A DNA stretch of 64,000 bases from Candidatus Avelusimicrobium vaccinum. Its GTDB lineage: Bacteria; Elusimicrobiota; Elusimicrobia; Elusimicrobiales; Elusimicrobiaceae. A program made the translations under genes and the position numbers. Shown here piece by piece: positions 1-64,000 of this stretch. The DNA lies in contig CADBIY010000005.1 in assembly GCA_902794895.1 (NCBI GenBank), positions 1 to 64,000 of the forward strand, read 5' to 3'. Under the pieces are notes generated by a model. The model did no database searches and had not been told where the DNA came from. It worked only from the letters and a program-made list of their open reading frames with translations. Position 1 is the stretch's first letter. Each line of letters starts with the position of its first letter.

Positions 1-1508
1 ATGGATTTCATAACAGTTTCTGCCGTAGTCTGGATAGGCGATAAAATTTTTCCGTCCTCATTAACTAATTTGTATTTTGAAAAGAGCATTTCCGGATTTT
101 TTTGAATATATGCATAATACAAATCTAAAAATCCCTTTAATTTAGCCACTGGCACTTCAATATATAATCCATCATTTCCCTGTTTCTTAGAGATGGGAAT
201 TGCTTGACCGGTTCGCTGAGTTATTTCCACTGTATAATCCACAAAAGCTTCCACATTTGCCCTGATTTGTTTCTTCCACGCAGCAATCTCTTGTTGTTTT
301 TGTTTTAAAACAGGATCTTCTGCTATTTGTTGTTTCGTAGCAGATTTTACCGAACGCAATAAATCCTCCGGAGGTTTGTTATATATAAAGGCGATATGCC
401 CAACTGTACCTTGAATATTCTTCGAAGTAAAATCCTGTATAATGATATCTTGCAGCACCTCCGACCGGACTTCCTGAAATAACGGTTTCAAATCGGCTCC
501 GCCCTGTAAAAGCGCAGACGAATCCATTTCAATTTCCCACAGAATCTGTCCATTATAATCCACTAACTTGATATATTGTCCTTGCGAGGGGCTATGCACT
601 AAAGGATACTTTGCAAGATCAACACGTGCTTGAAGTATTTTTCCGATAATTGACGGATTTCGGGAACTTTCTCCAAACGCCTGATACAAAGGAAGATTGA
701 AAACATCTCTTGCTTGTATTCCGTTAATGTCGCCAATCGGACCAATATTTTCAGTAAAGTGTTGCACGTATTGAGAATTGTTGCTAAACCGTCCCAAAAA
801 GGCTCCAAACTCCGGTTGTTGCTCCAACTCCAGCGCCGCTTGGTTCAAATCAGCCGCATAAGTAGAGTTCCCCGGATTTAATTCCCCGCGTTTTGCAGTG
901 ATCCAATGGTACAACTGGGTTTCTTTGCCTCCGCACAAAATTCCTAATGTTGCATCATCCAAGTTTAAAAGCACATGGCGGCCTAACAGCGCATCAATCA
1001 ACTGCGCCGGTTTTGGAAGCGCTCCTGCTACCACTGACGCAGCAGGCTGCTTAGTGCCTTGCAAATAAATGTTTCCATCCCCGGAAACAGAAAGTCCCTC
1101 CGGCCAGCGTTGCTGTACGCGCAGATTTGTTAAATTAGGAGTTGTTACCGGAGAGTTGTTGGGATTTTTAGTAATATTAAAATGAGTGGATGATCCGGTT
1201 TTCTTGACCTGTTCCGTTATATTTTTGTGAAGGTTTTCGGGAGCAAACATCCCTCCCTGGCCTAGCATAGGAACTACTGTATAACTAGGTGGTACGTACG
1301 GCTTACGTCCACTTACGGTTGTCCCAATTGGTGGAACCGGTGGCACAACTGGTGGCACAACTGGTTTCACAAGTCGTCTTGTTTGTCGAGTTGCCGCATT
1401 TCCGACCGCTTTTGTGGTACGCAACACCGTTGGTACCTGAGCTTGGGAAGTTGCCGGAATCAATACAGTTAACGTAAGTACACAAAATAAACGGATCAAA
1501 TTTTTCAT
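1..1508 (-). CDS. Exported hypothetical protein; 5' end complete, C-terminus runs off the left window edge
   Basis: Hand translation shows an open minus-strand frame from the ATG at 1508 with no stop before position 1. The N-terminus MKNLIRLFCVLTLTVLIPATSQA looks like a signal peptide and is followed by a Pro-rich KPVVPPVVPPVPP linker. It is absent from the ORF track because no stop lies in the window. No family recognised. Confidence 0.7.
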   Translation of the reverse strand, partial: MKNLIRLFCVLTLTVLIPATSQAQVPTVLRTTKAVGNAATRQTRRLVKPVVPPVVPPVPPIGTTVSGRKPYVPPSYTVVPMLGQGGMFAPENLHKNITEQVKKTGSSTHFNITKNPNNSPVTTPNLTNLRVQQRWPEGLSVSGDGNIYLQGTKQPAASVVAGALPKPAQLIDALLGRHVLLNLDDATLGILCGGKETQLYHWITAKRGELNPGNSTYAADLNQAALELEQQPEFGAFLGRFSNNSQYVQHFTENIGPIGDINGIQARDVFNLPLYQAFGESSRNPSIIGKILQARVDLAKYPLVHSPSQGQYIKLVDYNGQILWEIEMDSSALLQGGADLKPLFQEVRSEVLQDIIIQDFTSKNIQGTVGHIAFIYNKPPEDLLRSVKSATKQQIAEDPVLKQKQQEIAAWKKQIRANVEAFVDYTVEITQRTGQAIPISKKQGNDGLYIEVPVAKLKGFLDLYYAYIQKNPEMLFSKYKLVNEDGKILSPIQTTAETVMKS

Positions 1509-1610
1509 ATTCTACCTCGCCTATTACTCCTATTTTAGAGAATCTTCTATTTCCTTACAAGGGTCCAAGGGCCTACCAGGATAATAGGTCTTTTAGTATT
1601 TTTCAAAAAA

Positions 1611-2216
1611 TTATTTCCTGTCGGCTGGCACCGCCCCGGCAGCATTTAAAATTGCGGAGAAATCCGGCATTAATCCAGCTTGTCCTTGAGGAGGAGTGGC
1701 AGGTTTTCCACCTTTGGGAGTATTATTTCCCGAAGATTTTTTTTCAGTTTCGCCGGTTAACGCCCCCATATTTTGAACCATATTTTGCATACTTTGCAAT
1801 TGTTGCATAGCCGCAGCAGTCTGCGCCATATCTCCCGCTCCGGAGACTGTTTGAGTGGAGGCTTGTGTAGGAACCGGTTTTTCGGCTGCACCTGGTTTTG
1901 GCTGCAAATTTACGGCTTTTGAAACAACGCTCTCTGCTTGTACTTCTGTCGGGACCGATTGAAATTGGCTCACTCCTTCCCCAGCTTGATTTGTTTTAAC
2001 CGTTTGCGTTTGCACCCCCTGACTCCAATTTCGGCGTGCTCCATAACTTGTAAAACTTTTCGTCGGAGGAACAGACTTCTCAGTGGAGACGTTTCCCTCT
2101 TGAGAAGCCGTCTGCACTGTTCCAAAAGTAGCCTGTGCCTTACCCTTCACTTCATAGGCAGTCAAAAACACCGGCAACAACATAATAACAAAATACATCC
2201 ATAAAATTCTTTTCAT
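1611..2216 (-). CDS. Exported low-complexity (Q/T/A-rich) hypothetical protein
   Basis: 201-aa ORF with hydrophobic N-terminus MKRILWMYFVIMLLPVFLTA. The remainder is compositionally biased. Same strand as the preceding exported protein. Confidence 0.6.
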   Translation of the reverse strand: MKRILWMYFVIMLLPVFLTAYEVKGKAQATFGTVQTASQEGNVSTEKSVPPTKSFTSYGARRNWSQGVQTQTVKTNQAGEGVSQFQSVPTEVQAESVVSKAVNLQPKPGAAEKPVPTQASTQTVSGAGDMAQTAAAMQQLQSMQNMVQNMGALTGETEKKSSGNNTPKGGKPATPPQGQAGLMPDFSAILNAAGAVPADRK

Positions 2217-2331
2217 ACAATTGCCCCTCTATTTACCTTATATTTTATAGTATATTGTTCTCTAGAAATGTGTCAAGTTTTAAGTGCATATGCACCACTT
2301 TGCTTTTCAACTTTTTCATCCAGCCAAATTA

Positions 2332-2340
2332 TGCTACACT
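2332..2340 (+). promoter_or_regulatory. Extended -10 element TGCTACACT, 6 nt upstream of the ATG at 2347 (leaderless candidate)
   Basis: TGCTACACT-ATTAAC-ATG read directly. No SD between box and start. Confidence 0.45.
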
Positions 2341-2346
2341 ATTAAC

Positions 2347-3576
2347 ATGAACGGAAAACAAATCTACGACGTAATTATCGTAGGAGCAGGGGCCAGCGGC
2401 ATGTTGTGCGCGTTGGAATGCGCACGCCGGGGAAAACAAGTACTTTTAATCGAAAAAGAACCCATCCCCGGAAGAAAAATTTTAGCCAGCGGAAACGGAC
2501 GATGTAATTTAACTAACCGCCATGTTCGTCCGGCGTATTATCATGGAGATCCGGTATTACTTACCAAAGTCTTTGCCCAATTTTCTTTCGAAAACTGCCG
2601 GAATTATTTTGAAACACTGGGTGTAGTATTAACGGAAGAAAATCAAGGAAGATTTTTTCCGGCGACCGGAAAATCAACTGCAGTTGTAGAACCCCTAAAA
2701 ATTGCTTTGCAGGAAACAGGAGCCCAACTTTTACTTGGTGAAGAGGTAATCCGAATACGGCATAAACAAGATTTTACGGTAACCACCAAATCCGGGAAAA
2801 ACTTTTCCGCACATTATTTAGTACTTGCCTGCGGATCTTGTGCTTATCCGCAACTCAGCGGCACGCAAAGCGGATATATGCTGGCTAAGGAATTGGGCCT
2901 AACCGTCAATCCGCCAAAACCTGCATTAAGCGCCTTATGTATTAAAGAAAAAGCCCTTTCCCGATTAGCAGGCATTCGGAGTCAAGTCCTTTTACAAGTA
3001 TGGAAAAATGGGCAAGCAATTGATCAAGCGGAAGGAGAAGTTTTATTTACTAATTATGGCATCAGCGGCCCGGCCGCGCTGAATGTAAGCAGCAGCATAT
3101 CGCAAGAACTTGTCCATGGTAATGTGCCCATTACACTGAATTTTTTTCCGGCAATACATCCCTTCCAACCTTTTTTGGAAAACAGGTTGCATCAATTTGC
3201 AACCCGCAAGCCGAAAGATTTTTTAGCCGGCTTGCTACACGAAAATATAGCGAACTTGCTTATTGATTTTGTAGGTTTACGCAAAAACCTCCCCATGCAG
3301 CAACAACTTCCGCAAGCAATTCAAAAAATAGGGAACACCCTTACCCAGTGGCCCCTATCTGTAATTAGTTTGCGCCCTTGGAGCGAAAGCATGGTAGCCT
3401 GTGGGGGTGTAAAAACCAGCGAAATAAACTATAATACTTTTGAATCACTCCGCTGCAAAAAACTTTACATTACCGGAGAATTGTTAGATGTAAATGGAAA
3501 AAGCGGCGGTTTTAATTTACATTTTGCGTGGGCGAGCGGACTTATTGCAGCCCGGCATTTATCCGCAAAGGAGTAA
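2347..3576 (+). CDS. NAD(P)/FAD-dependent oxidoreductase, HI0933/BaiN-like flavoprotein family
   Basis: N-terminal Rossmann motif DVIIVGAGASGMLCA right after MNGKQIY. Length (~410 aa) and the C-terminal GELLDVNGKSGGFNL segment are typical of the family. Start moved from the track's 2284 to 2347 to fit the dinucleotide-binding fold and the adjacent -10 box. Confidence 0.8.
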   Translation: MNGKQIYDVIIVGAGASGMLCALECARRGKQVLLIEKEPIPGRKILASGNGRCNLTNRHVRPAYYHGDPVLLTKVFAQFSFENCRNYFETLGVVLTEENQGRFFPATGKSTAVVEPLKIALQETGAQLLLGEEVIRIRHKQDFTVTTKSGKNFSAHYLVLACGSCAYPQLSGTQSGYMLAKELGLTVNPPKPALSALCIKEKALSRLAGIRSQVLLQVWKNGQAIDQAEGEVLFTNYGISGPAALNVSSSISQELVHGNVPITLNFFPAIHPFQPFLENRLHQFATRKPKDFLAGLLHENIANLLIDFVGLRKNLPMQQQLPQAIQKIGNTLTQWPLSVISLRPWSESMVACGGVKTSEINYNTFESLRCKKLYITGELLDVNGKSGGFNLHFAWASGLIAARHLSAKE

Positions 3577-3578
3577 CT

Positions 3579-4250
3579 ATGGCAGAAATTATTCGTAAAA
3601 CAACAAGTTCACATGAAAAAAATCAAGTAGGATTTGTACGCACTTATTACGTGAACGGCAAAGAAGTTTATCAGGAAACGTTGAATAAAAATTTAGATAT
3701 TGAAAACCATTCCGGTGCGCTTCCTGACGGAACAGTTAAAGAATTTTTTGAAAACGGTAAAATTTATTTTGAATGCCAAGTAAAAAACGGTTTGCGTAAC
3801 GGATTATGCAAAATTTATTTTGATAACGGTAAAGTAAGTATTGAAAAATTTTATGAAAACGGCTTGTTACAGGGAAAAGCACGCGTCTTTCATCCAACCG
3901 GGAAATTATATAAAGAATTTTCGTATGTAGATGACGTACAAGACGGAAAGCAAATTAAATATTATCCGGACGGCAAGGTATTGGAAACGGCTGAATTTCG
4001 CAAAGGATATTTAAACGGGGTATGCAAAGTTTACACCCCCGACGGAGATTTACGTTCCGAATGCAACTACAAAAATGACAAATTGGTAGGTGATAAAATT
4101 ATTTATCATCCCAACGGAACTATCGCCTTAATTTCCCCCCACAAAGACGGAAAACCGAACGGAGTCACCAAAAAATTCAGCGACACCGGAGACTTAATGG
4201 AAGAATGGTTTTTTGAAGATGGAATCTTAACCTTAAAAAAAGCAAGATAG
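3579..4250 (+). CDS. MORN-variant (YwqK-like) repeat protein
   Basis: Repeated Y/F-x-NGK/DGK units (YYVNGKEVY, FENGKIYFE, YFDNGKVS, YYPDGKVL, YHPNGTI). The ATG at 3579 is preceded by AAAGGAG. The track's upstream extension overlaps the previous gene. Confidence 0.7.
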   Translation: MAEIIRKTTSSHEKNQVGFVRTYYVNGKEVYQETLNKNLDIENHSGALPDGTVKEFFENGKIYFECQVKNGLRNGLCKIYFDNGKVSIEKFYENGLLQGKARVFHPTGKLYKEFSYVDDVQDGKQIKYYPDGKVLETAEFRKGYLNGVCKVYTPDGDLRSECNYKNDKLVGDKIIYHPNGTIALISPHKDGKPNGVTKKFSDTGDLMEEWFFEDGILTLKKAR

Positions 4251-4269
4251 TAGTACCCAAATAAAAATT

Positions 4270-4568
4270 CCCCCCGCAAAGCGGGGGGTTCTCACAATAC
4301 GGGTATAAAGCCCTTGCCTACCAACCTAGGGCTTTGCTCCTTCCTAACGACCTATCACACTCGACTTTGCACACTTTCTTCTTGCTATTTTTAAACAAAG
4401 CGTCATTCCAAACTTGATTTGGAATCTTCCGCTTTTGTCGTTGCTGTTTCGTAACTACCACCACATTCGTCGAAGATCCTGAATCAAGTTCAGGATGACT
4501 TGATGATTTATTTTAATCGCTTAAATCTTAACGGAACCCCAGCCTAGCTGGGGGTTTTCACAATACAC
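4270..4568 (+). repeat. Intergenic structured repeat, copy A (core 4402-4499)
   Basis: Shares a near-identical ~140-nt block with 5361-5500 and 26800-26945. Bounded by the GC hairpin CCCCCCGCAAAGCGGGGGG + TTCTCACAATAC on the left and CCCCAGCCTAGCTGGGG + GTTTTCACAATAC on the right. Confidence 0.85.
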
Positions 4569-4574
4569 AAAAAA

Positions 4575-4595
4575 CCCTCCGTATGAAACGGAGGG
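4575..4595. terminator. Bidirectional intrinsic terminator hairpin downstream of the pilin-like gene
   Basis: AAAAAA-CCCTCCG-TATGAAA-CGGAGGG-TTTTT. Confidence 0.7.
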
Positions 4596-4623
4596 TTTTT
4601 AATTGCTTGACCACACCATCCCA

Positions 4624-5121
4624 TTAAAAAGGATACCAAGTTGTACCGCCTTCCACTCTTGTCTGCGGCGAATTGGTATCGGCTCCCACTTTCGTACAGA
4701 CCGCTGCTGATTGAAAAGAATAACAATATCTTCTTCCATCATCGGTGAAAACCAATGTATAGTCTCCAAACGGACTATTTCTGCGATACGCCGAAACATA
4801 ATTTGCGTTCCACATCATGCCATTGTAAATAACCCAATTGTTCGTTGCAAAGGAACTAGCGTGTCCTGTAGCAGAAGTACCATCCTCTGTAATAAAATCT
4901 AACGACAATTCTTCCCAATTATAATCACTGCGCTCCTCCATCTTTGCTATTTGAGCAGCTTTCATAAGACTTTGCAGCATACCCCAAGCTTCCGCTTGGC
5001 GGCTTTTTTCTACCGCTTTTTGATATTGCGGAAGTGCTACGCTCGCTAAAATACCGATAATTAACACCACTACAAGCAATTCTATCAAGGTAAAACCGCT
5101 TAAATTTTGATTTGTTTTCAT
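4624..5121 (-). CDS. Prepilin-type N-terminal cleavage/methylation domain protein (type IV pilin / pseudopilin-like)
   Basis: N-terminus MKTNQNLSG|[24 protein letters not shown] carries the G/FTLIE prepilin peptidase motif with Glu at +5. SD AAAGGAGGG upstream. Confidence 0.85.
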
Positions 5122-5158
5122 AGGATGTATCCCTCCTTTTATATAACCTATAAATCAA

Positions 5159-5187
5159 AATTTATCAAAAAAAAAAAACCCAGTCAA
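5159..5187 (-). promoter_or_regulatory. Candidate sigma70-type promoter of the pilin-like gene, with a T12 homopolymer in the spacer
   Basis: Minus strand reads TTGACT-GGG-T12-GA-TAAATT: -35 at 5182-5187, a 17-nt spacer, -10 at 5159-5164. The A12 run on the plus strand is 5167-5178. Confidence 0.45.
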
Positions 5188-5224
5188 GCCCTTTTTAAAC
5201 AAATCCGCTTTACACAAAAAACAT

Positions 5225-5563
5225 CCCCCTGCAAAGCAGAGGTTTTTTCACAATACGGGTAAAACCGAAGCAAAGCGGAGTCCTGAAAATGTCTTTATTT
5301 TCCCCTAAGGGCTTAGACCCTTCTCAACGACCTGCCACGCTCAACTTCCCATGCTTGCTTCTTGCTGTTTTTAAACAAAGCGTCATTCCAAACTTGATTT
5401 GGAATCTTCCGCTTTTGCTGTTACTGTTTCGTAACTACCACAACATACGCGTTGAAGATCCTGAATCAAGTTCAGGATGACTTTATAATTTATCTTAACA
5501 ACCTGTTTATCGGTAGAACCTTAACGGAACCCCTACGCCTGGCTGGAGGGTTTCCCATACAAA
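5225..5563 (+). repeat. Intergenic structured repeat, copy B (core 5382-5481)
   Basis: Same orientation and architecture as copy A: left hairpin + TTTTTTCACAATACGGGTA, conserved core, right CTTAACGGAACCCC...GGGTTTCCCATAC. About 90% identity to copy A across the core block, estimated by eye. Confidence 0.85.
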
Positions 5564-5564
5564 C

Positions 5565-5595
5565 AAAAAGGGACCTCACAAAAGGTCCCTTTTTT
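5565..5595. terminator. Bidirectional intrinsic terminator
   Basis: AAAAA-GGGACCT-CACAAA-AGGTCCC-TTTTTT, immediately 3' of the minus-strand gene ending at 5613. Confidence 0.7.
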
Positions 5596-5612
5596 ATAAC
5601 AGCAACTTAAAT

Positions 5613-5879
5613 TTATTCTTCGTAATAATCACGCACAAAGAACACGATATAAGCCAGCCAGGTTCCTCCAAAAAATAACGAAAAACAGTACGAGAACCAC
5701 CATATTTTATCCAACGGGTTATAATCGGTTAATAAAGAATCCAGTAACAGAATACTTAAAATATAGGTAAGATAGATCCATATAATAGCCACAACGGCTT
5801 TCAATGCCGTATCTAATGTTCCCAAAATAATTCCTTTTTCTTGAAAAGGCTTAGCCAGAAATGTAATCAATCTTTGCAT
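5613..5879 (-). CDS. Small integral membrane protein, hypothetical
   Basis: 88-aa ORF with two or three hydrophobic spans (AVVAIIWIYLTYILSILLL, WWFSYCFSLFFGGTWLAYIVFFV). Confidence 0.55.
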   Translation of the reverse strand: MQRLITFLAKPFQEKGIILGTLDTALKAVVAIIWIYLTYILSILLLDSLLTDYNPLDKIWWFSYCFSLFFGGTWLAYIVFFVRDYYEE

Positions 5880-5902
5880 AGTATTTACGCTCCTCTCATG
5901 TA

Positions 5903-6634
5903 CTAATTAAGCGGGGCCGGAATCGGTGTGGCCGTTTCATCCGGGGTAATTCCTAATTCTTCATTTAATAAATCATCCTCATTGTCTGCAGATGACAATA
6001 ACGGATCATGCGTAAGCCCCGGCTCCTCTGTGGAGGTGGTTGTTACTACCGGTTGAGCAGGCTCTGCTTGCGGAGTTGCCGGCACAGAAGATTTCATGAT
6101 ACGATTGGGTTTATGCTGCCGCGCTTTCAACCCACGTACCTGTTGTTCCTGTGTTAAAGAAGTAGTGGTTGCAGTTTCTTTCGTCGGCTGGGTTAAGCGT
6201 GCAGGGGCTCTTTCCGTAACGGTTTTCTTGACCGATTCCGGATCCGTCATCTGCCGTTGCGCTTCCAATTCCTTTAAATAGGCTTGTTCTAAAGCGGCAC
6301 GTTCCTGTTCACTTAATGTATCATTTTTAAATGTCGGAAAACGTTGAGATCCCACATACTGGTGCTGGATGGACATTTTAGCATCTTTAAAATAACCGTT
6401 CTTAGCGGTAGGTGTTTGGACGGTTTCCGGCTGAGGTTCTTTAGAATATACTCCCGAATAAACCAGTTCCGGACCGGACACGGTTGCAGCCACGGAATCT
6501 TCTTCTGTCAAGCAATAAGTTACACGTTGGCGGGTAGTTGCTTTTTGGTGGCTATCTACCCGGGTTTCACAAGTGGAAGCAGCATAGGAGACCCCCGCTG
6601 CTATAAGAAATAAAAATGTAAGGATATTTTTCAT
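5903..6634 (-). CDS. Exported hypothetical protein
   Basis: 243-aa ORF with signal-like MKNILTFLFLIAAGVSYA and an SD GGAG upstream. T/Q/P/E-rich C-terminal half. No family recognised. Confidence 0.6.
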   Translation of the reverse strand: MKNILTFLFLIAAGVSYAASTCETRVDSHQKATTRQRVTYCLTEEDSVAATVSGPELVYSGVYSKEPQPETVQTPTAKNGYFKDAKMSIQHQYVGSQRFPTFKNDTLSEQERAALEQAYLKELEAQRQMTDPESVKKTVTERAPARLTQPTKETATTTSLTQEQQVRGLKARQHKPNRIMKSSVPATPQAEPAQPVVTTTSTEEPGLTHDPLLSSADNEDDLLNEELGITPDETATPIPAPLN

Positions 6635-6689
6635 AAGTACTCCGTACTATAATAATAGTACATTTTTTGGTATTTTGCACGCAAACCGT

Positions 6690-6715
6690 AAAAAAACCAT
6701 CCTTGGCGGATGGTT
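6690..6715 (-). terminator. Intrinsic terminator after tRNA(CAT)
   Basis: Minus strand reads AACCATCC-GCCAA-GGATGGTT followed by a T run. Confidence 0.65.
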
Positions 6716-6721
6716 TAAAAA

Positions 6722-6795
6722 TGTCACCGGGTGGGCTCGAACCACCGACCTATTCCTTATGAGAGAATCGCTCTAACCAACTGAGCTACGGTGAC
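6722..6795 (-). tRNA. tRNA with CAT anticodon (elongator Met, or Ile2 if lysidine-modified)
   Basis: Hand-folded cloverleaf: GTCACCG TA GCTC AGTTGGTTA GAGC G ATTCT CTCATAA GGAAT AGGTC GGTGG TTCGAGC CCACC CGGTGAC A. The 1:72 pair is G-C and the anticodon stem lacks three G-C pairs, so it is not an initiator. CCA is not encoded. Confidence 0.85.
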
Positions 6796-6812
6796 GTAAA
6801 TCTTATAGTTCT

Positions 6813-6821
6813 ATTATACCA
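6813..6821 (-). promoter_or_regulatory. Extended -10 TGGTATAAT upstream of tRNA(CAT)
   Basis: The minus strand reads TGGTATAAT; its 3' end lies 17 nt upstream of the first tRNA nucleotide at 6795. Confidence 0.45.
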
Positions 6822-6861
6822 AATCAACCGGATGCGTGCAAATTTTCTTTATTTACAACTT

Positions 6862-7467
6862 TTATTTTAACTTGGAGTATACTTCCAAGGTTTCCGGAAT
6901 ATTGCGTTGTTGTGCGCTGTTAAAATCTTTCTGTGCCGACACAGAATCCCCTAATTTTTCATAAACCACGCCCCGCGCAAAATACACTTCTCTCGCCGGG
7001 TATACACGAAGCACTGCGGAATAATCCGCAATCGCCTGTTGATATTGCCCAAGCATAAAGTATACCCCCGCCCGTGAAACAAAATTTTCCGGACGATCGG
7101 GTTTTAAGGCAATGGCTTTTTCAATGAATTGCAATGCTTCTTTATAATTCCCCTGACTGGCCAAGGCACTTCCTAGCGCCGTGTAAACATCTGCCTGATA
7201 GGGATTTTTTGAAAGCGCGTATTTAAAATCTTGTTCCGCTAAAGCAAATTCTCCGGCAAAAAAATGCGCGGTTCCACGTGCTACATAGGCTTCTACATTT
7301 TGAGGATTTAAAGCAATGGCATGATTATAAGCAGTTACAGCCTTGTCCGGATTTTCATCTTTTAAATACCCTTCGCCCCGGTTAATATATTCTGTGGATG
7401 TAGGCAACGAGGTACAGGCCCCCAATAAGCAACTTAAAAAAATGGCTCCAATTTTTTTCATAAACAC
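6862..7467 (-). CDS. TPR-repeat lipoprotein
   Basis: Lipobox-like LLGAC after a signal peptide. Repeated TPR-type A-x-x-x-Y/F-x-x-A-L-x-x-x-P units (AVTAYNHAIALNPQN, DFKYALSKNPYQ, FIEKAIALKPD). SD GGGAGG upstream. Confidence 0.8.
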   Translation of the reverse strand: MFMKKIGAIFLSCLLGACTSLPTSTEYINRGEGYLKDENPDKAVTAYNHAIALNPQNVEAYVARGTAHFFAGEFALAEQDFKYALSKNPYQADVYTALGSALASQGNYKEALQFIEKAIALKPDRPENFVSRAGVYFMLGQYQQAIADYSAVLRVYPAREVYFARGVVYEKLGDSVSAQKDFNSAQQRNIPETLEVYSKLK

Positions 7468-7609
7468 CTCCCTAACGTAGTTATTATACTAAAAAAAGTC
7501 CTATTGGATTCTAGGTACAAAAACATCTTGATACTAGGTCCAAAGGCCCTGGAGGACAGGGATAAAAACAAGTAAAGTATAAATATAATAGTACTCCATT
7601 TTATCCTAT

Positions 7610-7653
7610 ACCGCTGTAGTTCCAAACCCTGCTACAGCGGTTCCCTTTTTTAT
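7610..7653 (+). terminator. Orphan plus-strand intrinsic terminator with no upstream plus-strand gene
   Basis: ACCGCTGTAG-(11-nt loop)-CTACAGCGGT followed by TCCCTTTTTTAT. The reverse strand has no U-run. Confidence 0.55.
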
Positions 7654-7676
7654 ACGTTGGTTTTGCCGAAGTTAAA

Positions 7677-7685
7677 TGATACAAT
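7677..7685 (+). promoter_or_regulatory. Extended -10 TGATACAAT, 6 nt upstream of the ATG at 7692 (leaderless candidate)
   Basis: TGATACAAT-GAATAT-ATG read directly; no SD. Confidence 0.45.
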
Positions 7686-7691
7686 GAATAT

Positions 7692-8456
7692 ATGAATAAA
7701 ATGCCGCGAATTTCACTTTTTATTATTACAAAAAACGAAGAAAAAAAAATTGCACAATGTATTTTAAGTGCACGTCCGCTCGTGAATGAAATTATTGTGG
7801 TGGATAGTTTATCGACGGATCATACGGTGCAGGTGTGTAAAGATTTAGGAGCACTGGTATTTTCCCGTCCTTTTGACAGTTTTACCAAACAAAAAAATTT
7901 TGCACTTTCAAAAGTAACTTGTCCGTGGGCACTTTCCCTTGATGCGGATGAAACACTCACGCCGGAATTAGTAGATGAAATAAAACAAGAATTACAAAAC
8001 CCTACCGCCAACGGCTATGAATTAGGCCGTATTAATGATTTTTTGGGTAAAAGAATGTTGCATGGCGGATTAAAAAAAGAATATATTTTAAGATTGGTCC
8101 GTACTGAAAAATCTACTTTTCAAGGTGGACTCGTTCACGAAAAACTGACCGTTCAGGGTACTGCAAAACGATTAAAAGCACCTTTTGTACATTACTCTTA
8201 TGATGATGTGGAAACATATTTTGAAAAATTCAATAAGTATACCACTTTAGCAGCGCGCACGCTTTTTGAAAAAGGAAAACGCTTCTGCTTATTGCAGGTA
8301 CTTTTAACCATTCCCTTTGAATTTGCCAGACGTTACATTTTAAAACTCGGGTTTCTTGACGGAATTCGCGGCCTAATCTGGGCAAGTTTTTCAGCCTTTT
8401 ATGTATTCGTGAAATATATTAAATTATGGTATCTGTGGCAACAAAAGCGGTTTTAA
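7692..8456 (+). CDS. Family 2 glycosyltransferase (LPS core-type)
   Basis: ISLFIITKNEEKKI...VVDSLSTDHT and LSLDADE (DxD) motifs, with a C-terminal membrane-associated helix. Confidence 0.8.
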   Translation: MNKMPRISLFIITKNEEKKIAQCILSARPLVNEIIVVDSLSTDHTVQVCKDLGALVFSRPFDSFTKQKNFALSKVTCPWALSLDADETLTPELVDEIKQELQNPTANGYELGRINDFLGKRMLHGGLKKEYILRLVRTEKSTFQGGLVHEKLTVQGTAKRLKAPFVHYSYDDVETYFEKFNKYTTLAARTLFEKGKRFCLLQVLLTIPFEFARRYILKLGFLDGIRGLIWASFSAFYVFVKYIKLWYLWQQKRF

Positions 8457-9133
8457 TTTGTCTGGCTGTATACACCGGAATTGTAGGAATAAGAATCTTA
8501 TTCCGTTGTTTACGATCCCGCCGTTTCGGACCTAACAATGGCCTTTTGTGCTACACCAAAATCGGCACGGCCCCCAAAAGATCTTCTTTAAAATACGAGT
8601 GGATGACTGCTAAAAATTGGGAAAGATATATTTTAAAACTTCAAAAACGGGGATATTCTTTTCTAACATTAAAAGATTTTCTGCTACACCCGCAGACCTC
8701 ATCCGTTTGCTTAGTATTTATGGGAGGTTACCGTTCCTTTTATACAGAAATTTTCCCGTTGCTGCAAAAATATCAACTTCCTGCCACCCTACTGTTAGCC
8801 CCCGATTTGATCGGTTCCTATAATGCTTGGCAGAATCCGCATCAGGAACCCTGGCAAGATATAATCACAAAAGAAGAATTAGAAGTTTTAAAAACAAGCC
8901 CCTTACTTTCTTTTGGAGCATTACCGCTTAGCGGAAAAAATATCCTACGCTGTTCGCACGAACAAGCCGTTTACGCGATACAAGAAAGTATTTACCGGCT
9001 GCATACACAATTTGGAATTTCGGCACTGGCTTGGGGTAATTATTCCTCTAATCATGTTCCCGACAACCAACTGACCAAACTACAGGAACAAGGAATCGAT
9101 CTTCCCTATTTGGCAGTCCGCATAAATCGGTAA
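8426..9133 (+). CDS. Membrane-anchored polysaccharide deacetylase-like protein (degenerate NodB motif)
   Basis: N-terminal TM helix. The segment LVFMGGYRSFYTEIFPLLQKYQLPATLLLAPDLIG resembles NodB-domain motif 1, but the catalytic DD is replaced by GG. The assignment is weak. Confidence 0.4.
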   Translation: MVSVATKAVLICLAVYTGIVGIRILFRCLRSRRFGPNNGLLCYTKIGTAPKRSSLKYEWMTAKNWERYILKLQKRGYSFLTLKDFLLHPQTSSVCLVFMGGYRSFYTEIFPLLQKYQLPATLLLAPDLIGSYNAWQNPHQEPWQDIITKEELEVLKTSPLLSFGALPLSGKNILRCSHEQAVYAIQESIYRLHTQFGISALAWGNYSSNHVPDNQLTKLQEQGIDLPYLAVRINR

Positions 9134-9165
9134 TTTACGGTTCCCAACAATACTGCGGAACCCTA

Positions 9166-10272
9166 CTATTGACCGTTCCTGATTTTAGAAAATTTAGGAT
9201 ACAAAGCATCTGTAAATTTATTCATTTCTTGTTCGCCACCTAAAATTTTCAGTTGTACCGATAACACATAAACATCTTGTGTTAAAATTTCGCGCCAATT
9301 ATCCGGAAATTTTACAAAATCTTTAAATGTAGTAATTAAGGGAAGTCCCTGCCGCGTATCTTCAAACGTACGCAAATTTTCTTCCGTATAATAATGATGA
9401 TCCGGGAAACGCCATTTTTGCGTTAATTCTAACCCCAAACCGGCCAGAGTATTTTCAAAAGTTTCCGGATGTCCTAACGCGGATACACATACTGCAGGTC
9501 CTTTAATATTAGTCAAATCGACTTTTTCTGTTTTGCAAATATCAAAATAATATTCCGGCTCATGTTTACTTTCAATAATTTCTACGGAATCATTAAATTC
9601 GCGGATTTGGTCTTTTACTGCTTCCAACTCCCGGAGAGAAACTTGATCACAGTGAGTAAGCACCACTAAATTAGCCCGTTGCAAGGCCGTCATAGGCTCA
9701 CGCAAAATACCATAAGGCAATAATTGTTTATTACCAAAGGGATTTTTAGCATCTATCAAAATAATATTCGCATCGCGGCGCAGGCGATGATGCTGAAATC
9801 CGTCATCCAACAAAACAATTTGGCTTTTGAAACGGCGCAGGGCTTCCGTAGCGGCAGCCGCCCGGTCCGGTGCAATGACAACGGGAACTTTGTATTGGCT
9901 TAAAATCCGGCTCATCATAAAAGGTTCATCCCCCGCAGAACGCCAATCCACATCCGGATTATCAAAAAGCACTACCGGCCCCTGCGTTTTTTGCTGACGT
10001 TTATAGCCACGCGAAACAATCGCCACACGTACCCCGGCCTTAGCCAATGTGGTCGCCGCTAATAAAACGGCCGTTGTTTTACCAGTCCCTCCCGCCGTAA
10101 TATTTCCGATACACACCACACGGGAGTTTACACTTTGGCTTCTTTTCCAACCGTTTTCATAGCAAGCCCGGTCAAACCATGCCCCTAAGCCATACAATTT
10201 GGAGGCCCCTAATAATATACTGCGGCCCAAAAAATTTTTTTCCAAATTTTCTTTTAATTTTAATAAATCCAT
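9166..10272 (-). CDS. lpxK: Tetraacyldisaccharide 4'-kinase
   Basis: P-loop context VVCIGNITAGGTGKTTAV, length 368 aa, and the DDGFQH motif. Confidence 0.85.
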   Translation of the reverse strand: MDLLKLKENLEKNFLGRSILLGASKLYGLGAWFDRACYENGWKRSQSVNSRVVCIGNITAGGTGKTTAVLLAATTLAKAGVRVAIVSRGYKRQQKTQGPVVLFDNPDVDWRSAGDEPFMMSRILSQYKVPVVIAPDRAAAATEALRRFKSQIVLLDDGFQHHRLRRDANIILIDAKNPFGNKQLLPYGILREPMTALQRANLVVLTHCDQVSLRELEAVKDQIREFNDSVEIIESKHEPEYYFDICKTEKVDLTNIKGPAVCVSALGHPETFENTLAGLGLELTQKWRFPDHHYYTEENLRTFEDTRQGLPLITTFKDFVKFPDNWREILTQDVYVLSVQLKILGGEQEMNKFTDALYPKFSKIRNGQ

Positions 10273-10302
10273 AAATTCCTCTTTTAATAAAAACTTGTAA
10301 AT

Positions 10303-10311
10303 ATTTTAGCA
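10303..10311 (-). promoter_or_regulatory. Extended -10 TGCTAAAAT for lpxK
   Basis: Minus strand TGCTAAAAT, followed by a ~30-nt leader containing SD AGAGGA. Confidence 0.4.
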
Positions 10312-10354
10312 TTTCCTTACCAAATTCAAAACAACCGGGTTTTTATCTGAAAAT

Positions 10355-10363
10355 TGCTATAAT
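10355..10363 (+). promoter_or_regulatory. Extended -10 TGCTATAAT, 6 nt upstream of the ATG at 10370 (leaderless candidate)
   Basis: TGCTATAAT-GAATTT-ATG read directly; no SD. Confidence 0.45.
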
Positions 10364-10369
10364 GAATTT

Positions 10370-11314
10370 ATGGCAAATACCCGTTTTAAGAAAACCCCGT
10401 TTCATTATTTGCAATATATCGGGCTGAAACTATTTTGTGCAATAGTGGCCTGTCTTCCGTATCGTCTGGCAGTTCAACTGGGGCGTTATGCCACCGGTTC
10501 GGTACGGTTTTTAATGGTTAACCGTTTTAATCGCATGTGTAGTGATATCCAACGGGCGTTTCCCACCAAAACTTCTCAAGAAGTACATCAAATTGCCGTT
10601 GAATCGTGGCGGAATATGGGCGCTATTTTTGCGGAATTCTTGCAACTTTCACATTTGACACCCGAACAGTTTAAAACACATTGCCATATTGAAGGAATTG
10701 AAAAATTAAAAGCAGGAGAAGGTAAAACCGGCGGAATTATTCACATCGGACACTTTACCAATTGGGAAGCCTTCGGTCTGGCCGCTTCCGTATATGGCTT
10801 TGATAAAGCGGTTCTTGCCCAACGGGTGGACAATCCGTATGTAGACGCAGAAACAAACCGTTTACGCAATATCTTCGGCGGAACTACATTTTACAGTAAC
10901 CACGAAGACAAACCTTTTTTTGCGTGCATGCGCTGGCTGAAAAAGAAAAAATTTTTAGGCATTTTGTTTGATCAAAACACTGTATCCGGCGAAATATGGC
11001 TTCCGTTTATGGGAAGAACTGCGGCTTTTTCCCCAATCACGGCGCTCCTTTCTATTAAAATGCAAGTTCCGGTTTTCCCGGTGCATGTCAAACGCTTACC
11101 CGACGGGCATTTAGTGTGTAAAGTAGAAGATCCGCTCTTACCTCCAACGGAATACAGCGCCGCCAATACCCGTTTGTTTACCAAACAATTGGTAGGTTAT
11201 TATGAACAATGGCTTCGGGAAGATCCTTCCTCTTGGCTATGGGCCCACAACCGCTGGAAACGGGAACAAGAAGGAAACCAATATCTGCAACAACACCCGG
11301 AGGAACGATTATGA
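10370..11314 (+). CDS. Lipid A biosynthesis (Kdo2-lipid IVA) late acyltransferase, LpxL/HtrB family
   Basis: H(x)4E-type acyltransferase motif HIGHFTNWE, ~310 aa, adjacent to lpxK. Confidence 0.75.
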   Translation: MANTRFKKTPFHYLQYIGLKLFCAIVACLPYRLAVQLGRYATGSVRFLMVNRFNRMCSDIQRAFPTKTSQEVHQIAVESWRNMGAIFAEFLQLSHLTPEQFKTHCHIEGIEKLKAGEGKTGGIIHIGHFTNWEAFGLAASVYGFDKAVLAQRVDNPYVDAETNRLRNIFGGTTFYSNHEDKPFFACMRWLKKKKFLGILFDQNTVSGEIWLPFMGRTAAFSPITALLSIKMQVPVFPVHVKRLPDGHLVCKVEDPLLPPTEYSAANTRLFTKQLVGYYEQWLREDPSSWLWAHNRWKREQEGNQYLQQHPEERL

Positions 11315-11868
11315 CCCCCAAAATCAAAGCCGTATTTTTTGACCGAGACGGTACCCTGATTCATGAAAAACCGGGTGTCTATTTGTCCGATCCGGACAAG
11401 GTACGGCCTTACAAAAGTGTACCTATGGCACTGGCCCTATTAAAAAAAGCAGGATTTCGATTTTTTATTGTATCCAACCAATCCGGGATAGGCCGTGGAT
11501 ATTTTACGCAAAAAGAAGTAAATGCCGTACATGCACGCCTTCTCCAGTTGTTACACCCGGCACATTTTGAAGAAATTGTCTTTTGCCCACATGCTCCTCA
11601 CGAAAATTGCAAATGCCGCAAGCCGCAACCTTGGCTAGGGCAACGCCTCATTAAGAAATATCATATTGATACCGCTCATTCTTTTATGATTGGCGATAAA
11701 AAAGCAGATGTAGAATTTGGACATGCCATTGGTTTCCGTTCTATTTTAGTTACCACGGCCAATGGAAAAAATCATTTAAAAAAATATCCGGATTTACAAC
11801 CGGAAAAAGTAGCCACCAATTTACTGAATGCTGCCCGGTTTATCCTGAAACAGGAGCCCCTAAAATGA
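11311..11868 (+). CDS. gmhB: D-glycero-D-manno-heptose 1,7-bisphosphate phosphatase (HAD-IIIA)
   Basis: FFDRDGTLI HAD motif I, Zn-binding CPHAPHENCKCRKP, and GDKKADVE motif. The ATG overlaps the upstream stop (ATGA). Confidence 0.85.
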   Translation: MTPKIKAVFFDRDGTLIHEKPGVYLSDPDKVRPYKSVPMALALLKKAGFRFFIVSNQSGIGRGYFTQKEVNAVHARLLQLLHPAHFEEIVFCPHAPHENCKCRKPQPWLGQRLIKKYHIDTAHSFMIGDKKADVEFGHAIGFRSILVTTANGKNHLKKYPDLQPEKVATNLLNAARFILKQEPLK

Positions 11869-12926
11869 AAAAATTAATGATGATTTTATTGCTTGTTGGG
11901 TGTGGGATTGCTTGTCAATTTAAAAAAACATCTGCGCCCTCACAGCCGATTTCAACCACAGCGTATGCAACGGCCGCTACGCAAAATCCTTCGGTGATGA
12001 CGGATATTCCCTCCGCCACAACGGACGATTCACCCCCCCGTCCGGCACAGCCGACCGTAATTTCCACAGGCCCCATTTCTAAAAAATCCGGCGAAATTAC
12101 TTCCGCCCCGCAAGCCGCCATTGAAACATCCGTTCAATCCCCGCTCACAGACCGCAAACAATTTAAAGAAGAAGAACTGATTTCTTTAGAAGGACGGTTG
12201 TTAAGTCCTCTTTTGCAAAATCCTGCCAGTACTGCCATACAAACCGCTCCCTGGAAAAATGAACAACTAAAATACGGAGTTTATTATTCTTTTGTTAAAG
12301 CGGGAACCGCCTATATCAAAAACCACGGCCTGGCTGATATTAACGGCAGACCAACCTATCTAATTCAAACCTCTGCCTTTTCCGCACCGGTTATTGATAC
12401 AGTATTCCGGGTACGCGATATAAACTATTCGTGGATTGATGCCGAAACGTTTTATTCCAAGGGATATTCGCAGAGTTTACGCGAAGGCAATTATCAGCGG
12501 GATGAATGGGTCATTTTTGACTACGACAGCAATAAATACCGCGGACAAATTAAAAAGAAAGGAGAGCCCCGCAATATACAGGGATCACTTTCCCAACAAG
12601 TATTGGATATTTTATCGGCTTTATATTATGTACGCATCCACCCGTTAGAACCGGGAAAAGATATTGTATTTGATATAATCAACCGGGAGGAACAATATCC
12701 GTTGGTCGTTAAAGTATTAGGAAAAGAAACTGTCAAAACGGCCGCCGGTAAATTTAAATGTATTGTAGTAGAACCACAATTTAGAGGAGAAGGAATTTTT
12801 GTAAGCAAAGGAAAGAGTTTAAAAGTTTGGCTTACAGATGATAAATATAAAATGCCAATTAAAATGAAGACAGAAGTGTTTATTGGCAGTGTGTCTGCAG
12901 AATTATTGGAATATAAGCGTAATTAA
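11865..12926 (+). CDS. Exported DUF3108-like protein
   Basis: Lipoprotein-like N-terminus (LLLVGCG), an S/T/P-rich linker, then a C-terminal beta-rich domain (YGVYYSFVKAGTAYI...) resembling DUF3108. The family call is from memory only. Confidence 0.5.
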   Translation: MKKLMMILLLVGCGIACQFKKTSAPSQPISTTAYATAATQNPSVMTDIPSATTDDSPPRPAQPTVISTGPISKKSGEITSAPQAAIETSVQSPLTDRKQFKEEELISLEGRLLSPLLQNPASTAIQTAPWKNEQLKYGVYYSFVKAGTAYIKNHGLADINGRPTYLIQTSAFSAPVIDTVFRVRDINYSWIDAETFYSKGYSQSLREGNYQRDEWVIFDYDSNKYRGQIKKKGEPRNIQGSLSQQVLDILSALYYVRIHPLEPGKDIVFDIINREEQYPLVVKVLGKETVKTAAGKFKCIVVEPQFRGEGIFVSKGKSLKVWLTDDKYKMPIKMKTEVFIGSVSAELLEYKRN

Positions 12927-12955
12927 AGATATAATAAGACTTTTAGGAGAGAACT

Positions 12956-13945
12956 ATGCAACAACCCACCACAAAACGGTTAAAACAAATTTTGAAAAAT
13001 TTTAAAGGCAAAGAAATCATTGTTGTCGGCGATATTATGTTAGATCATTTTATCAAAGGCAGTGTCAGCCGAATTTCGCCGGAGGCTCCCGTTCCGGTAG
13101 TAGATGTTAAAAAAGAATTTTTTGTAGCCGGCGGAGCCGGCAACGTGGCAGTAAACTTAGCCGCCTTAGGCGCTAAACCGGTTATGATTTCTGTAGTAGG
13201 AACCGATTTGGGCGGTGAAATGTTAAAAGATTTTTTGAGCGAACGCAAGGTAAATATTACAGGAATTGCAAATGATGAAGAACGGCCAACCACTCAAAAA
13301 ATTCGCGTAATGGCAGACCAACAACAAATCGTCCGGTTTGACCGGGAAAGCAAAAAAACAATTTCTCCGGCAATTGCCAAAACGTGTATGAAAAGTTTTC
13401 AGACAGCCGTTAAAACCGCCAAAGGCGTCATCTTATCCGACTACGGCAAAGGGATGCTCAGCGACCAAAACATTCAAACGATTATCAATATTTGCCGCAA
13501 ACATCATATTCCGGTGTGCGTGGATCCTAAAATCGATAATTTCAAAAAATATAAACACATTACCTGTATGACACCGAATACCAAAGAAGCATGGGAGGGT
13601 GCGGGCGAATCGCCAAAATCCGGCGAAGAAGCCATTGAAAAATTAGGACAAAAAATTTTAAAAATGCTGAATGCCGAATCGGTTTTAATTACCCGCAGTG
13701 CCGACGGCATGAGTTTATTTGAAAAAAATCATAAAAAGCCCTATACGGTGCACGCCACCGCCCGGGAAGTGTATGATGTTACCGGGGCAGGAGACACAGT
13801 AATTTCGGTGCTAACGCTTGCTCTTGCCGCAGGGGCGACTTTACAAGAAGCAGCCGTTATTTCCAACTATGCCGCCGGTATTGTAGTAGAAAAATCCGGG
13901 ACGGCCACGGCTACCTGCCAAGAAATTGAAGGAGTACTTCCGTGA
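12956..13945 (+). CDS. D-glycero-beta-D-manno-heptose-7-phosphate kinase (RfaE domain I only, PfkB family)
   Basis: VVGDIMLDHFIKGSVSRISPEAPVPVV and DVTGAGDTVI motifs. No fused adenylyltransferase domain. Confidence 0.85.
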   Translation: MQQPTTKRLKQILKNFKGKEIIVVGDIMLDHFIKGSVSRISPEAPVPVVDVKKEFFVAGGAGNVAVNLAALGAKPVMISVVGTDLGGEMLKDFLSERKVNITGIANDEERPTTQKIRVMADQQQIVRFDRESKKTISPAIAKTCMKSFQTAVKTAKGVILSDYGKGMLSDQNIQTIINICRKHHIPVCVDPKIDNFKKYKHITCMTPNTKEAWEGAGESPKSGEEAIEKLGQKILKMLNAESVLITRSADGMSLFEKNHKKPYTVHATAREVYDVTGAGDTVISVLTLALAAGATLQEAAVISNYAAGIVVEKSGTATATCQEIEGVLP

Positions 13946-14685
13946 GTGATTTTTTAATTGCAGTTCCGGCCCGGTACGGTTCCTCTCGTTTACCCGGGAA
14001 AATTTTAAAAAACTTATGCGGTCATCCGGTCATTGAGCATGTTTATAACGCATGTAAAAAAACGGGACTTGGCGAAGTAATCATCGCCACCGAATCCCCC
14101 GTGGTGGTTGATGCTTGTGCCCGTTTTGGGGCAAACGCCATACTGACCAGCGACCAATGCCAAAGCGGAACCGACCGCATTTATGAGGCGGCACGCAACC
14201 GTTCGGAACAATTTATTATCAATGTTCAAGGGGACGAACCGTTTATTCGACCGGAAACTATTTTAGCCGTTGCCAATTTATTACAAACAAACCCGCAGTG
14301 TGATATTGCCACCGCCGTTACCGCTACTACGGATGATGCCAAAATTGATAATCCCAATTGTGTAAAAGCAGTATTGGCACAGAACGGCCGCGCCTTGTAT
14401 TTTTCGCGGTCCCGCGTGCCTTTTAAGCGGGAAATCACCCCAAGAAATAAGCAAGTTCCTTATTGGCATCATTGCGGGATTTACGGCTACCGAAGGGCTG
14501 CCTTAGAGCGATTTGTCCATTTGCCACCCAGCCCGCTTGAACAACTCGAAAAACTGGAACAACTGCGCGCTTTGGAAGACGGAATGCACATCTTTTGTAC
14601 AGAAATTGCTCCCGGCGGGCCGGCTATTGATACCGCCGAAGATTTAGAACGCGCTGAAACGTATTTTAAACAACACCTTTTGTAA
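13942..14685 (+). CDS. kdsB: 3-deoxy-manno-octulosonate cytidylyltransferase
   Basis: IAVPARYGSSRLPGK N-terminus and NVQGDEPFI motif. 247 aa, with a 4-nt overlap with the upstream gene. Confidence 0.9.
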   Translation: MSDFLIAVPARYGSSRLPGKILKNLCGHPVIEHVYNACKKTGLGEVIIATESPVVVDACARFGANAILTSDQCQSGTDRIYEAARNRSEQFIINVQGDEPFIRPETILAVANLLQTNPQCDIATAVTATTDDAKIDNPNCVKAVLAQNGRALYFSRSRVPFKREITPRNKQVPYWHHCGIYGYRRAALERFVHLPPSPLEQLEKLEQLRALEDGMHIFCTEIAPGGPAIDTAEDLERAETYFKQHLL

Positions 14686-14716
14686 GAAAAATTTTTCTTG
14701 CGGAAATTTTAATTGA

Positions 14717-16324
<1,608 letters not shown>

Positions 16325-16330
16325 ACTTAA

Positions 16331-16358
16331 AAACCCCGGCCATCAACCGGGGTTTTTT
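16331..16358. terminator. Bidirectional terminator between pyrG and pbpC
   Basis: AAAAA-CCCCGG-CCATCAA-CCGGGG-TTTTTT. Confidence 0.7.
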
Positions 16359-18468
16359 AAGGAAGTACCTCAAATGCAGTTTGGACCGTTTGCCCGCCAC
16401 AGGTTCCTGTGAGTGTAAACTTTCCCGGTTCAAGCGGCCAAAAGACCTCGCACGTAGTAGCCGGATAACGTACTCCGTTTAAATGCCAGGTACATTTATT
16501 TTCCGCGCATGACATATTCCATTTCACACGCTGCGAACGGGACGGAACTGCCGGATCCCATTTATAAATATCTCCTTGAGTTGGATTGGTAATAGCGGGG
16601 CGTTCCGTTTTTTGCAGCAGATGTTTTCCGTCGCATACGGAAGGCAGATGCGCAATAGAAAATAATTCCTCTTGCGTATGCTTGCAGGAAGGGCCGGCTA
16701 ATAAACCGCTACGTACACATACCGGTTTTCGAACGGTGGCATCCGGTTCTTCAAATGAAGAGGACGGATATTTTTCTTGCAAATAAATAGCCACATCATG
16801 CAAAATAGGTCCGGCCCCGGTAATGCCGGATACTTTTTGCATGGAACTGGCATCAAAGTTCCCCACCCACACGCCAATTGTCCAACGCGGTGTATAGCCA
16901 AAAGCAAAATTGTCCTTATAATCTTTCGACGTACCCGTTTTAGCAGCCATTTCAAACGGAACTGCCAACGGAGAGTTGAGACCGAACGCAGCCGAACGTG
17001 CCTGATTATCCTTTAAAATATCCGTAATTAAAAAGGCCGACTGTTCCGTTAAAATACGTTTCTCCGGGCCGCCGATTTGTACCCGCGGTTCTTGTGTTAA
17101 TAGCACCGGTTTATACAAACCGCCGCGTGCTAACGATGCATACGCATTGGTCAAATCCAATAATCGGACTTCGCCGTTTCCCAAGGCTAATCCTAATCCG
17201 TAAAAATCAGCCTCCCGTTGCAAACTGGTAAGCCCAGCTTGCCGTAACAGGGCCAGTAAATTACCGGTTCCTACCCTCTCCGCCGCCTTCACAGCCGGAA
17301 TATTATACGAACAGGCTAAAGACCGGCGAACCGATACCAAACCGTGGAACTGTTCATCATAATTGCGGGGCCGGAATCCCCCTTCAAAAAAGGTATCCTC
17401 GTCCATCAGTATAGAACCTGGAGATAAGATTCCCTTTTCAAAAGCAAGACCGTATACAAAAGGTTTTAACGCGGAACCCGGCTGGCGCAGTGCCCGCGCT
17501 CCGTCCACTTGCCCGTTATGCGCCGTATCCTGAAAATCACCGGACCCGACATAAGCCAAAACGGCTCCTGTTTGGTTTTCTATTACAACAACGGCCGCAT
17601 TGGTTACGTTTTGTTCCGCCAAGTTTTTTAACTGATTTTTAACAATTTGTTCGGCCTGTAATTGGACCTCACGATCTATGGTAGAAAACACTTCCCGGGA
17701 GTTTAGCGGCAACTGTAATTGGAGTAATCTAGTAAAATGAGGTGCTTCAAACGGACGAACACGCGCCTGCAAGGTAATTTTTTCTTTTCGGGCGCGAGAC
17801 CAACTTTCCTCATCTAAAAATCCTTCTTCTTTCATTCGCTTTAACACGTATTGCTGACGTTTGATAGCCCGGTTAAAAAAATGGAGCGGATTATATTGTG
17901 TAGGGGATTGAACCAACCCCATCAAAAATGCGGCCTGAGCCGCTGAAAGGTCCCTCGCGTTTACCCCGAAGTAAAACAGAGAAGCAGCCTCCACCCCTTG
18001 TAATAAATTTCCAAATTCTACGATATTGAGGTAAGTTTCTAAAATTTCTTCTTTTGTTTGTTGTTGTTCTAAATTGCGCGCCTGCAAAGCCTCTTTTAGT
18101 TTGCCCCCCCAATTTTTAGGATGCGGATGATGCGCCCGGACAACTTGTTGCGTGATTGTAGAGGCCCCCGACACGATTCGCTGTGTGGAGGCATTTTGCC
18201 AGGCCGCACGAAAGATGGCTTTGAGATCAATTCCTTCGTGAGAAAAGAAACGTTTATCCTCTGCAGATACTGCCGCCGCTAACAGCCAAGGGGACATTTG
18301 CGCTAAAGGCAGCGGACGGGCATATGTTTGATTGGAAGATAGAAATCCCCGCACCGGCGCTCCATTCCGATCATAAATTTGTAAGGAAGGCTGCAACGTC
18401 CATTCTTCCCCGTTTGCAAGCAAACAGGGAAGAATGAACAAACCGATGAAGGCAATTTTCAATCTCAT
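16357..18468 (-). CDS. pbpC: Penicillin-binding protein 1C (bifunctional GT51 transglycosylase / transpeptidase)
   Basis: GT51 motifs EDKRFFSHEGID and ITQQV. Transpeptidase motifs SALKPF, SYN and KTGTS. A C-terminal PBP1C-type domain is present. The start overlaps the A2M stop (ATGA). Confidence 0.85.
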   Translation of the reverse strand: MRLKIAFIGLFILPCLLANGEEWTLQPSLQIYDRNGAPVRGFLSSNQTYARPLPLAQMSPWLLAAAVSAEDKRFFSHEGIDLKAIFRAAWQNASTQRIVSGASTITQQVVRAHHPHPKNWGGKLKEALQARNLEQQQTKEEILETYLNIVEFGNLLQGVEAASLFYFGVNARDLSAAQAAFLMGLVQSPTQYNPLHFFNRAIKRQQYVLKRMKEEGFLDEESWSRARKEKITLQARVRPFEAPHFTRLLQLQLPLNSREVFSTIDREVQLQAEQIVKNQLKNLAEQNVTNAAVVVIENQTGAVLAYVGSGDFQDTAHNGQVDGARALRQPGSALKPFVYGLAFEKGILSPGSILMDEDTFFEGGFRPRNYDEQFHGLVSVRRSLACSYNIPAVKAAERVGTGNLLALLRQAGLTSLQREADFYGLGLALGNGEVRLLDLTNAYASLARGGLYKPVLLTQEPRVQIGGPEKRILTEQSAFLITDILKDNQARSAAFGLNSPLAVPFEMAAKTGTSKDYKDNFAFGYTPRWTIGVWVGNFDASSMQKVSGITGAGPILHDVAIYLQEKYPSSSFEEPDATVRKPVCVRSGLLAGPSCKHTQEELFSIAHLPSVCDGKHLLQKTERPAITNPTQGDIYKWDPAVPSRSQRVKWNMSCAENKCTWHLNGVRYPATTCEVFWPLEPGKFTLTGTCGGQTVQTAFEVLP

Positions 18469-21400
18469 TGAATGGTTAATGATGCCGTGGTATTACGCCC
18501 AAATACCGACGGATCATACATTTCACTGACCCAGGCACAGGGCCACGCAAATTCTCCGGCCGCCAATGCACTTACCGCATACGAATACGTGTAAGTACCC
18601 GCTGGCAAATAATCTGCAAACGCAGCGACATGTCCATCATATTTTTCTGCATGGGTAAAGTACGAAGCAGCATTGGCGTCGGATAAAGTATGTTGGAGTT
18701 GCCCGGACTCAGTTGCTAAAGACGGATTTACAATTTCTAATCCGGCGGGGACATAATCTTCCAGTACCACAAAGTGACGCGGGGCAGATGTCCGTACGGT
18801 AAGCGTAATTCGGTACCGTTCTCCGGCGTGTACGTGCTCAACAGGTTCCCCCGCCAGGGTAAGCAGTTGACGAGATACTTCAAAACCCGCTTGGATAGGA
18901 TGATCATAATGTTCCGGTGCATATACTTGGGCGAGCGAATAATACAAGGTACCGGCCCCTTTTTTAGCAAACACAAGGCGTGCTTCCGTGGATTGCGGAT
19001 AAATTTTTGCAAACGGAACAGTCTGGCTTTCGGCAGATGCATGACGTCCTTTAAAGGCAGCCGTCTGCCACACTTGTTCCCCTTGGCTGACTTGTGCTGT
19101 AAAATCCGGCTCAACCGATTCCGCCTGCTTATAGTAGGCTCCTAATGCACGAAGCACCACCGCGTTGGATTGCGTAGAGGGCCAATATCCCTGGGCACTG
19201 AGTTGTGTTAAAAGCCAAGATACACTTTGATAGGCATGTTCAAACGGTTGTTTCGTTTCCAACAAAGCATCCAACGCTAAAGCAGTGGTAGTTACGTCAT
19301 CTACAGGTAACCATTCCAAAGAAGAAGGCGTGCTAAAATACACGGAAGTGGGTGTATAAGTCGCCCGATTCAACAATTGTTGCGCCAATGCGGTTTGTAA
19401 ATTTGTGGCCCGTTTAGACACTTTCGCTTCTTTCAATAAATAAGCAACTGCCGCTAACGGCAAGGAATTTCTTTTGGCATACAAATTATTAAATAACGCA
19501 TCGGTATTTTGTCCATACAAAGCAAGCACATACGCCCCGTAAGCACGGGCAATTTCTGTTTCTTGTAACGAGTATGTATATGCCCGTCGCGCCTGCGCAT
19601 TAAAGGCTTCAGTAAGCCATGTTTGCGCCTTTTTTAAATTTGTTTCCGCAACGTGGTATCCCTGCTGCTTTGCCAAGTACGCTACTTCCAGGGCATAAGC
19701 GGTTGCATAAGGATCTGCTAAAGACGTATTTTTCCAATATCCAAAACCTCCGCCGGGAGTTTGATATAATGGCATTTGCTCCAGCACCTGTTGTGCTTTT
19801 TGCTTTAAATCGGCCACGTCTCCCAACTCAAAATCCCGAATTAAGTTTTCTGCCGTAATTACCGGTATTGATTTTGACAACTGCTGTTCCAAACAATCAA
19901 ACGGATACGTAAGTAAATATGTAAGCGCACCTTTTACTTGCAAGAGTGCCGTAGATGCCAGGGATAACTCTACTTGGTTTTTAGCCAGCGGACTGACAGA
20001 CCCCGGTTTATCAATCAACTCTTCCCGACGTGAATCTGTAGATCCGTATACCGCGAGTGTTTGTAATTTCTCAACCGGTTCTATGGGAAGTTTTGCCAGC
20101 ATACCGTCGGTTTCTTTCCCTTTTCCGGCAACCCGGAAAGCAATTTCCGCCTGACCAGGCCGCAAGGCCTTACAGTTCCAAGTTACTTCCTTGGCTTGCC
20201 CTAAAGGAACATAAACCGTTTGCGTGGTTTCGCCGGTTAGTTCCACCGTGCCGGCCGATTGGGCAGAAACCGTTAAAATACCTTTTTTGTCTTCGTAGTT
20301 ATAAACGATGGCTCCGCACCGGAATTGATCACCACTACGCGCCAACCGAGGCAAATTAGCACTAATCATAAGCGGTTTAGATACCCGGATAAACGTTTCC
20401 GCCGCCCCAAATTCATCAGCCCGTGCAGCAACGGCCATGATACGGAATTTCGTCAAATTGTCCGGCAATTTAAAATGCACTTCACCGCGCCCTTTGGCAT
20501 TGGTAAGCACCGTCGCATTAAAATACGGAACAAACGAAAAATGGCTGCGTAAATCAACACCGCCGAGTTTAGATTGCGAAGAACCGCCTCCGCCGCGGTT
20601 TTCCCCTTTTTCCCCAAAATTACGTTGTCCGATTACGTACGAACGGTTATCGGCCGTAAATACAGAAAGAGGTACCGCGCGGTAAAACACACTAAATAAA
20701 TCCGGTGTTTTATAATTGGTAAGCGCTAGCATTCCTTCATCTACAACCATTACAGTTACTTCCGCCGACACAGGTTTCCCGGCGGCTTTGGTGGTCAGTT
20801 GAAGGGTTACTTCATCCCCGGGGCGGAAGGCCGTTTGATTAGGCTTTAAGGATACCTGAATTTTCTTTTTTTCCGGGGCAACATTTAACGATACATAGCC
20901 GGTTCTACCCTGTGGTTTTCCCAAATCCAGGTCTTTATCGTTCACCGGTTCGGCAGAACGGCCGCGTACGAGTGTAACACCCACATAGACATTAGGCAAG
21001 TAATTATCCTTTATTGGAACCTCAATCGTACTATTTCCTTTTTTAACCAAAGTTACCCACGCATCTAAAATACCTTCCCGTTCCACGGTTACCAAAGCAA
21101 ACGCTTGTTCATACGGGGATTGTACCTGAATACGCGCTTTTTGACCCGGCTTATAGGAGTTTTTATCTTGTTTTAACGTTAATAAATCATCTTCATTCTG
21201 CCGCCAATAGATTTCCCCTTCACCGGAAACATATACATCAAAACCACCTAAAGCAGTGCGACCGTTACCGTCTTTAGCAGCGAATGTAATCTGATAATTT
21301 CCACCTTCCTGCGGTGTAAATTCAAATTTTCCGTCTTTCGCCGCGGATACTTCAAACGACTGCGCCGGAAGTTCAGTTTCCTGTTTTTCGCTGATCCATT

Positions 21401-24116
21401 CCAAGCGGCCGGAAACACCCGTTTTACGAACGCTGTACCATTGAATTTTGCGAATCGTGGCCACTATCTGAGCGGCAACACGTTTACCGTCCGGCGTAAT
21501 GGCAATTACTTCGGCCTGTACAGGTTGCCCGGCTTGTGCACGGTCCGTAAGCAGTTTCGTACCCAGATAGAATGATGCCGGATGTAACCGGACGGACGTA
21601 CGGGCAAATAAATCTTGCTTGGCGGGCGATTGTACCCCAACTTCCGCAAAAATATCCGTCGGCATTGTTACAGCCGGTAATGGTGCCGCAAAAGAGAGCG
21701 TACCTTGATCATCTGTTTTTCCCGTACCGCTGGCAATCTGTTTGCCGTTTTCCTGATATTCATTTTCGCGTAAGAAATATGGAATAAACCGGTAATCTTC
21801 AAAACCTTTCGGTTCAAACCAGGCCATTTCCCGGTGCAAAGACCACTTGGCGGCTGCTTTCGCCAACGGGGCCCCGAAATTATATAAGGCAGCCGCCGAA
21901 AAAGAAGCCGTTTCTCCCCCTTGATAATTTTGCTTGCTTGGGTGTAGTGTAATTTCAAAATCAGCCTGTTTGACGGCTTCCACCCGGACGGACAAATACG
22001 TAGCAACCGGATCACTATCCCCCTTCACTTGCGGCACAAACGAAAGTTCCCAATCGCCGGTGCGAGCCGTTTGCGGAATTTGAAATTCCGTATTAAAACT
22101 GCCTTGCCGGGAAAGCGTAATTGGACGGGAAGCGATTTCTTCGCCGTGGCTATCCGTTAACGTTAATTTACCGGTTAAACCTTCCGGAACGGTCCACCCG
22201 TTTACCTCCAAACTCCGTGTAACCCCTTTCACGTACATGGTTTCTCCGGGGCGGTAAATACCGCGTTCGGTAAATAATTCCGTGCGTAGCGTATCCTGTT
22301 GCGGGCTGTAAGAATAAGGCACATTAAAACGCCATAATTCCATACCGTCATTGAGTTCGTTACTCAGAAAAGCATCCCCACCTTCACTGGAAATAAAAGC
22401 ATAAACCGCAGGCTGTCCCCACGACGGTTTTTTCACTCCCAATTTTTCCCAACCGGGTGCCAAGGCAATCCCCTGTTCATTTGTGATACCGCGCCAAAGT
22501 ACTTTATTTGAAGAGTCACGCAATTCCACTTCTTTGCCGGGCAACGGTTCTCCCGTTTTTAAGGACGTTGTCCATAGCAACGTAGATTGGAACGAAGTTT
22601 TCAGCGTAACCCCTACGTCCGTAATATTACTGGTGGCACTCACCCAACAATGTTTGTCATCTCCTCGGCGGGGCAAATTAACTTGAGTAAAAATAATACT
22701 GTCTTGTGCAGTGGGTTGAAAACGGGATAAATCAAAAAAAGTTTTTAACGTTTTATCTAGGATTTTGGTAAAGGTATAATTTCCCTCATACGTAGGATGT
22801 TGCAACCCATGCGGCTCACAATAACGGGTTTCTTCTTGTAAGAACGGGACGTAATTGGCTTTATTGAACCGGGCGGCGCGCACCGGCAACGAAGACACAT
22901 TCATCACTTCAATCGGTAAGCGCGGCGGCAAATAACTTTCCAACACGCCAAAACCGCCGGAAAATTCCGTAGCCGGGCAATACCCGGTATTTTCTATGGT
23001 AAACGAATAATCTTGCCCGAGCCGATTACCATAAATATCACGCAATTCTTTGGAAATAGTTACTTGGACCGGTTTTTTAGCAGGGAGATTTAAAAAAGAA
23101 AGCGGCGTAAAGAAGAAGGCCGTTCCTTGTTTCAGGTCTTCTTCCGTAAGCCCGTAATTTTTTTGATAGTTAGCGCGTTGGCCTTCACTTATTTTTTCTC
23201 CGGCGGGGATGACCACTTCACTTCCTAAATAATCCGTTTCGCGTTCCGCAAGCGGACGCAACACATTTTCCGGCGACACTTTCATAGAGGCCACCAATTC
23301 GCGCAACCGCACCGGGGAAGAAAACCGGATCCCCGGATTAAAGGGCAAACATCCTTGGGAAACTACCCCTTGCACGGCTAACAGCGGATAGGTAAAAAAT
23401 TCGGTGGTATATGCCGATTTCATCCCCAGCGGGCCGGAAGACGACAAAAGCCCCTTTAAAAAAGTAAGGGTGTACCGTTGGCCCGGCCGGAGCGTTTGCA
23501 ACGGATGTAACACAGCTTGCTGATTTTTAGGAGTATATTTAAAATCTTTTTCCCATTCGGCCTCCGTCAATGCGCGCGAAGAAAGCGGAATATGATTTCC
23601 CTCTTCATCTGCCAAAATAGCATAATTTGTCAGTTTTTCCGCCTCAACAGGTAATGTAAATTCCACATAAAACGTAGGAGTTAAGTTAATCCAACGTTCC
23701 TGGTTACGGGGCAACACATTACGCACTTGCGGAGTTTGGGTAGAAAATGTAAACGTATACGGGGATGTTAATTTTTGGCCGGACACACGGGAAGTGAAAC
23801 CTTTGCGAATCGTAACGGTAAACTGCGTGGCTTGCGGCCAGTTTTCAGCAGGTTCAAATTGCAAGGTCTGCGTTCCGCTGTAACGGCACGTTCCCGCCAC
23901 GTTAGGCGTAATGGTCAGCGGGCAATTGCCGGATGCAAACTGGGTGGCTTCCGCCAAAGCAGTAACCGGCTGGTTAAAGGTAACGGTAACGGCTTGACGG
24001 CCGGAAGCGCTGTCCAAGCCGCGCGGAGCCGCCGATAACACCCTGAGCGGAGCGGCAAAAACAACTCCCGCTAAACAACAAAGTAAACTCGTTAAAGCAA
24101 TTTGTCTTTTAAACAT
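18465..24116 (-). CDS. Bacterial alpha-2-macroglobulin family protein (YfhM-like) with thioester motif
   Basis: 1883 aa with an N-terminal signal peptide. Thioester CLEQ sits in YPFDCLEQQLSK. It lies immediately upstream of, and is coupled to, pbpC as in the known yfhM-pbpC arrangement. Confidence 0.85.
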   Translation of the reverse strand: MFKRQIALTSLLCCLAGVVFAAPLRVLSAAPRGLDSASGRQAVTVTFNQPVTALAEATQFASGNCPLTITPNVAGTCRYSGTQTLQFEPAENWPQATQFTVTIRKGFTSRVSGQKLTSPYTFTFSTQTPQVRNVLPRNQERWINLTPTFYVEFTLPVEAEKLTNYAILADEEGNHIPLSSRALTEAEWEKDFKYTPKNQQAVLHPLQTLRPGQRYTLTFLKGLLSSSGPLGMKSAYTTEFFTYPLLAVQGVVSQGCLPFNPGIRFSSPVRLRELVASMKVSPENVLRPLAERETDYLGSEVVIPAGEKISEGQRANYQKNYGLTEEDLKQGTAFFFTPLSFLNLPAKKPVQVTISKELRDIYGNRLGQDYSFTIENTGYCPATEFSGGFGVLESYLPPRLPIEVMNVSSLPVRAARFNKANYVPFLQEETRYCEPHGLQHPTYEGNYTFTKILDKTLKTFFDLSRFQPTAQDSIIFTQVNLPRRGDDKHCWVSATSNITDVGVTLKTSFQSTLLWTTSLKTGEPLPGKEVELRDSSNKVLWRGITNEQGIALAPGWEKLGVKKPSWGQPAVYAFISSEGGDAFLSNELNDGMELWRFNVPYSYSPQQDTLRTELFTERGIYRPGETMYVKGVTRSLEVNGWTVPEGLTGKLTLTDSHGEEIASRPITLSRQGSFNTEFQIPQTARTGDWELSFVPQVKGDSDPVATYLSVRVEAVKQADFEITLHPSKQNYQGGETASFSAAALYNFGAPLAKAAAKWSLHREMAWFEPKGFEDYRFIPYFLRENEYQENGKQIASGTGKTDDQGTLSFAAPLPAVTMPTDIFAEVGVQSPAKQDLFARTSVRLHPASFYLGTKLLTDRAQAGQPVQAEVIAITPDGKRVAAQIVATIRKIQWYSVRKTGVSGRLEWISEKQETELPAQSFEVSAAKDGKFEFTPQEGGNYQITFAAKDGNGRTALGGFDVYVSGEGEIYWRQNEDDLLTLKQDKNSYKPGQKARIQVQSPYEQAFALVTVEREGILDAWVTLVKKGNSTIEVPIKDNYLPNVYVGVTLVRGRSAEPVNDKDLDLGKPQGRTGYVSLNVAPEKKKIQVSLKPNQTAFRPGDEVTLQLTTKAAGKPVSAEVTVMVVDEGMLALTNYKTPDLFSVFYRAVPLSVFTADNRSYVIGQRNFGEKGENRGGGGSSQSKLGGVDLRSHFSFVPYFNATVLTNAKGRGEVHFKLPDNLTKFRIMAVAARADEFGAAETFIRVSKPLMISANLPRLARSGDQFRCGAIVYNYEDKKGILTVSAQSAGTVELTGETTQTVYVPLGQAKEVTWNCKALRPGQAEIAFRVAGKGKETDGMLAKLPIEPVEKLQTLAVYGSTDSRREELIDKPGSVSPLAKNQVELSLASTALLQVKGALTYLLTYPFDCLEQQLSKSIPVITAENLIRDFELGDVADLKQKAQQVLEQMPLYQTPGGGFGYWKNTSLADPYATAYALEVAYLAKQQGYHVAETNLKKAQTWLTEAFNAQARRAYTYSLQETEIARAYGAYVLALYGQNTDALFNNLYAKRNSLPLAAVAYLLKEAKVSKRATNLQTALAQQLLNRATYTPTSVYFSTPSSLEWLPVDDVTTTALALDALLETKQPFEHAYQSVSWLLTQLSAQGYWPSTQSNAVVLRALGAYYKQAESVEPDFTAQVSQGEQVWQTAAFKGRHASAESQTVPFAKIYPQSTEARLVFAKKGAGTLYYSLAQVYAPEHYDHPIQAGFEVSRQLLTLAGEPVEHVHAGERYRITLTVRTSAPRHFVVLEDYVPAGLEIVNPSLATESGQLQHTLSDANAASYFTHAEKYDGHVAAFADYLPAGTYTYSYAVSALAAGEFAWPCAWVSEMYDPSVFGRNTTASLTIQ

Positions 24117-24121
24117 AAAAA

Positions 24122-24169
24122 TCTCCCCGGATTAAGTTACTTTTATTGTAGCATTTTAACCCGGGGAGA
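24122..24169 (-). terminator. Hairpin/terminator downstream of the Cys-rich protein gene; its 3' arm and U-run overlap the A2M SD and start
   Basis: 9-bp stem TCTCCCCGG/CCGGGGAGA with a 30-nt loop. On the minus strand it is followed by ATTTTTATG. Confidence 0.4.
24145..24153 (-). promoter_or_regulatory. Extended -10 TGCTACAAT for the A2M-pbpC operon, located inside the hairpin loop
   Basis: Minus strand TGCTACAAT about 28 nt upstream of the ATG at 24116. SD GGGGAGA lies downstream of it. Confidence 0.4.
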
Positions 24170-24201
24170 AATAGAATAAATGAGGTTAATCAATGAGCGG
24201 C

Positions 24202-25251
24202 TTAGAGAGGAACAGCCTTGAAAATACGTACAATTAGACCTGAGTAATAATAATCATCGTTTGGACCACAAGCGGTGGGGGCGGCCCCTTGATGATAAAG
24301 GTAGCACCACTTGTTTGCTACGGCTACCCCGCAGCTTTCAGAGGAAACCAAACCTAAACTTGCAACACTTTTAACGACAACGGATGCCCCCGTTTCACTA
24401 TGCCAGCAATTACTGTTCCGAAGCTCACATGTTACGTCTTTATTCAAACAGCTGGGCAAGTCTATGCACCTCATACGACAATTCGACGACGAGGAAGCTC
24501 CAGCAGTAACCTCTTCCCATCCATAGATTTCAAGCGTCGGCGAAGATCCTGCTGTTCCTTTATATCCTAATAATTGAACAGACAGTTTATTGTTTGTACA
24601 ATTTGTAGCATTTCCTTTACAGGCCTCCCGCAGTTTCCACTCTAATTTCTCGCTCGAGTTAGGATTAAATCCGGCGTATGGAATATCTCCCCCCGCCAAA
24701 TAAAAACCTTGGGTAGTTTGTGGATCTCGATTGTTGTTCTTAATCAAGTCCCCCGCAGAAGTACCCGTTATTGATAATATATTATTGGTGGTATTCACAG
24801 TGCCCGCATACGCCCGCAAGTTGTTTTTGGCATTGTCATTATCAAACTTTTGGATATAAGAATCGTTCCCAAAAGTAGCATCTCCCCCTTGCGCAGTGAT
24901 GGTAAGATCCGTATTGGGATCCAGGGAAGTTGCGGCGCTATACGACGTGCCAAACGTTCCGTCGTTTTGATCCAATCCAATAAATGTCGTATCTCTCATG
25001 TCAATTTTACCTGTGCCGGATAAATTTCCTAAGTAGTGAAACCTATCGTTGTAAAGTAATTTAAGGTTCCCGCTTTTTGTAACCGTTAGATTATTAATTC
25101 CGGTTAATCCGCCCATAAACGTTACACGGTCTGCAACCTTTAATTGGTCATATCTTCCCAAACGGGACGGATTATAACTGATCATAGACACCGTCTCCGC
25201 CGATAAGGGGAGTACACACCCCATCAGTAGTAAAAAATAAATTTTTTTCAT
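24202..25251 (-). CDS. Exported hypothetical protein with N/T/G-rich repeats and a Cys-rich C-terminal region
   Basis: Signal peptide MKKIYFLLLMGCVLPLSA. About 14 Cys in the last ~140 residues. SD AAGGAGA upstream. No family recognised. Confidence 0.6.
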   Translation of the reverse strand: MKKIYFLLLMGCVLPLSAETVSMISYNPSRLGRYDQLKVADRVTFMGGLTGINNLTVTKSGNLKLLYNDRFHYLGNLSGTGKIDMRDTTFIGLDQNDGTFGTSYSAATSLDPNTDLTITAQGGDATFGNDSYIQKFDNDNAKNNLRAYAGTVNTTNNILSITGTSAGDLIKNNNRDPQTTQGFYLAGGDIPYAGFNPNSSEKLEWKLREACKGNATNCTNNKLSVQLLGYKGTAGSSPTLEIYGWEEVTAGASSSSNCRMRCIDLPSCLNKDVTCELRNSNCWHSETGASVVVKSVASLGLVSSESCGVAVANKWCYLYHQGAAPTACGPNDDYYYSGLIVRIFKAVPL

Positions 25252-25350
25252 AAAATTCTCCTTATATACCTCATAATAAGTTTACAAGATGAAACGAAAA
25301 AAAACAAGCCTTTTTTTGTAAAATAATAAGTACCCGGGAATTCTTTAATT

Positions 25351-26712
25351 ATGCCTAGTGTTACCAAAAACCCATTTAAAGATAAAAAACTTTCTGCTTT
25401 GCTGATTAAGTTTTCCGCACCGGCCGTAGCCGGTATGTTTGTCAACGCGTTATACAATATTATTTCCCGTATCTATGTAGGGCAGGATGTGGGAGCCGAC
25501 GGGTTAGCCGGCATTACTATTTTATTTCCGCTGGGAATGATTTACATGGGTTTTAGCGCACTAATCGGGGTAGGCAGCAATGCCCTGTTTTCCATCCGGC
25601 TCGGCGAAAAAAGAACCCTGGAAGCACACCGTATTTTGGGAAACGGGTTTGTGATGCTTTCGTTAGTTTCCACGGCACTTACGCTGCTTGCTTATTTATT
25701 TTTAGATCCTTTTCTCTCGCTCCTAGGGGCCGATCCGCAAATTCTTCCCTATGCAAAAGATTATGCCTCTGTTGTATTGCCCGGATATATGTTATTTGGT
25801 ATCGGAGCCGGCATGAACCATTTTATCCGCTCCTCCGGTCGCCCCAAAACAGCGATGGCAACCCAATTTATCGGGGCCTTTATCAACCTTGCACTCGGCC
25901 CCGTTTTTATTTTTGGGTTGCATTGGGGAATCCGCGGAGCGGCGGCAGCCACTGTCTGCGGGCAGTTAGTTTCCTTTGCGTGGGTCATGTTATTCTTTAC
26001 CAGTAAACGCAGTTTTTACCGGTTGCGCCTTAAATATTGTGCACTTAAAAAACATATTGTTTGGGGTAGCATGGCCATTGGATTTTCCCAATTTGCTTTT
26101 CAACTGGCTTCCAGTTTTTTAAATGTGATTCTCAACCATGCTTTATTACGTTATGGCGGGAATTTGGCTATTTCAGCAGTCGGGATTGCGGTAAGCGTAA
26201 ATACCTTGATTGTGATGCCGCTTTTTGGCATTTCCCAGGGGGCACAGCCGTTAATCGGCTATAATTACGGGGCCCGGAAATTTTCTACCGCCATTCATAC
26301 GCTTAAAATGGCTATACGTTGGGGAACGGTCATTACCACCGTCGGATTTGTATTCATTGAACTTTTTGCCGTCCAAGTGGCTTCCGTTTTTAATGCCCAG
26401 GATACGGCTTTAATTACCCTATCGGCCCGGGTACTGCGGATTTTTAATATTTTATTACCGATTATCGCTTTACAAGTAATGGCAACCAGTTTCTTCCAAG
26501 CCATTAACCAACCTTTAAAAGCGGCTTTTTTGAGTTTATCCCGCCAAGTATTATTGGTTTTACCCTTGGTCCTTATTTTGCCTCTATTTTTGGGATTAGA
26601 CGGCGTATTTTTAGCCCCGGTCGTGGCGGATGCCATTTCCACGATAATAGCGGTATACCTCTTGCAACGTTTTTTTGTGCAACACGGTCAAACGCTTTGG
26701 TTCAAAAAATAG
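25351..26712 (+). CDS. MATE family efflux transporter
   Basis: 453 aa, ~12 hydrophobic spans, and an N-terminal KFSAPAVAGMFVNALYNIISRIYVGQ segment typical of MATE. Confidence 0.85.
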   Translation: MPSVTKNPFKDKKLSALLIKFSAPAVAGMFVNALYNIISRIYVGQDVGADGLAGITILFPLGMIYMGFSALIGVGSNALFSIRLGEKRTLEAHRILGNGFVMLSLVSTALTLLAYLFLDPFLSLLGADPQILPYAKDYASVVLPGYMLFGIGAGMNHFIRSSGRPKTAMATQFIGAFINLALGPVFIFGLHWGIRGAAAATVCGQLVSFAWVMLFFTSKRSFYRLRLKYCALKKHIVWGSMAIGFSQFAFQLASSFLNVILNHALLRYGGNLAISAVGIAVSVNTLIVMPLFGISQGAQPLIGYNYGARKFSTAIHTLKMAIRWGTVITTVGFVFIELFAVQVASVFNAQDTALITLSARVLRIFNILLPIIALQVMATSFFQAINQPLKAAFLSLSRQVLLVLPLVLILPLFLGLDGVFLAPVVADAISTIIAVYLLQRFFVQHGQTLWFKK

Positions 26713-26985
26713 ACATCCTCTGCCTACTAGCCTAGGACTTAATCCCTTCTTAACTGCCTGCCACACGCGACTTCCCACATTTTGTGCTTGCTGTTTTGCT
26801 GTTTTGCTGTTTTGCTGTTTTTACACAAATCATCATTCCAAACTTGATTTGGAATCTTCCGCTTTTGCCGTTGCTGTTTCATAACAACCACAACATCCGT
26901 TGAAGATCCTGAATCAAGTTCAGGATGACTTTATGATTTATCTTAACGGCCCCCCCGGCCCAACGCAATGTTTTCTCACAGAATA
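26713..26985 (+). repeat. Intergenic structured repeat, copy C (core 26832-26929), with a TTGCTGTT x4 expansion at 26788-26819
   Basis: Same core and orientation as copies A and B. The right end reads CTTAACGGCCCCCCCGGCC...TTTTCTCACAGAATAA. Lies between convergent MATE and nadB. Confidence 0.85.
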
Positions 26986-27019
26986 AAAGACGGCCGAACG
27001 TCTGTCCGGCCGTCTTTTT
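26985..27019. terminator. Bidirectional terminator 3' of nadB
   Basis: AAAA-GACGGCCG-(loop)-CGGCCGTC-TTTTT. Confidence 0.65.
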
Positions 27020-27034
27020 CAGTCACTAAACATT

Positions 27035-28582
27035 TTACTTATCGGTTAAATAATGGCACCCCACCGAACGCTTATTTTTTAAAGCCGCATAGGTAATCAG
27101 CAACGCGGTTTGGGTTCCGTTGCGCAAGTCCAACAGTTCCTGGCATAACGCAGTTCCTTTATAGAAAAGATCAATCTCGTTATGCAAGTGGCGTAAGATT
27201 TTTTCCGCGCGCCCCAAATGTTTCGCACTGCGAATGAGCCCCACATAATTCCACATGGTACTGCGCAAGGTGGATAAATCCTGCTTAATTAAATTTAAGT
27301 CCGGTTCTCCAACAGGCAATACCCATTCCTTGGGTTGCGGGATGTAAAATGTTTCCCGCGCAATATCCTGTGCATCCGCTTGTGCACACAAATACCCCAT
27401 GCCAACTGCTTCTAATAATGAAGTACTGGCTAAACGGTTAGCACCATGGTAACCGGTACAAGCCGTTTCCCCAATAGCATTTAAATGCAAGATATTGGTG
27501 CGCCCGTGCGGAGTCGCAAAAATACCTCCGCAAAAATAATGGGCCGCCGGAACTACCGGCACCGGTTGTTTGGTAAGATCAAATCCTTCTTCCAAACATT
27601 TTTTGTAAATGGCCGGAAAACGCTCCTTCGTTTCTTGTGCCGGGCGGTGCGAAATATCTAAATAGACGCAATCATGCGATGTCTCCAACCGTTCCTGCTC
27701 AATGGCCCGGGCCACAATGTCACGTGGCGCCAAATCTTTCAGGGCATGATACCGCGGCATAAAGGCTTCCCCGCGCACGTTACGCAAAACAGCCCCTTCT
27801 CCGCGCAGGGCTTCACTTAATAAAAAACTTTTCCCCTTTGCAAATACCGTCGGATGGAATTGCACAAATTCCATATTCATCACCCGGGCACCCACCCGGT
27901 AAGCCATGGCAATTCCATGCCCGTAAGCATGCGCCGCATTGGTAGTATGCCGGTAAATCTGCCCGACTCCACCCGTAGCTAAAATTGTTTTCTTTGCGGT
28001 AACGGCAAATACTTCCTTCGTTTTATTATCCAACACATACGCACCAAATACCGTAAGCGGATAATAACGGTCTATTAAATGAGGAGAACTATGCGATAAG
28101 GTTAATAAATCAATCGCCGAAGCATATTCATGCACCGTAATGAGCGGATTCTTAGCTATCGCCGCCTGCAAGGCCGACAACATTGCATGCCCCGTAGTGT
28201 CTTTAGAATAAATAATCCTGTTTTTGCGGTGTGCCCCTTCCCGCGTAAAACGCAGTTTCTGTTTTTCGTCCCGGTCAAAATTCACGTGAATATCGTTTAG
28301 AAAAATTTCTTGTACTGCTTGGCAACCGGCTTCCGATAAAGTACGTACTGCCGGTTCATTACATAAGCCGGCGGTTGCCATTTTAACATCTGCTAATAAA
28401 TCGTCCATTTGCAAGTTGGGTTCGTACACAATCCCCCCTTGCGCCAAATCACTATTTGCCGTAGGCAAATCCCCACAACAAAGCAGATAGGTATGCAGTC
28501 CTTTTTTAGCCGCTTGATGTGCATATACGCAGCCGGCAATTCCGGCTCCGATCACTAAACAATCCGTATGAATTACTTTCAT
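27035..28582 (-). CDS. nadB: L-aspartate oxidase
   Basis: DCLVIGAGIAG FAD motif. Succinate dehydrogenase/fumarate reductase flavoprotein-like core of ~515 aa. The start is placed at MKVIHTD (28582) because TATAAT lies 6 nt upstream. Confidence 0.9.
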   Translation of the reverse strand: MKVIHTDCLVIGAGIAGCVYAHQAAKKGLHTYLLCCGDLPTANSDLAQGGIVYEPNLQMDDLLADVKMATAGLCNEPAVRTLSEAGCQAVQEIFLNDIHVNFDRDEKQKLRFTREGAHRKNRIIYSKDTTGHAMLSALQAAIAKNPLITVHEYASAIDLLTLSHSSPHLIDRYYPLTVFGAYVLDNKTKEVFAVTAKKTILATGGVGQIYRHTTNAAHAYGHGIAMAYRVGARVMNMEFVQFHPTVFAKGKSFLLSEALRGEGAVLRNVRGEAFMPRYHALKDLAPRDIVARAIEQERLETSHDCVYLDISHRPAQETKERFPAIYKKCLEEGFDLTKQPVPVVPAAHYFCGGIFATPHGRTNILHLNAIGETACTGYHGANRLASTSLLEAVGMGYLCAQADAQDIARETFYIPQPKEWVLPVGEPDLNLIKQDLSTLRSTMWNYVGLIRSAKHLGRAEKILRHLHNEIDLFYKGTALCQELLDLRNGTQTALLITYAALKNKRSVGCHYLTDK

Positions 28583-28588
28583 ATACAT

Positions 28589-28594
28589 ATTATA
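28589..28594 (-). promoter_or_regulatory. -10 TATAAT, 6 nt upstream of the nadB ATG at 28582 (leaderless candidate)
   Basis: Minus strand TATAAT-ATGTAT-ATGAAAGTA. Confidence 0.45.
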
Positions 28595-28752
28595 TAAAAC
28601 CTGGTTTTAAGTTGCTCAAAACGGCTTGCATCTTTGCTCCGGATATGTTATTATATCTGCCCAATTTTACAACGCCGCTTAAATTTGATATAATTTTTAA
28701 GTAAGATAAGAAGGATTCTCCTTATCTGTTCGTTTTTTAAAAGGAGAAAAAA

Positions 28753-28845
28753 ATGAGTAAAATGTTAGAACAAGTAGCCCGTGCACTCGTCATTTTAGGC
28801 GAAAATATCAGCGGGGCTAACTACATGATCCGCCGCAACAAATAG
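28753..28845 (+). CDS. Candidate 30-aa small protein (MSKMLEQVARALVILGENISGANYMIRRNK)
   Basis: Strong SD AAAAGGAGAAAAAAATG, an upstream TGATATAAT box at 28682-28690, and a terminator-like hairpin + T-run downstream (28871-28905). Below the ORF-track size cutoff. Confidence 0.45.
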   Translation: MSKMLEQVARALVILGENISGANYMIRRNK

Positions 28846-28870
28846 TTGCTCCGGATAGCTGAATGAAACA

Positions 28871-28905
28871 CCCGTCAAGCATAACGCTTGAGGGCGTTTT
28901 CATTT
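28871..28905 (+). terminator. Terminator-like hairpin after the small ORF
   Basis: CCCGTCAAGC-ATAAC-GCTTGAGGG with one mismatch, then CGTTTTCATTTT. Confidence 0.5.
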
Positions 28906-28921
28906 TATACCGATTTCCATC

Positions 28922-28949
28922 AAAAACCCCCGGGGCAAATTCCCGGGGG
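28922..28949 (-). terminator. Terminator hairpin ~140 nt downstream of the pilin-like gene at 29088-29471
   Basis: CCCCCGGG-GCAAATT-CCCGGGGG preceded by AAAAA on the plus strand, giving a U-run on the minus strand. Confidence 0.55.
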
Positions 28950-29087
28950 CTAACTTGAAAGAAAGTTCTAGGGCTTTACGCAAACACCGCTTGTACAACT
29001 CGTATACCCTACCGACACACAAAAATCCGTTTTACTAGAGGCCCCTTTGCAGGCATCCGGTTTCATTCGGTTTTTCCCATACGATTC

Positions 29088-29471
29088 CTAAACTGTAATC
29101 GTATATTTTCCCCCATGACGCACCGCCGTTACATTAACGTCATATTTGTTGCTTTCATCTTTGGTACTATTTAAAGTTACTTCAAAATATTTCGTTCTAA
29201 CACAGTAATCACTCGCCGGAGTGCATGCTTTTTGGTGGGCAAAAGTAGTTTCTAAATCGGTCAACTTAGGTCTCATGACATCTATATGTTCAGCATGATA
29301 CCGTTCTGCTGCTTCCATCAATGTGTGCGCAGCCACCAATCCTTCCGTAAAATTACTACGTTCCGCCGCCTTACGGTAGGATCCGGCCGCAATTCCCATC
29401 AAAATAGCAATAATAACAACTACCGTCATTAATTCGGTAAGAGTAAAACCTTTTTGATTTTTTATATTCAT
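29088..29471 (-). CDS. Prepilin-type N-terminal cleavage/methylation domain protein
   Basis: MNIKNQKG|FTLTELMTVVVIIAILMGIAAGSY. Confidence 0.85.
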   Translation of the reverse strand: MNIKNQKGFTLTELMTVVVIIAILMGIAAGSYRKAAERSNFTEGLVAAHTLMEAAERYHAEHIDVMRPKLTDLETTFAHQKACTPASDYCVRTKYFEVTLNSTKDESNKYDVNVTAVRHGGKYTITV

Positions 29472-29590
29472 AATAACCCCTTGAAAACCAGATATATTTA
29501 TTATAACCTTTTTTCTTTTCCTTGCAAGCCTTTTTAAATTTATTTGAAAAATTTAATAAAAACCGATATACTAACGATAAAGGAGATTAT

Positions 29591-30052
29591 ATGACCAAAT
29601 ACAATGGATTTACTTTAATTGAATTGTTGGCTGTTGTGTTAATTATTGCAATTTTAACTTCTATCGCCATGCCACAATACCGTCGTTCTATCCGCCGGGC
29701 TGAAGCCGTGGAAGCCATGATCAATTTGCGCACTGTTTATGATGCCGCCAAACGCTACAAAGCCGCCACCTCCGCTCCGGCCCTGCAACTGCATGGTTTA
29801 GATGTGGAGTTTTTTGATGTGTCAACGTCAGAGTCTTCTTTTCTCATGAATAAATTTATTTATTCTTTTGAAACAAACGGTATTAAATCCTGCCGGGCCA
29901 ATAACGGTGGTTTTTGTCTGCATTTTTATTACAAACACAATTCCTTCGGAAAAGACGCTTTAATCTGCGAAGTACAGGATGGCAGTAAAACCGGCCAGCA
30001 AATATGCGAATCCTTAAGCGGAAAGACAGAAACTCCTTATCTGATTGAATAA
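29591..30052 (+). CDS. Prepilin-type N-terminal cleavage/methylation domain protein
   Basis: MTKYNG|FTLIELLAVVLIIAILTSIAMPQY, with SD AAAGGAGA before the ATG at 29591. Divergent from the previous pilin-like gene. Confidence 0.85.
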   Translation: MTKYNGFTLIELLAVVLIIAILTSIAMPQYRRSIRRAEAVEAMINLRTVYDAAKRYKAATSAPALQLHGLDVEFFDVSTSESSFLMNKFIYSFETNGIKSCRANNGGFCLHFYYKHNSFGKDALICEVQDGSKTGQQICESLSGKTETPYLIE

Positions 30053-30074
30053 TTTCCCTTGCAAAAGTCTTTCT

Positions 30075-30101
30075 AAAAAACCGCCCTTACAGGCGGTTTT
30101 T
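30075..30101. terminator. Bidirectional terminator between the pilin-like gene and the helicase
   Basis: AAAAAA-CCGCC-CTTACA-GGCGG-TTTTT. Confidence 0.65.
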
Positions 30102-30107
30102 ATTGGA

Positions 30108-31571
30108 TTATTTTCGTTTTTTCTTTCGATAGATTTTAAAGGAAACAGGCCTTTTGAAAGGTCTCTTGGGCAAAGAATTTTTCTTTTTTTTACTTCCAAC
30201 TTTCACCATTTTAAAAGAAGTTTTTTGGGATTTATCCATCACTTTTGCAGGCACGGATGCTTTTTGGAACGCAACCGCTTTGCCAGATTTAGGTTTGACG
30301 GGTAACGGATGTTCTTTTTGGGGTAAAAACACTTCCCCTTCCGCCAGTAATTTTTTGGCCAATGCCGTTGCTTTAGAAGCAGTAGTTTTATGCAGTTTAC
30401 GTGCGGTACGGTGGGAAACATCCCCTTCCTCATGCGCTACGAATTTAGGAGCCGGCAACGGCGCAATCGTTTTTTGAACCGTTTTAACCGGCACCGAAAA
30501 ACGGGCCACCTTACAAATATCTTTCCATTTGTCTTCATCCCCGGCAATAAACGAAATCGCATTTCCGACGGCACCCGCACGGCCTGTACGACCGATCCGG
30601 TGGATATAATCTTCCGGACTTTGCGGCAAATCATAATTAATCACATGCGCAATATGAGGCACATCAATACCGCGTGCGGCTACATCCGTAGCAACCAGAA
30701 TCCGAACGGTTTGGTTTTTAAAAAATTCTAATACTTGCCGACGTCGGTTTTGACGCAAATCGCCATGCAACGCATTGGCTTTTTGACCATATAATTTTAG
30801 TTGTTTGGCTAGCCGCTCGGCCCCATGTTTGGTGCGCGTAAAAATTAAAATAGAACCGCTACGCGTGTTCAGTTCGTGCAGTAATTGCGGTAATTTTTCA
30901 CGAATATCTACATAGACAATTTCTTGTAAGACCAAATCAACCGGGGCTTGCACCGACCCAATTTTTACCCGGACCGGACTGACTAAAAATTCGTTAGCCA
31001 ACGCTACAATTTCCGAAGGTAAAGTGGCGGAAAAAAGTAAGGTTTGAAGCGGTCGGGGCAGTGCCTGTTGAATCCGGCGCATATCTTCAATAAATCCCAT
31101 ATCCAGCATACGGTCCGTTTCATCCAGCACCCAATAATGGGTACGGCGGAAATCGATACTTTTACGCTGCATATGATCAATTACCCGCCCGGGAGTAGCC
31201 ACGATTACACGCGGTTTACTGCGCAAATCGGCATACTGTTTATGGATATTATCCCCCCCGATAATAAGCACGGCAGGCAGAGGTTGCTCTGGATTTTGAA
31301 GTTTGGCAAGTTCTTCAAAAGTTTGTTGGGCCAGTTCCCGCGTTGGGGATAAAATAAGCGCATTTTTTTCCGGTTCTTGTAAAAGCCGTACCACTAACGG
31401 AAGCAAAAACGCCAACGTTTTGCCGGTTCCGGTTTGAGCCGTGGCGAGCACGTCTTTCCCGGCAAGAACGGCAGGGACCGTTTGTATTTGCACAGGCGTC
31501 GGTTCTGTAATTCCCTGTTGGGCCAGCGCGTGTTGTAAAAATTCGGGAAGAAGATGAAAAACCGTTTTCAT
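30108..31571 (-). CDS. DEAD-box ATP-dependent RNA helicase with a basic C-terminal tail
   Basis: Motifs AQTGTGKT, SAT (FSATLP) and HRIGRTGRAG. Motif II reads DETD rather than DEAD. The start is set at MKTVFHLL (SD GGAGGA), which avoids overlap with the upstream gene. Confidence 0.85.
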   Translation of the reverse strand: MKTVFHLLPEFLQHALAQQGITEPTPVQIQTVPAVLAGKDVLATAQTGTGKTLAFLLPLVVRLLQEPEKNALILSPTRELAQQTFEELAKLQNPEQPLPAVLIIGGDNIHKQYADLRSKPRVIVATPGRVIDHMQRKSIDFRRTHYWVLDETDRMLDMGFIEDMRRIQQALPRPLQTLLFSATLPSEIVALANEFLVSPVRVKIGSVQAPVDLVLQEIVYVDIREKLPQLLHELNTRSGSILIFTRTKHGAERLAKQLKLYGQKANALHGDLRQNRRRQVLEFFKNQTVRILVATDVAARGIDVPHIAHVINYDLPQSPEDYIHRIGRTGRAGAVGNAISFIAGDEDKWKDICKVARFSVPVKTVQKTIAPLPAPKFVAHEEGDVSHRTARKLHKTTASKATALAKKLLAEGEVFLPQKEHPLPVKPKSGKAVAFQKASVPAKVMDKSQKTSFKMVKVGSKKKKNSLPKRPFKRPVSFKIYRKKKRK

Positions 31572-31572
31572 A

Positions 31573-33423
31573 TTAGTCCTCCTTCTGTACGGATTCGCAT
31601 AATTCATTTAACCGGATCCACTCATCTTCCGCATCTTTTAATTGAGAAGTTAACAAGGCAAGTTCAATACTGCAATCCGCGGAAAACTGGGTCAGCAGTT
31701 GTTGTTCAAGGGCATTTTTACGGATAGTCATCTTTTCAATATTTTCATCTAATTGACGGATTTCTTTTTTCAAGGGTGCTAATTTGGTTCGCCGTTCAGC
31801 GGCCGCCTTACGTTGCGCTTCTTTAGAAGTTAATTTATCACTGGCCAAATCATTGCGGTCGTTATTTTTGAGTAGTTGGGCCCGGTAATCTTCTAAATCG
31901 CCGGTAAAGGTTTTACAAGTTCCCTGGCGCACAATCCATAACGTATCGCACGTCAGTTCAATCACGTGCAAATCGTGTGTAATGAGTACCACCGCACCTT
32001 CATATTCGTTCAGTGCCTCTAACAAGGCCTGGCGCGATTGTAAATCCAAATGGTTGGTAGGTTCGTCTAAAATAAGCAGATGAGGCGCATCTTTGGTAAT
32101 CAATGCAAGCAGCAGACGTGATTTTTCGCCGCCGGAAAGTTTAGCAATTTCCGTATCACTCTTCTCTTTATTTAAACCAAAAGCACCTAATTGCGCCCGA
32201 ATTTGCGTTTCTGTAGCAAGCGGCATTTGGGAGGAAAGCATTTCATAAGGCGTTTTTTCCACGTCCAATTCTTCCGTTTGATGTTGGGAAAAATAAGCAA
32301 TTTTCATTTTTTTGGCAAGTGTCATTTTTCCGCTCATTAACAGTAAGCGGTGCGAAAGAATTTTGGCAAGCGTAGATTTTCCGTTTCCGTTCGCCCCTAA
32401 CAACGCAATCCGGTCATCCGGCTCAATACGTAAATTTAAATGCTCCAACACCGGTTTCTCATCATATCCGGCCACTCCATTTTCCAAGGTCAACAGAGAA
32501 TTTTGCAACCGCTCCGGCGAGGGAAATTTAAAATGGGATTCCGGATCTTTCGGAATCTGCGGAGCCGACCCCAATTTTTCAATCATTTTAATACGGCTTT
32601 GTGCCTGTTTGGCTTTTGTTGCTTTATAACGGAACCGGTCCACAAACGATTGTAAATGCGCTACCACCCGTTCGTGTTTGGCGGCTGCCAGACGGGCTCC
32701 TTCTATGGCGGCGGCACGAGTGCGTTCATACGTATCATAATTGCCGTTATAAAGTTTAAGTTGGCCTTCTTCCACGTGAATAATTTTATTGCATAAGCGG
32801 TTTAAAATGTGACGGTCGTGGCTGATAATAAAAACTGTTTTCTCCAAACGCACTAAATAATTTTCCAACCACAGGGCCGTTTCTAAATCTAAATGGTTGG
32901 TGGGCTCGTCCAAGAGCAAGCAATTTGACGGTGCATACAACGCGGCGGCTAAATTGGCGCGGACTTGCCAACCACCGGAAAATTCGTGTAAGGGCCGGTG
33001 AAAATCCGCATTTAAAAACCCCAGTCCGCTTAAAATAGCACTGGCACGCGCTTGGGCACTATGAGCCCCCAAAAATTCCATACGGTCAAAAATTTCCGCC
33101 ATACGCTCGCCTGAAATTTGTGGATTCTCCAATTCTTTATTTAGGCGGGTTAATTCTTGATTGGCCGCAAGCACATAATCTAACAATAAAACCGACGGAT
33201 CGCTAATTTCCTGCGCCACCGACGCAATTTGCGTGCCGCGCGAAATGACAATTTTTCCCCCATCCGGCGAAAACTTTCCCTCAATTAACTTAAACAGTGT
33301 ACTTTTGCCACACCCGTTCGGTCCGACAAGGCCGACTTTTTGCCCGTCCTGAATCATCACGGAAGTATCTTCAAAAAGCGTACGCAAGCCGAAATGAAAA
33401 GATAAATCTTGGATGTCTATCAT
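31573..33423 (-). CDS. ABC-F family ATPase (two ABC domains, C-terminal coiled coil)
   Basis: Two Walker A motifs (GPNGCGKST, GANGNGKST), two LSGG signatures, no TM domain, 616 aa. Confidence 0.9.
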   Translation of the reverse strand: MIDIQDLSFHFGLRTLFEDTSVMIQDGQKVGLVGPNGCGKSTLFKLIEGKFSPDGGKIVISRGTQIASVAQEISDPSVLLLDYVLAANQELTRLNKELENPQISGERMAEIFDRMEFLGAHSAQARASAILSGLGFLNADFHRPLHEFSGGWQVRANLAAALYAPSNCLLLDEPTNHLDLETALWLENYLVRLEKTVFIISHDRHILNRLCNKIIHVEEGQLKLYNGNYDTYERTRAAAIEGARLAAAKHERVVAHLQSFVDRFRYKATKAKQAQSRIKMIEKLGSAPQIPKDPESHFKFPSPERLQNSLLTLENGVAGYDEKPVLEHLNLRIEPDDRIALLGANGNGKSTLAKILSHRLLLMSGKMTLAKKMKIAYFSQHQTEELDVEKTPYEMLSSQMPLATETQIRAQLGAFGLNKEKSDTEIAKLSGGEKSRLLLALITKDAPHLLILDEPTNHLDLQSRQALLEALNEYEGAVVLITHDLHVIELTCDTLWIVRQGTCKTFTGDLEDYRAQLLKNNDRNDLASDKLTSKEAQRKAAAERRTKLAPLKKEIRQLDENIEKMTIRKNALEQQLLTQFSADCSIELALLTSQLKDAEDEWIRLNELCESVQKED

Positions 33424-33429
33424 ATTTAT

Positions 33430-33435
33430 ATTTTA
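33430..33435 (-). promoter_or_regulatory. -10 TAAAAT, 6 nt upstream of the ABC-F ATG at 33423 (leaderless candidate)
   Basis: Minus strand TAAAAT-ATAAAT-ATGATAGAC; no SD. Confidence 0.4.
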
Positions 33436-33542
33436 CTAAATAAGGGCTTTCTCAAAAAATATAAAAGCCCTCCTCCGCAGGGTGCGTGATTTTGATATCT
33501 CCCCGGGAATAACTCCGAAAAAACGAAAAAATGATTGGCTGA

Positions 33543-35384
33543 TTATTGTCCGCCGGAAAGTTTACGCCGGGTTTCTTCCTGCAAGGCTTGTAGTTGACGG
33601 CGCTTTTCGGGCTCAGACAAGTTCGATTCCTCAATCGCGCTTGCCTTATCAAACATATCCTGCAACACCGGCCGGGCCATCTGTTCAAAAGCAGCCCGTT
33701 GCTCGGCAGAGGCTTGCTGCATGCCGGGATCTTGCATAATATGGTCAATGGTAGTATCTACCCGCATTTGACGCATTTGCGGAGTTTTTTTGAGACGGGC
33801 CAATTCTTGGTTAGCCCGTTGGCTGGCCTGAGCCAGTGCACGGTCTTTTTCTTCCTGGGAGGTTTCCGGATCTGAAATAATTTGTTGAACTGCCGGCGTG
33901 TACCAATCGTAAACAGATTGAAGCATTTCCGCACCGCGCGGACCGTAGGAAGCCAAATCATTCTGCTGCATTTGTTGATTCATCTGCTCCACGGAATGCA
34001 TATACTGACTTTGCTGTTTTTCACTCATGCGGTATACTTGCGGAAGTTTTTTCCCTTCCTGTTCATCAGCGGCTTGCTGGTCCAACTCGGCTTGCTTCTG
34101 TTTATTTTTAATCTTATACAATTGCGTGGGAGAATATCCTTGCGACGTAAGCAAATTCTGTTCTTGTTGCCATAATTGTTGTTCAATCGCCAAATGTTTA
34201 GCATAGGCATCTTCTGTCGTCAGCCCTGTTTCCTGTGCTAATTGCATTTTTTGTTCTAATGCTTGCTGGCGCAATTCAGCCATTTGACCAGAAATATCAC
34301 TGCCATACGTTTGTTCCACTTGCGCCAAATACGCCTGGTCTTTTGCGAGCGTTTCCTGTTTGAATTTTTCCAACCCGTATTTATCACTCATGTTATCCAA
34401 TTTTTTGTTATATTTGTGGCTAATAGCACGGGCTTGTTTGGCAATTTCTTCGGGATTTTTCCCTGCCGCATTATTTAATAAAGATCCTAATTCTTTTTGA
34501 TACGCATTCATGATCTGCCCGGCTTCCTTGGCGGCGCCCCCCCCATAAGCATTCCCCATGCTTTTGACTATATTTGCTTTTTGGGAAGAAACTTGATTGA
34601 GTACGCCAGCAAAAGGACCTGCCGCTGCTTCTGCCGATGCGGAGTCTTCCCCGCTACGGTTCCGTTGTAAATATTTTTCAATATTGGCATCCTTTTTACT
34701 TTTGGGAAGCATGGCTTGCATAATCGCACGTTCCACCCGATCAGATAACCCGGTAAGCGATTTATTTAAAGCGGCGGCCTGTTCCTGGGTAAGTCCGCGC
34801 AAAAAAGGAGACATAGATTTGTGAACATATTCATTCGAGTCCGAAGAATCCCGCGTCAACGAGGCCTCCGGGCTACTTAAATTAGGAGCACTGACCGCTT
34901 GATAAGAGCCACTCCCCGGAGAGGTAACCGGAGTTCCCCCATCCAACTGATAAGGAGAAAGCGAACGGTCCGCCTGCGCATACACATTACCCGAGCGTGC
35001 AGTTTTAGCGCCGGGAACCTCTAAAGAAGAAAAACCGGAGGGAGTTTTTCCTCTATTACCCGGATATTTTACATTACCGCCAGACGCACGGACCTCCGCC
35101 CGACCCGGAATATCCTCTTGCGCCTCCAACGGTATTCCTAATATTTCTTGCGACTTTAAAGATGCTAATCGGTGTTGTCTTTCTACTTTTGGAAATGAAG
35201 GATTTGAAGGCCCTTGTCCAGGAACGGCATAGGAAGCGGACGTTTCTGTATTTGCAGTATCATGTACACGCCAAAAAGCCACCCCTATTGCTAACAATAG
35301 GACTATAATCACTCCCAATAAAACAGTTTTATTCCTCTCCATAAACAATTTATTTAGTTTCTGCCGAGGTTTATTCAGCGACAC
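33543..35384 (-). CDS. Membrane-anchored Q/E/A-rich coiled-coil hypothetical protein
   Basis: 613-aa ORF with one N-terminal TM helix (TVLLGVIIVLLLAIGVAFW) and a long Q-rich helical region. The start is uncertain: GTG at 35384 or ATG at 35342. No family recognised. Confidence 0.6.
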   Translation of the reverse strand: MSLNKPRQKLNKLFMERNKTVLLGVIIVLLLAIGVAFWRVHDTANTETSASYAVPGQGPSNPSFPKVERQHRLASLKSQEILGIPLEAQEDIPGRAEVRASGGNVKYPGNRGKTPSGFSSLEVPGAKTARSGNVYAQADRSLSPYQLDGGTPVTSPGSGSYQAVSAPNLSSPEASLTRDSSDSNEYVHKSMSPFLRGLTQEQAAALNKSLTGLSDRVERAIMQAMLPKSKKDANIEKYLQRNRSGEDSASAEAAAGPFAGVLNQVSSQKANIVKSMGNAYGGGAAKEAGQIMNAYQKELGSLLNNAAGKNPEEIAKQARAISHKYNKKLDNMSDKYGLEKFKQETLAKDQAYLAQVEQTYGSDISGQMAELRQQALEQKMQLAQETGLTTEDAYAKHLAIEQQLWQQEQNLLTSQGYSPTQLYKIKNKQKQAELDQQAADEQEGKKLPQVYRMSEKQQSQYMHSVEQMNQQMQQNDLASYGPRGAEMLQSVYDWYTPAVQQIISDPETSQEEKDRALAQASQRANQELARLKKTPQMRQMRVDTTIDHIMQDPGMQQASAEQRAAFEQMARPVLQDMFDKASAIEESNLSEPEKRRQLQALQEETRRKLSGGQ

Positions 35385-36420
35385 CTAAGGCCGATATTTT
35401 TTTCTCTAATTCGTCATTTAATGCCACCTGCAACGCCGTAACTTGTTGCCGGTAATCATTTCCTAATTCATCCAATTTGGCTGATTTTTCACTTAAACGT
35501 CCTTCTGTTTTCAACACGGCATCTACGCCTGATAAATAAGGTTCAAAAAGTTCCCGTGATTTTAATACCGCTTGTTTACCGTATAATTTTTCAAGTTGTT
35601 GTTCCACCGCATGATGCCCTTCAATTAATTTAGCACGCAACGTAGCAATATCCTGTTCAGTTAAAGACACCTTCGGATCGCCATATTTTTTAATCGTTTC
35701 ACGCAAGGATTCATCCGCTTCCCGGCCCGTTTTTTCCAGGGCTTGCTGTAGTTCTTCCGGTTGCTTAATAGAAGACAAAGCCAACCAGTAATCATCCCCG
35801 GCTTTGGCAAGTACCGGCCGTGCTTTTTGAGCGCACAAATTTCCAAAAGAGTCTTCCAGTTGTGTTAAGAAATCTTCCCCGGAAATCTGTAATTCTTCGT
35901 GAGCCGCCCGGCTTTGTTCCGCTGTCGGCACTGTCCAAGTTTCTTGTTGGACATTTTCCGCCAATGTATTTAATGCTTGCCGGTATTGGTCAGCAAATTG
36001 TTTTAATTGAACCGCCAAATTCTGCGGCGAATCCGCCGATTCCGCAGCGGATATGACTTCATCTCGAATTTCATCCAAACGCTTTGCCGTATTTGTTGCC
36101 GCTTGCTTGGCTGCCACCGCACGCACACTTTCCGTTAATTGACGCTGATGTTCTTTGAGAAAAGTGGAAATATCCGTTTCCGGCATTTTAGAAATATAAG
36201 ATTCCAATTGTTCACTGTGAAGCAACGGCCCGTTTACAATAGATTTGCCTCGGGATTGCACCTGGGCCCGGAGTTCTTGCGCTTTAGGCACATAACGTTT
36301 TAAATTTTCCGAGCGGGAAGAACGCCGTTTCGGATGGATATCCTCTTCAGCGGGAGTACAGGCCACCATACCAAGGGTTAAAGTAGCAATAACCAACACA
36401 TAAAATTGAGGTGTTTTCAT
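35371..36420 (-). CDS. Coiled-coil lipoprotein, hypothetical
   Basis: Lipobox TLGMVAC after MKTPQFYVLVIATL (start set at 36420). The rest is predicted helical and E/Q/L-rich. Confidence 0.6.
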   Translation of the reverse strand: MKTPQFYVLVIATLTLGMVACTPAEEDIHPKRRSSRSENLKRYVPKAQELRAQVQSRGKSIVNGPLLHSEQLESYISKMPETDISTFLKEHQRQLTESVRAVAAKQAATNTAKRLDEIRDEVISAAESADSPQNLAVQLKQFADQYRQALNTLAENVQQETWTVPTAEQSRAAHEELQISGEDFLTQLEDSFGNLCAQKARPVLAKAGDDYWLALSSIKQPEELQQALEKTGREADESLRETIKKYGDPKVSLTEQDIATLRAKLIEGHHAVEQQLEKLYGKQAVLKSRELFEPYLSGVDAVLKTEGRLSEKSAKLDELGNDYRQQVTALQVALNDELEKKISALGVAE

Positions 36421-36505
36421 GATTTTATTATACCCAAATAATCCTAGTTTGTCATTATAGACTGTTTCATCAAAAAGCCCTGCACAGGCAGGGCTTTCAT
36501 TCAAA

Positions 36506-38254
36506 TTACTTCTTTATAATTGCAATACCCAATTCTTCCAATTGGCTGGCATCTACCGTATTAGGCGATTCCGTCAACGGACAGGCCGCTTGCGCTGTTT
36601 TGGGAAACGCAATTACTTCGCGAATAGATTCTTCGCCGGCTAATAGTGCCGTGATACGGTCCAGCCCTAAACCAATACCGCCATGTGGCGGCGCGCCGGC
36701 TTCCAGGGCGTTTAACAACATACCAAAGCGAATGGCCGCATCTTCTTTGGAATGTTTCATTAAGGCTAAAATGCGTTCTTGTACGTCGCGGCGGCAGTTG
36801 CGCACCGAACCAGAGGCCAGTTCGTTGCCGTTTAATACCAGGTCAAATTGGTACGAGCGTACAGATCCGGGATCTTGTTCCAATTTCGGCAAATCCTCTT
36901 CCACCGCGGCAGTAAACGGGTTATGAGCCGCATCCCAGCGGTCTTCTTCCGGAATATATTCCAGTAGCGGAAAGTTGGTAATCCACGCAAAAGCCCAATC
37001 CGTAAGTTTGGGTAAGTTTTTTACGAGTTCTTTGCGAATTGCTCCCATAAAAGATTGGCAGGTGCGAACGTTTACATCACTCCCTACTAAAATTGCATCT
37101 CCGGGTTTTGCTTCCACAGCCGCTTGCAACGCAGCCAATTCCCCAGGCGTAAAGAATTTTGCCGCTGGTCCTTCCACCGTCCCCTCTTTTACTTTTAACC
37201 ATACCAGCCCTTTGGCCCCGTTTTTCTTGGCGAGTTCAGTCAGTTTATCAAAATGTCCGCGGGACTCTCCGGCTTGATTTTCCGCACGCACCGCATAAAT
37301 GGCTCCGTTGGCACTCAGTACGTCTTGGAACACTTTAAAACCGGTGTGATCAAACAACGAACTGACATTTTTAATTTGCAAATGATAACGTAAATCCGGC
37401 TTATCACTACCGTATTGATCCATGGCTTGAGCAAACGGTAATTTTAAGAATGGAGTTTTTAATTCTTTTCCGGCTGTCTTGAAAATCTCTTTCATCAACC
37501 CTTCCACAATTTCGTGGATATCATCAATGGTTACAAAAGACATTTCCATATCAATCTGCGTATGTTCCGGCTGACGGTCCGCGCGCAAATCTTCGTCACG
37601 GAAACAGCGGGCTAATTGAAAGTAGCGGTCAATTCCGCTGGCCATTAAAGTTTGTTTGAACATCTGTGGGCTTTGCGGCAACGCGTAAAATTCTCCCGGA
37701 TGTACCCGCGACGGCACCAAATAATCGCGCGCACCTTCCGGCGTGGAACGCGTTAAGACCGGGGTTTCCACTTCAATAAAACCTTGTCCGTCCAAATAAC
37801 GGCGAGCCGCCTGGGCAATCCGGTGGCGCAATAATAAATTGGCAAACATTTTTGGATTCCGTAAATCAATATAGCGGTATTTTAAGCGGATTTCTTCGGA
37901 AGCATTGCGGGAATTTTCCACATCAAATGGAAGGGCGATAGAAGTATTCAGCACTTTTAAATCTTCCGCCACCACTTCAATTTCTCCCGTTTTCATATGT
38001 GGATTTACAGCCCCTTCAATACGGCGTTTAACTGTACCGGTCACTTCAATTACATATTCATTACGAAGGCCATAGGCAATATCGAAAAACGGGCTGGAAG
38101 GCTCTACCACCACCTGGCATAAGCCGGAGCGGTCGCGCACGTCAATAAATAGTACTCCCCCATGGTTACGGTAGCTGTTTACCCAGCCGCACAAAGTTTG
38201 TTTCGTTCCTACAAGAGCTGCGGTAATATCGCCGCAATAATTGGTTCGTTTCAT
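36506..38254 (-). CDS. aspS: Aspartate--tRNA ligase
   Basis: Class IIb motifs (FRDEDLRADRQPEHTQID, GGIGLGLDR). The start is set at MKRTNYCG, overlapping the hisS stop (ATGA). Confidence 0.95.
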   Translation of the reverse strand: MKRTNYCGDITAALVGTKQTLCGWVNSYRNHGGVLFIDVRDRSGLCQVVVEPSSPFFDIAYGLRNEYVIEVTGTVKRRIEGAVNPHMKTGEIEVVAEDLKVLNTSIALPFDVENSRNASEEIRLKYRYIDLRNPKMFANLLLRHRIAQAARRYLDGQGFIEVETPVLTRSTPEGARDYLVPSRVHPGEFYALPQSPQMFKQTLMASGIDRYFQLARCFRDEDLRADRQPEHTQIDMEMSFVTIDDIHEIVEGLMKEIFKTAGKELKTPFLKLPFAQAMDQYGSDKPDLRYHLQIKNVSSLFDHTGFKVFQDVLSANGAIYAVRAENQAGESRGHFDKLTELAKKNGAKGLVWLKVKEGTVEGPAAKFFTPGELAALQAAVEAKPGDAILVGSDVNVRTCQSFMGAIRKELVKNLPKLTDWAFAWITNFPLLEYIPEEDRWDAAHNPFTAAVEEDLPKLEQDPGSVRSYQFDLVLNGNELASGSVRNCRRDVQERILALMKHSKEDAAIRFGMLLNALEAGAPPHGGIGLGLDRITALLAGEESIREVIAFPKTAQAACPLTESPNTVDASQLEELGIAIIKK

Positions 38255-39480
38255 ACTAATTTTTTTACCTCTTCTGTTAAAACGTTCCAAGCGATTTGTT
38301 TTTGTTCGCCTGTTTGTAAATTTTTTAAAGTAACTTGCTGTGACGCCAATTCGTCCGTACCTAAAATAAGCGCGTAGGATGCACCGCAACGATCGGCTTG
38401 TTTCATTTGCCCTTTAATATTTTTATCAAAGAGTCCGCCTTCCGTCCGAATACCCGCCGCGCGTAAGTCTTGCATTAACTGAAAAGCCGTTGTGTTACAA
38501 GATTTATCCATAGATACAAAATAAACTGTTTTGGCACGGGCTTGCTCTACCTCAGCGCGGGACATAATCACACGCTCTGCGCCCATGGCCCAGCCAATAG
38601 CCGGAGTTGCCGGGCCGCCCATATTTTTAATAAGGGTATCATACCGGCCGCCGGCGGCAATGGCATTTTGGGAAGTATCTCCCGCCTGAAATTCAAAAAC
38701 GGTACGCGAGTAATAGTCCAGTCCGCGCACGAGCATGGGATCGACTTCAAAATCAATTTTTCCCTTAAGCAAGGCCTGTACTTCGTCAAAATGGGCTTGG
38801 CATTCCGGGCAGAGTTGCAAGGTAGGCACGCGCCCGGTAAAGCGGGCACCGTCTATTTTGCAATCTAATACACGAAGTGGGTTTTTTTCAAGACGCGTTT
38901 GGCAATTTTCACACAAGGTGTCTTTTTCTTTAGAAAGGAAATCAATGAGTGCCTGACGGTAAAGCGGGCGGCATTTATCGCACCCTAAACTATTAATTTT
39001 TACTTGATAGTTTTTGGCACCAAATTTAGCCACAATATCTTTTAACATCAAAATAACTTCCGCGTCTGCCGCCGGAGCCGAGTTGCCGATATATTCCGCG
39101 CCAATTTGTTCAAATTCGCGGTAACGCCCGGCTTGCGGACGTTCGGCCCGAAACATATTTCCTATATAATAAAATTTTTGGACCGGCGCATTTTGAACGA
39201 AATTATTTTCCAAATAAGCGCGAACCACCCCGGGTGTTCCTTCCGGGCGAATTGCCAATTGCCGATGTCCGGCATCTTCAAACGCATACATTTCTTTTTG
39301 GACAATATCGGTTGTCTCGCCGGTAGACTTAATAAACAATTCTTTTAATTCTACCGTCGGTAAACGGAGTTCACTGAATCCATATAAGGAAAATACGCCG
39401 CGTGCGCAATTCTCTAATTCTGTAAAATTTTTGGATTGGGGTTCAAAAATATCGCGGAAACCCCGGACTAGTTTTGCCAT
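38251..39480 (-). CDS. hisS: Histidine--tRNA ligase
   Basis: MAKLVRGFRDIF N-terminus, class IIa motifs (FRAERPQAGRYREF, GGRYD), 409 aa. Confidence 0.95.
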   Translation of the reverse strand: MAKLVRGFRDIFEPQSKNFTELENCARGVFSLYGFSELRLPTVELKELFIKSTGETTDIVQKEMYAFEDAGHRQLAIRPEGTPGVVRAYLENNFVQNAPVQKFYYIGNMFRAERPQAGRYREFEQIGAEYIGNSAPAADAEVILMLKDIVAKFGAKNYQVKINSLGCDKCRPLYRQALIDFLSKEKDTLCENCQTRLEKNPLRVLDCKIDGARFTGRVPTLQLCPECQAHFDEVQALLKGKIDFEVDPMLVRGLDYYSRTVFEFQAGDTSQNAIAAGGRYDTLIKNMGGPATPAIGWAMGAERVIMSRAEVEQARAKTVYFVSMDKSCNTTAFQLMQDLRAAGIRTEGGLFDKNIKGQMKQADRCGASYALILGTDELASQQVTLKNLQTGEQKQIAWNVLTEEVKKLV

Positions 39481-39487
39481 ATAAGAT

Positions 39488-39496
39488 ATTTTAGCA
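39488..39496 (-). promoter_or_regulatory. Extended -10 TGCTAAAAT, 7 nt upstream of the hisS ATG (leaderless or near-leaderless candidate)
   Basis: Minus strand TGCTAAAAT-ATCTTAT-ATGGCAAAA; no SD. Confidence 0.45.
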
Positions 39497-39574
39497 TTTT
39501 TATATGCGTACGAACGGGCAGAAAGGCCTATAAACGCCGTTGGAAGAAGAGAACTTTTTTTTCATTTTCAGATA

Positions 39575-39583
39575 TGCTATAAT
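39575..39583 (+). promoter_or_regulatory. Extended -10 TGCTATAAT for tRNA-Ala
   Basis: Its 3' end lies 32 nt upstream of the first tRNA nucleotide at 39616. Confidence 0.5.
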
Positions 39584-39615
39584 GAATATGTTGTTAGTAA
39601 AGTATACCGTTTTTC

Positions 39616-39688
39616 GGGCGTGTAGCTCAGCTGGGAGAGCGCCTCGTTCGCAACGAGGAGGTCGTCGGTTCGATCCCGATCACGTCCA
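39616..39688 (+). tRNA. tRNA-Ala (anticodon CGC)
   Basis: Hand-folded: GGGCGTG TA GCTC AGCTGGGA GAGC G CCTCG TTCGCAA CGAGG AGGTC GTCGG TTCGATC CCGAT CACGTCC A. The G3:U70 alanine identity pair is present. CCA is not encoded. Confidence 0.9.
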
Positions 39689-40040
39689 AAATTTAGAAAC
39701 CCTACACAAGTAGGGTTTTTTAATTTTATGCTTGAGCGAACCGAAAGACCGACGAAGTTGCATTCACGAGGTGCGTTTCGCTTCCGAAGTGAAGTAACGA
39801 GGAGGTTGTTGTCGCCGTCTGCAAGACTCCCGATCACGTCCAAAATTTAGAAACCCTACACAAGTAGGGTTTTTTAATTTTAGTCTAAGCATACAGAAAG
39901 ACCAACGAAGTTGCGAACCCGGAGGCGCGGTTGTTCTGCCTGCGAAGTGAAGCAACGAGGAGGGCTCTCGCCCGTCCGGCAAGGACTCCCGATCACGTCC
40001 AAAATTTAAAAGTCCTGCGTAAAGCGGGGCTTTTTTATTT
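39674..40040 (+). repeat. tRNA-linked tandem repeat: the 3' end of tRNA-Ala plus its terminator is repeated three times (period 154 and 159 nt)
   Basis: The 55-nt unit TCCCGATCACGTCCAAAATTTAGAAACCCTACACAAGTAGGGTTTTTTAATTTTA occurs at 39674-39728 and identically at 39828-39882. A third copy starts at 39987 with a diverged terminator. The ~100-nt spacers are related to each other and retain AACGAGGAGG from the tRNA anticodon-stem region. Confidence 0.85.
39698..39721 (+). terminator. Intrinsic terminator directly after tRNA-Ala
   Basis: AACCCTAC-ACAA-GTAGGGTT-TTTT. Confidence 0.75.
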
Positions 40041-40089
40041 TCTTCTAAAAAGATAAAATAAATATATATCTATTTTTACGAGGACTTCT

Positions 40090-41388
40090 ATGTTAAATAA
40101 AATTCGTGTTAAAGATGTAGGCCAATACTTAGGCCAAGAAATTAAACTTCACGGATGGCTGTATAACAAACGCTCCAGCGGAAAACTTCACTTTTTGCAA
40201 TTGCGTGACGGCAGCGGCATCATCCAATGCGTGATGTTCAAAGGCGAAGTATCGCCGGAACAATTTGACCTGGGTGATAAAGTTACCCAAGAATCGTCTA
40301 TTATCGTAACCGGTACCGTGCGCGAGGATAAACGCTCTCCCCTCGGTTTTGAACTGGGCGTAAAAAATTTAGAAGTGTTACAAATGGCGAAAGATTACCC
40401 CATTACCCCCAAAGAACACGGTCCGGAATTTTTAATGCACAACCGTCATTTGTGGCTGCGCTCGGCGCGCCAAAGTGCTATTTTGCGCATTCGCGACGAA
40501 ATCATTTTTGCCATTCGCGAATACTTTCACAAAAATGGTTTTATTTTAGCAGACTCCCCCATTTTAACACCCGCCGCTTGCGAAGGGACAAGTACGTTGT
40601 TTGAAACCGATTACTTCGGCGAAAAGGCCTTCTTATCCCAAAGCGGACAATTATATGGCGAAGCCTCTGCCATGGCTTTAGGAAAAATTTACTGTTTCGG
40701 GCCGACTTTCCGCGCAGAAAAATCAAAAACACGCCGCCATTTAACGGAATTTTGGATGGTGGAACCGGAAGTTGCCTATAACGATTTAGATGATAATATG
40801 GATTTGGCCGAAGACTTTATCAAATACGTGGTCGGTCAAGTGCTCAAAAACCGCGCGGACGATTTAAAAACGCTCGGGCGTGATACTTCTAAATTGCAAG
40901 CCACGGTAGAGAAAAAATTTCCGCGCATTGATTATACCGATGCGATTGAAATTCTCCATAAAAAAGGAAACAACACCGAATGGGGTGGCGACATTGGCGG
41001 CGACGAGGAAACCTTACTCGGAGAAGACTATGATACCCCTATTATGATTCACCGCTATCCGGCCGCTATTAAAGCGTTTTACATGAAACGCGATCCCAAA
41101 AATCCAAAAGTAGTATTGGCGGTAGACGTTATCGGTCCCGAAGGAGCCGGCGAAATTATCGGCGGCAGTGAAAGAGAAGCCGATTACGAAGCCTTACTCG
41201 CCCGGATTAAAGAGCAAGGGCTTGATCCGCAAGGCTACGATTGGTATTTAGACCTGCGCAAATACGGCAGCGTGCCGCATGCCGGGTTTGGTATGGGAAT
41301 TGAACGTATGGTACGCTGGGTATGTGGACTTCAACACGTTCGGGAAACAATTCCTTTCCCGCGTATGATGGACAAAATCCGCCCGTAA
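40090..41388 (+). CDS. asnS: Asparagine--tRNA ligase
   Basis: 432 aa, class IIb core ([28 protein letters not shown]), SD GAGGA. Confidence 0.95.
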
Positions 41389-41403
41389 ACAAATTAGTTT
41401 AAT

Positions 41404-41440
41404 AAAAAAACTGGTCCATCTGTTATGGGCCAGTTTTTTT
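41404..41440. terminator. Bidirectional terminator between asnS and the ankyrin gene
   Basis: AAAAAAA-CTGGTCCA-TCTGTTA-TGGGCCAG-TTTTTTT. Confidence 0.75.
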
Positions 41441-41467
41441 ACTGTTTCTTAAATGATCACAATGACT

Positions 41468-43210
41468 TTATTTTTTCGTACCAGTCAGTTTTTTTGCATT
41501 GACTACCTTGGTTTTACATTGGCTCATCAAATCTACCGGAGATTGCCACCCTAACAGGTTATTTTGAGTGCTGCGTTGCCCCGGTTTTGCACCGATAGAA
41601 ACTAAATAATCATACATTTCTTTATTGCAATCTAAAGCAGCAAAACCTAAAGGCGACATTTGTTGCTTTTGCCCTGCCGGGAATGCTTTATATTCTAACA
41701 TTAAGGCAAGCCGCCCTTCCCTACGGGCCAACTCCACTAAATGCTTCAACATATCCATATTCTGGGTCTTCACCGCAACATGGAATACGTTTCCTTTCCC
41801 TGAGGCCTCAAACAGACGGGCGGCATTATCCAATAAATAATCCACCATTTCCTGATGCCCGTTTTCAACGGCTACTAACAACGGAGTATCCCCTTCCCTA
41901 TTTTTATCAAACACCACGGCTTTATTCAAATTGATAACCCGGCGCGCTAAGTTAACATCTCCGGTTTGAGCCGCTTTAAAAATATCTTTGTCCGTAATTT
42001 CTTCTTCTTTTTTATCCGTAAATTCCGGCAATTCCCGCCCTTCCGCACGGGCTTTTTCCCGCAAGGCATTATTATCTTCTTCAATTACACTATTTTTTAC
42101 TTCTGTCAAATTCTTCTCGAACCAGGGCAATACTTGCGTACGGTTATTTTTTTGGGCAATTCTATACGGAATCAAACCGTCTTTTGCAGCAAGGGTAGTA
42201 TCCGCATCTGCGGCAATCAACCGTCGCACTACCTCTTCATTTCCTTTGGCCGCCGCCCAATATAAGGCAGTCTGCCCCAATTTATTTTGGGCATCAATAT
42301 CAATGGGGGCTTGCAAAGATTGAGGGGTTAATAATTCTTTCACCACCTCCGGATGATTATACCGCGCCGCATAAATGAGGGAAGTATTTCCATCACTATT
42401 TGCCGCATTCACATCCGCCCGATAAGCAAGCAAGGCCCGAACACTATTCACATCCCCCAGTGAGGAAGAAATAATCAGCGGCGTATTATTCTTTTCGTTA
42501 CGCACATTGGGATCTATCCCGCCTTTTAACATAGCAAGGACACCCATGTAGTTTTTCTTAGCAGCGGCTCTAAATAAATAATCGGCGCTTAACCCTTCCC
42601 GCACCCCGCTGGATAAAAACAAATCAATAAGTTCCCCTTTTTGCTTTTCCAACGCTAAAAACAACGGAGTATGGTTATAATTATTTTTGACGTTAATATC
42701 CGCGCCGGAATATACTAACTGACGTGCAATTTCCACATTATCTGCATAATATAAACTGCGTAGCAGCGCCGTATCTTTTGTGAAAGCATTTGCTTTATTA
42801 ACATCCGCGCCGGCTAAAATCAATTGGCGCACCGCTTCGTCATTGTTAAGCGTAGCCGCCACCATCAGTAACGTATCCCCTTTACTGTTCACAATATTTA
42901 AATTGGAGCCTACTTCCTGATCTAAAAATTCAATAAATCCAGCCGTATCACGTTTTTGTAAAAGCGTGGTTGCTTCGTCTGCAATTTCAATGGGCGTTTT
43001 CACGGTAACAATTTTATCGTACTTGCCTTTTTTCTTAGCGGGCGAATACCCACTTTTAAACGTAAATGCCAGTAATAATAGCACCGGAATGGCTGCAATA
43101 ATTCCTAAAGCCACCCATGGCTTTTGTTTAACTACTTTCAAAGCATTCACTTCTTTCCGTTCCGATTTAGAAGCAGTGATATGTGTAGATGTGTTTTTCC
43201 GTAAAGGCAT
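41468..43210 (-). CDS. Membrane-anchored ankyrin-repeat protein
   Basis: One N-terminal TM helix (WVALGIIAAIPVLLLLAF), then ~10 ANK-like units (GDTLLMVAATLNNDEAVRQLILAGADVN, NNTPLIISSSLGDVNSVRALLAYRADVN, and others). Confidence 0.8.
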   Translation of the reverse strand: MPLRKNTSTHITASKSERKEVNALKVVKQKPWVALGIIAAIPVLLLLAFTFKSGYSPAKKKGKYDKIVTVKTPIEIADEATTLLQKRDTAGFIEFLDQEVGSNLNIVNSKGDTLLMVAATLNNDEAVRQLILAGADVNKANAFTKDTALLRSLYYADNVEIARQLVYSGADINVKNNYNHTPLFLALEKQKGELIDLFLSSGVREGLSADYLFRAAAKKNYMGVLAMLKGGIDPNVRNEKNNTPLIISSSLGDVNSVRALLAYRADVNAANSDGNTSLIYAARYNHPEVVKELLTPQSLQAPIDIDAQNKLGQTALYWAAAKGNEEVVRRLIAADADTTLAAKDGLIPYRIAQKNNRTQVLPWFEKNLTEVKNSVIEEDNNALREKARAEGRELPEFTDKKEEEITDKDIFKAAQTGDVNLARRVINLNKAVVFDKNREGDTPLLVAVENGHQEMVDYLLDNAARLFEASGKGNVFHVAVKTQNMDMLKHLVELARREGRLALMLEYKAFPAGQKQQMSPLGFAALDCNKEMYDYLVSIGAKPGQRSTQNNLLGWQSPVDLMSQCKTKVVNAKKLTGTKK

Positions 43211-43225
43211 AAAACAAATTCCTAA

Positions 43226-43891
43226 CTACTTGGATAAGATTTCAAATGCGTGTTGTGCGGCGGATTGTTCTGCTAATTTTTTATTATGACCTTTCCCGAC
43301 GCCCAACGGTTTTCCGTTCATACTTACTTGCACGGTAAACGTCTTGTCATGCTCGGGGCCTACCGTTTGAATTACTTCGTACACCGGGGTCGTTTTTCCT
43401 TGTTTTTGTAAGAATTCTTGCAAAATACTTTTAAAATCCCGCACATCAGGCGTTAATTTTTGGTTATGAACCCAAGGCAATATAACTGTTTCCGCGGCCG
43501 TATATCCGCCATCCAGATAGACTGCACCAATAACGGCTTCTACCGCATTGGAAATAATACTATCCCGTTCGCGTCCGCCGGTTACTAATTCGCCATGTCC
43601 CAAACTAATAAATTGCCCCAAATTCAACTGTTTGCCCCATAAATACAAATTCCGGCGGGAAACTAACTTAGACTTTATTTTAGAAAGCACTCCCTCTTCA
43701 TCATGGGGACATTGGTTGTAGATATAATCCGCAACAATGGCTCCCAAAATACTGTCCCCCAGGAATTCCAGCCGTTCGTTGTGCTTTACACCACGACGCT
43801 CCCCAGCAAAGGACTTGTGAGTGAGTGCTTCCTTTAAAAGTTCTTTGTTTTTAAAGCAATATCCGATAATCGGCTCAAGATCGGTATACAC
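43226..43891 (-). CDS. rnc: Ribonuclease III
   Basis: NERLEFLGDSILG signature and a C-terminal dsRBD; 221 aa. Confidence 0.95.
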   Translation of the reverse strand: MYTDLEPIIGYCFKNKELLKEALTHKSFAGERRGVKHNERLEFLGDSILGAIVADYIYNQCPHDEEGVLSKIKSKLVSRRNLYLWGKQLNLGQFISLGHGELVTGGRERDSIISNAVEAVIGAVYLDGGYTAAETVILPWVHNQKLTPDVRDFKSILQEFLQKQGKTTPVYEVIQTVGPEHDKTFTVQVSMNGKPLGVGKGHNKKLAEQSAAQHAFEILSK

Positions 43892-43893
43892 TT

Positions 43894-44139
43894 TTATTTT
43901 TTGGCGTTTTGAGAAATATAATCAATGGCTTCGCCGACCGTTTTAATTTTTTCGGCTTTTTCATCCGGAATTTCTACATCAAATTCTTCTTCCAACGCCA
44001 TAATTAATTCTACCGTATCCAAAGAATCGGCACCCAAGTCGTTTACGAATTGAGCTTCCGGTTTCACTTGATCAGCTTCAACACCTAATTGTTCTACAAT
44101 GATGTTTTTTACTCTTTCTTGTACGTTTTCTACAGACAT
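43894..44139 (-). CDS. acpP: Acyl carrier protein
   Basis: [19 protein letters not shown] phosphopantetheine site. Confidence 0.95.
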
Positions 44140-44187
44140 GTTGTCCTCCGTATTTTTAAAAAGGTTAGGCCCTTTCTTTAAATCCAG

Positions 44188-44931
44188 TTACATATACAAC
44201 CCGCCGTTAACGGCGAGCACATGCCCCGTAATATACGAAGCATCTTCGCTTGCCAAAAACAAAACAGCTTTGGCAATATCTTGCGCGGTGGCAAATCGCT
44301 TCAAGGCGATTGAATCCAACGCTTTCGTTTTTACATCTTCCGGAAGTGCATCCGTCATTGCAGTTTGCACAAAACCGGGAGTTACGGCATTGACCCGCAC
44401 CTGGCGGGATCCAAATTCTTTTGCAAAGGTTTTTGTAAGGCCAATAATTCCTGCCTTGCTGGCCACATAATTGGCTTGCCCGGCATTACCCATTTCTCCA
44501 ACTACGGAAGAAATGTTAACAATGTTACCGGTTCGTTTTTTAAACATTACTTTTAAGGCTGCTTTTGACATGAAAAACGTTCCTTTTAAATTCACGTCAA
44601 TCACCGCATCCCAATCCGCTTCATTCATGCGGACGGTTAAGTTATCTTTTGTAATACCTGCATTATTGACCAATACGTCCAGCGAACCAAAAGCCTGTAC
44701 GGTTTTAGTTACAAAATCGTCACAATCGGCCGGGTTGGCCACATTAACTACCTGGGTATATACTTTTCCGCCAAACGGTTGTAACGTTTCTGCGGCAACA
44801 GCCAGAGAAGATTCATTCGTGGCACATATCGCCACATTAGCCCCGGCCTGTGCAAATGCTTGTGCGATATTTAATCCGATTCCACGGGATCCACCGGTTA
44901 CAATAATATTTTTTCCTTTAAAATCTGCCAT
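44188..44931 (-). CDS. fabG: 3-oxoacyl-ACP reductase
   Basis: SDR motifs TGGSRGIG and YVASKAG; 247 aa, in the fatty-acid cluster. Confidence 0.9.
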   Translation of the reverse strand: MADFKGKNIIVTGGSRGIGLNIAQAFAQAGANVAICATNESSLAVAAETLQPFGGKVYTQVVNVANPADCDDFVTKTVQAFGSLDVLVNNAGITKDNLTVRMNEADWDAVIDVNLKGTFFMSKAALKVMFKKRTGNIVNISSVVGEMGNAGQANYVASKAGIIGLTKTFAKEFGSRQVRVNAVTPGFVQTAMTDALPEDVKTKALDSIALKRFATAQDIAKAVLFLASEDASYITGHVLAVNGGLYM

Positions 44932-45972
44932 TTAATTCTCCTGGTGGATTTCCTTTTCTAACGCGGTAAACGTAGGTTCTAAAGCAGCCATTTTTGCCGC
45001 AACATCGCCAATAAAATCTTTTTCAACTAACCGGGCAGCAGTCTTTAAAGCATTGAAAATAGCCACCTGGTTTGAACGGCCATGAGCGATAATTGCCACT
45101 CCGTTCACGCCCACCAAGGGGGCTCCTCCGTACACATCTGGATTCGTGTGGTCTTTAACGGCCTTAAATGCACCTTTTGATAATAAAGCACCCAGTATGG
45201 CTAACGGGCGTTTTTTTACTTCGCGCTTAATCATTTGAATCATTGTTTTGGCCAAACCTTCCGCCATTTTCAGCACGATATTTCCCACAAATCCGTCACA
45301 AACAATTACATCCGTATCCCCCGTGTTTACATCACGTCCTTCAATGGTTCCCCGGAAATTAATACCAATCTCACGCATATGCGGGACGGTATGTTTCACA
45401 AGCATATTTCCTTTTGTTTCTTCTTCCCCAATAGAAAGAATACCTACCGAAGGAGCCGGGATATCAAACACTTTTTGCATATAGGCAGAACCCATCACGG
45501 CAAATTGCAATAAATGGATGGGTTTGCAATCCGCATTCGCCCCGCCGTCTAACAAAAGACTCACCCCTTTATAAGTGGGCATAGGCGTTGCAATCGCAGG
45601 GCGTTGCACTCCTTTAATACGTCCCATCCCAAACAAAGCAGCCACCATAGCCGCCCCGGAATGCCCAGCAGATACAAACGCATCCGCTTCGCCTTTGCGC
45701 ACCAAATTAGCACATACCACAATGCTAGCATCTTTTTTTTGGCGACATTCTTTGGCGGGTTCGGCTCCCATATCAATTGTATTGGGAGCATGCACGATAG
45801 ATAAACCCTTAGGCAGTTTAGCATATCCTTTTTCTTGGAATGCCCGACGCAATACGGCCTCATCCCCCACCAAGATAATTTCAATCTTTAATTTCTTGAT
45901 GGCTTCCAAAGCGCCCTCAATATTGGGGGCTGCGCCAAAATCACCGCCTAAGGCGTCCAGAGCTATTTTCAT
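44932..45972 (-). CDS. plsX: Phosphate acyltransferase
   Basis: MKIALDALGGDFG N-terminus; 346 aa, next to rpmF. Confidence 0.9.
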   Translation of the reverse strand: MKIALDALGGDFGAAPNIEGALEAIKKLKIEIILVGDEAVLRRAFQEKGYAKLPKGLSIVHAPNTIDMGAEPAKECRQKKDASIVVCANLVRKGEADAFVSAGHSGAAMVAALFGMGRIKGVQRPAIATPMPTYKGVSLLLDGGANADCKPIHLLQFAVMGSAYMQKVFDIPAPSVGILSIGEEETKGNMLVKHTVPHMREIGINFRGTIEGRDVNTGDTDVIVCDGFVGNIVLKMAEGLAKTMIQMIKREVKKRPLAILGALLSKGAFKAVKDHTNPDVYGGAPLVGVNGVAIIAHGRSNQVAIFNALKTAARLVEKDFIGDVAAKMAALEPTFTALEKEIHQEN

Positions 45973-45981
45973 AAGAAAGGG

Positions 45982-46188
45982 CTATTTGGTTTCCGATTCT
46001 TCTTTTTTTATTTTTTGAGCAACGACTACACGGTCTTTATAAAAACCGCAAGACGGGCAAACATTGTGCGGCAAGCGCGGTGCTTTGCAGTTAGGGCAAG
46101 CAACGAGTTGCGGCAATTCTACGCCCGAGTTGTGAGATCTTCTCATATCCCGGCGGGAACGAGTGTGTTTTTTCTTTGGATTCGGCAT
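45982..46188 (-). CDS. rpmF: 50S ribosomal protein L32
   Basis: MPNPKKKHTRSRRDMRRSH with a CxxC...CxxC zinc ribbon. Confidence 0.9.
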   Translation of the reverse strand: MPNPKKKHTRSRRDMRRSHNSGVELPQLVACPNCKAPRLPHNVCPSCGFYKDRVVVAQKIKKEESETK

Positions 46189-46231
46189 TGGTTTATACTC
46201 CTATTTACTCTAGTAAAATTCAATTGAATTA

Positions 46232-46720
46232 TTACTTAAATTTTCCTTTCAATTTTGCGAAAGGCGACAAATTTTCCGGCTTGCAACCGCACGCGGCTTC
46301 ATTCAAATTTTGGCCGCACATCGGACACAGACCCTTACATTCCGGCTTACATAAAAAACGGATGTCTTCGGTCAACGCCAGTGTTTGCCTTACAAGATAC
46401 ATTATATCAATTATTTCTGTTTTAGTGCTATAGGTTTCTAAAAACTCTTCGGCGAATAATTGTTTACTCATGGTTAAACAACGGGCACATTGCACTTCCC
46501 GTTCGCCCGAAATCGTTCCCCGCACTAAAATTTCTTTATTGGCTACAGAAAACGAAAGAGAAACCGCAACTTGCGTAATTTTGTTCGGCAGTTGGAACAC
46601 ATCTTCAAAATAAGCAGGGCTCAATTTGGCAGAGCATTCTAATCCGCCTAAACGAATAATATCAGCCGTTTTAAATTGCAAATCCTGCGGTACATCATAA
46701 TCGTGATAGGTCATATCCAT
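46232..46720 (-). CDS. YceD/DUF177 family protein
   Basis: Conserved position upstream of rpmF. C-terminal Cys cluster CKPECKGLCPMCGQNLN. Confidence 0.8.
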   Translation of the reverse strand: MDMTYHDYDVPQDLQFKTADIIRLGGLECSAKLSPAYFEDVFQLPNKITQVAVSLSFSVANKEILVRGTISGEREVQCARCLTMSKQLFAEEFLETYSTKTEIIDIMYLVRQTLALTEDIRFLCKPECKGLCPMCGQNLNEAACGCKPENLSPFAKLKGKFK

Positions 46721-46762
46721 GTAATTATTTTAGCAAATAATTTATTTCGCACACAGGGGCAT

Positions 46763-47764
46763 TTACCTTACCCCTACTATTTCTTCTAATTTCATTACAT
46801 CAATAAATCCGTTTCCTTGTTTGGCAGGATCAATTCCTTGCACTTGATAAGAAGCCGCTTTTAATGTATTTTTCACTTCTTCCACCGTTGGATAACGCCC
46901 CAGTTTACGCATGAGTCCTTCCACGGCCAGGGCCGCTATGGCACTCACAAACCCTGCCGCCGCAGAAGTACCACTCATTAACGTATATTCCCCATCACTA
47001 TCGGTAGTATAAATCCGGTCGCCGGGAGCAATAAAGTCTAACTGCGGGCCATAAGAAGAATTTGCATAGGCATGCGTTTTGTCCGCTGCCAAAGCCCCCA
47101 CTGCAATGGTAATACCCATACTGGCCGGATAATGTACTCCCGGATAACCGATATTACCGGACGGACATACAATCACAATTCCGTTCTGATAGGCCCGTTC
47201 CAAGGCTTCTGTTAATTGTGCGCTCCCGCCGGGCAATACCCCATAACTCAAATTAAGCACTGACACACGGTTTCCCGGATTTTGCTCGTTGTATGAAACA
47301 ATCGTGTTCACGGCTGCCGTTACTGCTTGCGGCGCAATCATCCGGCTTCCGTCATCAATCTTATAAATAAGGAGTGAAGCCTCCGGAGCAATTCCGGTAA
47401 AACGAATTCCTTTAGCCCCAATAATTCCGGCGACACCCGTTCCGTGGTTTTTAAGATCTGCCATAGAAGAAGAAAGTGTAAAATCTTGTCCTTGAATATG
47501 TTTTCCGTTAAACTCTACATGTGGGGAAATTCCGCTATCCGCAATGGCAACCGTAACGCCGCGCCCCGTCAGTTTTTTATCTTCCGGATACAAACGATAT
47601 GCCCATTGGTTATCAAAAGTTTGTGGGGTAGGAGTCATATCCACCCACGAAAATTCCCCCTCTTCACTTACCCGCATATTGCGCGGACCAATAAATAGGG
47701 TATCTGTTGCTCCGGCCGACATCACACCTAAAAGCATCAACCAACAAATTATTCCTTTTCTCAT
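46763..47764 (-). CDS. Exported S8 (subtilisin-like) serine peptidase
   Basis: Catalytic triad contexts AIADSGI, HGTGVAGII and GTSAAAGFV. Signal peptide present. Confidence 0.85.
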   Translation of the reverse strand: MRKGIICWLMLLGVMSAGATDTLFIGPRNMRVSEEGEFSWVDMTPTPQTFDNQWAYRLYPEDKKLTGRGVTVAIADSGISPHVEFNGKHIQGQDFTLSSSMADLKNHGTGVAGIIGAKGIRFTGIAPEASLLIYKIDDGSRMIAPQAVTAAVNTIVSYNEQNPGNRVSVLNLSYGVLPGGSAQLTEALERAYQNGIVIVCPSGNIGYPGVHYPASMGITIAVGALAADKTHAYANSSYGPQLDFIAPGDRIYTTDSDGEYTLMSGTSAAAGFVSAIAALAVEGLMRKLGRYPTVEEVKNTLKAASYQVQGIDPAKQGNGFIDVMKLEEIVGVR

Positions 47765-47781
47765 AAAAACTCCTTTTATTT

Positions 47782-47790
47782 ATTGTATCA
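47782..47790 (-). promoter_or_regulatory. Extended -10 TGATACAAT for the S8 peptidase gene
   Basis: Minus strand TGATACAAT, then a leader containing SD AAGGAG. Confidence 0.4.
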
Positions 47791-47830
47791 ATTTCACAGA
47801 TTATTTTTTTATGAAAATCCATACACAAAT

Positions 47831-47839
47831 TGCTACAAT
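47831..47839 (+). promoter_or_regulatory. Extended -10 TGCTACAAT for the paralog pair
   Basis: Followed by a ~30-nt leader with SD AAGGAGG. Confidence 0.45.
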
Positions 47840-47868
47840 GTAAGTAAATTTTTAAGGAGGATTGTAAC

Positions 47869-48390
47869 ATGAAGAAAATTGCTTTAGTAGCGGTCGCATT
47901 ATTCATTGCGTTCCCCGCTGTCGCAGCACAACAAAATGGTGTACTGAAATTGTCTCTGTGGGATCAAACTGCCATTGCAGCCCCCAATAATACCCAAGAT
48001 GTATCCGGGTTAGATTTTGGAATCGGCTCCAAAACCGCTACCGTAACCGGTTTACAATTGGATTTAATTTGGGCCGAAACTTCCTATAATTTAAAAGGGG
48101 TCAGCCATGCCTGGTTAGTAAGCATGGCCAACGATGTAAAAGGGCTACAACTGGCTGCTTTTGTAAAAGGAAACGAAGTAACCGGTGTGCAAATGGGGCT
48201 GGTTAATTTAACCAATTCAATCAACGGATTGCAATTTGGTTTTTTTAATCAAACAGATTACTTACATGGTGTACAATTTGGATTTGTCAACTACGCACGC
48301 GACCTTGACCAAGGCCTCCAACTCGGCTTACTCAACATAGCCGAAAATGGTTTTGTACCGGTTATGGTATTTGTAAACGGACGTTTTTAA
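47869..48390 (+). CDS. Exported repeat protein with G-[LV]-Q-x-G-x-x-N units, paralog 1
   Basis: Signal peptide, 173 aa, repeated GLQLD/GVQMGLVN/GLQFGFFN/GVQFGFVN/GLQLGLLN units, C-terminal ...VNGRF. Confidence 0.7.
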   Translation: MKKIALVAVALFIAFPAVAAQQNGVLKLSLWDQTAIAAPNNTQDVSGLDFGIGSKTATVTGLQLDLIWAETSYNLKGVSHAWLVSMANDVKGLQLAAFVKGNEVTGVQMGLVNLTNSINGLQFGFFNQTDYLHGVQFGFVNYARDLDQGLQLGLLNIAENGFVPVMVFVNGRF

Positions 48391-48418
48391 GTTGTATATA
48401 TAAAGGAGAAAAAAGTAC

Positions 48419-48940
48419 ATGAAAAAACTAGCAGTATTATTAGCCGCTGTACTCTGCGCCGCTCCAGTTTTTGCGGGTGACACCGGCATCCTCAAATTGT
48501 CCCTCTGGGGCGATATTGCCGTAGCCGTTCCCAACAACAAAGCCCATGTAACGGGTATTGATTTGGGTATCGGTTCTACCACCGAACAGGTAGACGGTGT
48601 ACAAGTGGATTTAATCTACTCCAACGCCGGTACCGTTCGCGGTCTTAACGACGCGTGGATCTTTGCTAAATCCGATACGATCTACGGGTTACAAAACGCG
48701 TTAGTCACCGTCAACGAAAGTAAAGTGATGGGTGTGCAAGCCGGTTGGATTAACTTGGCTCACGGCGAAGTAACCGGTGCGCAACTGGGTTTATATAACC
48801 AAGTAGAAGACTTACACGGTTTACAATTTGGTTTAGTAAACAACGCCCGCCACATCAGCAAAGGGTTACAAATCGGTTTAGTCAACATCGCTAAAAACGG
48901 TTGGTTCCCGGTGATGGTGCTTGTCAACGGCCGCTTCTAA
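48419..48940 (+). CDS. Exported repeat protein with G-[LV]-Q-x-G-x-x-N units, paralog 2
   Basis: Same length (173 aa) and collinear with paralog 1. Shared blocks include LKLSLW, GIGS, PVMV-VNGRF. Followed by a terminator at 48963-48993. Confidence 0.7.
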   Translation: MKKLAVLLAAVLCAAPVFAGDTGILKLSLWGDIAVAVPNNKAHVTGIDLGIGSTTEQVDGVQVDLIYSNAGTVRGLNDAWIFAKSDTIYGLQNALVTVNESKVMGVQAGWINLAHGEVTGAQLGLYNQVEDLHGLQFGLVNNARHISKGLQIGLVNIAKNGWFPVMVLVNGRF

Positions 48941-48994
48941 TTACAAGCGTTCTTTGATTTAAACGCCTGCGTTTGTACACGCGGGCGTTTTTTA

Positions 48995-49003
48995 TGCTAT
49001 AAT
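48995..49003 (+). promoter_or_regulatory. Extended -10 TGCTATAAT for rpsB, implying a ~120-nt 5' leader
   Basis: Read directly after the upstream terminator. The ATG is at 49132. Confidence 0.45.
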
Positions 49004-49131
49004 GAGTGTAGGTGAAACTGAGCAGAAACGCGCAACCAGTTTGTAAATTCAAGCGTATTCTGACGTCACCCGGGCAACCGCTACCAAGGGATCCTCACCC
49101 TTAATTTAGGCGCGCGCCACAGGAGAAAACA

Positions 49132-50175
49132 ATGAGTAATGTATCAATGAAAGCCATGTTGGAAGCCGGTGTGCACTTTGGCCACCAAACTTCCCGCTGG
49201 AATCCGAAAATGGGACGTTTTATCTTTGGAGAAAGAAACGGCGTCCATATCTTAGACTTACAAAAAACCGCTAAAGAACTTAAAAAAGCCTGCGCTTTTA
49301 TTAAAGAAGAAAGCAAAAAAGGTGCAAAATTTTTGTTCGTCGGTACTAAAAAGCAAGCCCAAGAAGCCATCCAAGCCGAAGCAGCCCGCTGCGGTGCTTA
49401 TTGCATTCACGAAAAATGGCTCGGTGGCACGTTAACTAACTTCCAAACCGTTAAAAAATCCGTAGAACGGATGAACGAATTGGAAAAATGGGAAGCCTCC
49501 GGCGTTTTTAAAGCAATTTCTAAAAAAGAAGCCAGCCGCTTAACCAAAGAACTCGTGCGCTTACAAAAATTACTGGGTGGCATCCGCGATATGAAAGTAC
49601 TCCCGGATGTGGTCTTTGTCATTGACCCGGTAGATACTGCCGGTGCCGTGCGCGAATCTTACACGTTAGGAATCCCGGTTGTTGCGGTTTGTGATACCAA
49701 TGCCGACCCCGATATGATCACCGTCCCGGTTCCCGGTAACGACGATGCAGCCCGCTCTATCAAATTATTCTGCGCTGCAATTGCAGATTCTATCTTAGAA
49801 GGGCGCGAAGAAGCCAACCCGGCTCCTGCCGCCACGGAAGATAAACCGGCTGAAAACCCGGTAATGGCTCAAGCCTTTGAATCGGCTATGCTCGCCGCTG
49901 AAAAAGAAGAAGCCGCTCAGGAAGAAACGGTAGCCGAAAAAGAAGTAGTAGCGGAAGAAGCCCCGGTAGAAGAAGTACAACCCGCAGAAGAAAAACCGGC
50001 TCCGGCTGAAGAAGCGGAAGAAAAACCGGCTAAAAAAACTGCCGCTAAAAAAACAACCGCTAAAAAAACCACTACTAAAAAAACGACGACTGCTAAAAAA
50101 ACAACCGCTAAAAAAGCCACTGCCAAAACAAAAAAAGCGGAAGTAAAAGAAGAAGCCGCCGAAGAAGCAAAATAA
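49132..50175 (+). CDS. rpsB: 30S ribosomal protein S2 with a ~120-aa low-complexity C-terminal extension
   Basis: Conserved core [19 protein letters not shown]...; after ~residue 225 comes an acidic E/A/P segment and then KKT(T)A repeats. Confidence 0.9.
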
Positions 50176-50183
50176 GTCTTTGC

Positions 50184-50211
50184 GAAAGTTCCCGCCCTTG
50201 CGGGAACTTTC
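50184..50211 (+). promoter_or_regulatory. Strong 12-bp hairpin between rpsB and tsf (possible attenuator or processing site; no U-run)
   Basis: GAAAGTTCCCGC-CCTT-GCGGGAACTTTC. Confidence 0.4.
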
Positions 50212-50244
50212 CTACGATTTAATCTAATTACAGGAGAAAATCCC

Positions 50245-51066
50245 ATGTCTTTAATGGACGATATTAAAACTTTAAGAGAAAAAACCGGTGCCGGTATGAT
50301 GGACTGCAAAAAAGCACTGGCCGAAAGCAATAACGATATGGAACAAGCCGTCGTTTATTTGCGCAAAAAAGGCTTAGCCGCTATGGCCAAACGCGCTGAC
50401 CGCGCCACCAAAGAAGGCCGCGTAGCCGTTAAAACCAACGGGACCAATATTGCGATGGCTTACATCGGTTGCGAGACGGACTTTGTAGCCAAAACGGATG
50501 CTTTTATCCAACTAGCCGAAGATTTAACCCAATATGTATTGGAACACCCCGGCATTGATTATGCCAATGATGAATATATCAAAGGGCAAATTACGGAAAA
50601 AGCGCCGAAATTCGGGGAAAACACCACCTTCAAAGGCGGTTATAACTGGACGCCGTCCGCCAATGCCGTTCTATCCTATTATGTACACTCGGACAACAAA
50701 AAGGCCTCTATTTTGGAACTTTCCTATACCGGTAACGCAGATGTTAACGCGGTAAAAGAAATTGCCCGCGGTCTTGCCATGCACACCGTTGGTATGCAAA
50801 GCAGCTGGGTAGATGCCAAAGACATTCCGCAAGAAGTCATTGATAAAGAACTCGACATCTACAAAACCCAAGCCTTAAACGAAGGCAAACCGGAAGCCGC
50901 CATTGAAAAAATGTTGCCCGGCAAAGTAAAAAAATTCGCCAAAGAAAACTGCCTTTTGGAACAACCGACCATTAAAGACAACAAAAAAACCGTTGCCGAC
51001 TTTTTGGCCGAAGAATCCAAACGTTTAGGCACTGAACTTAAAGTAGTACGTTTTGTACGCTTTTAA
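50245..51066 (+). CDS. tsf: Elongation factor Ts
   Basis: LREKTGAGMMDCKKAL UBA-like N-terminus; 273 aa, downstream of rpsB. Confidence 0.95.
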   Translation: MSLMDDIKTLREKTGAGMMDCKKALAESNNDMEQAVVYLRKKGLAAMAKRADRATKEGRVAVKTNGTNIAMAYIGCETDFVAKTDAFIQLAEDLTQYVLEHPGIDYANDEYIKGQITEKAPKFGENTTFKGGYNWTPSANAVLSYYVHSDNKKASILELSYTGNADVNAVKEIARGLAMHTVGMQSSWVDAKDIPQEVIDKELDIYKTQALNEGKPEAAIEKMLPGKVKKFAKENCLLEQPTIKDNKKTVADFLAEESKRLGTELKVVRFVRF

Positions 51067-51072
51067 TTCAAA

Positions 51073-51098
51073 GCCCCTCGCAAGAGGGGCTTTTTTTT
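51073..51098 (+). terminator. Intrinsic terminator after tsf
   Basis: GCCCCTC-GCAA-GAGGGGC-TTTTTTTT. Confidence 0.8.
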
Positions 51099-51174
51099 AA
51101 GCACATGGCCAAGTGTGTTTAAGAAAAAGTCCTTTTTGTGCTACAATAATAGAAATATTGGAAGGAGAAAAAAT

Positions 51175-51903
51175 ATGAAACCCTGCTGCCAACATGAAAA
51201 AAAGAAACGGATTTTACTTAAACTTTCCGGCGAAGCATTAAGCACGGAAGGACACCGCGGCATTAACCCCCAATCCTTAAAAGAAATCGCGGTAGAAATT
51301 GCCCAAGCCTATCAAAAATCGAACTGCGAACTAACCATTGTGATTGGCGGAGGCAACATCTGGCGCGGAGTGCGCGATGGCGGCGGAGTGATTGACCGTG
51401 TCAATTCCGACAGTATGGGAATGCTCGCCACCGTCATTAACGCGATTGCCTTGCAGTCTGCTATTGAAGAAGCCGGTGTGCCGACCCGGGTATTAACGTC
51501 TGTCAACATTTACCAACTGGCTGAGCCGTTCGTGCGCCGAAAAGCCCTGCGCCATTTAGAAAAAGGACGTATTGTGATTTTTGCCGGAGGGACCGGAAAC
51601 CCTTTCTTTACCACTGACAGTGCCGCGGCTTTGCGCGCCAGTGAAATCAATGCAGACGTGCTTTTAAAAGCCACGCAAGTAGACGGTGTGTATGACAGCG
51701 ATCCGCGCAAAAACCCGGATGCTAAACTGATTCACAAAATTTCTTATGCCGAAGCCATTGAAAAAAGACTTCAATTTATGGATACAGCCGCTTTAGCCCT
51801 TTGCATGGAAAAACAACTGCCTTTGCAAGTTTTTAATTTGCACAAAAAAGGCAATATTGAAAAAGCCCTATGCGGCGAAGAAATCGGTACGATAATTTAT
51901 TAA
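51175..51903 (+). CDS. pyrH: UMP kinase
   Basis: RILLKLSGEAL and IFAGGTGNPFFTTD motifs. SD GGAAGGAGA before the ATG at 51175. Confidence 0.95.
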   Translation: MKPCCQHEKKKRILLKLSGEALSTEGHRGINPQSLKEIAVEIAQAYQKSNCELTIVIGGGNIWRGVRDGGGVIDRVNSDSMGMLATVINAIALQSAIEEAGVPTRVLTSVNIYQLAEPFVRRKALRHLEKGRIVIFAGGTGNPFFTTDSAAALRASEINADVLLKATQVDGVYDSDPRKNPDAKLIHKISYAEAIEKRLQFMDTAALALCMEKQLPLQVFNLHKKGNIEKALCGEEIGTIIY

Positions 51904-51905
51904 AT

Positions 51906-51914
51906 TGCTATAAT
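51906..51914 (+). promoter_or_regulatory. Extended -10 TGCTATAAT upstream of frr
   Basis: Lies immediately after the pyrH stop. The leader carries SD AGAGGA. Confidence 0.4.
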
Positions 51915-51942
51915 AAAAGAAACTTAATACACAGAGGAACTT

Positions 51943-52506
51943 ATGGAAGCTATTACCGCTTTACTTAGCAAAACAAAAACAAACATGGCCGAACATATCG
52001 CCCGGTTGGAACGAGACTTATCCACCATCCGCACCGGACGAGCCAGCGCGGGACTGTTGGAAAACATCCGCGTAGATTATTACGGCACGCCGACTCCCAT
52101 CAAACAGATGGCAATGATTAACATTTTAGACGCCAAAACCTTGGAAGTGCAACCGTGGGATATTTCCTCCTTAAAAGATATTGACACGGCTCTCCAGAAA
52201 GCCGATCTTGGCGCCAGCCCGGTTAACGACGGAAAAGTCATCCGCATTACGCTTCCGTCCATGACCGAAGACCGCCGTAAACAATTAGCGAAAAATATTT
52301 CCAAAATGAGCGAAGACTTTAAAGTATCTGTTCGTAACGAACGCCGCGACGTATTGGAAAAATTGAAAAAAGCCCAAAAGGCCGGCGAAATTACCGAAGA
52401 TGATTTAAAACGCTATGAAGGCGACGTGCAAAAAGCCACGGATGCCTCCATTGCTCAAATTGAACAAGTCATCAAGAAAAAAGAAGACGAAATCATGAAA
52501 ATCTAG
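51943..52506 (+). CDS. frr: Ribosome recycling factor
   Basis: 187 aa, LSTIRTGRAS motif, conserved position. Confidence 0.95.
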   Translation: MEAITALLSKTKTNMAEHIARLERDLSTIRTGRASAGLLENIRVDYYGTPTPIKQMAMINILDAKTLEVQPWDISSLKDIDTALQKADLGASPVNDGKVIRITLPSMTEDRRKQLAKNISKMSEDFKVSVRNERRDVLEKLKKAQKAGEITEDDLKRYEGDVQKATDASIAQIEQVIKKKEDEIMKI

Positions 52507-52552
52507 TGCTCGCCGCACTGGCGACCCAAGGCGCAACCTTACATTTCATTGG

Positions 52553-52583
52553 AGCCACACCATTTTTACGGTGTGGCTTTTTA
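52553..52583 (+). terminator. Intrinsic terminator after frr
   Basis: AGCCACACC-ATTTTTAC-GGTGTGGCT-TTTT. Confidence 0.75.
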
Positions 52584-52624
52584 ATATAGGAGTACTTCTT
52601 TTTGTTTAATCTTATTAAAAAAGA

Positions 52625-52630
52625 TAAAAT
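52625..52630 (+). promoter_or_regulatory. -10 TAAAAT, 6 nt upstream of the uppS ATG at 52637 (leaderless candidate)
   Basis: TAAAAT-GTATTT-ATGTCTAAA; no SD. Confidence 0.4.
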
Positions 52631-52636
52631 GTATTT

Positions 52637-53326
52637 ATGTCTAAAAATAAAATACCCTCCCATGTAGCCATTATCATGGACGGAAACGGTCGCTGGGCCC
52701 AGCAAAAACATTTGCCACGTCTAGCCGGGCATCACGCCGGGGCCAAGGCGGTGCGCCGCACGATTGAAGCCGCCGGCAAGGCGGGTATTTCGTTTTTAAC
52801 CTTATATGCTTTTTCCACGGAAAACTGGTCCCGCCCGCAAGAAGAAATAGACGGACTTATGAAACTACTGGCCCAGTCGCTGGACGAGTACGCCAAGGAA
52901 GCGGCAGAAAAGAATATTCGCCTTTGGGTAAGCGGCGAACGGGAACCGCTCCCCCCTTCCATTTTGCAACGGATTGATAAAACGGTAGCCGCAACCGCCC
53001 AAAATACCGGCCTTACGCTTAATTTGGCACTCAACTATGGAGCCCGGCAAGAAATTATACGGGCGGTTAACCAACTTCTTGCCCAAGGGAAAAAACAAAT
53101 TTCTGCGCAAGATATTGAGGCCCATTTATATCACCCGGATTTACCAGCCCCGGAACTGATTATCCGCACGTCGGGAGAAGAAAGGTTATCTAACTTCCTT
53201 TTGTGGCAAGCCGCTTATAGCGAGTTTTACTTTACTCCGGTGTTATGGCCGGATTTTGATGAACATGAATTTCAAAAAGCACTCCTTGCTTACCAGCACC
53301 GCAAACGCCGCTTCGGAGGAATTTAA
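52637..53326 (+). CDS. uppS: Undecaprenyl diphosphate synthase
   Basis: HVAIIMDGNGRWA and ELIIRTSGEERLSNFLLWQ motifs. Confidence 0.95.
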   Translation: MSKNKIPSHVAIIMDGNGRWAQQKHLPRLAGHHAGAKAVRRTIEAAGKAGISFLTLYAFSTENWSRPQEEIDGLMKLLAQSLDEYAKEAAEKNIRLWVSGEREPLPPSILQRIDKTVAATAQNTGLTLNLALNYGARQEIIRAVNQLLAQGKKQISAQDIEAHLYHPDLPAPELIIRTSGEERLSNFLLWQAAYSEFYFTPVLWPDFDEHEFQKALLAYQHRKRRFGGI

Positions 53327-54039
53327 TGGAAAATCCTCCTTATGCACAAGCCGAAGAACTCCTTCGGCAAATTCATAATTTTTCTTCCACAACATTTAAA
53401 AAACAAATGCAGATGCGCTTTGGTATTAATACGGAGCGTGCGGTTGGTACTCCGGTTACGAAACTGCGCCAAATTGCCAAAAAAATTGAAAAACCCAACC
53501 AACCGCTTGCGGATTTATTATGGGAAAGCGGCATACATGAAGCACGTATTTTAGCGGCAATTTTGGCTGATCCGGCTCATATCACACACGCCCAACTCAA
53601 TCAATGGGTAGCCGAATTAAACTCTTGGGATATTTGTGATGCGTGTGCGTGCCATTTATTTTCCAAAGTGAAAACTCCGTTAAAATTGGCGGAACGATGG
53701 ATTAAACAGGAGAAAGAATTTACCCGACGGGCCGGTTTTGCCACCTTATGTTTTTTAGCCGCTCCCCGCGCGCATACGTCCGACAAAGATTTACTAAAAC
53801 TCCTTCCTCTTGTAAAAATCCATGCGGCAGATTCGCGCCCCATGGTATTTAAAGCCGTGAATTGGACACTACGCAGTATCGGCAAGAAAAACCCTCATTT
53901 AACCCCCTATGCAATCGCCTGTGCCCACGAAATTTTAGATTTATACGAAGATAATAAAACCGCTCAATGGGTAGCCAAAAATGCGTTGTGGGAGTTAAAT
54001 TCCCCCAAAACAAAAGCCATGATTGCCCGGCGCGGCTAA
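53326..54039 (+). CDS. DNA alkylation repair protein (AlkD-like HEAT-repeat family)
   Basis: 237 aa with W-x-x-x-DxC and NWTLRSIGKKNP-type segments typical of the DNA alkylation repair family. The start overlaps the uppS stop (TAATG). Confidence 0.65.
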   Translation: MENPPYAQAEELLRQIHNFSSTTFKKQMQMRFGINTERAVGTPVTKLRQIAKKIEKPNQPLADLLWESGIHEARILAAILADPAHITHAQLNQWVAELNSWDICDACACHLFSKVKTPLKLAERWIKQEKEFTRRAGFATLCFLAAPRAHTSDKDLLKLLPLVKIHAADSRPMVFKAVNWTLRSIGKKNPHLTPYAIACAHEILDLYEDNKTAQWVAKNALWELNSPKTKAMIARRG

Positions 54040-54079
54040 TCTTCCGTACTTCTTCGCGCTCGCGCGTACGAAAATATAG

Positions 54080-54085
54080 TAAAAT
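54080..54085 (+). promoter_or_regulatory. -10 TAAAAT, 7 nt upstream of the cdsA ATG at 54093 (leaderless candidate)
   Basis: TAAAAT-AGAATAT-ATGCTATTA; no SD. Confidence 0.4.
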
Positions 54086-54092
54086 AGAATAT

Positions 54093-54920
54093 ATGCTATT
54101 ACCCAGAATTTTAACTGCCCTGATTGGGATCCCCGTTATTATTGCCGCCATTCATTTTGGCGGTGTGGTTTACTTGGCTTTTATCGGCTGTGTAATCCTG
54201 CTTTGCTTATACGAGTACGGTTTGATTTTACTCGCCGGGAAAAAACCGGTACACCGGCTGAGCCTTATGCTTTTTGGAACTATTATGGCAGTAGTAGCCT
54301 TACTGGGGCGCGCTCCGGTTCCTAATTTGGAACTTCCGAATCATTTGTACCCGTTTGCAATCAGCGTGGTAATTTTTGGGGTCTTATTTATTGAAGTACT
54401 AACCCCCAAACGCTCATGGGAACGCGTCTGCAATACATTTACCGGAATTTTCCTTATTCCCTGGTCGTTGGCGCATATGATTAATATCCGGGATATAGCC
54501 ACTTATGGCGAATATTTAACCCTTTTTATGATTATTACCGTTTGGGTCAGCGATACCGGTGCTTATTTCTCCGGACGTTTCTTCGGGCGTCACAAACTCA
54601 ATCAGGAAGTCAGCCCCAAAAAAACATGGGAAGGAGCCATTGGAGGCACCTTACTGGCTATTGGCGCAGCAGCCCTGATGCAACATTTATTTTTATCTAC
54701 TTGCTTTACCGTAAAAATTGCATTATGCTTAGGATTATTAATTGCTTTTGTCGGGCAAATTTCGGATTTGGCAGAATCTATCATTAAACGCTCTACCGGC
54801 GTTAAAGATTCCTCCAATCTACTTCCCGGACATGGCGGTTTCTTAGACCGTTTTGACTCCTATTTACTGCTTGCTCCGTTATTTTATTATGTACTTTTAT
54901 ACGTACTGCAAATCAAATGA
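54093..54920 (+). CDS. cdsA: Phosphatidate cytidylyltransferase
   Basis: Multi-TM protein with signature SDTGAYFSGRFFGRHKL...SPKKTWEG...LPGHGGFLDRFDS. The start is set at MLLPRIL. Confidence 0.9.
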   Translation: MLLPRILTALIGIPVIIAAIHFGGVVYLAFIGCVILLCLYEYGLILLAGKKPVHRLSLMLFGTIMAVVALLGRAPVPNLELPNHLYPFAISVVIFGVLFIEVLTPKRSWERVCNTFTGIFLIPWSLAHMINIRDIATYGEYLTLFMIITVWVSDTGAYFSGRFFGRHKLNQEVSPKKTWEGAIGGTLLAIGAAALMQHLFLSTCFTVKIALCLGLLIAFVGQISDLAESIIKRSTGVKDSSNLLPGHGGFLDRFDSYLLLAPLFYYVLLYVLQIK

Positions 54921-56119
54921 CTAAACAAATCGTTATTTTAGGTTCTACTGGCTCGATCGGTACCTCCTCGTTAGATGTTATCGCCCGCTTAGGAAGCGGG
55001 TACAAAGTACTCGCTCTTTCTGCCAACAACAATACGGATTTATTTTTAAAACAACTTCATACGTTTAAACCTAAATTCGCTGCCGTATTAAATCCGGTCA
55101 GTTACGAAAAAATCAAGGATCAAATACCGGTCGGCACCCGTCTTTTACCGCCGGAAATTGACAGTTTATGCTTTATGGCCTCCTTGCCTACCGCCAATTT
55201 AGTCATTAGCGGAGTCGTCGGAGCCGTTGGGTTTCAACCGCTTGTAGCGGCAATTAAGGCTGGAAAAACGATTGCCTTGGCTAATAAAGAACCTATGGTC
55301 ATGGCCGGGAAAACACTCATGAAAGAATGCGACCGTTGGGAAGCGGCTATCTTGCCTGTAGACAGCGAACCTTCCGCTATTTTTCAGTGTTTAGCCGGAA
55401 TGGCCGACGAACATAGTTATCCTAAAATTAGCAAAGATATTTCCAAAATATTCTTAACAGCCTCCGGCGGTCCGTTTGCCAAGCGCAAGGGTTCGCTCTC
55501 CACAGTTACACCGGGCGAGGCATTAAATCATCCACGGTGGCGCATGGGTAAAAAAATTACCATTGATTCCGCTACGCTGATGAATAAAGGATTTGAATCT
55601 ATCGAGATTATGAATCTGTTTAATCTGCCGGAAGAAAAAGTACAAATTGTGATTCATCCGCAATCGATCGTCCATTCCGCCGTAGAATTTAATGACGGTG
55701 CTATCTTAGCCCAAATGGGCGAACCGGATATGCGCGTACCAATTCAGTATGCGATCACCTACCCGCTTCGTAAGCCAAGCCCGGTTGAAAAATTAAATTT
55801 ATTTCAAGCCGCTAAACTGGAATTTTTTGAACCGGATTTGACCCGGTTCCCTTGCTTGGATTTGGCCTTAGCCGCCGCCCGTAACGGAGGCGTTTTACCG
55901 GCGGTTCTCAGTGCGGCTGATGAAATTGCTGTGGAAGCGTTCTTAAAGGAAGAAATTAAATTTACAGATATTCCAAAATTAGTTTATACCATCTTAAAAG
56001 CAGCCCCGCAACGTGCCGGAGTCGCTACGTTGAATCAGGCCCTGGAGGCAGATGCCTGGGCGCGGGAAACGGCGCAGGCCTGCTTAACGGAAAAAACGTA
56101 TAAAAAAGCGTTTATTTAG
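54917..56119 (+). CDS. dxr: 1-deoxy-D-xylulose 5-phosphate reductoisomerase
   Basis: ILGSTGSIGTS N-terminus and NHPRWRMG motif; 400 aa. Confidence 0.95.
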   Translation: MTKQIVILGSTGSIGTSSLDVIARLGSGYKVLALSANNNTDLFLKQLHTFKPKFAAVLNPVSYEKIKDQIPVGTRLLPPEIDSLCFMASLPTANLVISGVVGAVGFQPLVAAIKAGKTIALANKEPMVMAGKTLMKECDRWEAAILPVDSEPSAIFQCLAGMADEHSYPKISKDISKIFLTASGGPFAKRKGSLSTVTPGEALNHPRWRMGKKITIDSATLMNKGFESIEIMNLFNLPEEKVQIVIHPQSIVHSAVEFNDGAILAQMGEPDMRVPIQYAITYPLRKPSPVEKLNLFQAAKLEFFEPDLTRFPCLDLALAAARNGGVLPAVLSAADEIAVEAFLKEEIKFTDIPKLVYTILKAAPQRAGVATLNQALEADAWARETAQACLTEKTYKKAFI

Positions 56120-56127
56120 GAGTGAAT

Positions 56128-57246
56128 ATGTTACTTTCAATTCTTGCTGTATTAGTCGCCTTAAGCCCTATCGTAATCATCCATGAATTCGGGCATTATA
56201 TTGCCTGTCGACTGACCGGCATCCGTGTGAATGAATTTTCCTTTGGATTCGGGAAAATTTTATGGCACAAAAAAATAGGGGATACGGATTATCAGGTGCG
56301 GGCAATCCCTTTTGGAGGTTTTGTAGAACCGGCCGGACCTATGTTTCACCCCCAAGATGCCCCCGAACCGCCTAAGCCCTACGAATTTGCCGCTAAAAAA
56401 TGGTATGCCAAATTTTTTATGGTCGTTAACGGAGCCTTATTTAATTATTTATTAGCAGGGATTATTTTCGGTCTGTTAATTTATATCCAAGGCCGCCCTA
56501 TTACGGATACTACCCAACTTCCGGCCGTTATAGAAACCGTTGCCGAAGGATATCCGGCTGCCAAGATTGATCTAAAACCCGGGGATAAAATTACGGAAAT
56601 AAATGGCACGGCGGTGATGAATTGGAAAGACGTTTCGGATGCACTTGCCACCCGGGAAGGTGCGCTTCATCTTAACTATGAACGCAACGGAAAAAACTTA
56701 TCTGCCACCATACTACCGCAAGATTTTAACGAAAAAGAACCTAAAATTTTAGGAATTACGGTACAAATGGCATTTACTCCGGTGTCGTGGTGGAAAGCCG
56801 CAGGGTGGGGGTTTTACCAATGTTACTATTGGACCAAATTTTCACTCGTTTCATTAGGCCAAAGTTTTGCCAGAAAAAAGGCTCCCGAATTGGCAGGGCC
56901 GATTGGAATTGTCAATGTAATTCATCAAGCAGCACACCGGGGACTTTTAGATTTTGTATTTTTAATTGCCATGTTATCGGTTGCAGTAGGGATGTTTAAT
57001 TTATTTCCAATCCCGATCCTGGACGGTGGATATGCTGTGGTATATCTATGGGAAGGGCTTACCCATAAATTACCGACGGAAAAAACGCTCAATATTGCCG
57101 TCAATTGCGGTCTATATTTATTGATTTTATTGGTTGTGTATGCCTCTTATTCGGATATTAAACGCATTTTCTTTAAGCCCAAAGCGGCCATTGTAGAAAC
57201 CCAAGAGGCCAACCCCTCACAGGAGTCCACCCATGTACAAGACTAG
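56128..57246 (+). CDS. rseP: RIP (site-2) zinc metalloprotease
   Basis: HEFGH motif in the first TM helix, a PDZ segment, and a C-terminal NLFPIPILDGG motif. A GTG at 56122 is an alternative start. Confidence 0.9.
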   Translation: MLLSILAVLVALSPIVIIHEFGHYIACRLTGIRVNEFSFGFGKILWHKKIGDTDYQVRAIPFGGFVEPAGPMFHPQDAPEPPKPYEFAAKKWYAKFFMVVNGALFNYLLAGIIFGLLIYIQGRPITDTTQLPAVIETVAEGYPAAKIDLKPGDKITEINGTAVMNWKDVSDALATREGALHLNYERNGKNLSATILPQDFNEKEPKILGITVQMAFTPVSWWKAAGWGFYQCYYWTKFSLVSLGQSFARKKAPELAGPIGIVNVIHQAAHRGLLDFVFLIAMLSVAVGMFNLFPIPILDGGYAVVYLWEGLTHKLPTEKTLNIAVNCGLYLLILLVVYASYSDIKRIFFKPKAAIVETQEANPSQESTHVQD

Positions 57247-58315
57247 AGAAGTAAAAGTCGGTCCGTTTACCCTTGGAACCGGCCACCCGATCCGGGTGCA
57301 AAGTATGTGCAACACCGACACGCGTGACGCCGTTGCCACCGCCAAGCAAATCAATGCGTTGGAAGAAGCCGGCTGCGAAATCAACCGCGTTGCCGTACCC
57401 GACCTACAAGCCGCCCAAACCTTAGGGGAAATTAAAAAACGGATTCATTCCCCCCTTGTGGCTGATATTCATTTTGACTATAAACTCGCGCTGGAAGCCA
57501 TTAAACAAGGCGTTGATAAAGTACGAATCAATCCCGGTAATATCGGTGCCATCGAAAACACCAAAGAAGTAGTCAAAGCCGCCAAAGACCATGGAGTTGC
57601 TATTCGTATCGGTGTAAATGCAGGGAGCGTAAAATACTTAAAAAGCGTTCAAGGCCGCATGGAACTTTCCGACGACAAATGGGCCGAAGTAATGGTAAAC
57701 GAAGCCTTGGAGCAAGCCAACATTTTAGAGCAACTCAACTTCAAAGACGTGGTCGTGTCTTTAAAGTCGGACAATTTTAAACGCACGGTATTAGCCAACG
57801 AACTTTTTGCCAAGCAAAGCGATATTCCCCTGCATATCGGCTTAACCGAAGCGGGCAGTTTTTTAAGCGGAACCGTTAAGAGTTCGGTAGCGCTGGGCAC
57901 CTTACTTACTAAAGGAATCGGTGCAACCATCCGCGTTTCTTTAACGGAAGACCCGCGCCTTCAGGTTCGCACCGCGTATGAAATTTTAAAAGCCGTCGGG
58001 CTGCGCGAGTATGGGCCGAATTTAATTTCCTGCCCGACGTGTGGGCGTACCCAGGTGGATGTAACCGGCACGGTGCATGCGCTGGAAGAAAAAATTTATA
58101 ATGACAAAGCCCTGCGCGAAAAAGCCACCGGCCTAAAAATAGCCGTCATGGGATGTATCGTCAACGGCCCCGGTGAAGCACGCGACGCCGACTTTGGAAT
58201 TGCCGGCGGTAAAGGCGAAGGACTTTATTTTGAGCACGGGCAAACCATGTTCAAACTCCCGCAAGAAAAATGGGTAGAATTTTTAATTGATAAAATAAAA
58301 ACTTGGAAGAAATAA
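57233..58315 (+). CDS. ispG: 4-hydroxy-3-methylbut-2-enyl diphosphate synthase
   Basis: VQSMCNTDT, RINPGNIG and CPTCGRT motifs; 360 aa. Confidence 0.95.
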   Translation: MYKTREVKVGPFTLGTGHPIRVQSMCNTDTRDAVATAKQINALEEAGCEINRVAVPDLQAAQTLGEIKKRIHSPLVADIHFDYKLALEAIKQGVDKVRINPGNIGAIENTKEVVKAAKDHGVAIRIGVNAGSVKYLKSVQGRMELSDDKWAEVMVNEALEQANILEQLNFKDVVVSLKSDNFKRTVLANELFAKQSDIPLHIGLTEAGSFLSGTVKSSVALGTLLTKGIGATIRVSLTEDPRLQVRTAYEILKAVGLREYGPNLISCPTCGRTQVDVTGTVHALEEKIYNDKALREKATGLKIAVMGCIVNGPGEARDADFGIAGGKGEGLYFEHGQTMFKLPQEKWVEFLIDKIKTWKK

Positions 58316-58328
58316 GGACAACGAAATT

Positions 58329-60053
58329 ATGAAACTATCAAATTATTATATTCCGACGTTAAAAGAAGCCCCCAAAGATGCTGATACGCTTTCAGCCAAA
58401 CTGATGATTCGCGCGGGGCTTATCCGCAAATTGGCCAGCGGACTTTATGAATGGTTACCGTTGGGGCTGCGCGTACTGAAGAAAGTAGAACGCATTGTGC
58501 GTGAAGAAATGGACAAAGCCGGGGCTTGTGAAGTATGGTTGCCAGTTGTACAACCGAAAGAATTATGGGAAGAAAGCGGCCGTTGGACGTATTACGGCAA
58601 AGAATTACTGCGCTTTACCGACCGTAAAGAAGCCGATTTTTGTATTGCACCCACCGCGGAAGAAGTCATCACCGATTTAGTGCGCAAAGATATTTCCTCT
58701 TACAAACAGTTGCCGATTTGTCTGTATCAATTTGGCACCAAATTCCGCGATGAAATCCGCCCCCGTTTCGGTGTGATGCGTGCGCGCGAATTTTATATGA
58801 AAGATGCGTATTCTTTTGCTGCTACTGACGAAGATGCATCTGCATGGTATCAAAAAATGTATGATGCCTATCAACGCATTTTTACGCGTTGCGGTTTTGA
58901 ATTCAAAGCGGTAGAAGCAGACACCGGATCTATCGGCGGGAATTTTTCACATGAATTTATGGTATTGGCAGATACCGGCGAAGATGCTATCGCCAACTGC
59001 CCGTGCTGCGGATATGCCGCCAATACGGAAAAAGCGGAAATTCAAGCCCCGGATGCTATTACGATTAACGGGGCTGAATTGAAACCTATGGAGTTGAAGG
59101 ACACTCCCGGCGCTTACACAGTAGAAGATGTGGCTAAAATGTTGCAGGTTTCTCCGACGAAAATTATTAAATTGTTGTTATTTGTAGCCGACGGGAAACC
59201 CGTGGCAGCATTGGTTCGGGGAGATCATGAACTCAATGAGTTTAAATTAAAAGCCTTTTTAAAATGTGCCGAACTGGAAAAAGCCAGTGAAGAAGTATAT
59301 ACCCAAGTAACCGGCTCTTTTGTCGGCTTCGCGGGAGCCCAAGGGCTCAAAGTAAAACATCCCGAAGTAATGGTATATGCGGATCACTATGTGCAAAATA
59401 TCGTGAATGGAGTATCCGGTGGAAATGAAAAGGATAAACATATGATAAACGTAACTCCTATGCGCGATATCTCCGTAGATGCTTATTTGGATCTAAAAAT
59501 GGCCTCTGCCGGTGATAAATGCGCCCGTTGCGGGCACACCTTTACCTTTACGCGCGGTATAGAAGCCGGACACGTTTTTAAACTCGGCACAAAATATTCC
59601 CAAGCCATGAAGGCTACATTCTTAGATGAAAAACAAACGGTCAAACCCTTTATCATGGGGTGCTACGGGATTGGGATTAGCCGCGTGGTTGCCGCCGCTA
59701 TTGAACAATCCCATGACGATAACGGCATTATTTGGCCCGCTCCGCTGGCTCCGTTTGATGTAGCGTTAGTGGCTATTGATTACGACAGCAACCCGGACGT
59801 AAAAAAACATACGGACGAAATTTGCGCGGCCCTGGAAGCCAAAGGAATCACCGTCTTATTAGATGACCGCAACGAACGCCCCGGTATTAAGTTTAAAGAT
59901 ATGGACTTAATCGGTTTGCCGCACCGCTTGGTGGTAAGCAGCCGCACCGTGGCCGACGGCCAATGTGAATACAAAGCCCGCAAAGAAAAAGAAGCCGTAC
60001 GCTGGAATCTGAGCGAAGCGGTTGAAAAACTAATCGAAAAGGTCCGCCAATAA
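58329..60053 (+). CDS. proS: Proline--tRNA ligase (bacterial type with an INS editing domain)
   Basis: 574 aa, with class IIa motifs FRDEIRPRFGVMRAREFYMKDAYSF and GCYGIGISR. Confidence 0.95.
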   Translation: MKLSNYYIPTLKEAPKDADTLSAKLMIRAGLIRKLASGLYEWLPLGLRVLKKVERIVREEMDKAGACEVWLPVVQPKELWEESGRWTYYGKELLRFTDRKEADFCIAPTAEEVITDLVRKDISSYKQLPICLYQFGTKFRDEIRPRFGVMRAREFYMKDAYSFAATDEDASAWYQKMYDAYQRIFTRCGFEFKAVEADTGSIGGNFSHEFMVLADTGEDAIANCPCCGYAANTEKAEIQAPDAITINGAELKPMELKDTPGAYTVEDVAKMLQVSPTKIIKLLLFVADGKPVAALVRGDHELNEFKLKAFLKCAELEKASEEVYTQVTGSFVGFAGAQGLKVKHPEVMVYADHYVQNIVNGVSGGNEKDKHMINVTPMRDISVDAYLDLKMASAGDKCARCGHTFTFTRGIEAGHVFKLGTKYSQAMKATFLDEKQTVKPFIMGCYGIGISRVVAAAIEQSHDDNGIIWPAPLAPFDVALVAIDYDSNPDVKKHTDEICAALEAKGITVLLDDRNERPGIKFKDMDLIGLPHRLVVSSRTVADGQCEYKARKEKEAVRWNLSEAVEKLIEKVRQ

Positions 60054-60061
60054 ATTCCAAT

Positions 60062-60099
60062 AAAAAACTCCGGCAACTAAATTGTTGCCGGAGTTTTTT
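60062..60099. terminator. Bidirectional terminator between proS and the OMP gene
   Basis: AAAAAA-CTCCGGCAAC-(loop)-GTTGCCGGAG-TTTTTT. Confidence 0.8.
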
Positions 60100-60111
60100 A
60101 TCTCAGTTTAC

Positions 60112-60978
60112 TTAAAATGTAATACCGGTGCGGACACCATATTCACGCGTAATATTAAACGGCTCTAAATAATACCCTGCGTCGTGAATAGTATCTCCAG
60201 TACCTGGGTCAACCAAATCATACCAGAATTTAGCAGAGTTTTGGATTTTCCAGTAGCGCCAGAACGGTTCCACAAATACGCCGAATTTACCTAAATCAAT
60301 TTCCATTTTAGCACTGGCCCGTACCCCAAAGCCTTTATCTTGCTTATTGGAAATTGTATTTGTATTTACAAAATCCTCCGTGTGGCTGGATTGGTTACCG
60401 CGTATTAACCAGTCAAATTCCCCATTTAAAGAGAACGTGACATGCTCTCCCACATCCAACATTAAATGCGCCCCTAACGGCATATAGATATAGGTAGAAG
60501 TACGTTGGTAAGTATGCCCGGTTACACCGCCAATGGTAATATCGCCGTCTTCACCGTTGCGTAACGACCGCCAACCAATCCCGATATACGGACGTAACTC
60601 CAACGGATTTGCCAATTGGTATTTGCGTCCGAATTTAAGAGCGGCTTCCATGTAGTAGTCTTTTTCGTCTTCGGTTTTAAAAGGAGTGCCATCCATCAAA
60701 TATCCGTCATAGTCGGCTTTACCGTCCATATAGCGAAATTCAAGGGATGCAAAAGACGGATCATTATCCGATAAATCTCTTGATAATACACTTTGGCGCG
60801 TATAGACAATACTACCGCCTCGTTTTTTAGCGGTAATATGAATCGGGTACTCCATATGCGGTTCGCGGTACCCATAGTCGGATCCTTCGTAAGCAATTTC
60901 TAATTTATGTTTTTTATCTTTAGCCAGTAGCGGCAAGCATAACCCTAATGCTATTACTAATAAAACAATTTTTTTCAT
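60112..60978 (-). CDS. Outer-membrane beta-barrel protein, hypothetical
   Basis: Signal peptide, alternating aromatic/hydrophilic strands, C-terminal ...GVRTGITF. The start is set 6 nt after SD GGAGGA. Confidence 0.7.
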   Translation of the reverse strand: MKKIVLLVIALGLCLPLLAKDKKHKLEIAYEGSDYGYREPHMEYPIHITAKKRGGSIVYTRQSVLSRDLSDNDPSFASLEFRYMDGKADYDGYLMDGTPFKTEDEKDYYMEAALKFGRKYQLANPLELRPYIGIGWRSLRNGEDGDITIGGVTGHTYQRTSTYIYMPLGAHLMLDVGEHVTFSLNGEFDWLIRGNQSSHTEDFVNTNTISNKQDKGFGVRASAKMEIDLGKFGVFVEPFWRYWKIQNSAKFWYDLVDPGTGDTIHDAGYYLEPFNITREYGVRTGITF

Positions 60979-61031
60979 TTTCATTCCTCCCAACTGTTTT
61001 AATATAGCAAAAATAGTGCCATTTTGGCTAC

Positions 61032-61059
61032 AAAAAAGCCGGGTTTTTAAAACCCGGCT
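61032..61059 (-). terminator. Terminator after the OMP gene at 61082-62083
   Basis: AGCCGGGTTT/AAACCCGGCT hairpin with a U-run on the minus strand. Confidence 0.7.
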
Positions 61060-61081
61060 TTCTAATAATCTGCGATTTAAG

Positions 61082-62083
61082 TTAAAAACGCATCCCTACC
61101 CGCAACATCATATTATGAAATTGCACATTCTTATCTTTATGAAACGGAGTAAGGTTTTTATCGCTAATCCAACCATACGCATATCGGTATTCCAACCCGG
61201 CAAAAAGAGAGGCAGTAAAATCATACTGTACTCCTAAACCGGCATACATGGATGCCCCCCATTTATTATCTCCGGCTGTTTCGCCGTCGGTTACCGTTTT
61301 CATACGGGCATTCATCATACCAAAACCCATGGGTAAATATACTTGAAAATTATCCCACGGATTCAGCGTAAATTTGCCCGCTAACGAAATGTTATGAGCA
61401 TAGATGCCGTGATAATGACGGCCGTCATACGTTTTGCTACCCGGGTGCAACATCATATAATCTAACCCTAATGCTAAGTGGGTGCAAACATCTTTGAGCA
61501 TACTTACATCAGCACCCATACCGATTTTGCTATAACGGTCCCCCCGACTATCTTTGTTATATAATAGGGTAGCCCCGCCCGCCAACGAAATTTCCATCCC
61601 CTTGGCATTGGCACGAGCCGCTTTGCTGGGTGAATAACTGCTATATACCACTCCTTCCGTTTGCGTTTGCCCCTGTGCATTCGTTACACTTTCTTCGGCA
61701 ATTCCATAATCGGTTGTTCCTCTTTTATTGGTGATGCTCACATCATAGGTACCGGTAGTGGTGGTGGTTTTATGCACTTTCAGTTTCGGTTCCCCTTTTT
61801 TTAAAGAAGCCTCATTAGCCGCTTTCGTGGCAGCGGCACTGGCGGCGGCACGTTGTGCAGCCGCTTGGTGTTGCACCTGGTGTTGATGCATTGCGGTCTT
61901 TTGTTTGGCGGTTTGCACCTGTTGTTCCATAGGAACCGTCACTTCTTCATTGGTTACAATCACCCCATTGGACGTAGGTGTAATGGTTCCGGAGCCATAA
62001 GTTACTGTTCCTACCGGCTGTGCAAAAACCAAACTCGCTACTAATAGTACAACGAGCGCAGCAATAATGCTGTGTTTAATCAT
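61082..62083 (-). CDS. Outer-membrane beta-barrel protein with an A/Q/T-rich N-terminal region, hypothetical
   Basis: Signal peptide, then a C-terminal ~190 aa with beta-strand periodicity ending ...MLRVGMRF. SD GAGGGGGA. Confidence 0.7.
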   Translation of the reverse strand: MIKHSIIAALVVLLVASLVFAQPVGTVTYGSGTITPTSNGVIVTNEEVTVPMEQQVQTAKQKTAMHQHQVQHQAAAQRAAASAAATKAANEASLKKGEPKLKVHKTTTTTGTYDVSITNKRGTTDYGIAEESVTNAQGQTQTEGVVYSSYSPSKAARANAKGMEISLAGGATLLYNKDSRGDRYSKIGMGADVSMLKDVCTHLALGLDYMMLHPGSKTYDGRHYHGIYAHNISLAGKFTLNPWDNFQVYLPMGFGMMNARMKTVTDGETAGDNKWGASMYAGLGVQYDFTASLFAGLEYRYAYGWISDKNLTPFHKDKNVQFHNMMLRVGMRF

Positions 62084-62173
62084 GTATGTTTCCCCCTCAT
62101 TTAATTTTTGCTACTTTTTTATTGTACTGACCTATAAACCCCTGGGCAACGTAAAAAACTAATTAGAAACCTA

Positions 62174-62202
62174 TTGACAGCGGTATAGGCAAATAGTAAA
62201 AT
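62174..62202 (+). promoter_or_regulatory. Sigma70-type promoter TTGACA-17-TAAAAT for rimP-nusA
   Basis: Read directly; the spacing is exactly 17 nt. Confidence 0.6.
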
Positions 62203-62219
62203 ATATGTGTTCTAGTAAG

Positions 62220-62249
62220 AGCGACTTGGTAACAAGTCGCTTTTTGCTT
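62220..62249 (+). terminator. Terminator-like hairpin in the rimP-nusA leader (attenuator candidate)
   Basis: AGCGACTTG-GTAA-CAAGTCGCT-TTTTGCTT, located between the promoter and the SD AAAGGAGGA of rimP. Confidence 0.55.
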
Positions 62250-62276
62250 AAGATACGGGCACCGAAAGGAGGATAC

Positions 62277-62735
62277 ATGAAAGACCCGAAAACCATTGAA
62301 CAAACAGTAGCCAAAGCGCTGGAATCAGAACAGGTCGAGTTAGTGGACCTTGTGATTCAGCACCAAGGAAAAAAGGCAGTATTGCAATTTTTTGTAGATA
62401 AAGTAGGTGGTGTTACGCTAGACGATTGTGGCGTACTTACCGATAAAATTGATGCTATTTTAGAAATGGAAAATTTAATTGATGGCGCTTATATTCTGGA
62501 GGTTTCCTCTCCCGGGGTAAACCGTGTGCTAAAAAAACCGGCCCACTTTAAACAATTTATTACCCAACGGGTAAAAATTGTACTCAAAGTACCCTTGGAA
62601 GGCCGCGGATTCTTTACCGGTGTTATCGATTCGGCGGATGATACCGCTTTCGTATTAGACGACGGAACCAACAAATACCGTTTTACATACGACAATATTA
62701 AAAAAGCAAACTTGGACCCTGTCCTGGAATTTTAG
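62277..62735 (+). CDS. rimP: Ribosome maturation factor RimP
   Basis: ~150 aa with an ILEVSSPGVNRVLKKP motif, directly upstream of nusA. The start is set at MKDPKTIE after the SD. Confidence 0.9.
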   Translation: MKDPKTIEQTVAKALESEQVELVDLVIQHQGKKAVLQFFVDKVGGVTLDDCGVLTDKIDAILEMENLIDGAYILEVSSPGVNRVLKKPAHFKQFITQRVKIVLKVPLEGRGFFTGVIDSADDTAFVLDDGTNKYRFTYDNIKKANLDPVLEF

Positions 62736-62756
62736 TAACAAAGGAGAATAACAAAC

Positions 62757-64000
62757 ATGGAAGGAACAGCAAAAGATTTAGTATTAGCATTGGAAGGTTT
62801 AGAAAGAGAAAAAAATATTAAACGCGAAGATATTTTAAAAACCATTGAAGATGCATTGGTTTCCGCTCTTCGTAAAAACTTAGGGAAAACCGCCCAAATC
62901 AGTGCTAAAATTGATGTAGAAAGCGGCTCTATCAAAGCCTTTCAAACTTTAAATGTTGTGGAATTAGTTACTAACCCGGAAACGGAAATTGACGTAACCG
63001 CGGCAAAAGCCTACTTAAAAAATCCAAAAGTCGGCGACATAGTTACCCATACCTTGGAAGTGCAAGATTTCTCCCGTATTGCGGCTCAAATCGCTAAACA
63101 AGTGCTGATCCAAAAGGTCCGCGGCATTGAACGGGATAATTTCTACAAAGAATTTAAACCGCGCGAAGGGGAAGTAATCACCGGTTCCGTGCGCCGCTTT
63201 TCCGACCGCGATATTATCGTGGACCTGGGCAAAGTAGAGGCCATTTTACCGTATTGCGAACAAATTAAAAAGGAACGCTATACCACCGGTTCGCGCGTGA
63301 AAGCAATTATTGCCAAAGTACTCAGCCAAACTGATTTGGCCAACATTGGCGACGATCCCGTATTGGCCCGTTACAAATCAGCCGCTTTCCGCATGGATAA
63401 AGGACAACGTGGGCCTTATGTTATTTTATCCCGCGCCAACGGTAAATTTTTAGAAGAACTTTTTAAAGTAGAAGTTCCGGAAATTAACGAAGGTATTGTT
63501 GAAATTAAACAAATTCAACGGGACCCCGGATTCCGTGCCAAAGTGCTGGTGTCCAGCATTGACAGCAAAATTGACCCGATTGGTACATGCGTGGGAATGC
63601 GCGGGATTCGCATTCGCGCCGTTATGAACGAACTTTCCGGCGAACGTATTGATTTAATCAACTACTCCAGCGACGTTTCCACTGTGCTCATGAATTCCAT
63701 TGCTCCGGCAAAAGCAAACTTTGTGAAAATTGACAGTGTCAGCGAAAAGAAAGCAACCATTATCGTACCAGACGACCAATTAGCCATTGCCATCGGAAAA
63801 GACTGGCAAAATATTAAATTGGCCTCGAAACTGACCGGTTGGGACTTGGATGTTAAGAGCGAAAGTCAAAAAGCGAAAGAAGGCGAAGCCGTCACGGCCG
63901 CCGTACAAGCCTCCTTAGCAGATATAGAAGGCATTGGTCCCAAGATGGCAGAAGTATTGCAAAAATCCGGATTTACCAGCCCGGAACAAATTGCCGCTTT
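62757..64000 (+). CDS. nusA: Transcription termination/antitermination factor NusA (3' end beyond the window)
   Basis: Hand translation: MEGTAKDLVLALEGLEREKNIKREDILKTIEDALVSALRK..., with an S1 domain (GEVITGSVRRF) and KH domains (DPIGTCVGMRGIRI). No stop before 64000. Confidence 0.9.
   Translation, partial: MEGTAKDLVLALEGLEREKNIKREDILKTIEDALVSALRKNLGKTAQISAKIDVESGSIKAFQTLNVVELVTNPETEIDVTAAKAYLKNPKVGDIVTHTLEVQDFSRIAAQIAKQVLIQKVRGIERDNFYKEFKPREGEVITGSVRRFSDRDIIVDLGKVEAILPYCEQIKKERYTTGSRVKAIIAKVLSQTDLANIGDDPVLARYKSAAFRMDKGQRGPYVILSRANGKFLEELFKVEVPEINEGIVEIKQIQRDPGFRAKVLVSSIDSKIDPIGTCVGMRGIRIRAVMNELSGERIDLINYSSDVSTVLMNSIAPAKANFVKIDSVSEKKATIIVPDDQLAIAIGKDWQNIKLASKLTGWDLDVKSESQKAKEGEAVTAAVQASLADIEGIGPKMAEVLQKSGFTSPEQIAA

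Follow-up and report, generated by a model that had tools for sequence, protein, structure and literature searches.

A roughly 300-nt intergenic element occurs three times in the 64 000-nt stretch of DNA analysed here (the window), and each of its cores is very probably a head-to-head heterodimer of CGTC-tagged REP hairpins, or Ssn-related motifs (SRMs; NTS-like), in the gene-less form of a motif-ssn-motif unit. The three-copy element is real, yet it is a member of a known hairpin repeat class and not a new structured RNA. What had looked like a four-way-junction RNA in a sequence-only reading of the window is the shape to be expected when two tagged single-stranded DNA (ssDNA) hairpin repeats stand in inverted orientation. 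The same reading had also offered a MITE-like element or an ssDNA/cruciform nuclease site, and this was essentially right: the arms are of the CGTC-REP/SRM class, which elsewhere flanks GIY-YIG genes. New are the AT-rich stems, which escape the published SRM pattern, and in-frame dimers in prepilin leaders of Elusimicrobiaceae. The recently characterised partnership between Ssn nucleases and their hairpin repeats is thereby widened to an AT-rich arm variant, and Elusimicrobiota and several other phyla are added to its range.

THE THREE COPIES

The units were delimited by a three-way alignment and the ORF list, and all are in plus orientation. Copy A (4270–4568, the whole ∼300-nt unit) is flanked by convergent genes at 3528–4250 (+) and 4624–5121 (−), copy B (5225–5563) lies between the latter gene, which is pilin-like, and an ORF at 5613–5879 (−), and copy C (26713–26985) lies between convergent genes at 25351–26712 (+) and 27035–28588 (−). 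Exact matching bears out the claim of three same-strand copies: TCCAAACTTGATTTGGAATCTTC starts at 4407, 5387 and 26837 and GAAGATCCTGAATCAAGTTCAGGATGAC at 4472, 5454 and 26902, each exactly three times in the window and never in 100 shuffles. All three copies are outside genes in the ORF list, as had been stated, and the alignment of ∼300 nt shows the arms to be invariant, as had been said of the helices, with substitutions and indels in the spacer and flanks. The listed helices, the complementary loops CTTGA/TCAAG and the optional extension of each hairpin to 8 bp are directly legible in the sequence.

Each core consists of two 8-bp hairpins, inverted with their GTC tags outward, of the layout (C)GTC-AT-6 bp-5 nt loop-6 bp-AT-C; the stems are ATTCCAAA/TTTGGAAT and ATCCTGAA/TTCAGGAT, with a 5-nt loop each. 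Arm 1 of copy A (4401–4426, plus strand; CGTC tag-AT-TCCAAA-loop CTTGA-TTTGGA-AT-C), mapped by exact match and an architecture scan, has its tag 5′ on the plus strand, and its 8-bp hairpin is backed by covariation among 105 homologues. It is followed by a spacer (4427–4474, from the alignment), variable but with complementary ends ATCTTC...GAAGAT, and by arm 2 (4475–4500), which the architecture scan found on the minus strand as aGTC-AT-CCTGAA-CTTGA-TTCAGG-AT-C. Copy B has arm 1 (CGTCATTCCAAACTTGATTTGGAATC) at 5381–5406 on the plus strand and arm 2 (GTCATCCTGAACTTGATTCAGGATC on the minus strand) at 5457–5482, both recovered by exact-match and architecture scans, and its spacer differs from those of copies A and C by a 2-nt, frame-breaking indel. 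Copy C contains a (GCTGTTTT)n expansion at ∼26786–26820. Its arm 1 (26831–26856, plus strand), found by exact arm match, has an intact hairpin behind a degenerate tag, CATC for CGTC, and escapes the GTC-anchored architecture scan, while its arm 2 (26905–26930, again GTCATCCTGAACTTGATTCAGGATC on the minus strand) is recovered by both scans. In all, six arms of the expected architecture were observed in the window, against 0.8 expected from shuffles.

The surroundings of the cores are less uniform. Copies A and B had been described as bounded on both sides by a hairpin followed by TTYTCACAATAC; this is so for copy A, but copy B has only a degenerate form (TTTCCCATAC) at its right end. Exact TTYTCACAATAC occurs in the window only at 4289, 4555 and 5245. 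The left flank of copy A (4270–4300, minus strand, from a terminator scan) comprises a GC hairpin at 4270–4288 and TTCTCACAATAC, and its right flank (4537–4566) a GC hairpin at 4537–4553 and TTTTCACAATAC at 4555–4566. The right-hand hairpins had been suggested as plus-strand terminators, and the scan finds them not terminator-like on that strand; the left-hand hairpins, at 4288–4270 and 5242–5226, are terminator-like on the minus strand. The window copies carry extra flanks of ∼130 and ∼70 nt that are specific to this genome, with no match in the other 200 loci; judged by sequence comparison, the hairpin flanks of copy A are lineage-specific and lie outside the cross-phylum element. Ends of an IS200/IS605 element or of an omega RNA, which the hairpin-plus-TTYTCACAATAC borders suggested, were considered and rejected: the motif is found only in this genome, and there is no TnpA/TnpB gene nearby.

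FOLDING AND COVARIATION

The perfect four-way junction proposed for the core stands as a possible fold but not as the predicted one. Folded with RNA parameters, either strand forms a long, imperfect rod with an energy well under those of shuffles (z −4.7 and −5.5); with DNA parameters the core forms two 8-bp hairpins that are independent of each other. The core resembles a four-way junction, with its closing and inner helices and its loop complementarity, because it holds one tagged motif twice, in inverted orientation.

Compensatory changes, the proposed test of the structure, are frequent across 105 distinct copies and maintain the pairing of each hairpin with itself. Under a model of two local 8-bp hairpins, pairing is 92% overall and 98% inside each hairpin, and all eight pairs of each stem are backed by covariation, as at 14-30 (UA44/CG43/GC10), 61-81 (AU75/GC21), 62-80 (UA81/CG20) and 63-79 (CG84/GC10/UA7). 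The rod model breaks at the pairs that discriminate between the two, with 30-63 unpaired in 68/105 copies, 14-79 in 31/105 and 12-81 in 24/105. Mismatches of the G:T and A:C kinds are about equal and rare (7 versus 11 in one hairpin, 6 versus 5 in the other) and therefore give no pointer to an RNA strand.

These results weigh on the reading of the element as a structured small RNA or 5′-UTR element, in which a four-way junction with loop-loop contact (the kissing loops of the sequence-only reading) would be carried on a minus-strand transcript ending at the left GC hairpin. The low folding energies on both strands and the minus-strand, terminator-like left hairpins of copies A and B speak for it, as does the arrangement in Elusimicrobiaceae relatives, where the element, read in its minus-strand sense, is followed immediately by pilin-like genes with which the ATG of ATGAC is in frame. 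We nevertheless consider it very unlikely, since the predicted RNA fold is a rod with no junction, G:U-compatible mismatches are not in excess on either strand and the minus strand has no promoter-like site upstream of the element. Copies in Rhodospirillales, moreover, lie between convergent genes, 11–40 nt from the stop codons, and elsewhere the element is found in either orientation. In the comparison with Rfam that had been proposed, only tRNAs reached threshold in the window and 15 related loci, and no Rfam family matched the element, whether gathering or relaxed thresholds were used. The best sub-threshold match was to STnc490, the IS200 antisense RNA, with 30.5 bits where gathering requires 56. 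The characterised nuclease of the repeat class, finally, binds no RNA (PMC11893778). A conserved small protein was also considered and rejected: the minus-strand ORF of 20–28 aa that starts from the ATG of ATGAC differs mainly non-synonymously between copies, which counts against the RNA reading as well.

ASSIGNMENT TO A REPEAT CLASS

The element had not been recognised as any named repeat class, but such a class has been described since 2013, as CGTC-tagged REPs (Di Nocera, De Gregorio and Rocco 2013, BMC Genomics 14:522; PMC3733652), and its members dRS3 (Neisseria) and RPE-4/RPE-6 (Rickettsia) were known earlier. By the criteria of that paper, a CGTC REP has a palindrome that ends, on one side, in an unpaired CGTC (with TGTC and CCTC as accepted variants), a stem of 8–9 bp with A-T pairs at positions one and two, a loop of 4–5 nt, and a short unpaired tail, mostly CCA. 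The repeats are mostly arranged as head-to-head dimers, commonly heterodimers, around a spacer of 20–100 bp whose ends are often complementary, and their sites are intergenic, with convergent or tandem neighbours, and occasionally intragenic (PMC3733652).

The window arms share the off-stem (C)GTC tag, the AT-initial stem of 8 bp and the 5-nt loop of recurrent type, and they have a short tail that agrees in part. The tag is CGTC in arm 1 of copies A (4401–4404) and B (5381–5384) and aGTC, on the minus strand, in arm 2; among the 105 homologues GTC is at least 90% conserved, and so is the C right after the stem (column 33). Dimers with tags outside and unlike stems, separated by spacers of 48–50 nt that end in ATCTTC/GAAGAT, are found in all three copies, and convergent or tandem intergenic sites and intragenic sites are likewise shared with CGTC REPs. 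Stem and loop lengths fit CGTC-2, which is thus the candidate among families CGTC-1 to CGTC-4. There are three differences: the host phylum, Elusimicrobiota, is outside the five phyla of the 2013 paper, the window stems are AT-rich (TCCAAA, CCTGAA), and the tail in the window lineage is CTT, not CCA. The conserved C is followed by TT in the window, as in Elusimicrobiaceae generally, but by CA in the Rhodospirillales copies, which do have the CCA tail.

SRMs are hairpin repeats that flank single-domain GIY-YIG (Ssn) genes, typically on both sides (Chenal et al. 2025, Nat Commun 16:2388; PMC11893778). Ssn binds its hairpin solely as ssDNA, neither as dsDNA nor as RNA, and its cut falls upstream of the motif; the critical bases are the 3 nt that precede the palindrome and the C that follows it, and the NTS-ssnA-NTS arrangement is IS-like (PMC11893778). 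The layout of NTS, CGTCAT-TCCCGC-loop-GCGGGA-AT-C, recurs in the window arms, which have its tag, its AT and its trailing C, the positions shown to be important for cleavage and binding, and in relatives the arms lie on both sides of single-domain GIY-YIG genes of ∼90 aa. Unlike NTS, they have a loop of 5 nt (CTTGA/TCAAG) instead of 4, no ssn gene in the window and genome-specific extra flanks, and neither window arm matches the published degenerate SRM pattern, HGTCWYN(0-2)YYVSBRHN(0-5)WNVSBRGN(0-2)RNCYNB (Chenal 2025, PMC11893778), because of A/T at stem positions where the pattern demands G/C. The pattern is matched in just 23/80 loci of GIY-YIG homologues, while arms of the same architecture occur in 64/80; it is therefore narrower than the family.

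A third comparison is with REPINs and RAYT REPtrons. REPINs are GTAG-tagged REP doublets mobilised by tyrosine transposases of the IS200/IS605-like type. The present class follows the same logic: an enzyme whose gene is single-copy and bordered by the repeats recognises hairpins in single-stranded DNA, and the hairpins mostly come as inverted pairs. Here, however, the tag is (C)GTC, not GTAG, and the associated enzyme a GIY-YIG nuclease, not a Y1 (HUH) transposase. Among the ORFs within 3 kb of 119 copies there was no RAYT gene and no transposase-like cluster.

ASSOCIATION WITH GIY-YIG NUCLEASE GENES

When these same ORFs (≤3 kb from 119 copies) were clustered all against all, the only recurrent genes were pilin-like genes, from one genome family, and GIY-YIG genes. 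The latter, of ∼90 aa, lie between or against arms in Mesonia, Elusimicrobium and others. The arm-adjacent proteins, candidate members of the Ssn family (cd10448), are 91–104 aa long with PF01541 as their only domain, the nearest solved structure being 1ZG2 (UPF0213), a weak match (E 5e-4); homologues at 52–69% identity to them are flanked by canonical NTS-type arms. Arms with the window sequence flank GIY-YIG genes in loci L066, L072, L076, L085, L087, L112 and L131, and L112, which was retrieved via protein homology alone, has the same CTTGA/TCAAG arms.

Independent confirmation that GIY-YIG genes sit between such arms comes from 80 metagenome loci chosen through protein homology alone. Arms lie within 350 nt of the GIY-YIG gene in 64 of the 80, on both sides in 49, at a density of 3.03 per kb close to the gene against 0.09 per kb farther off. 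One of these loci has the exact window arm GATCCTGAATCAAGTTCAGGATGAC, and some have canonical NTS arms. The flanking of single-domain GIY-YIG genes that characterises SRMs is thus found for this arm type in other genomes and not for the window copies: the 64-kb window contains no ssn/GIY-YIG gene. With no nuclease gene near and with genome-specific extra flanks, the window copies are most likely non-autonomous, passive and slowly decaying.

The gene content likewise bears on the idea of a classical MITE, whose terminal inverted repeats would be acted on in trans by a transposase, either of the DDE kind or a tyrosine transposase of IS200/IS605 type (RAYT). The two arms do together form an imperfect inverted repeat of ∼28 bp, the element is multi-copy and breaks assemblies, and STnc490 gives a weak match. 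That match is far below its gathering score, however, no transposase recurs among the neighbouring ORFs, the tag is not the GTAG of RAYT-associated REPs, and a target-site duplication is not visible. Di Nocera et al. also sought transposase genes beside CGTC REPs and found none (PMC3733652). A classical MITE is accordingly highly improbable.

DISTRIBUTION AND PILIN-LEADER COPIES

A scan of reference genomes, the search for further copies that had been called for, showed these arms to be present in five phyla or more. The pattern scan gave more than 109 loci, in Elusimicrobiaceae, Rhodospirillales/Rickettsiales, Campylobacterota, Bacteroidota and relatives of Salinibacter, often at contig ends. 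The window itself is assigned to Elusimicrobiaceae on the strength of a nearly identical repeat subfamily, and of a gene content rich in pilins, in named MAGs. Plasmid and phage collections had no match to the core. Empty sites were sought in related strains, of which one spans the region and has both copies A and B; neither an empty site nor a target duplication was found.

In Elusimicrobiaceae relatives the dimer lies in frame within prepilin leader sequences, its length varying by steps of 3 nt. Ogata and colleagues reportedly described, in 2000, palindromic elements of Rickettsia that sit in frame within protein-coding genes; the prepilin-leader dimers resemble these in lying inside an ORF and in their 3-nt length steps, whereas the three window copies are intergenic. 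The leader copies are a new example of palindromic repeats tolerated within genes. It is conceivable, though unlikely, that the dimer has been adopted into the prepilin leader coding sequence of dozens of type-IV-pilin-like paralogues, translated and removed by prepilin peptidase, and that it would provide a shared Ssn ssDNA nick site for pilin gene conversion or shuffling, the window units then being by-products of recombination. The analogy for this proposal is the G4-dependent pilE/pilS variation of Neisseria.

The window copies might instead be remnants of pilin-gene 5′ regions, that is, pseudogene fragments from the duplication of pilin-like paralogues and not independent insertions. The ∼20 nt on either side of the cores resemble the pilin-leader surroundings in relatives (ATGACGCTTTGTTTAAAAATAGC versus ATGACGTCTTTATTTAATAACGG), and one pilin-like gene has copy B on its upstream side, 260 nt away, and copy A just downstream. 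Yet none of the three cores is followed by a remnant coding for GFTLIELL, the flanks of ∼130 and ∼70 nt are unmatched in the other 200 loci and copy C sits between unrelated genes, so that we hold this to be extremely unlikely. It concerns the history of the copies, not the nature of the arms, and is compatible with the tagged-hairpin dimer that we favour.

PROPOSED MECHANISM

Each strand bears one motif in active orientation (GTC tag, 8-bp AT-initial stem, 5-nt loop, C), the two motifs facing outward across a spacer of ∼48 nt, and the dimer is very probably the gene-less, MITE- or REPIN-like form of the motif-ssn-motif unit of other genomes, in which the same two arms surround a ∼90-aa single-domain GIY-YIG gene. 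By homology to the characterised system, the heterodimer of tagged hairpins may work as follows. Whenever replication, transformation or repair exposes single strands, the arms could fold to hairpins, and a nuclease of the Ssn family would bind hairpin, tag and trailing C. It would then nick the DNA 5′ of each tag, at a distance of a few nucleotides, which puts one nick at either outer border of the dimer, the two being on opposite strands. Binding and cleavage of the window arms by a cognate Ssn is predicted to require ssDNA. Window-type hairpins have Watson-Crick pairs only, show no strand bias of mismatches and are present as hairpins in the DNA fold. If an Elusimicrobiaceae nuclease does cut beside this motif, it would bring a new specificity to a family that has been proposed as a source of ssDNA tools.

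Literature searches with literal sequence strings gave no match; those combining GIY-YIG with palindromic or intergenic repeats brought up mainly work on fungal mitochondria, and those combining GIY-YIG with MITEs mostly general MITE papers, none joining the two. The loop holds a GANTC site, for which the CcrM/CIR repeats of Caulobacter were considered.

The repeat and its copies

Three units lie in the window at 4270-4568 (copy A), 5225-5563 (copy B) and 26713-26985 (copy C), at the positions that a sequence-only reading had given them, and all three are intergenic, as it claimed. The core of each is two arms and a spacer, an arm being a tagged hairpin motif, (C)GTC-AT-6 bp-5 nt loop-6 bp-AT-C, with arm 2 inverted relative to arm 1. 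Each arm sequence has three exact occurrences in the window and none in 100 dinucleotide-preserving shuffles. The invariance reported for the helix sequences also holds: the arms are invariant in a three-way alignment. Spacer and flanks show substitutions together with, in copy B, an indel of 2 nt and, in copy C, a (GCTGTTTT)n expansion. The observation as reported holds up and far exceeds chance. The expansion, (GCTGTTTT)x4 in tandem, adds 24 nt to the left flank of copy C (26786-26820) and is missing from copies A and B. The genes on either side of copies A and C are convergent; those flanking copy B are both on the minus strand.

The left flank (~130 nt) and the right flank (~70 nt), in which GC hairpins precede TTYTCACAATAC, are genome-specific: neither has a match among the other 200 loci compared. 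Since exact TTYTCACAATAC matches occur in the window only at 4289, 4555 and 5245, copy B, thought to be bounded on both sides, lacks a proper right-hand boundary. Nor did the right-hand hairpin and T-run, suggested to be a plus-strand terminator, behave as one: a terminator scan of the plus strand left the right-hand hairpins unflagged, and it was the left GC hairpins that were flagged, on the minus strand (4288-4270 and 5242-5226).

A related strain, ~98-99% identical, has both copies A and B. Hairpin 1 of its copy A carries an uncompensated G-to-T change (locus L202 at ~1455, equivalent to window 4422; TTTGGAAT to TTTGTAAT), which hints at weak constraint on this copy. Three related-strain metagenome contigs (L205, L206, L207) end at or beside copy B, their starts corresponding to window ~5480-5600, consistent with repeat-induced breaks in short-read assemblies.

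Further copies exist in other genomes: a scan of one genome per species with the pattern CAAACTTGATTTG-N45-75-GAATCAAGTTC matched at least 109 stretches. The matches listed include Elusimicrobiaceae; Rhodospirillales, Thalassospiraceae and Rickettsiales; Sulfurimonas and other Campylobacterota; Mesonia, Kordia, Prevotella and other Bacteroidota; and Salinibacter and Salinivenus. Many have a contig end within ~100 nt, as expected of a multi-copy repeat. The window itself is apparently part of an Elusimicrobiaceae-like metagenome contig.

Association with GIY-YIG genes

Clustering of every ORF up to 3 kb from 119 copies, among the matches listed, gave two recurrent neighbours: type-IV-pilin-like genes, in Elusimicrobiaceae only, and a GIY-YIG protein. 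The latter (~90 aa, with PF01541 as sole domain) is found at seven loci, in Elusimicrobium, Mesonia, a Rhodospirillales MAG and others, and at six of these its gene is 7-110 nt from the element; among solved structures the closest is 1ZG2, a UPF0213 protein, with a weak E of 5e-4. No GIY-YIG gene lies within the window. In Mesonia (L072) the order is GTCAT-gctGAACTTGATTCagc-ATC..., 20 nt, the ORF, 4 nt, ...GAT-cccaaatcaagtccggg-ATGAC, that is, arm, ORF, arm, so that the gene occupies the place of the variable spacer. The ~100-nt elements are these two arms in direct union, with no gene between.

A protein-first search found 1621 homologues, mainly on short contigs. At a Thermodesulfovibrionales locus (L112) the gene sits between arms with the CTTGA/TCAAG loops of the window and stems unlike its own, and other homologue loci carry GTCAT-cctgaa-N5-ttcagg-ATC upstream and GAT-gctgaa-N5-ttcagc-ATGAC downstream. 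As an independent sample, 80 metagenome loci picked solely by protein pattern were scanned for arms (GTC, an 8-bp stem with at most one mismatch, a 3-7-nt loop and C). An arm lies within 350 nt of the gene at 64/80 loci and on both sides at 49/80, and arms occur at 3.03 per kb close to the gene versus 0.09 per kb further off. Usually an outward-tagged arm is found 45-135 nt upstream and an inverted arm 2-125 nt downstream; GTCATTCCCGCGAAAGCGGGAATC is present at some of these loci, and the exact window arm GATCCTGAATCAAGTTCAGGATGAC at one (L131).

In every subfamily the downstream loop is the reverse complement of the upstream one (CTTGA/TCAAG, CTTGT/ACAAG, GAAA/TTTC, GAAG/CTTC, GTAG/CTAC). This accounts for the mutual complementarity noticed in the window loops, with no need of a loop-loop contact.

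In other bacteria, at L113 (1405-1879) and L115 (564-1067), an ssn-type GIY-YIG gene with arms stands between alpha-2-macroglobulin and PBP1c genes. The same gene pair in the window (16357-24116; 18465-24116 and 16357-18468, respectively) overlaps, with no insertion between.

Membership of known classes

The sequence-only reading recognised no named repeat class. One had in fact been described, the CGTC-tagged REPs (tagged hairpin repeats) of Di Nocera, De Gregorio and Rocco 2013 (PMC3733652), and partly characterised biochemically (PMC11893778). CGTC REPs have an unpaired CGTC tag, alternatively TGTC or CCTC, a stem of 8-9 bp whose first pairs are complementary A-T, a loop of 4-5 nt that comes in a few types, and a short tail. 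They occur mainly as head-to-head dimers with tags outward, often heterodimers, whose spacers of 20-100 bp sometimes have complementary ends; they lie between convergent or tandem genes, at times within genes, in five phyla, were equated with Neisseria dRS3 and Rickettsia RPE-4/RPE-6, and were judged to be apparently without a dedicated transposase (PMC3733652). The window arms fit this definition, except that for the tail the match is uncertain. Tandem arrays of arms or half-elements in Sulfurimonas and some metagenome loci (L024, L039, L108, L085, L143), for example repeated ...TTCTGAATCAAGTTCAGAATGAC, resemble the 'clustered' REPs of Neisseria and Wolbachia.

The window arms also share tag, AT, stem length and trailing C with the NTS/SRM hairpin motifs of Chenal et al. 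2025 (PMC11893778). In Neisseria the motif is NTS (CGTCATTCCCGCGMAVGCGGGAATCYRG) and its binding protein is SsnA, a small GIY-YIG protein of one domain, which recognises it as single-stranded DNA only, not as duplex DNA or RNA, and cuts a few nucleotides 5' of it. Binding depends most on the C that follows the palindrome, cleavage on the three bases that precede it. An SRM lies near 71% of ssn homologues and on both sides of 42%, and the NTS-ssnA-NTS arrangement was likened to an insertion sequence (PMC11893778). Because of their AT-rich stems, the window arms are missed by the degenerate string published for SRM searches; it matches 23 of the 80 protein-selected loci, against 64 with the same arm architecture, and is thus narrower than the family. 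The GIY-YIG proteins associated with our arms are putatively linked to Ssn, through homologues 52-69% identical that lie between canonical NTS-type arms. The element is best placed in the described repeat class as a variant with AT-rich arms, from a host phylum new to that class. Its reading as MITE-like or as an ssDNA site was right, the arms fitting the CGTC-REP class and their type being tied to GIY-YIG genes.

Folding and pairing conservation

The sequence permits the proposed four-way junction, but folding does not predict it: RNA parameters give a long imperfect rod, in which arm 1 pairs with arm 2, on both strands, and DNA parameters give two independent 8-bp hairpins in every copy. The models were compared on 105 distinct copies, among the matches listed, cut to the arms and aligned without gaps. 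The two-hairpin model (local 8-bp hairpins with a short outer and inner helix) is 92% paired overall and the rod 82.7%. Within the hairpins 98.0% and 97.9% of positions pair; uninformative here are the two loops together with the innermost four pairs of hairpin 1 and three of hairpin 2, which the search pattern fixed. Compensatory changes are frequent within each hairpin: UA 44, CG 43 and GC 10 at pair 14-30; AU 75 and GC 21 at 61-81; UA 81 and CG 20 at 62-80; and CG 84, GC 10 and UA 7 at 63-79. The rod fails exactly where the models differ, being unpaired in 68/105 copies at 30-63, 31/105 at 14-79 and 24/105 at 12-81. Each arm therefore maintains its own hairpin, and the stems of the two arms evolve apart. 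Covariation in the outer (GTC/GAC) and inner helices is not evidence of pairing, because a tagged motif present twice in inverted orientation necessarily has complementary tags and tails.

A structured sRNA, the other reading offered, finds no support: Rfam gave no match at gathering or relaxed thresholds, the RNA fold is the rod, and wobble shows no strand bias. Hairpin mismatches of G:T (plus-strand wobble) and A:C (minus-strand wobble) type are equally rare (7 versus 11 and 6 versus 5), and so favour an RNA on neither strand. A DNA hairpin requires strict Watson-Crick pairing, as does a motif that functions on both strands.

Three things are established here: the arm architecture, the maintenance of both hairpins through compensatory changes, and the link of this arm type with GIY-YIG genes across phyla. 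For related members, others found that the hairpin is recognised as ssDNA and cut 5' of the tag (PMC11893778). In this organism, an Ssn homologue encoded elsewhere would be expected to nick each dimer at its two outer edges, one on each strand, whenever the DNA there is single-stranded.

Dimers possibly within prepilin leaders

Among the matches listed, 38 distinct Elusimicrobiaceae copies adjoin a pilin-like gene, with the dimer on the sense strand inside its 5' end (L006, L011, L013, L015, L017, L019, L020, L023, L026, L038, L041, L063, L064, L070, L071, L073, L074, L079, L086, L089, L094, L098, L102, L105, L106, L111 and others). Length is 2 mod 3 in 37/38 (86, 89, 92, 95, 98 or 101 nt); the other copies divide 32/27/19 among the classes mod 3. 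In 33/38 the terminal ATGAC supplies an ATG in frame with M-T-x-L-F-N-N-G-G|FTLIELL, and in 35/38 the element is open in that frame over its full length, as far back as N-termini such as MKNKN.... These counts suggest translation of the dimer within an extended prepilin leader, which prepilin peptidase would remove. Spacers are rich in triplet repeats (AAC, GAC, AGC), so slippage alone could produce the 3-nt length steps, and N-terminal 'intragenic' repeats may, it has been warned, be annotation artefacts (PMC3733652). None of this applies to the three window copies.

Other features of the window

A tRNA-Ala(CGC) gene (39616-39688) is followed by two ~155-nt units, each ending with the tRNA's last 15 nt (TCCCGATCACGTCCA) and a terminator hairpin (39828-39882 and 39987-40041), for which neither ARAGORN nor Rfam made a tRNA call. 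They may be tRNA 3'-end integration remnants or tRNA-linked small transcripts. Inside ORF 49132-50175, a AAAAAAACNGCYGCTAAA-like tandem repeat of 15-18-nt period (50017-50142) codes for a histone-H1-like low-complexity tail rich in lysine, alanine and threonine.

Follow-up and report, generated by a model that had tools for sequence, protein, structure and literature searches.

A strain-variable pilin gene flanked by direct copies of a dispersed hairpin repeat in a cattle-gut Elusimicrobiaceae species

The pilin-like gene that lies between two direct copies of a structured repeat occupies a replaceable slot, bounded by the gene for a MORN-repeat protein on one side and the gene for an 88-aa membrane protein on the other. 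The contents of this slot differ by lineage, and consist of a pilin accompanied by repeat copies A and B, of a different pilin without repeats, or of nothing. The repeat itself measures approximately 300 nucleotides (nt), does not code for protein, and is dispersed at high copy number in the genome of this Elusimicrobiaceae species from the cattle gut. Regarding the manner in which the slot is exchanged, we consider homologous recombination in the conserved flanks, with the repeats as passengers, to be the most likely mechanism. Positions refer to the window, by which we mean the whole 64,000-nt stretch of DNA that was analysed, and are collected in Table 1.

The interval between A and B measures 660 nt and carries a single ORF, whose product matches the N_methyl family (PF07963, E = 7e-8) through the motif G/FTLIELL, where the slash marks the cleavage site, and displays the features of a class III signal, namely a short basic leader, the G/F site, Glu at +5 and a hydrophobic helix; its homologues number more than 3100. 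The spacer of the predicted promoter includes a 12-nt T tract (an A-run at 5167-5178 on the + strand), and the arrangement of promoter and Shine-Dalgarno (SD) sequence is common to pilin paralogues and orthologues. As the earlier note had stated, the window holds three prepilin-type genes, none of which is adjacent to pilus-assembly genes, and no recombinase domain was detected among the window ORFs tested. Pilus-assembly genes and transposase domains were likewise absent from these ORFs, and transposase domains also from approximately 30 kb of a contig of the same species. Many such prepilin-type genes are scattered as self-contained units, with a promoter, SD sequence and terminator of their own, and the gene between A and B is one of them. 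The window also encodes RNase III, and its remaining genes have housekeeping functions (LPS, fatty acids, translation, cell wall). The stretch was found in bovine, sheep and other gut metagenome runs, and over its first 15,121 nt the window matches a metagenome scaffold in ENA at 100% identity. Judged from a neighbouring protein, the nearest genomes are rumen and gut MAGs of uncultured Elusimicrobiaceae (best amino acid identity 69%).

Table 1. Features of the pilin slot, the repeat copies and the other prepilin-type genes of the window
Feature	Position	Strand	Remarks
Repeat copy A	4270-4566	+	
A left-edge GC hairpin and TTCTCACAATAC ('DR' unit)	4270-4300		Read on the minus strand, intrinsic terminator 4288->4270
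A left flank	4301-4385	+	Single-copy in metagenomes at at least 90% identity
A core	4386-4529	+	Inverted REP-like hairpins 4402-4425 (+) and 4476-4499 (-), GTCAT feet
A right end, second DR hairpin CCCCAGCCTAGCTGGGGGTTTTCACAATAC	4537-4566		Pairing kept despite changes in L189
Strain-variable block A + pilin + B	4273-5612		1340 nt
Pilin intrinsic terminator	4600-4570	-	13-bp stem
Prepilin-type (type IV pilin-like) gene	4624-5121	-	165 aa, MKTNQNLS/GFTLIELL...
SD sequence GGAGGG	5131-5136		Of the pilin gene
Predicted pilin promoter	5187-5159	-	TTGACT-17-TAAATT
Repeat copy B	5227-5563	+	
B left-edge DR hairpin	5226-5256		Minus-strand terminator 5242->5226, a short distance upstream of the promoter of the pilin gene
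B left flank and core	5257-5523	+	Hairpins 5382-5405 (+) and 5458-5481 (-)
B right-end DR hairpin	5524-5563		Past 5533 other genomic copies read alike (ACGCCTAGCGCGGGGTTTTCACAA)
Terminator of the 88-aa membrane-protein gene and remaining spacer	5565-5612	-	
Repeat copy C	~26712-26990	+	Between MatE transporter gene and L-aspartate-oxidase-like gene; no adjoining pilin
Second prepilin-type gene	29088-29471	-	
Third prepilin-type gene	29588-30052	+	

An nhmmer search with a profile built from A, B and C recovered the three copies with E-values of 2e-78, 6e-76 and 5e-71 (the latter over 26711-26951) and detected no fourth copy in the 64-kb window. The earlier description of A and B as copies in the same orientation around the pilin gene, its terminator and its promoter is borne out. 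A and B are 81% identical overall, 91% in a 135-nt core and 66-79% in the flanks, with a longest identical run of 50 nt. Core identity amounts to 90-92% for all three pairs of copies, flank identity to 57-79%, and the pair A-B is no more similar than the pairs A-C and B-C. The fragments of the element that had been proposed 3' of the second prepilin-type gene did not hold up: A and C gave chance-level scores there, and B gave one inverted 36-nt match at 75% identity, with a score of 32 as compared to a shuffle maximum of 29.

The core harbors two hairpins of 24 nt each, GTCATTCCAAACTTGATTTGGAATC and the reverse complement of GTCATCCTGAACTTGATTCAGGATC, in inverted arrangement, and the ends of the intervening spacer pair with each other as well; the core resembles a REPIN/MITE unit, with terminal inverted repeats of approximately 45 nt that include the hairpins. 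Beyond 5533, the right ends of other genomic copies share a GC hairpin and a TTTTCACAA tail, both seen at loose contig ends, and copy C holds a (TGCTGTTT)n tandem whose length varies between strains. Coding capacity was not apparent, since the ORFs of the core are not conserved in frame among copies, and a protein search with the 63-aa ORF of copy B matched only itself. We also considered a small minus-strand peptide (MTLCLK...), which is open in A, B, C and the related contig L189, and set it aside: it has no SD sequence, its frame differs from that of the in-frame leader insertions of relatives (see below), and divergence is too low for a test. The exact core is absent from the GTDB species genomes, a collection that does not include the source species.

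In 10 metagenome runs, k-mers of the core (whose hairpins measure 24-28 nt) reached 20-70 times the depth of the unique flanks, and many contigs of single-copy depth terminate in the core. For copy B, the left flank was found at approximately 8 times and the core at 20-40 times single-copy depth. The depth of the core and the contigs that end in it thus indicate a repeat that is dispersed over the genome in tens of copies, where both the copy number and the neighbourhoods of the copies are estimates from depth in mixed communities.

Folding of the repeat, when compared to shuffled sequences, gave z values of -5.0 on the + strand and -3.7 on the - strand, in agreement with its earlier description as structured. 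So strong a fold could point to a small-RNA gene family, or to a cis-regulatory or insulating module that controls pilin expression. Such a role would account for the terminator formed by the minus-strand end of each copy, which in B precedes the pilin promoter, for the 96-99% conservation of A in L189, which exceeds that of adjacent coding sequence, and for a G-C to G-T change in an end hairpin that is tolerated only as minus-strand RNA. However, no promoter is predicted for the element, no RNA runs match the region, and Rfam returned only chance hits, both at the gathering threshold and at E<=10. In addition, the same core occurs inside ORFs, in unrelated contexts and across phyla, and recent transfer would explain the conservation of A in L189 equally well. 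We regard a regulatory function of this kind as quite unlikely.

Variation of the slot within the species was followed in Logan contigs from 12 runs, ten of them informative; such contigs show presence and drop rare variants. Two of the ten informative gut metagenomes, X10 and X11, lack the block formed by A, the pilin gene and B, and the pilin gene has a depth of 0 in both; the other eight (X1, X2, X3 and X5-X9) contain the block, with the pilin gene at the depth of its flanks. The presence/absence polymorphism that the earlier note had asked for does exist at this locus. In X10, a 21-kb contig of depth 34 joins position 4272 to position 5613 through 38 unrelated nt, which form a simple terminator, and the contigs of X11 break off at the same two positions.

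It had been suggested that recombination between A and B excises or duplicates exactly one promoter-pilin-terminator unit, and that the element serves to shuffle pilin cassettes. The direct orientation of the copies is favorable to this idea, as are their 50-nt identical run, a length of identity that suffices for RecA (minimal processing segments), the polymorphism of the locus, and the enrichment of related hairpins near pilin genes at the level of the family. The deletion allele, however, argues otherwise: the only one observed lacks both copies, and neither the 980-nt joint expected from A x B deletion nor a hybrid repeat was seen in any of the 12 runs (10 informative), in which rare variants are dropped. 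A sister species carries a pilin in the slot without repeats, copy C and a 30-kb stretch of the same species with five pilins and no element show that the link is not obligatory, and no recombinase is found among the window ORFs tested. A RecA-mediated deletion between A and B is conceivable given their shared identical run, but it does not seem to be the source of the variation seen, and we judge it very unlikely that the element works as a cassette shuffler in this way. Strand-switch joints were not detected at the pilin locus in the metagenome runs. Three further joints (4600->5365, 5037->5456 and 5533->4984) were rejected as rearrangements of the locus, as their short sides measure no more than 27-36 nt and are compatible with paralogues or repeat copies at other places in the genome.

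Comparison with relatives shows the same slot with other contents. In the closest sister species, L003, whose MORN protein is 92% identical in amino acids, gene order is the same, and the slot holds a 43%-identical pilin between repeat-free spacers of 120-130 nt, indicating that the slot varies independently of the repeats. In L064 (MORN identity 93%) the flanking genes lie 77 nt apart around one terminator, with no pilin, and the slot of L062 is also devoid of one. In more distant relatives, some pilin gene often follows the MORN gene.

The L189 contig offers a view of the block in another lineage, limited to its left side, since the contig ends at window position 5147. Here the slot is occupied by a pilin of 87% identity, and copy A is present beside it. 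Its HI0933-like gene and its MORN gene are only 68.5% and 81% identical to those of the window, whereas from approximately position 4200 through the spacer, A and the terminator the two sequences are 96-99% identical; the pilin genes, at 90-93%, are internally mosaic. The block is thus far more similar than its flanking genes, which points to exchange between otherwise distant lineages. The putative left crossover, at approximately 4200, is inside the neighbouring gene and away from the edge of the element, 50 nt before the MORN stop codon and approximately 70 nt to the left of A. On the other side, X2, X3 and X5-X8 match the window up to 5615 and are 4-6% divergent from 5616 onward, suggesting that crossovers also recur in a second zone, where the 88-aa gene has its stop codon.

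These observations would fit a scheme in which, after DNA transfer, homologous recombination in the conserved flanks swaps the contents of the slot, with crossovers near 4200, at the 3' end of the MORN gene, and near 5613, at the stop codon of the neighbouring gene. A and B may have arisen as independent insertions of the repeat into two terminator-rich spacers beside the pilin gene, and would now be transferred together with it; the link between hairpins and pilins in the family would stem from a preference for insertion at, or close to, the 5' end of pilin genes, which is conserved. We believe that this is probably how the slot is exchanged. Of the earlier proposal that the element helps to disperse pilin cassettes, the movement of a block between diverged lineages stands, as seen in L189; the mechanism is not supported, and in L003 the slot varies without the repeats.

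Two findings nevertheless count against A and B being passengers. On its left side, the segment missing from the empty allele begins to the base at the outer end of A (4272/4273), and the right breakpoint, 5613, lies just ~49 nt (5564-5612) past the end of B. A base-exact left edge and a right edge close to B are exactly what a composite, repeat-bounded mobile unit would predict, and under random insertion two direct copies less than 1 kb apart around one gene are unlikely for a repeat present in tens of copies per genome. In such a unit, A and B would act as the arms of a compound transposon, comparable to mobilisation units bounded by MITEs, and a transposase supplied in trans would move A, the pilin gene and B as a whole into the spacer between the MORN gene and the 88-aa gene or out of it. 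Apart from the empty allele, which lacks exactly these three components, the sharing of the block between lineages at 96-99% identity within flanks of 68-81%, the terminal inverted repeats of the cores, and the 9-13-nt duplications that flank related hairpin units in relatives would all be in line with transposition. Against it, the high identity of L189 begins inside the MORN gene, to the left of the element, which indicates a homologous crossover rather than cut-and-paste at the end of the element. The empty site is filled by the 38 unrelated nt and shows no target duplication that could be recognised, the pilin (at identities of at least 87%) is seen in one slot only, and there is neither a transposase in the window nor a recurring gene family at 157 hairpin loci. 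A composite transposon therefore seems unlikely to us; the repeats do not seem to be the movers of the block, and exchange through the conserved flanks is retained as the preferred reading.

The hairpins of the core belong to a wider family. Over 1 Mb we counted 64 hairpins as compared to 9-17 in shuffled sequences. Other Elusimicrobiaceae display the same architecture with different, mutually compensating stems (TCCCCGA, TTCCCGA, TGCTGAA, TCCCGGA and others), the unit being GTCAT-stem-loop-stem-ATC with the foot GTCA[TC] in all copies. A pattern search that specified the feet only yielded 16 doublets, 15 of which contain perfect local hairpins with differing stem sequences. A single long H1:H3 hairpin was rejected as the conserved structure, as H1 and H3 are not mutually complementary in most relatives, whereas each local hairpin does pair. 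Because complementarity between the two hairpins of a doublet is usually lacking, the conserved structure consists of local hairpins and not of one long stem; the stem of the spacer is conserved along with them, and H1:H3 pairing is not.

The hairpin GATCCTGAAnnAArTTCAGGATGAC was identified on more than 120 metagenome contigs, with GC contents of 26-71% and of varied environmental origin, in most cases arranged as an inverted doublet (doublets account for 48 of 132 metagenome hits), as well as on plasmids of Sphingomonadaceae, Sulfurovum and Treponema and on 37 viral contigs. Among the genes around it at 157 metagenome and viral loci, no protein family was encountered repeatedly, and a linked transposase is thereby ruled out as a recurrent neighbour. 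A full-text literature search with the hairpin sequence or its typical mistranslations returned nothing relevant. In relatives, insertions are flanked by duplications of 9-13 nt: AAAGGTTTTA occurs twice in L235, GGGTTTACGC twice in L050, GGCTTT[G/A]CGC flanks the insertion in L019 and about 13 nt that in L033, and L234 is similar. A target duplication is not recognisable at A, B or C, nor is one consistent in the 48 metagenome doublets. Judged by its anatomy, the element would work like one of REPIN/BIME type or of MITE type.

The earlier note had proposed to test whether the element is enriched beside prepilin-type genes, and this is the case in part. Within Elusimicrobiaceae (1.06 Mb, 65 genomes), a GTCAT hairpin lies at most 400 nt upstream of 11 of 64 pilin cleavage sites as compared to 20 of 848 other gene starts (odds ratio 8.6, Fisher p = 2e-6), where the pilin-hairpin loci are partly syntenic and the cases span at least 9 different positions. 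Outside the family, the hairpin is next to a pilin motif in 0 of 132 cases, and a general specificity for pilins was consequently rejected. Within the source species, the repeat is not demonstrably tied to pilin genes. The chance that two of three copies lie beside a pilin is approximately 0.08, a rough estimate based on 8 pilins and ~90 genes. A 416-kb contig, assigned to the same species because it carries the 99%-identical pilin P0002, has five pilin-like genes and no copy of the element in the approximately 30 kb examined.

The enrichment in the family seems to reflect insertion into the 5' end of the pilin gene itself. In L019, L033, L050, L051 and L054, an ATG preceded by an SD sequence is separated from the G/FTLIELL motif by one or two hairpin units, and leader insertions are also encountered in the database proteins P0004, P0047, P0090, P0113 and P0117. 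They are in frame across 17-120 codons, are flanked by duplicated cleavage-site codons at the DNA level (L235, L050, L019, L033 and L234), and long leaders occur in about 6% of the 120 closest homologues. An in-frame hairpin of this type would give rise to an extended leader that is cut off by prepilin peptidase, and this removal during maturation may be the reason why insertions are tolerated. We tentatively suggest that the GTCAT-foot hairpin might represent an undescribed pan-bacterial mobile family, which in Elusimicrobiaceae would insert preferentially at the codons GG-TTT-AC, where prepilin is cleaved, duplicating approximately 10 nt and generating in-frame leaders, and might drive the turnover of pilin cassettes; this is a possibility to which we assign less than even weight. 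The insertions, along with a promoter, 5' UTR and N-terminal module that are nearly identical among the paralogues, would constitute portable homology, through which cassettes such as A-pilin-B could be turned over. If so, the leader would be a new hiding place for selfish DNA, in which the mature product is left unharmed, and the numerous unusual pilins with a 'long leader' that are predicted in protein sets from metagenomes would be explained.

Pilin-like genes are scattered by the dozen over the genomes of gut Elusimicrobia. For at least one of them, the slot may be occupied, exchanged or empty when strains with 98-99% identical flanks are compared, and it is also common to different species, a pattern expected under diversifying selection on a surface structure. 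The locus also calls for caution, as direct repeats that flank a gene resemble a cassette system, yet the population data favor recombination in the flanking genes.

The locus shares with integron cassettes a small single-gene unit, structured repeats at its borders and strain-variable presence. The analogy with attC-bounded cassettes proposed earlier breaks down at every defining feature tested: there is no integrase and no attI/attC architecture, the gene has a promoter and a terminator of its own, the unit is single and not part of an array, the 300-nt repeats on both sides are dispersed, and variation does not run from repeat to repeat. An invertible or shufflon-type switch is not apparent either, A and B being direct rather than inverted and no invertase being found in the window ORFs.

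REPs are short imperfect palindromes (about 20-40 nt) that are present in many copies and mostly extragenic and are mobilised by RAYT, a Y1 HUH transposase whose single-copy gene is flanked by REPs, and REPIN families are reported to be lineage-specific and vertically inherited (Bertels & Rainey 2011, PMC3116915; PMC3337134). The element resembles them in its 24-28-nt palindromes, its high copy number, its inverted doublets with a spacer that can fold as a whole into a long hairpin, the occurrence of singlets and arrays, and copies without an adjoining transposase. It differs in its foot, GTCAT as opposed to the GTAG head of REPs recognised by RAYT, in a hairpin that spans phyla and viral contigs, and in the 9-13-nt duplications of several insertions in relatives, given that REPINs make none.

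Bacterial MITEs such as the Correia elements of Neisseria and the enterobacterial ERIC/IRU sequences are comparable in being non-coding, 100-300 nt in length and present in tens of copies, with terminal inverted repeats, insertion beside or inside transcription units, and the possibility of long RNA hairpins. Here, by contrast, a parent IS with matching ends is not known, the length of the duplications is not uniform, and the repeated unit exceeds the inverted-repeat core, with GC hairpins at both ends. The palindromic elements of Rickettsia (RPE) are inserted in frame in protein genes, and the hairpin units of relatives (L019, L033, L050, L054 and L234-L236) similarly lie in the pilin ORF, in frame and translated. 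They differ from RPEs by their location in the cleaved-off leader, at the G-F-T codons, and not in the mature protein, and A, B and C are intergenic.

In Pseudomonas aeruginosa, the pilA allele groups are replacement islands between conserved flanking genes. The slot described here is likewise fixed, with conserved borders, divergent or missing pilin alleles in close relatives, and mosaic flanking alleles that point to homologous exchange; it differs in that its pilin lies away from assembly genes, has dozens of paralogues dispersed over the genome, and is bracketed by repeats. Precedents exist for each ingredient of the locus, in the form of REPIN/MITE-like repeats, in-frame palindromic elements, pilin replacement islands and repeat-bounded units.

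Over the promoter, the 5' UTR and the first ~47 codons, the pilin (the prepilin-type gene at 4624-5121, minus strand) is 91% identical to its paralogue P0020, encoded on contig L190 (window 4980-5223 versus L190 9900-10142), whereas the two proteins are only 53% identical overall. This disparity suggests that the 5' module of the pilin paralogues evolves in concert or by gene conversion. Within the gene, k-mer depth at 4992-5078 was 4-7 times that of the flanks.

Immediately beside the strain-variable block (4273-5612), which comprises the pilin and repeat copies A and B, the gene for an 88-aa membrane protein exists as two alleles that are 4-6% apart (5616-5910). Strains that differ in this allele are otherwise identical across the block, which shows that the population structure at the locus is mosaic. 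In the left flank of the third repeat copy, C, a tandem (TGCTGTTT)n tract (26780-26815) also varies in length between strains, and in the gut metagenome run X10 it is shorter by 16 nt, corresponding to two units.

In relatives, REP-like hairpin units are found inside the coding regions of prepilin leader peptides, in frame and flanked by 9-13-nt duplications of G-F-T codons, and the predicted leaders reach 19-121 aa, versus the usual 2-10. As inverted doublets, the GTCATCCTGAACTTGTTTCAGGATC hairpin occurs in several phyla, in genomes of 26-71% GC, as well as in viral contigs, and it is often nested in larger palindromes or located beside other GTCAT-foot hairpins. It carries no annotation in the records examined, and literature searches gave nothing relevant.

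Positions of the hairpins and of pilin promoters with a homopolymer
Feature	Locus	Positions	Details
GTCATCCTGAACTTGTTTCAGGATC hairpin	L232	3990-4290	Sphingomonas koreensis plasmid NZ_CP018821.1
GTCATCCTGAACTTGTTTCAGGATC hairpin	L069-L231		metagenome/viral loci
In-frame leader hairpin units	L019	~2757-2900	
In-frame leader hairpin units	L033	9567-9732	
In-frame leader hairpin units	L050	1033-1330	
In-frame leader hairpin units	L054	12441-12660	
In-frame leader hairpin units	L234	1501-1575	
In-frame leader hairpin units	L235	1501-1560	
In-frame leader hairpin units	L236	1501-1650	
Pilin promoter	window	5159-5187	A-run 5167-5178
Pilin promoter	L005, L019, L020, L038, L056, L236		

Other repeats are present in the window. 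At 39616-40041, tRNA-Ala(CGC) precedes two tandem units of ~155 nt. The final 16 nt of the tRNA (CTCCCGATCACGTCCA) recur at the end of each unit, and a hairpin terminator comes next; after the first unit it is identical to the tRNA's own, after the second it is a related one. Only the first is called as a tRNA. The units may be att-site-like duplications or small RNAs bearing a tRNA 3' end. The 3' end of an rpsB-like ORF (49132-50175) contains 15/18-nt repeats (50017-50142) that code for a Lys/Ala/Thr-rich tail.

Pilin-like genes across Elusimicrobiaceae have in common the promoter form TTGACA-(T)11-13-GATAAAT. No variation in T-tract length is visible in assembled contigs. The tract separates TTGACA from GATAAAT, and a long homopolymer thus lies between the -35 and -10 elements, an arrangement classically associated with slipped-strand phase variation.
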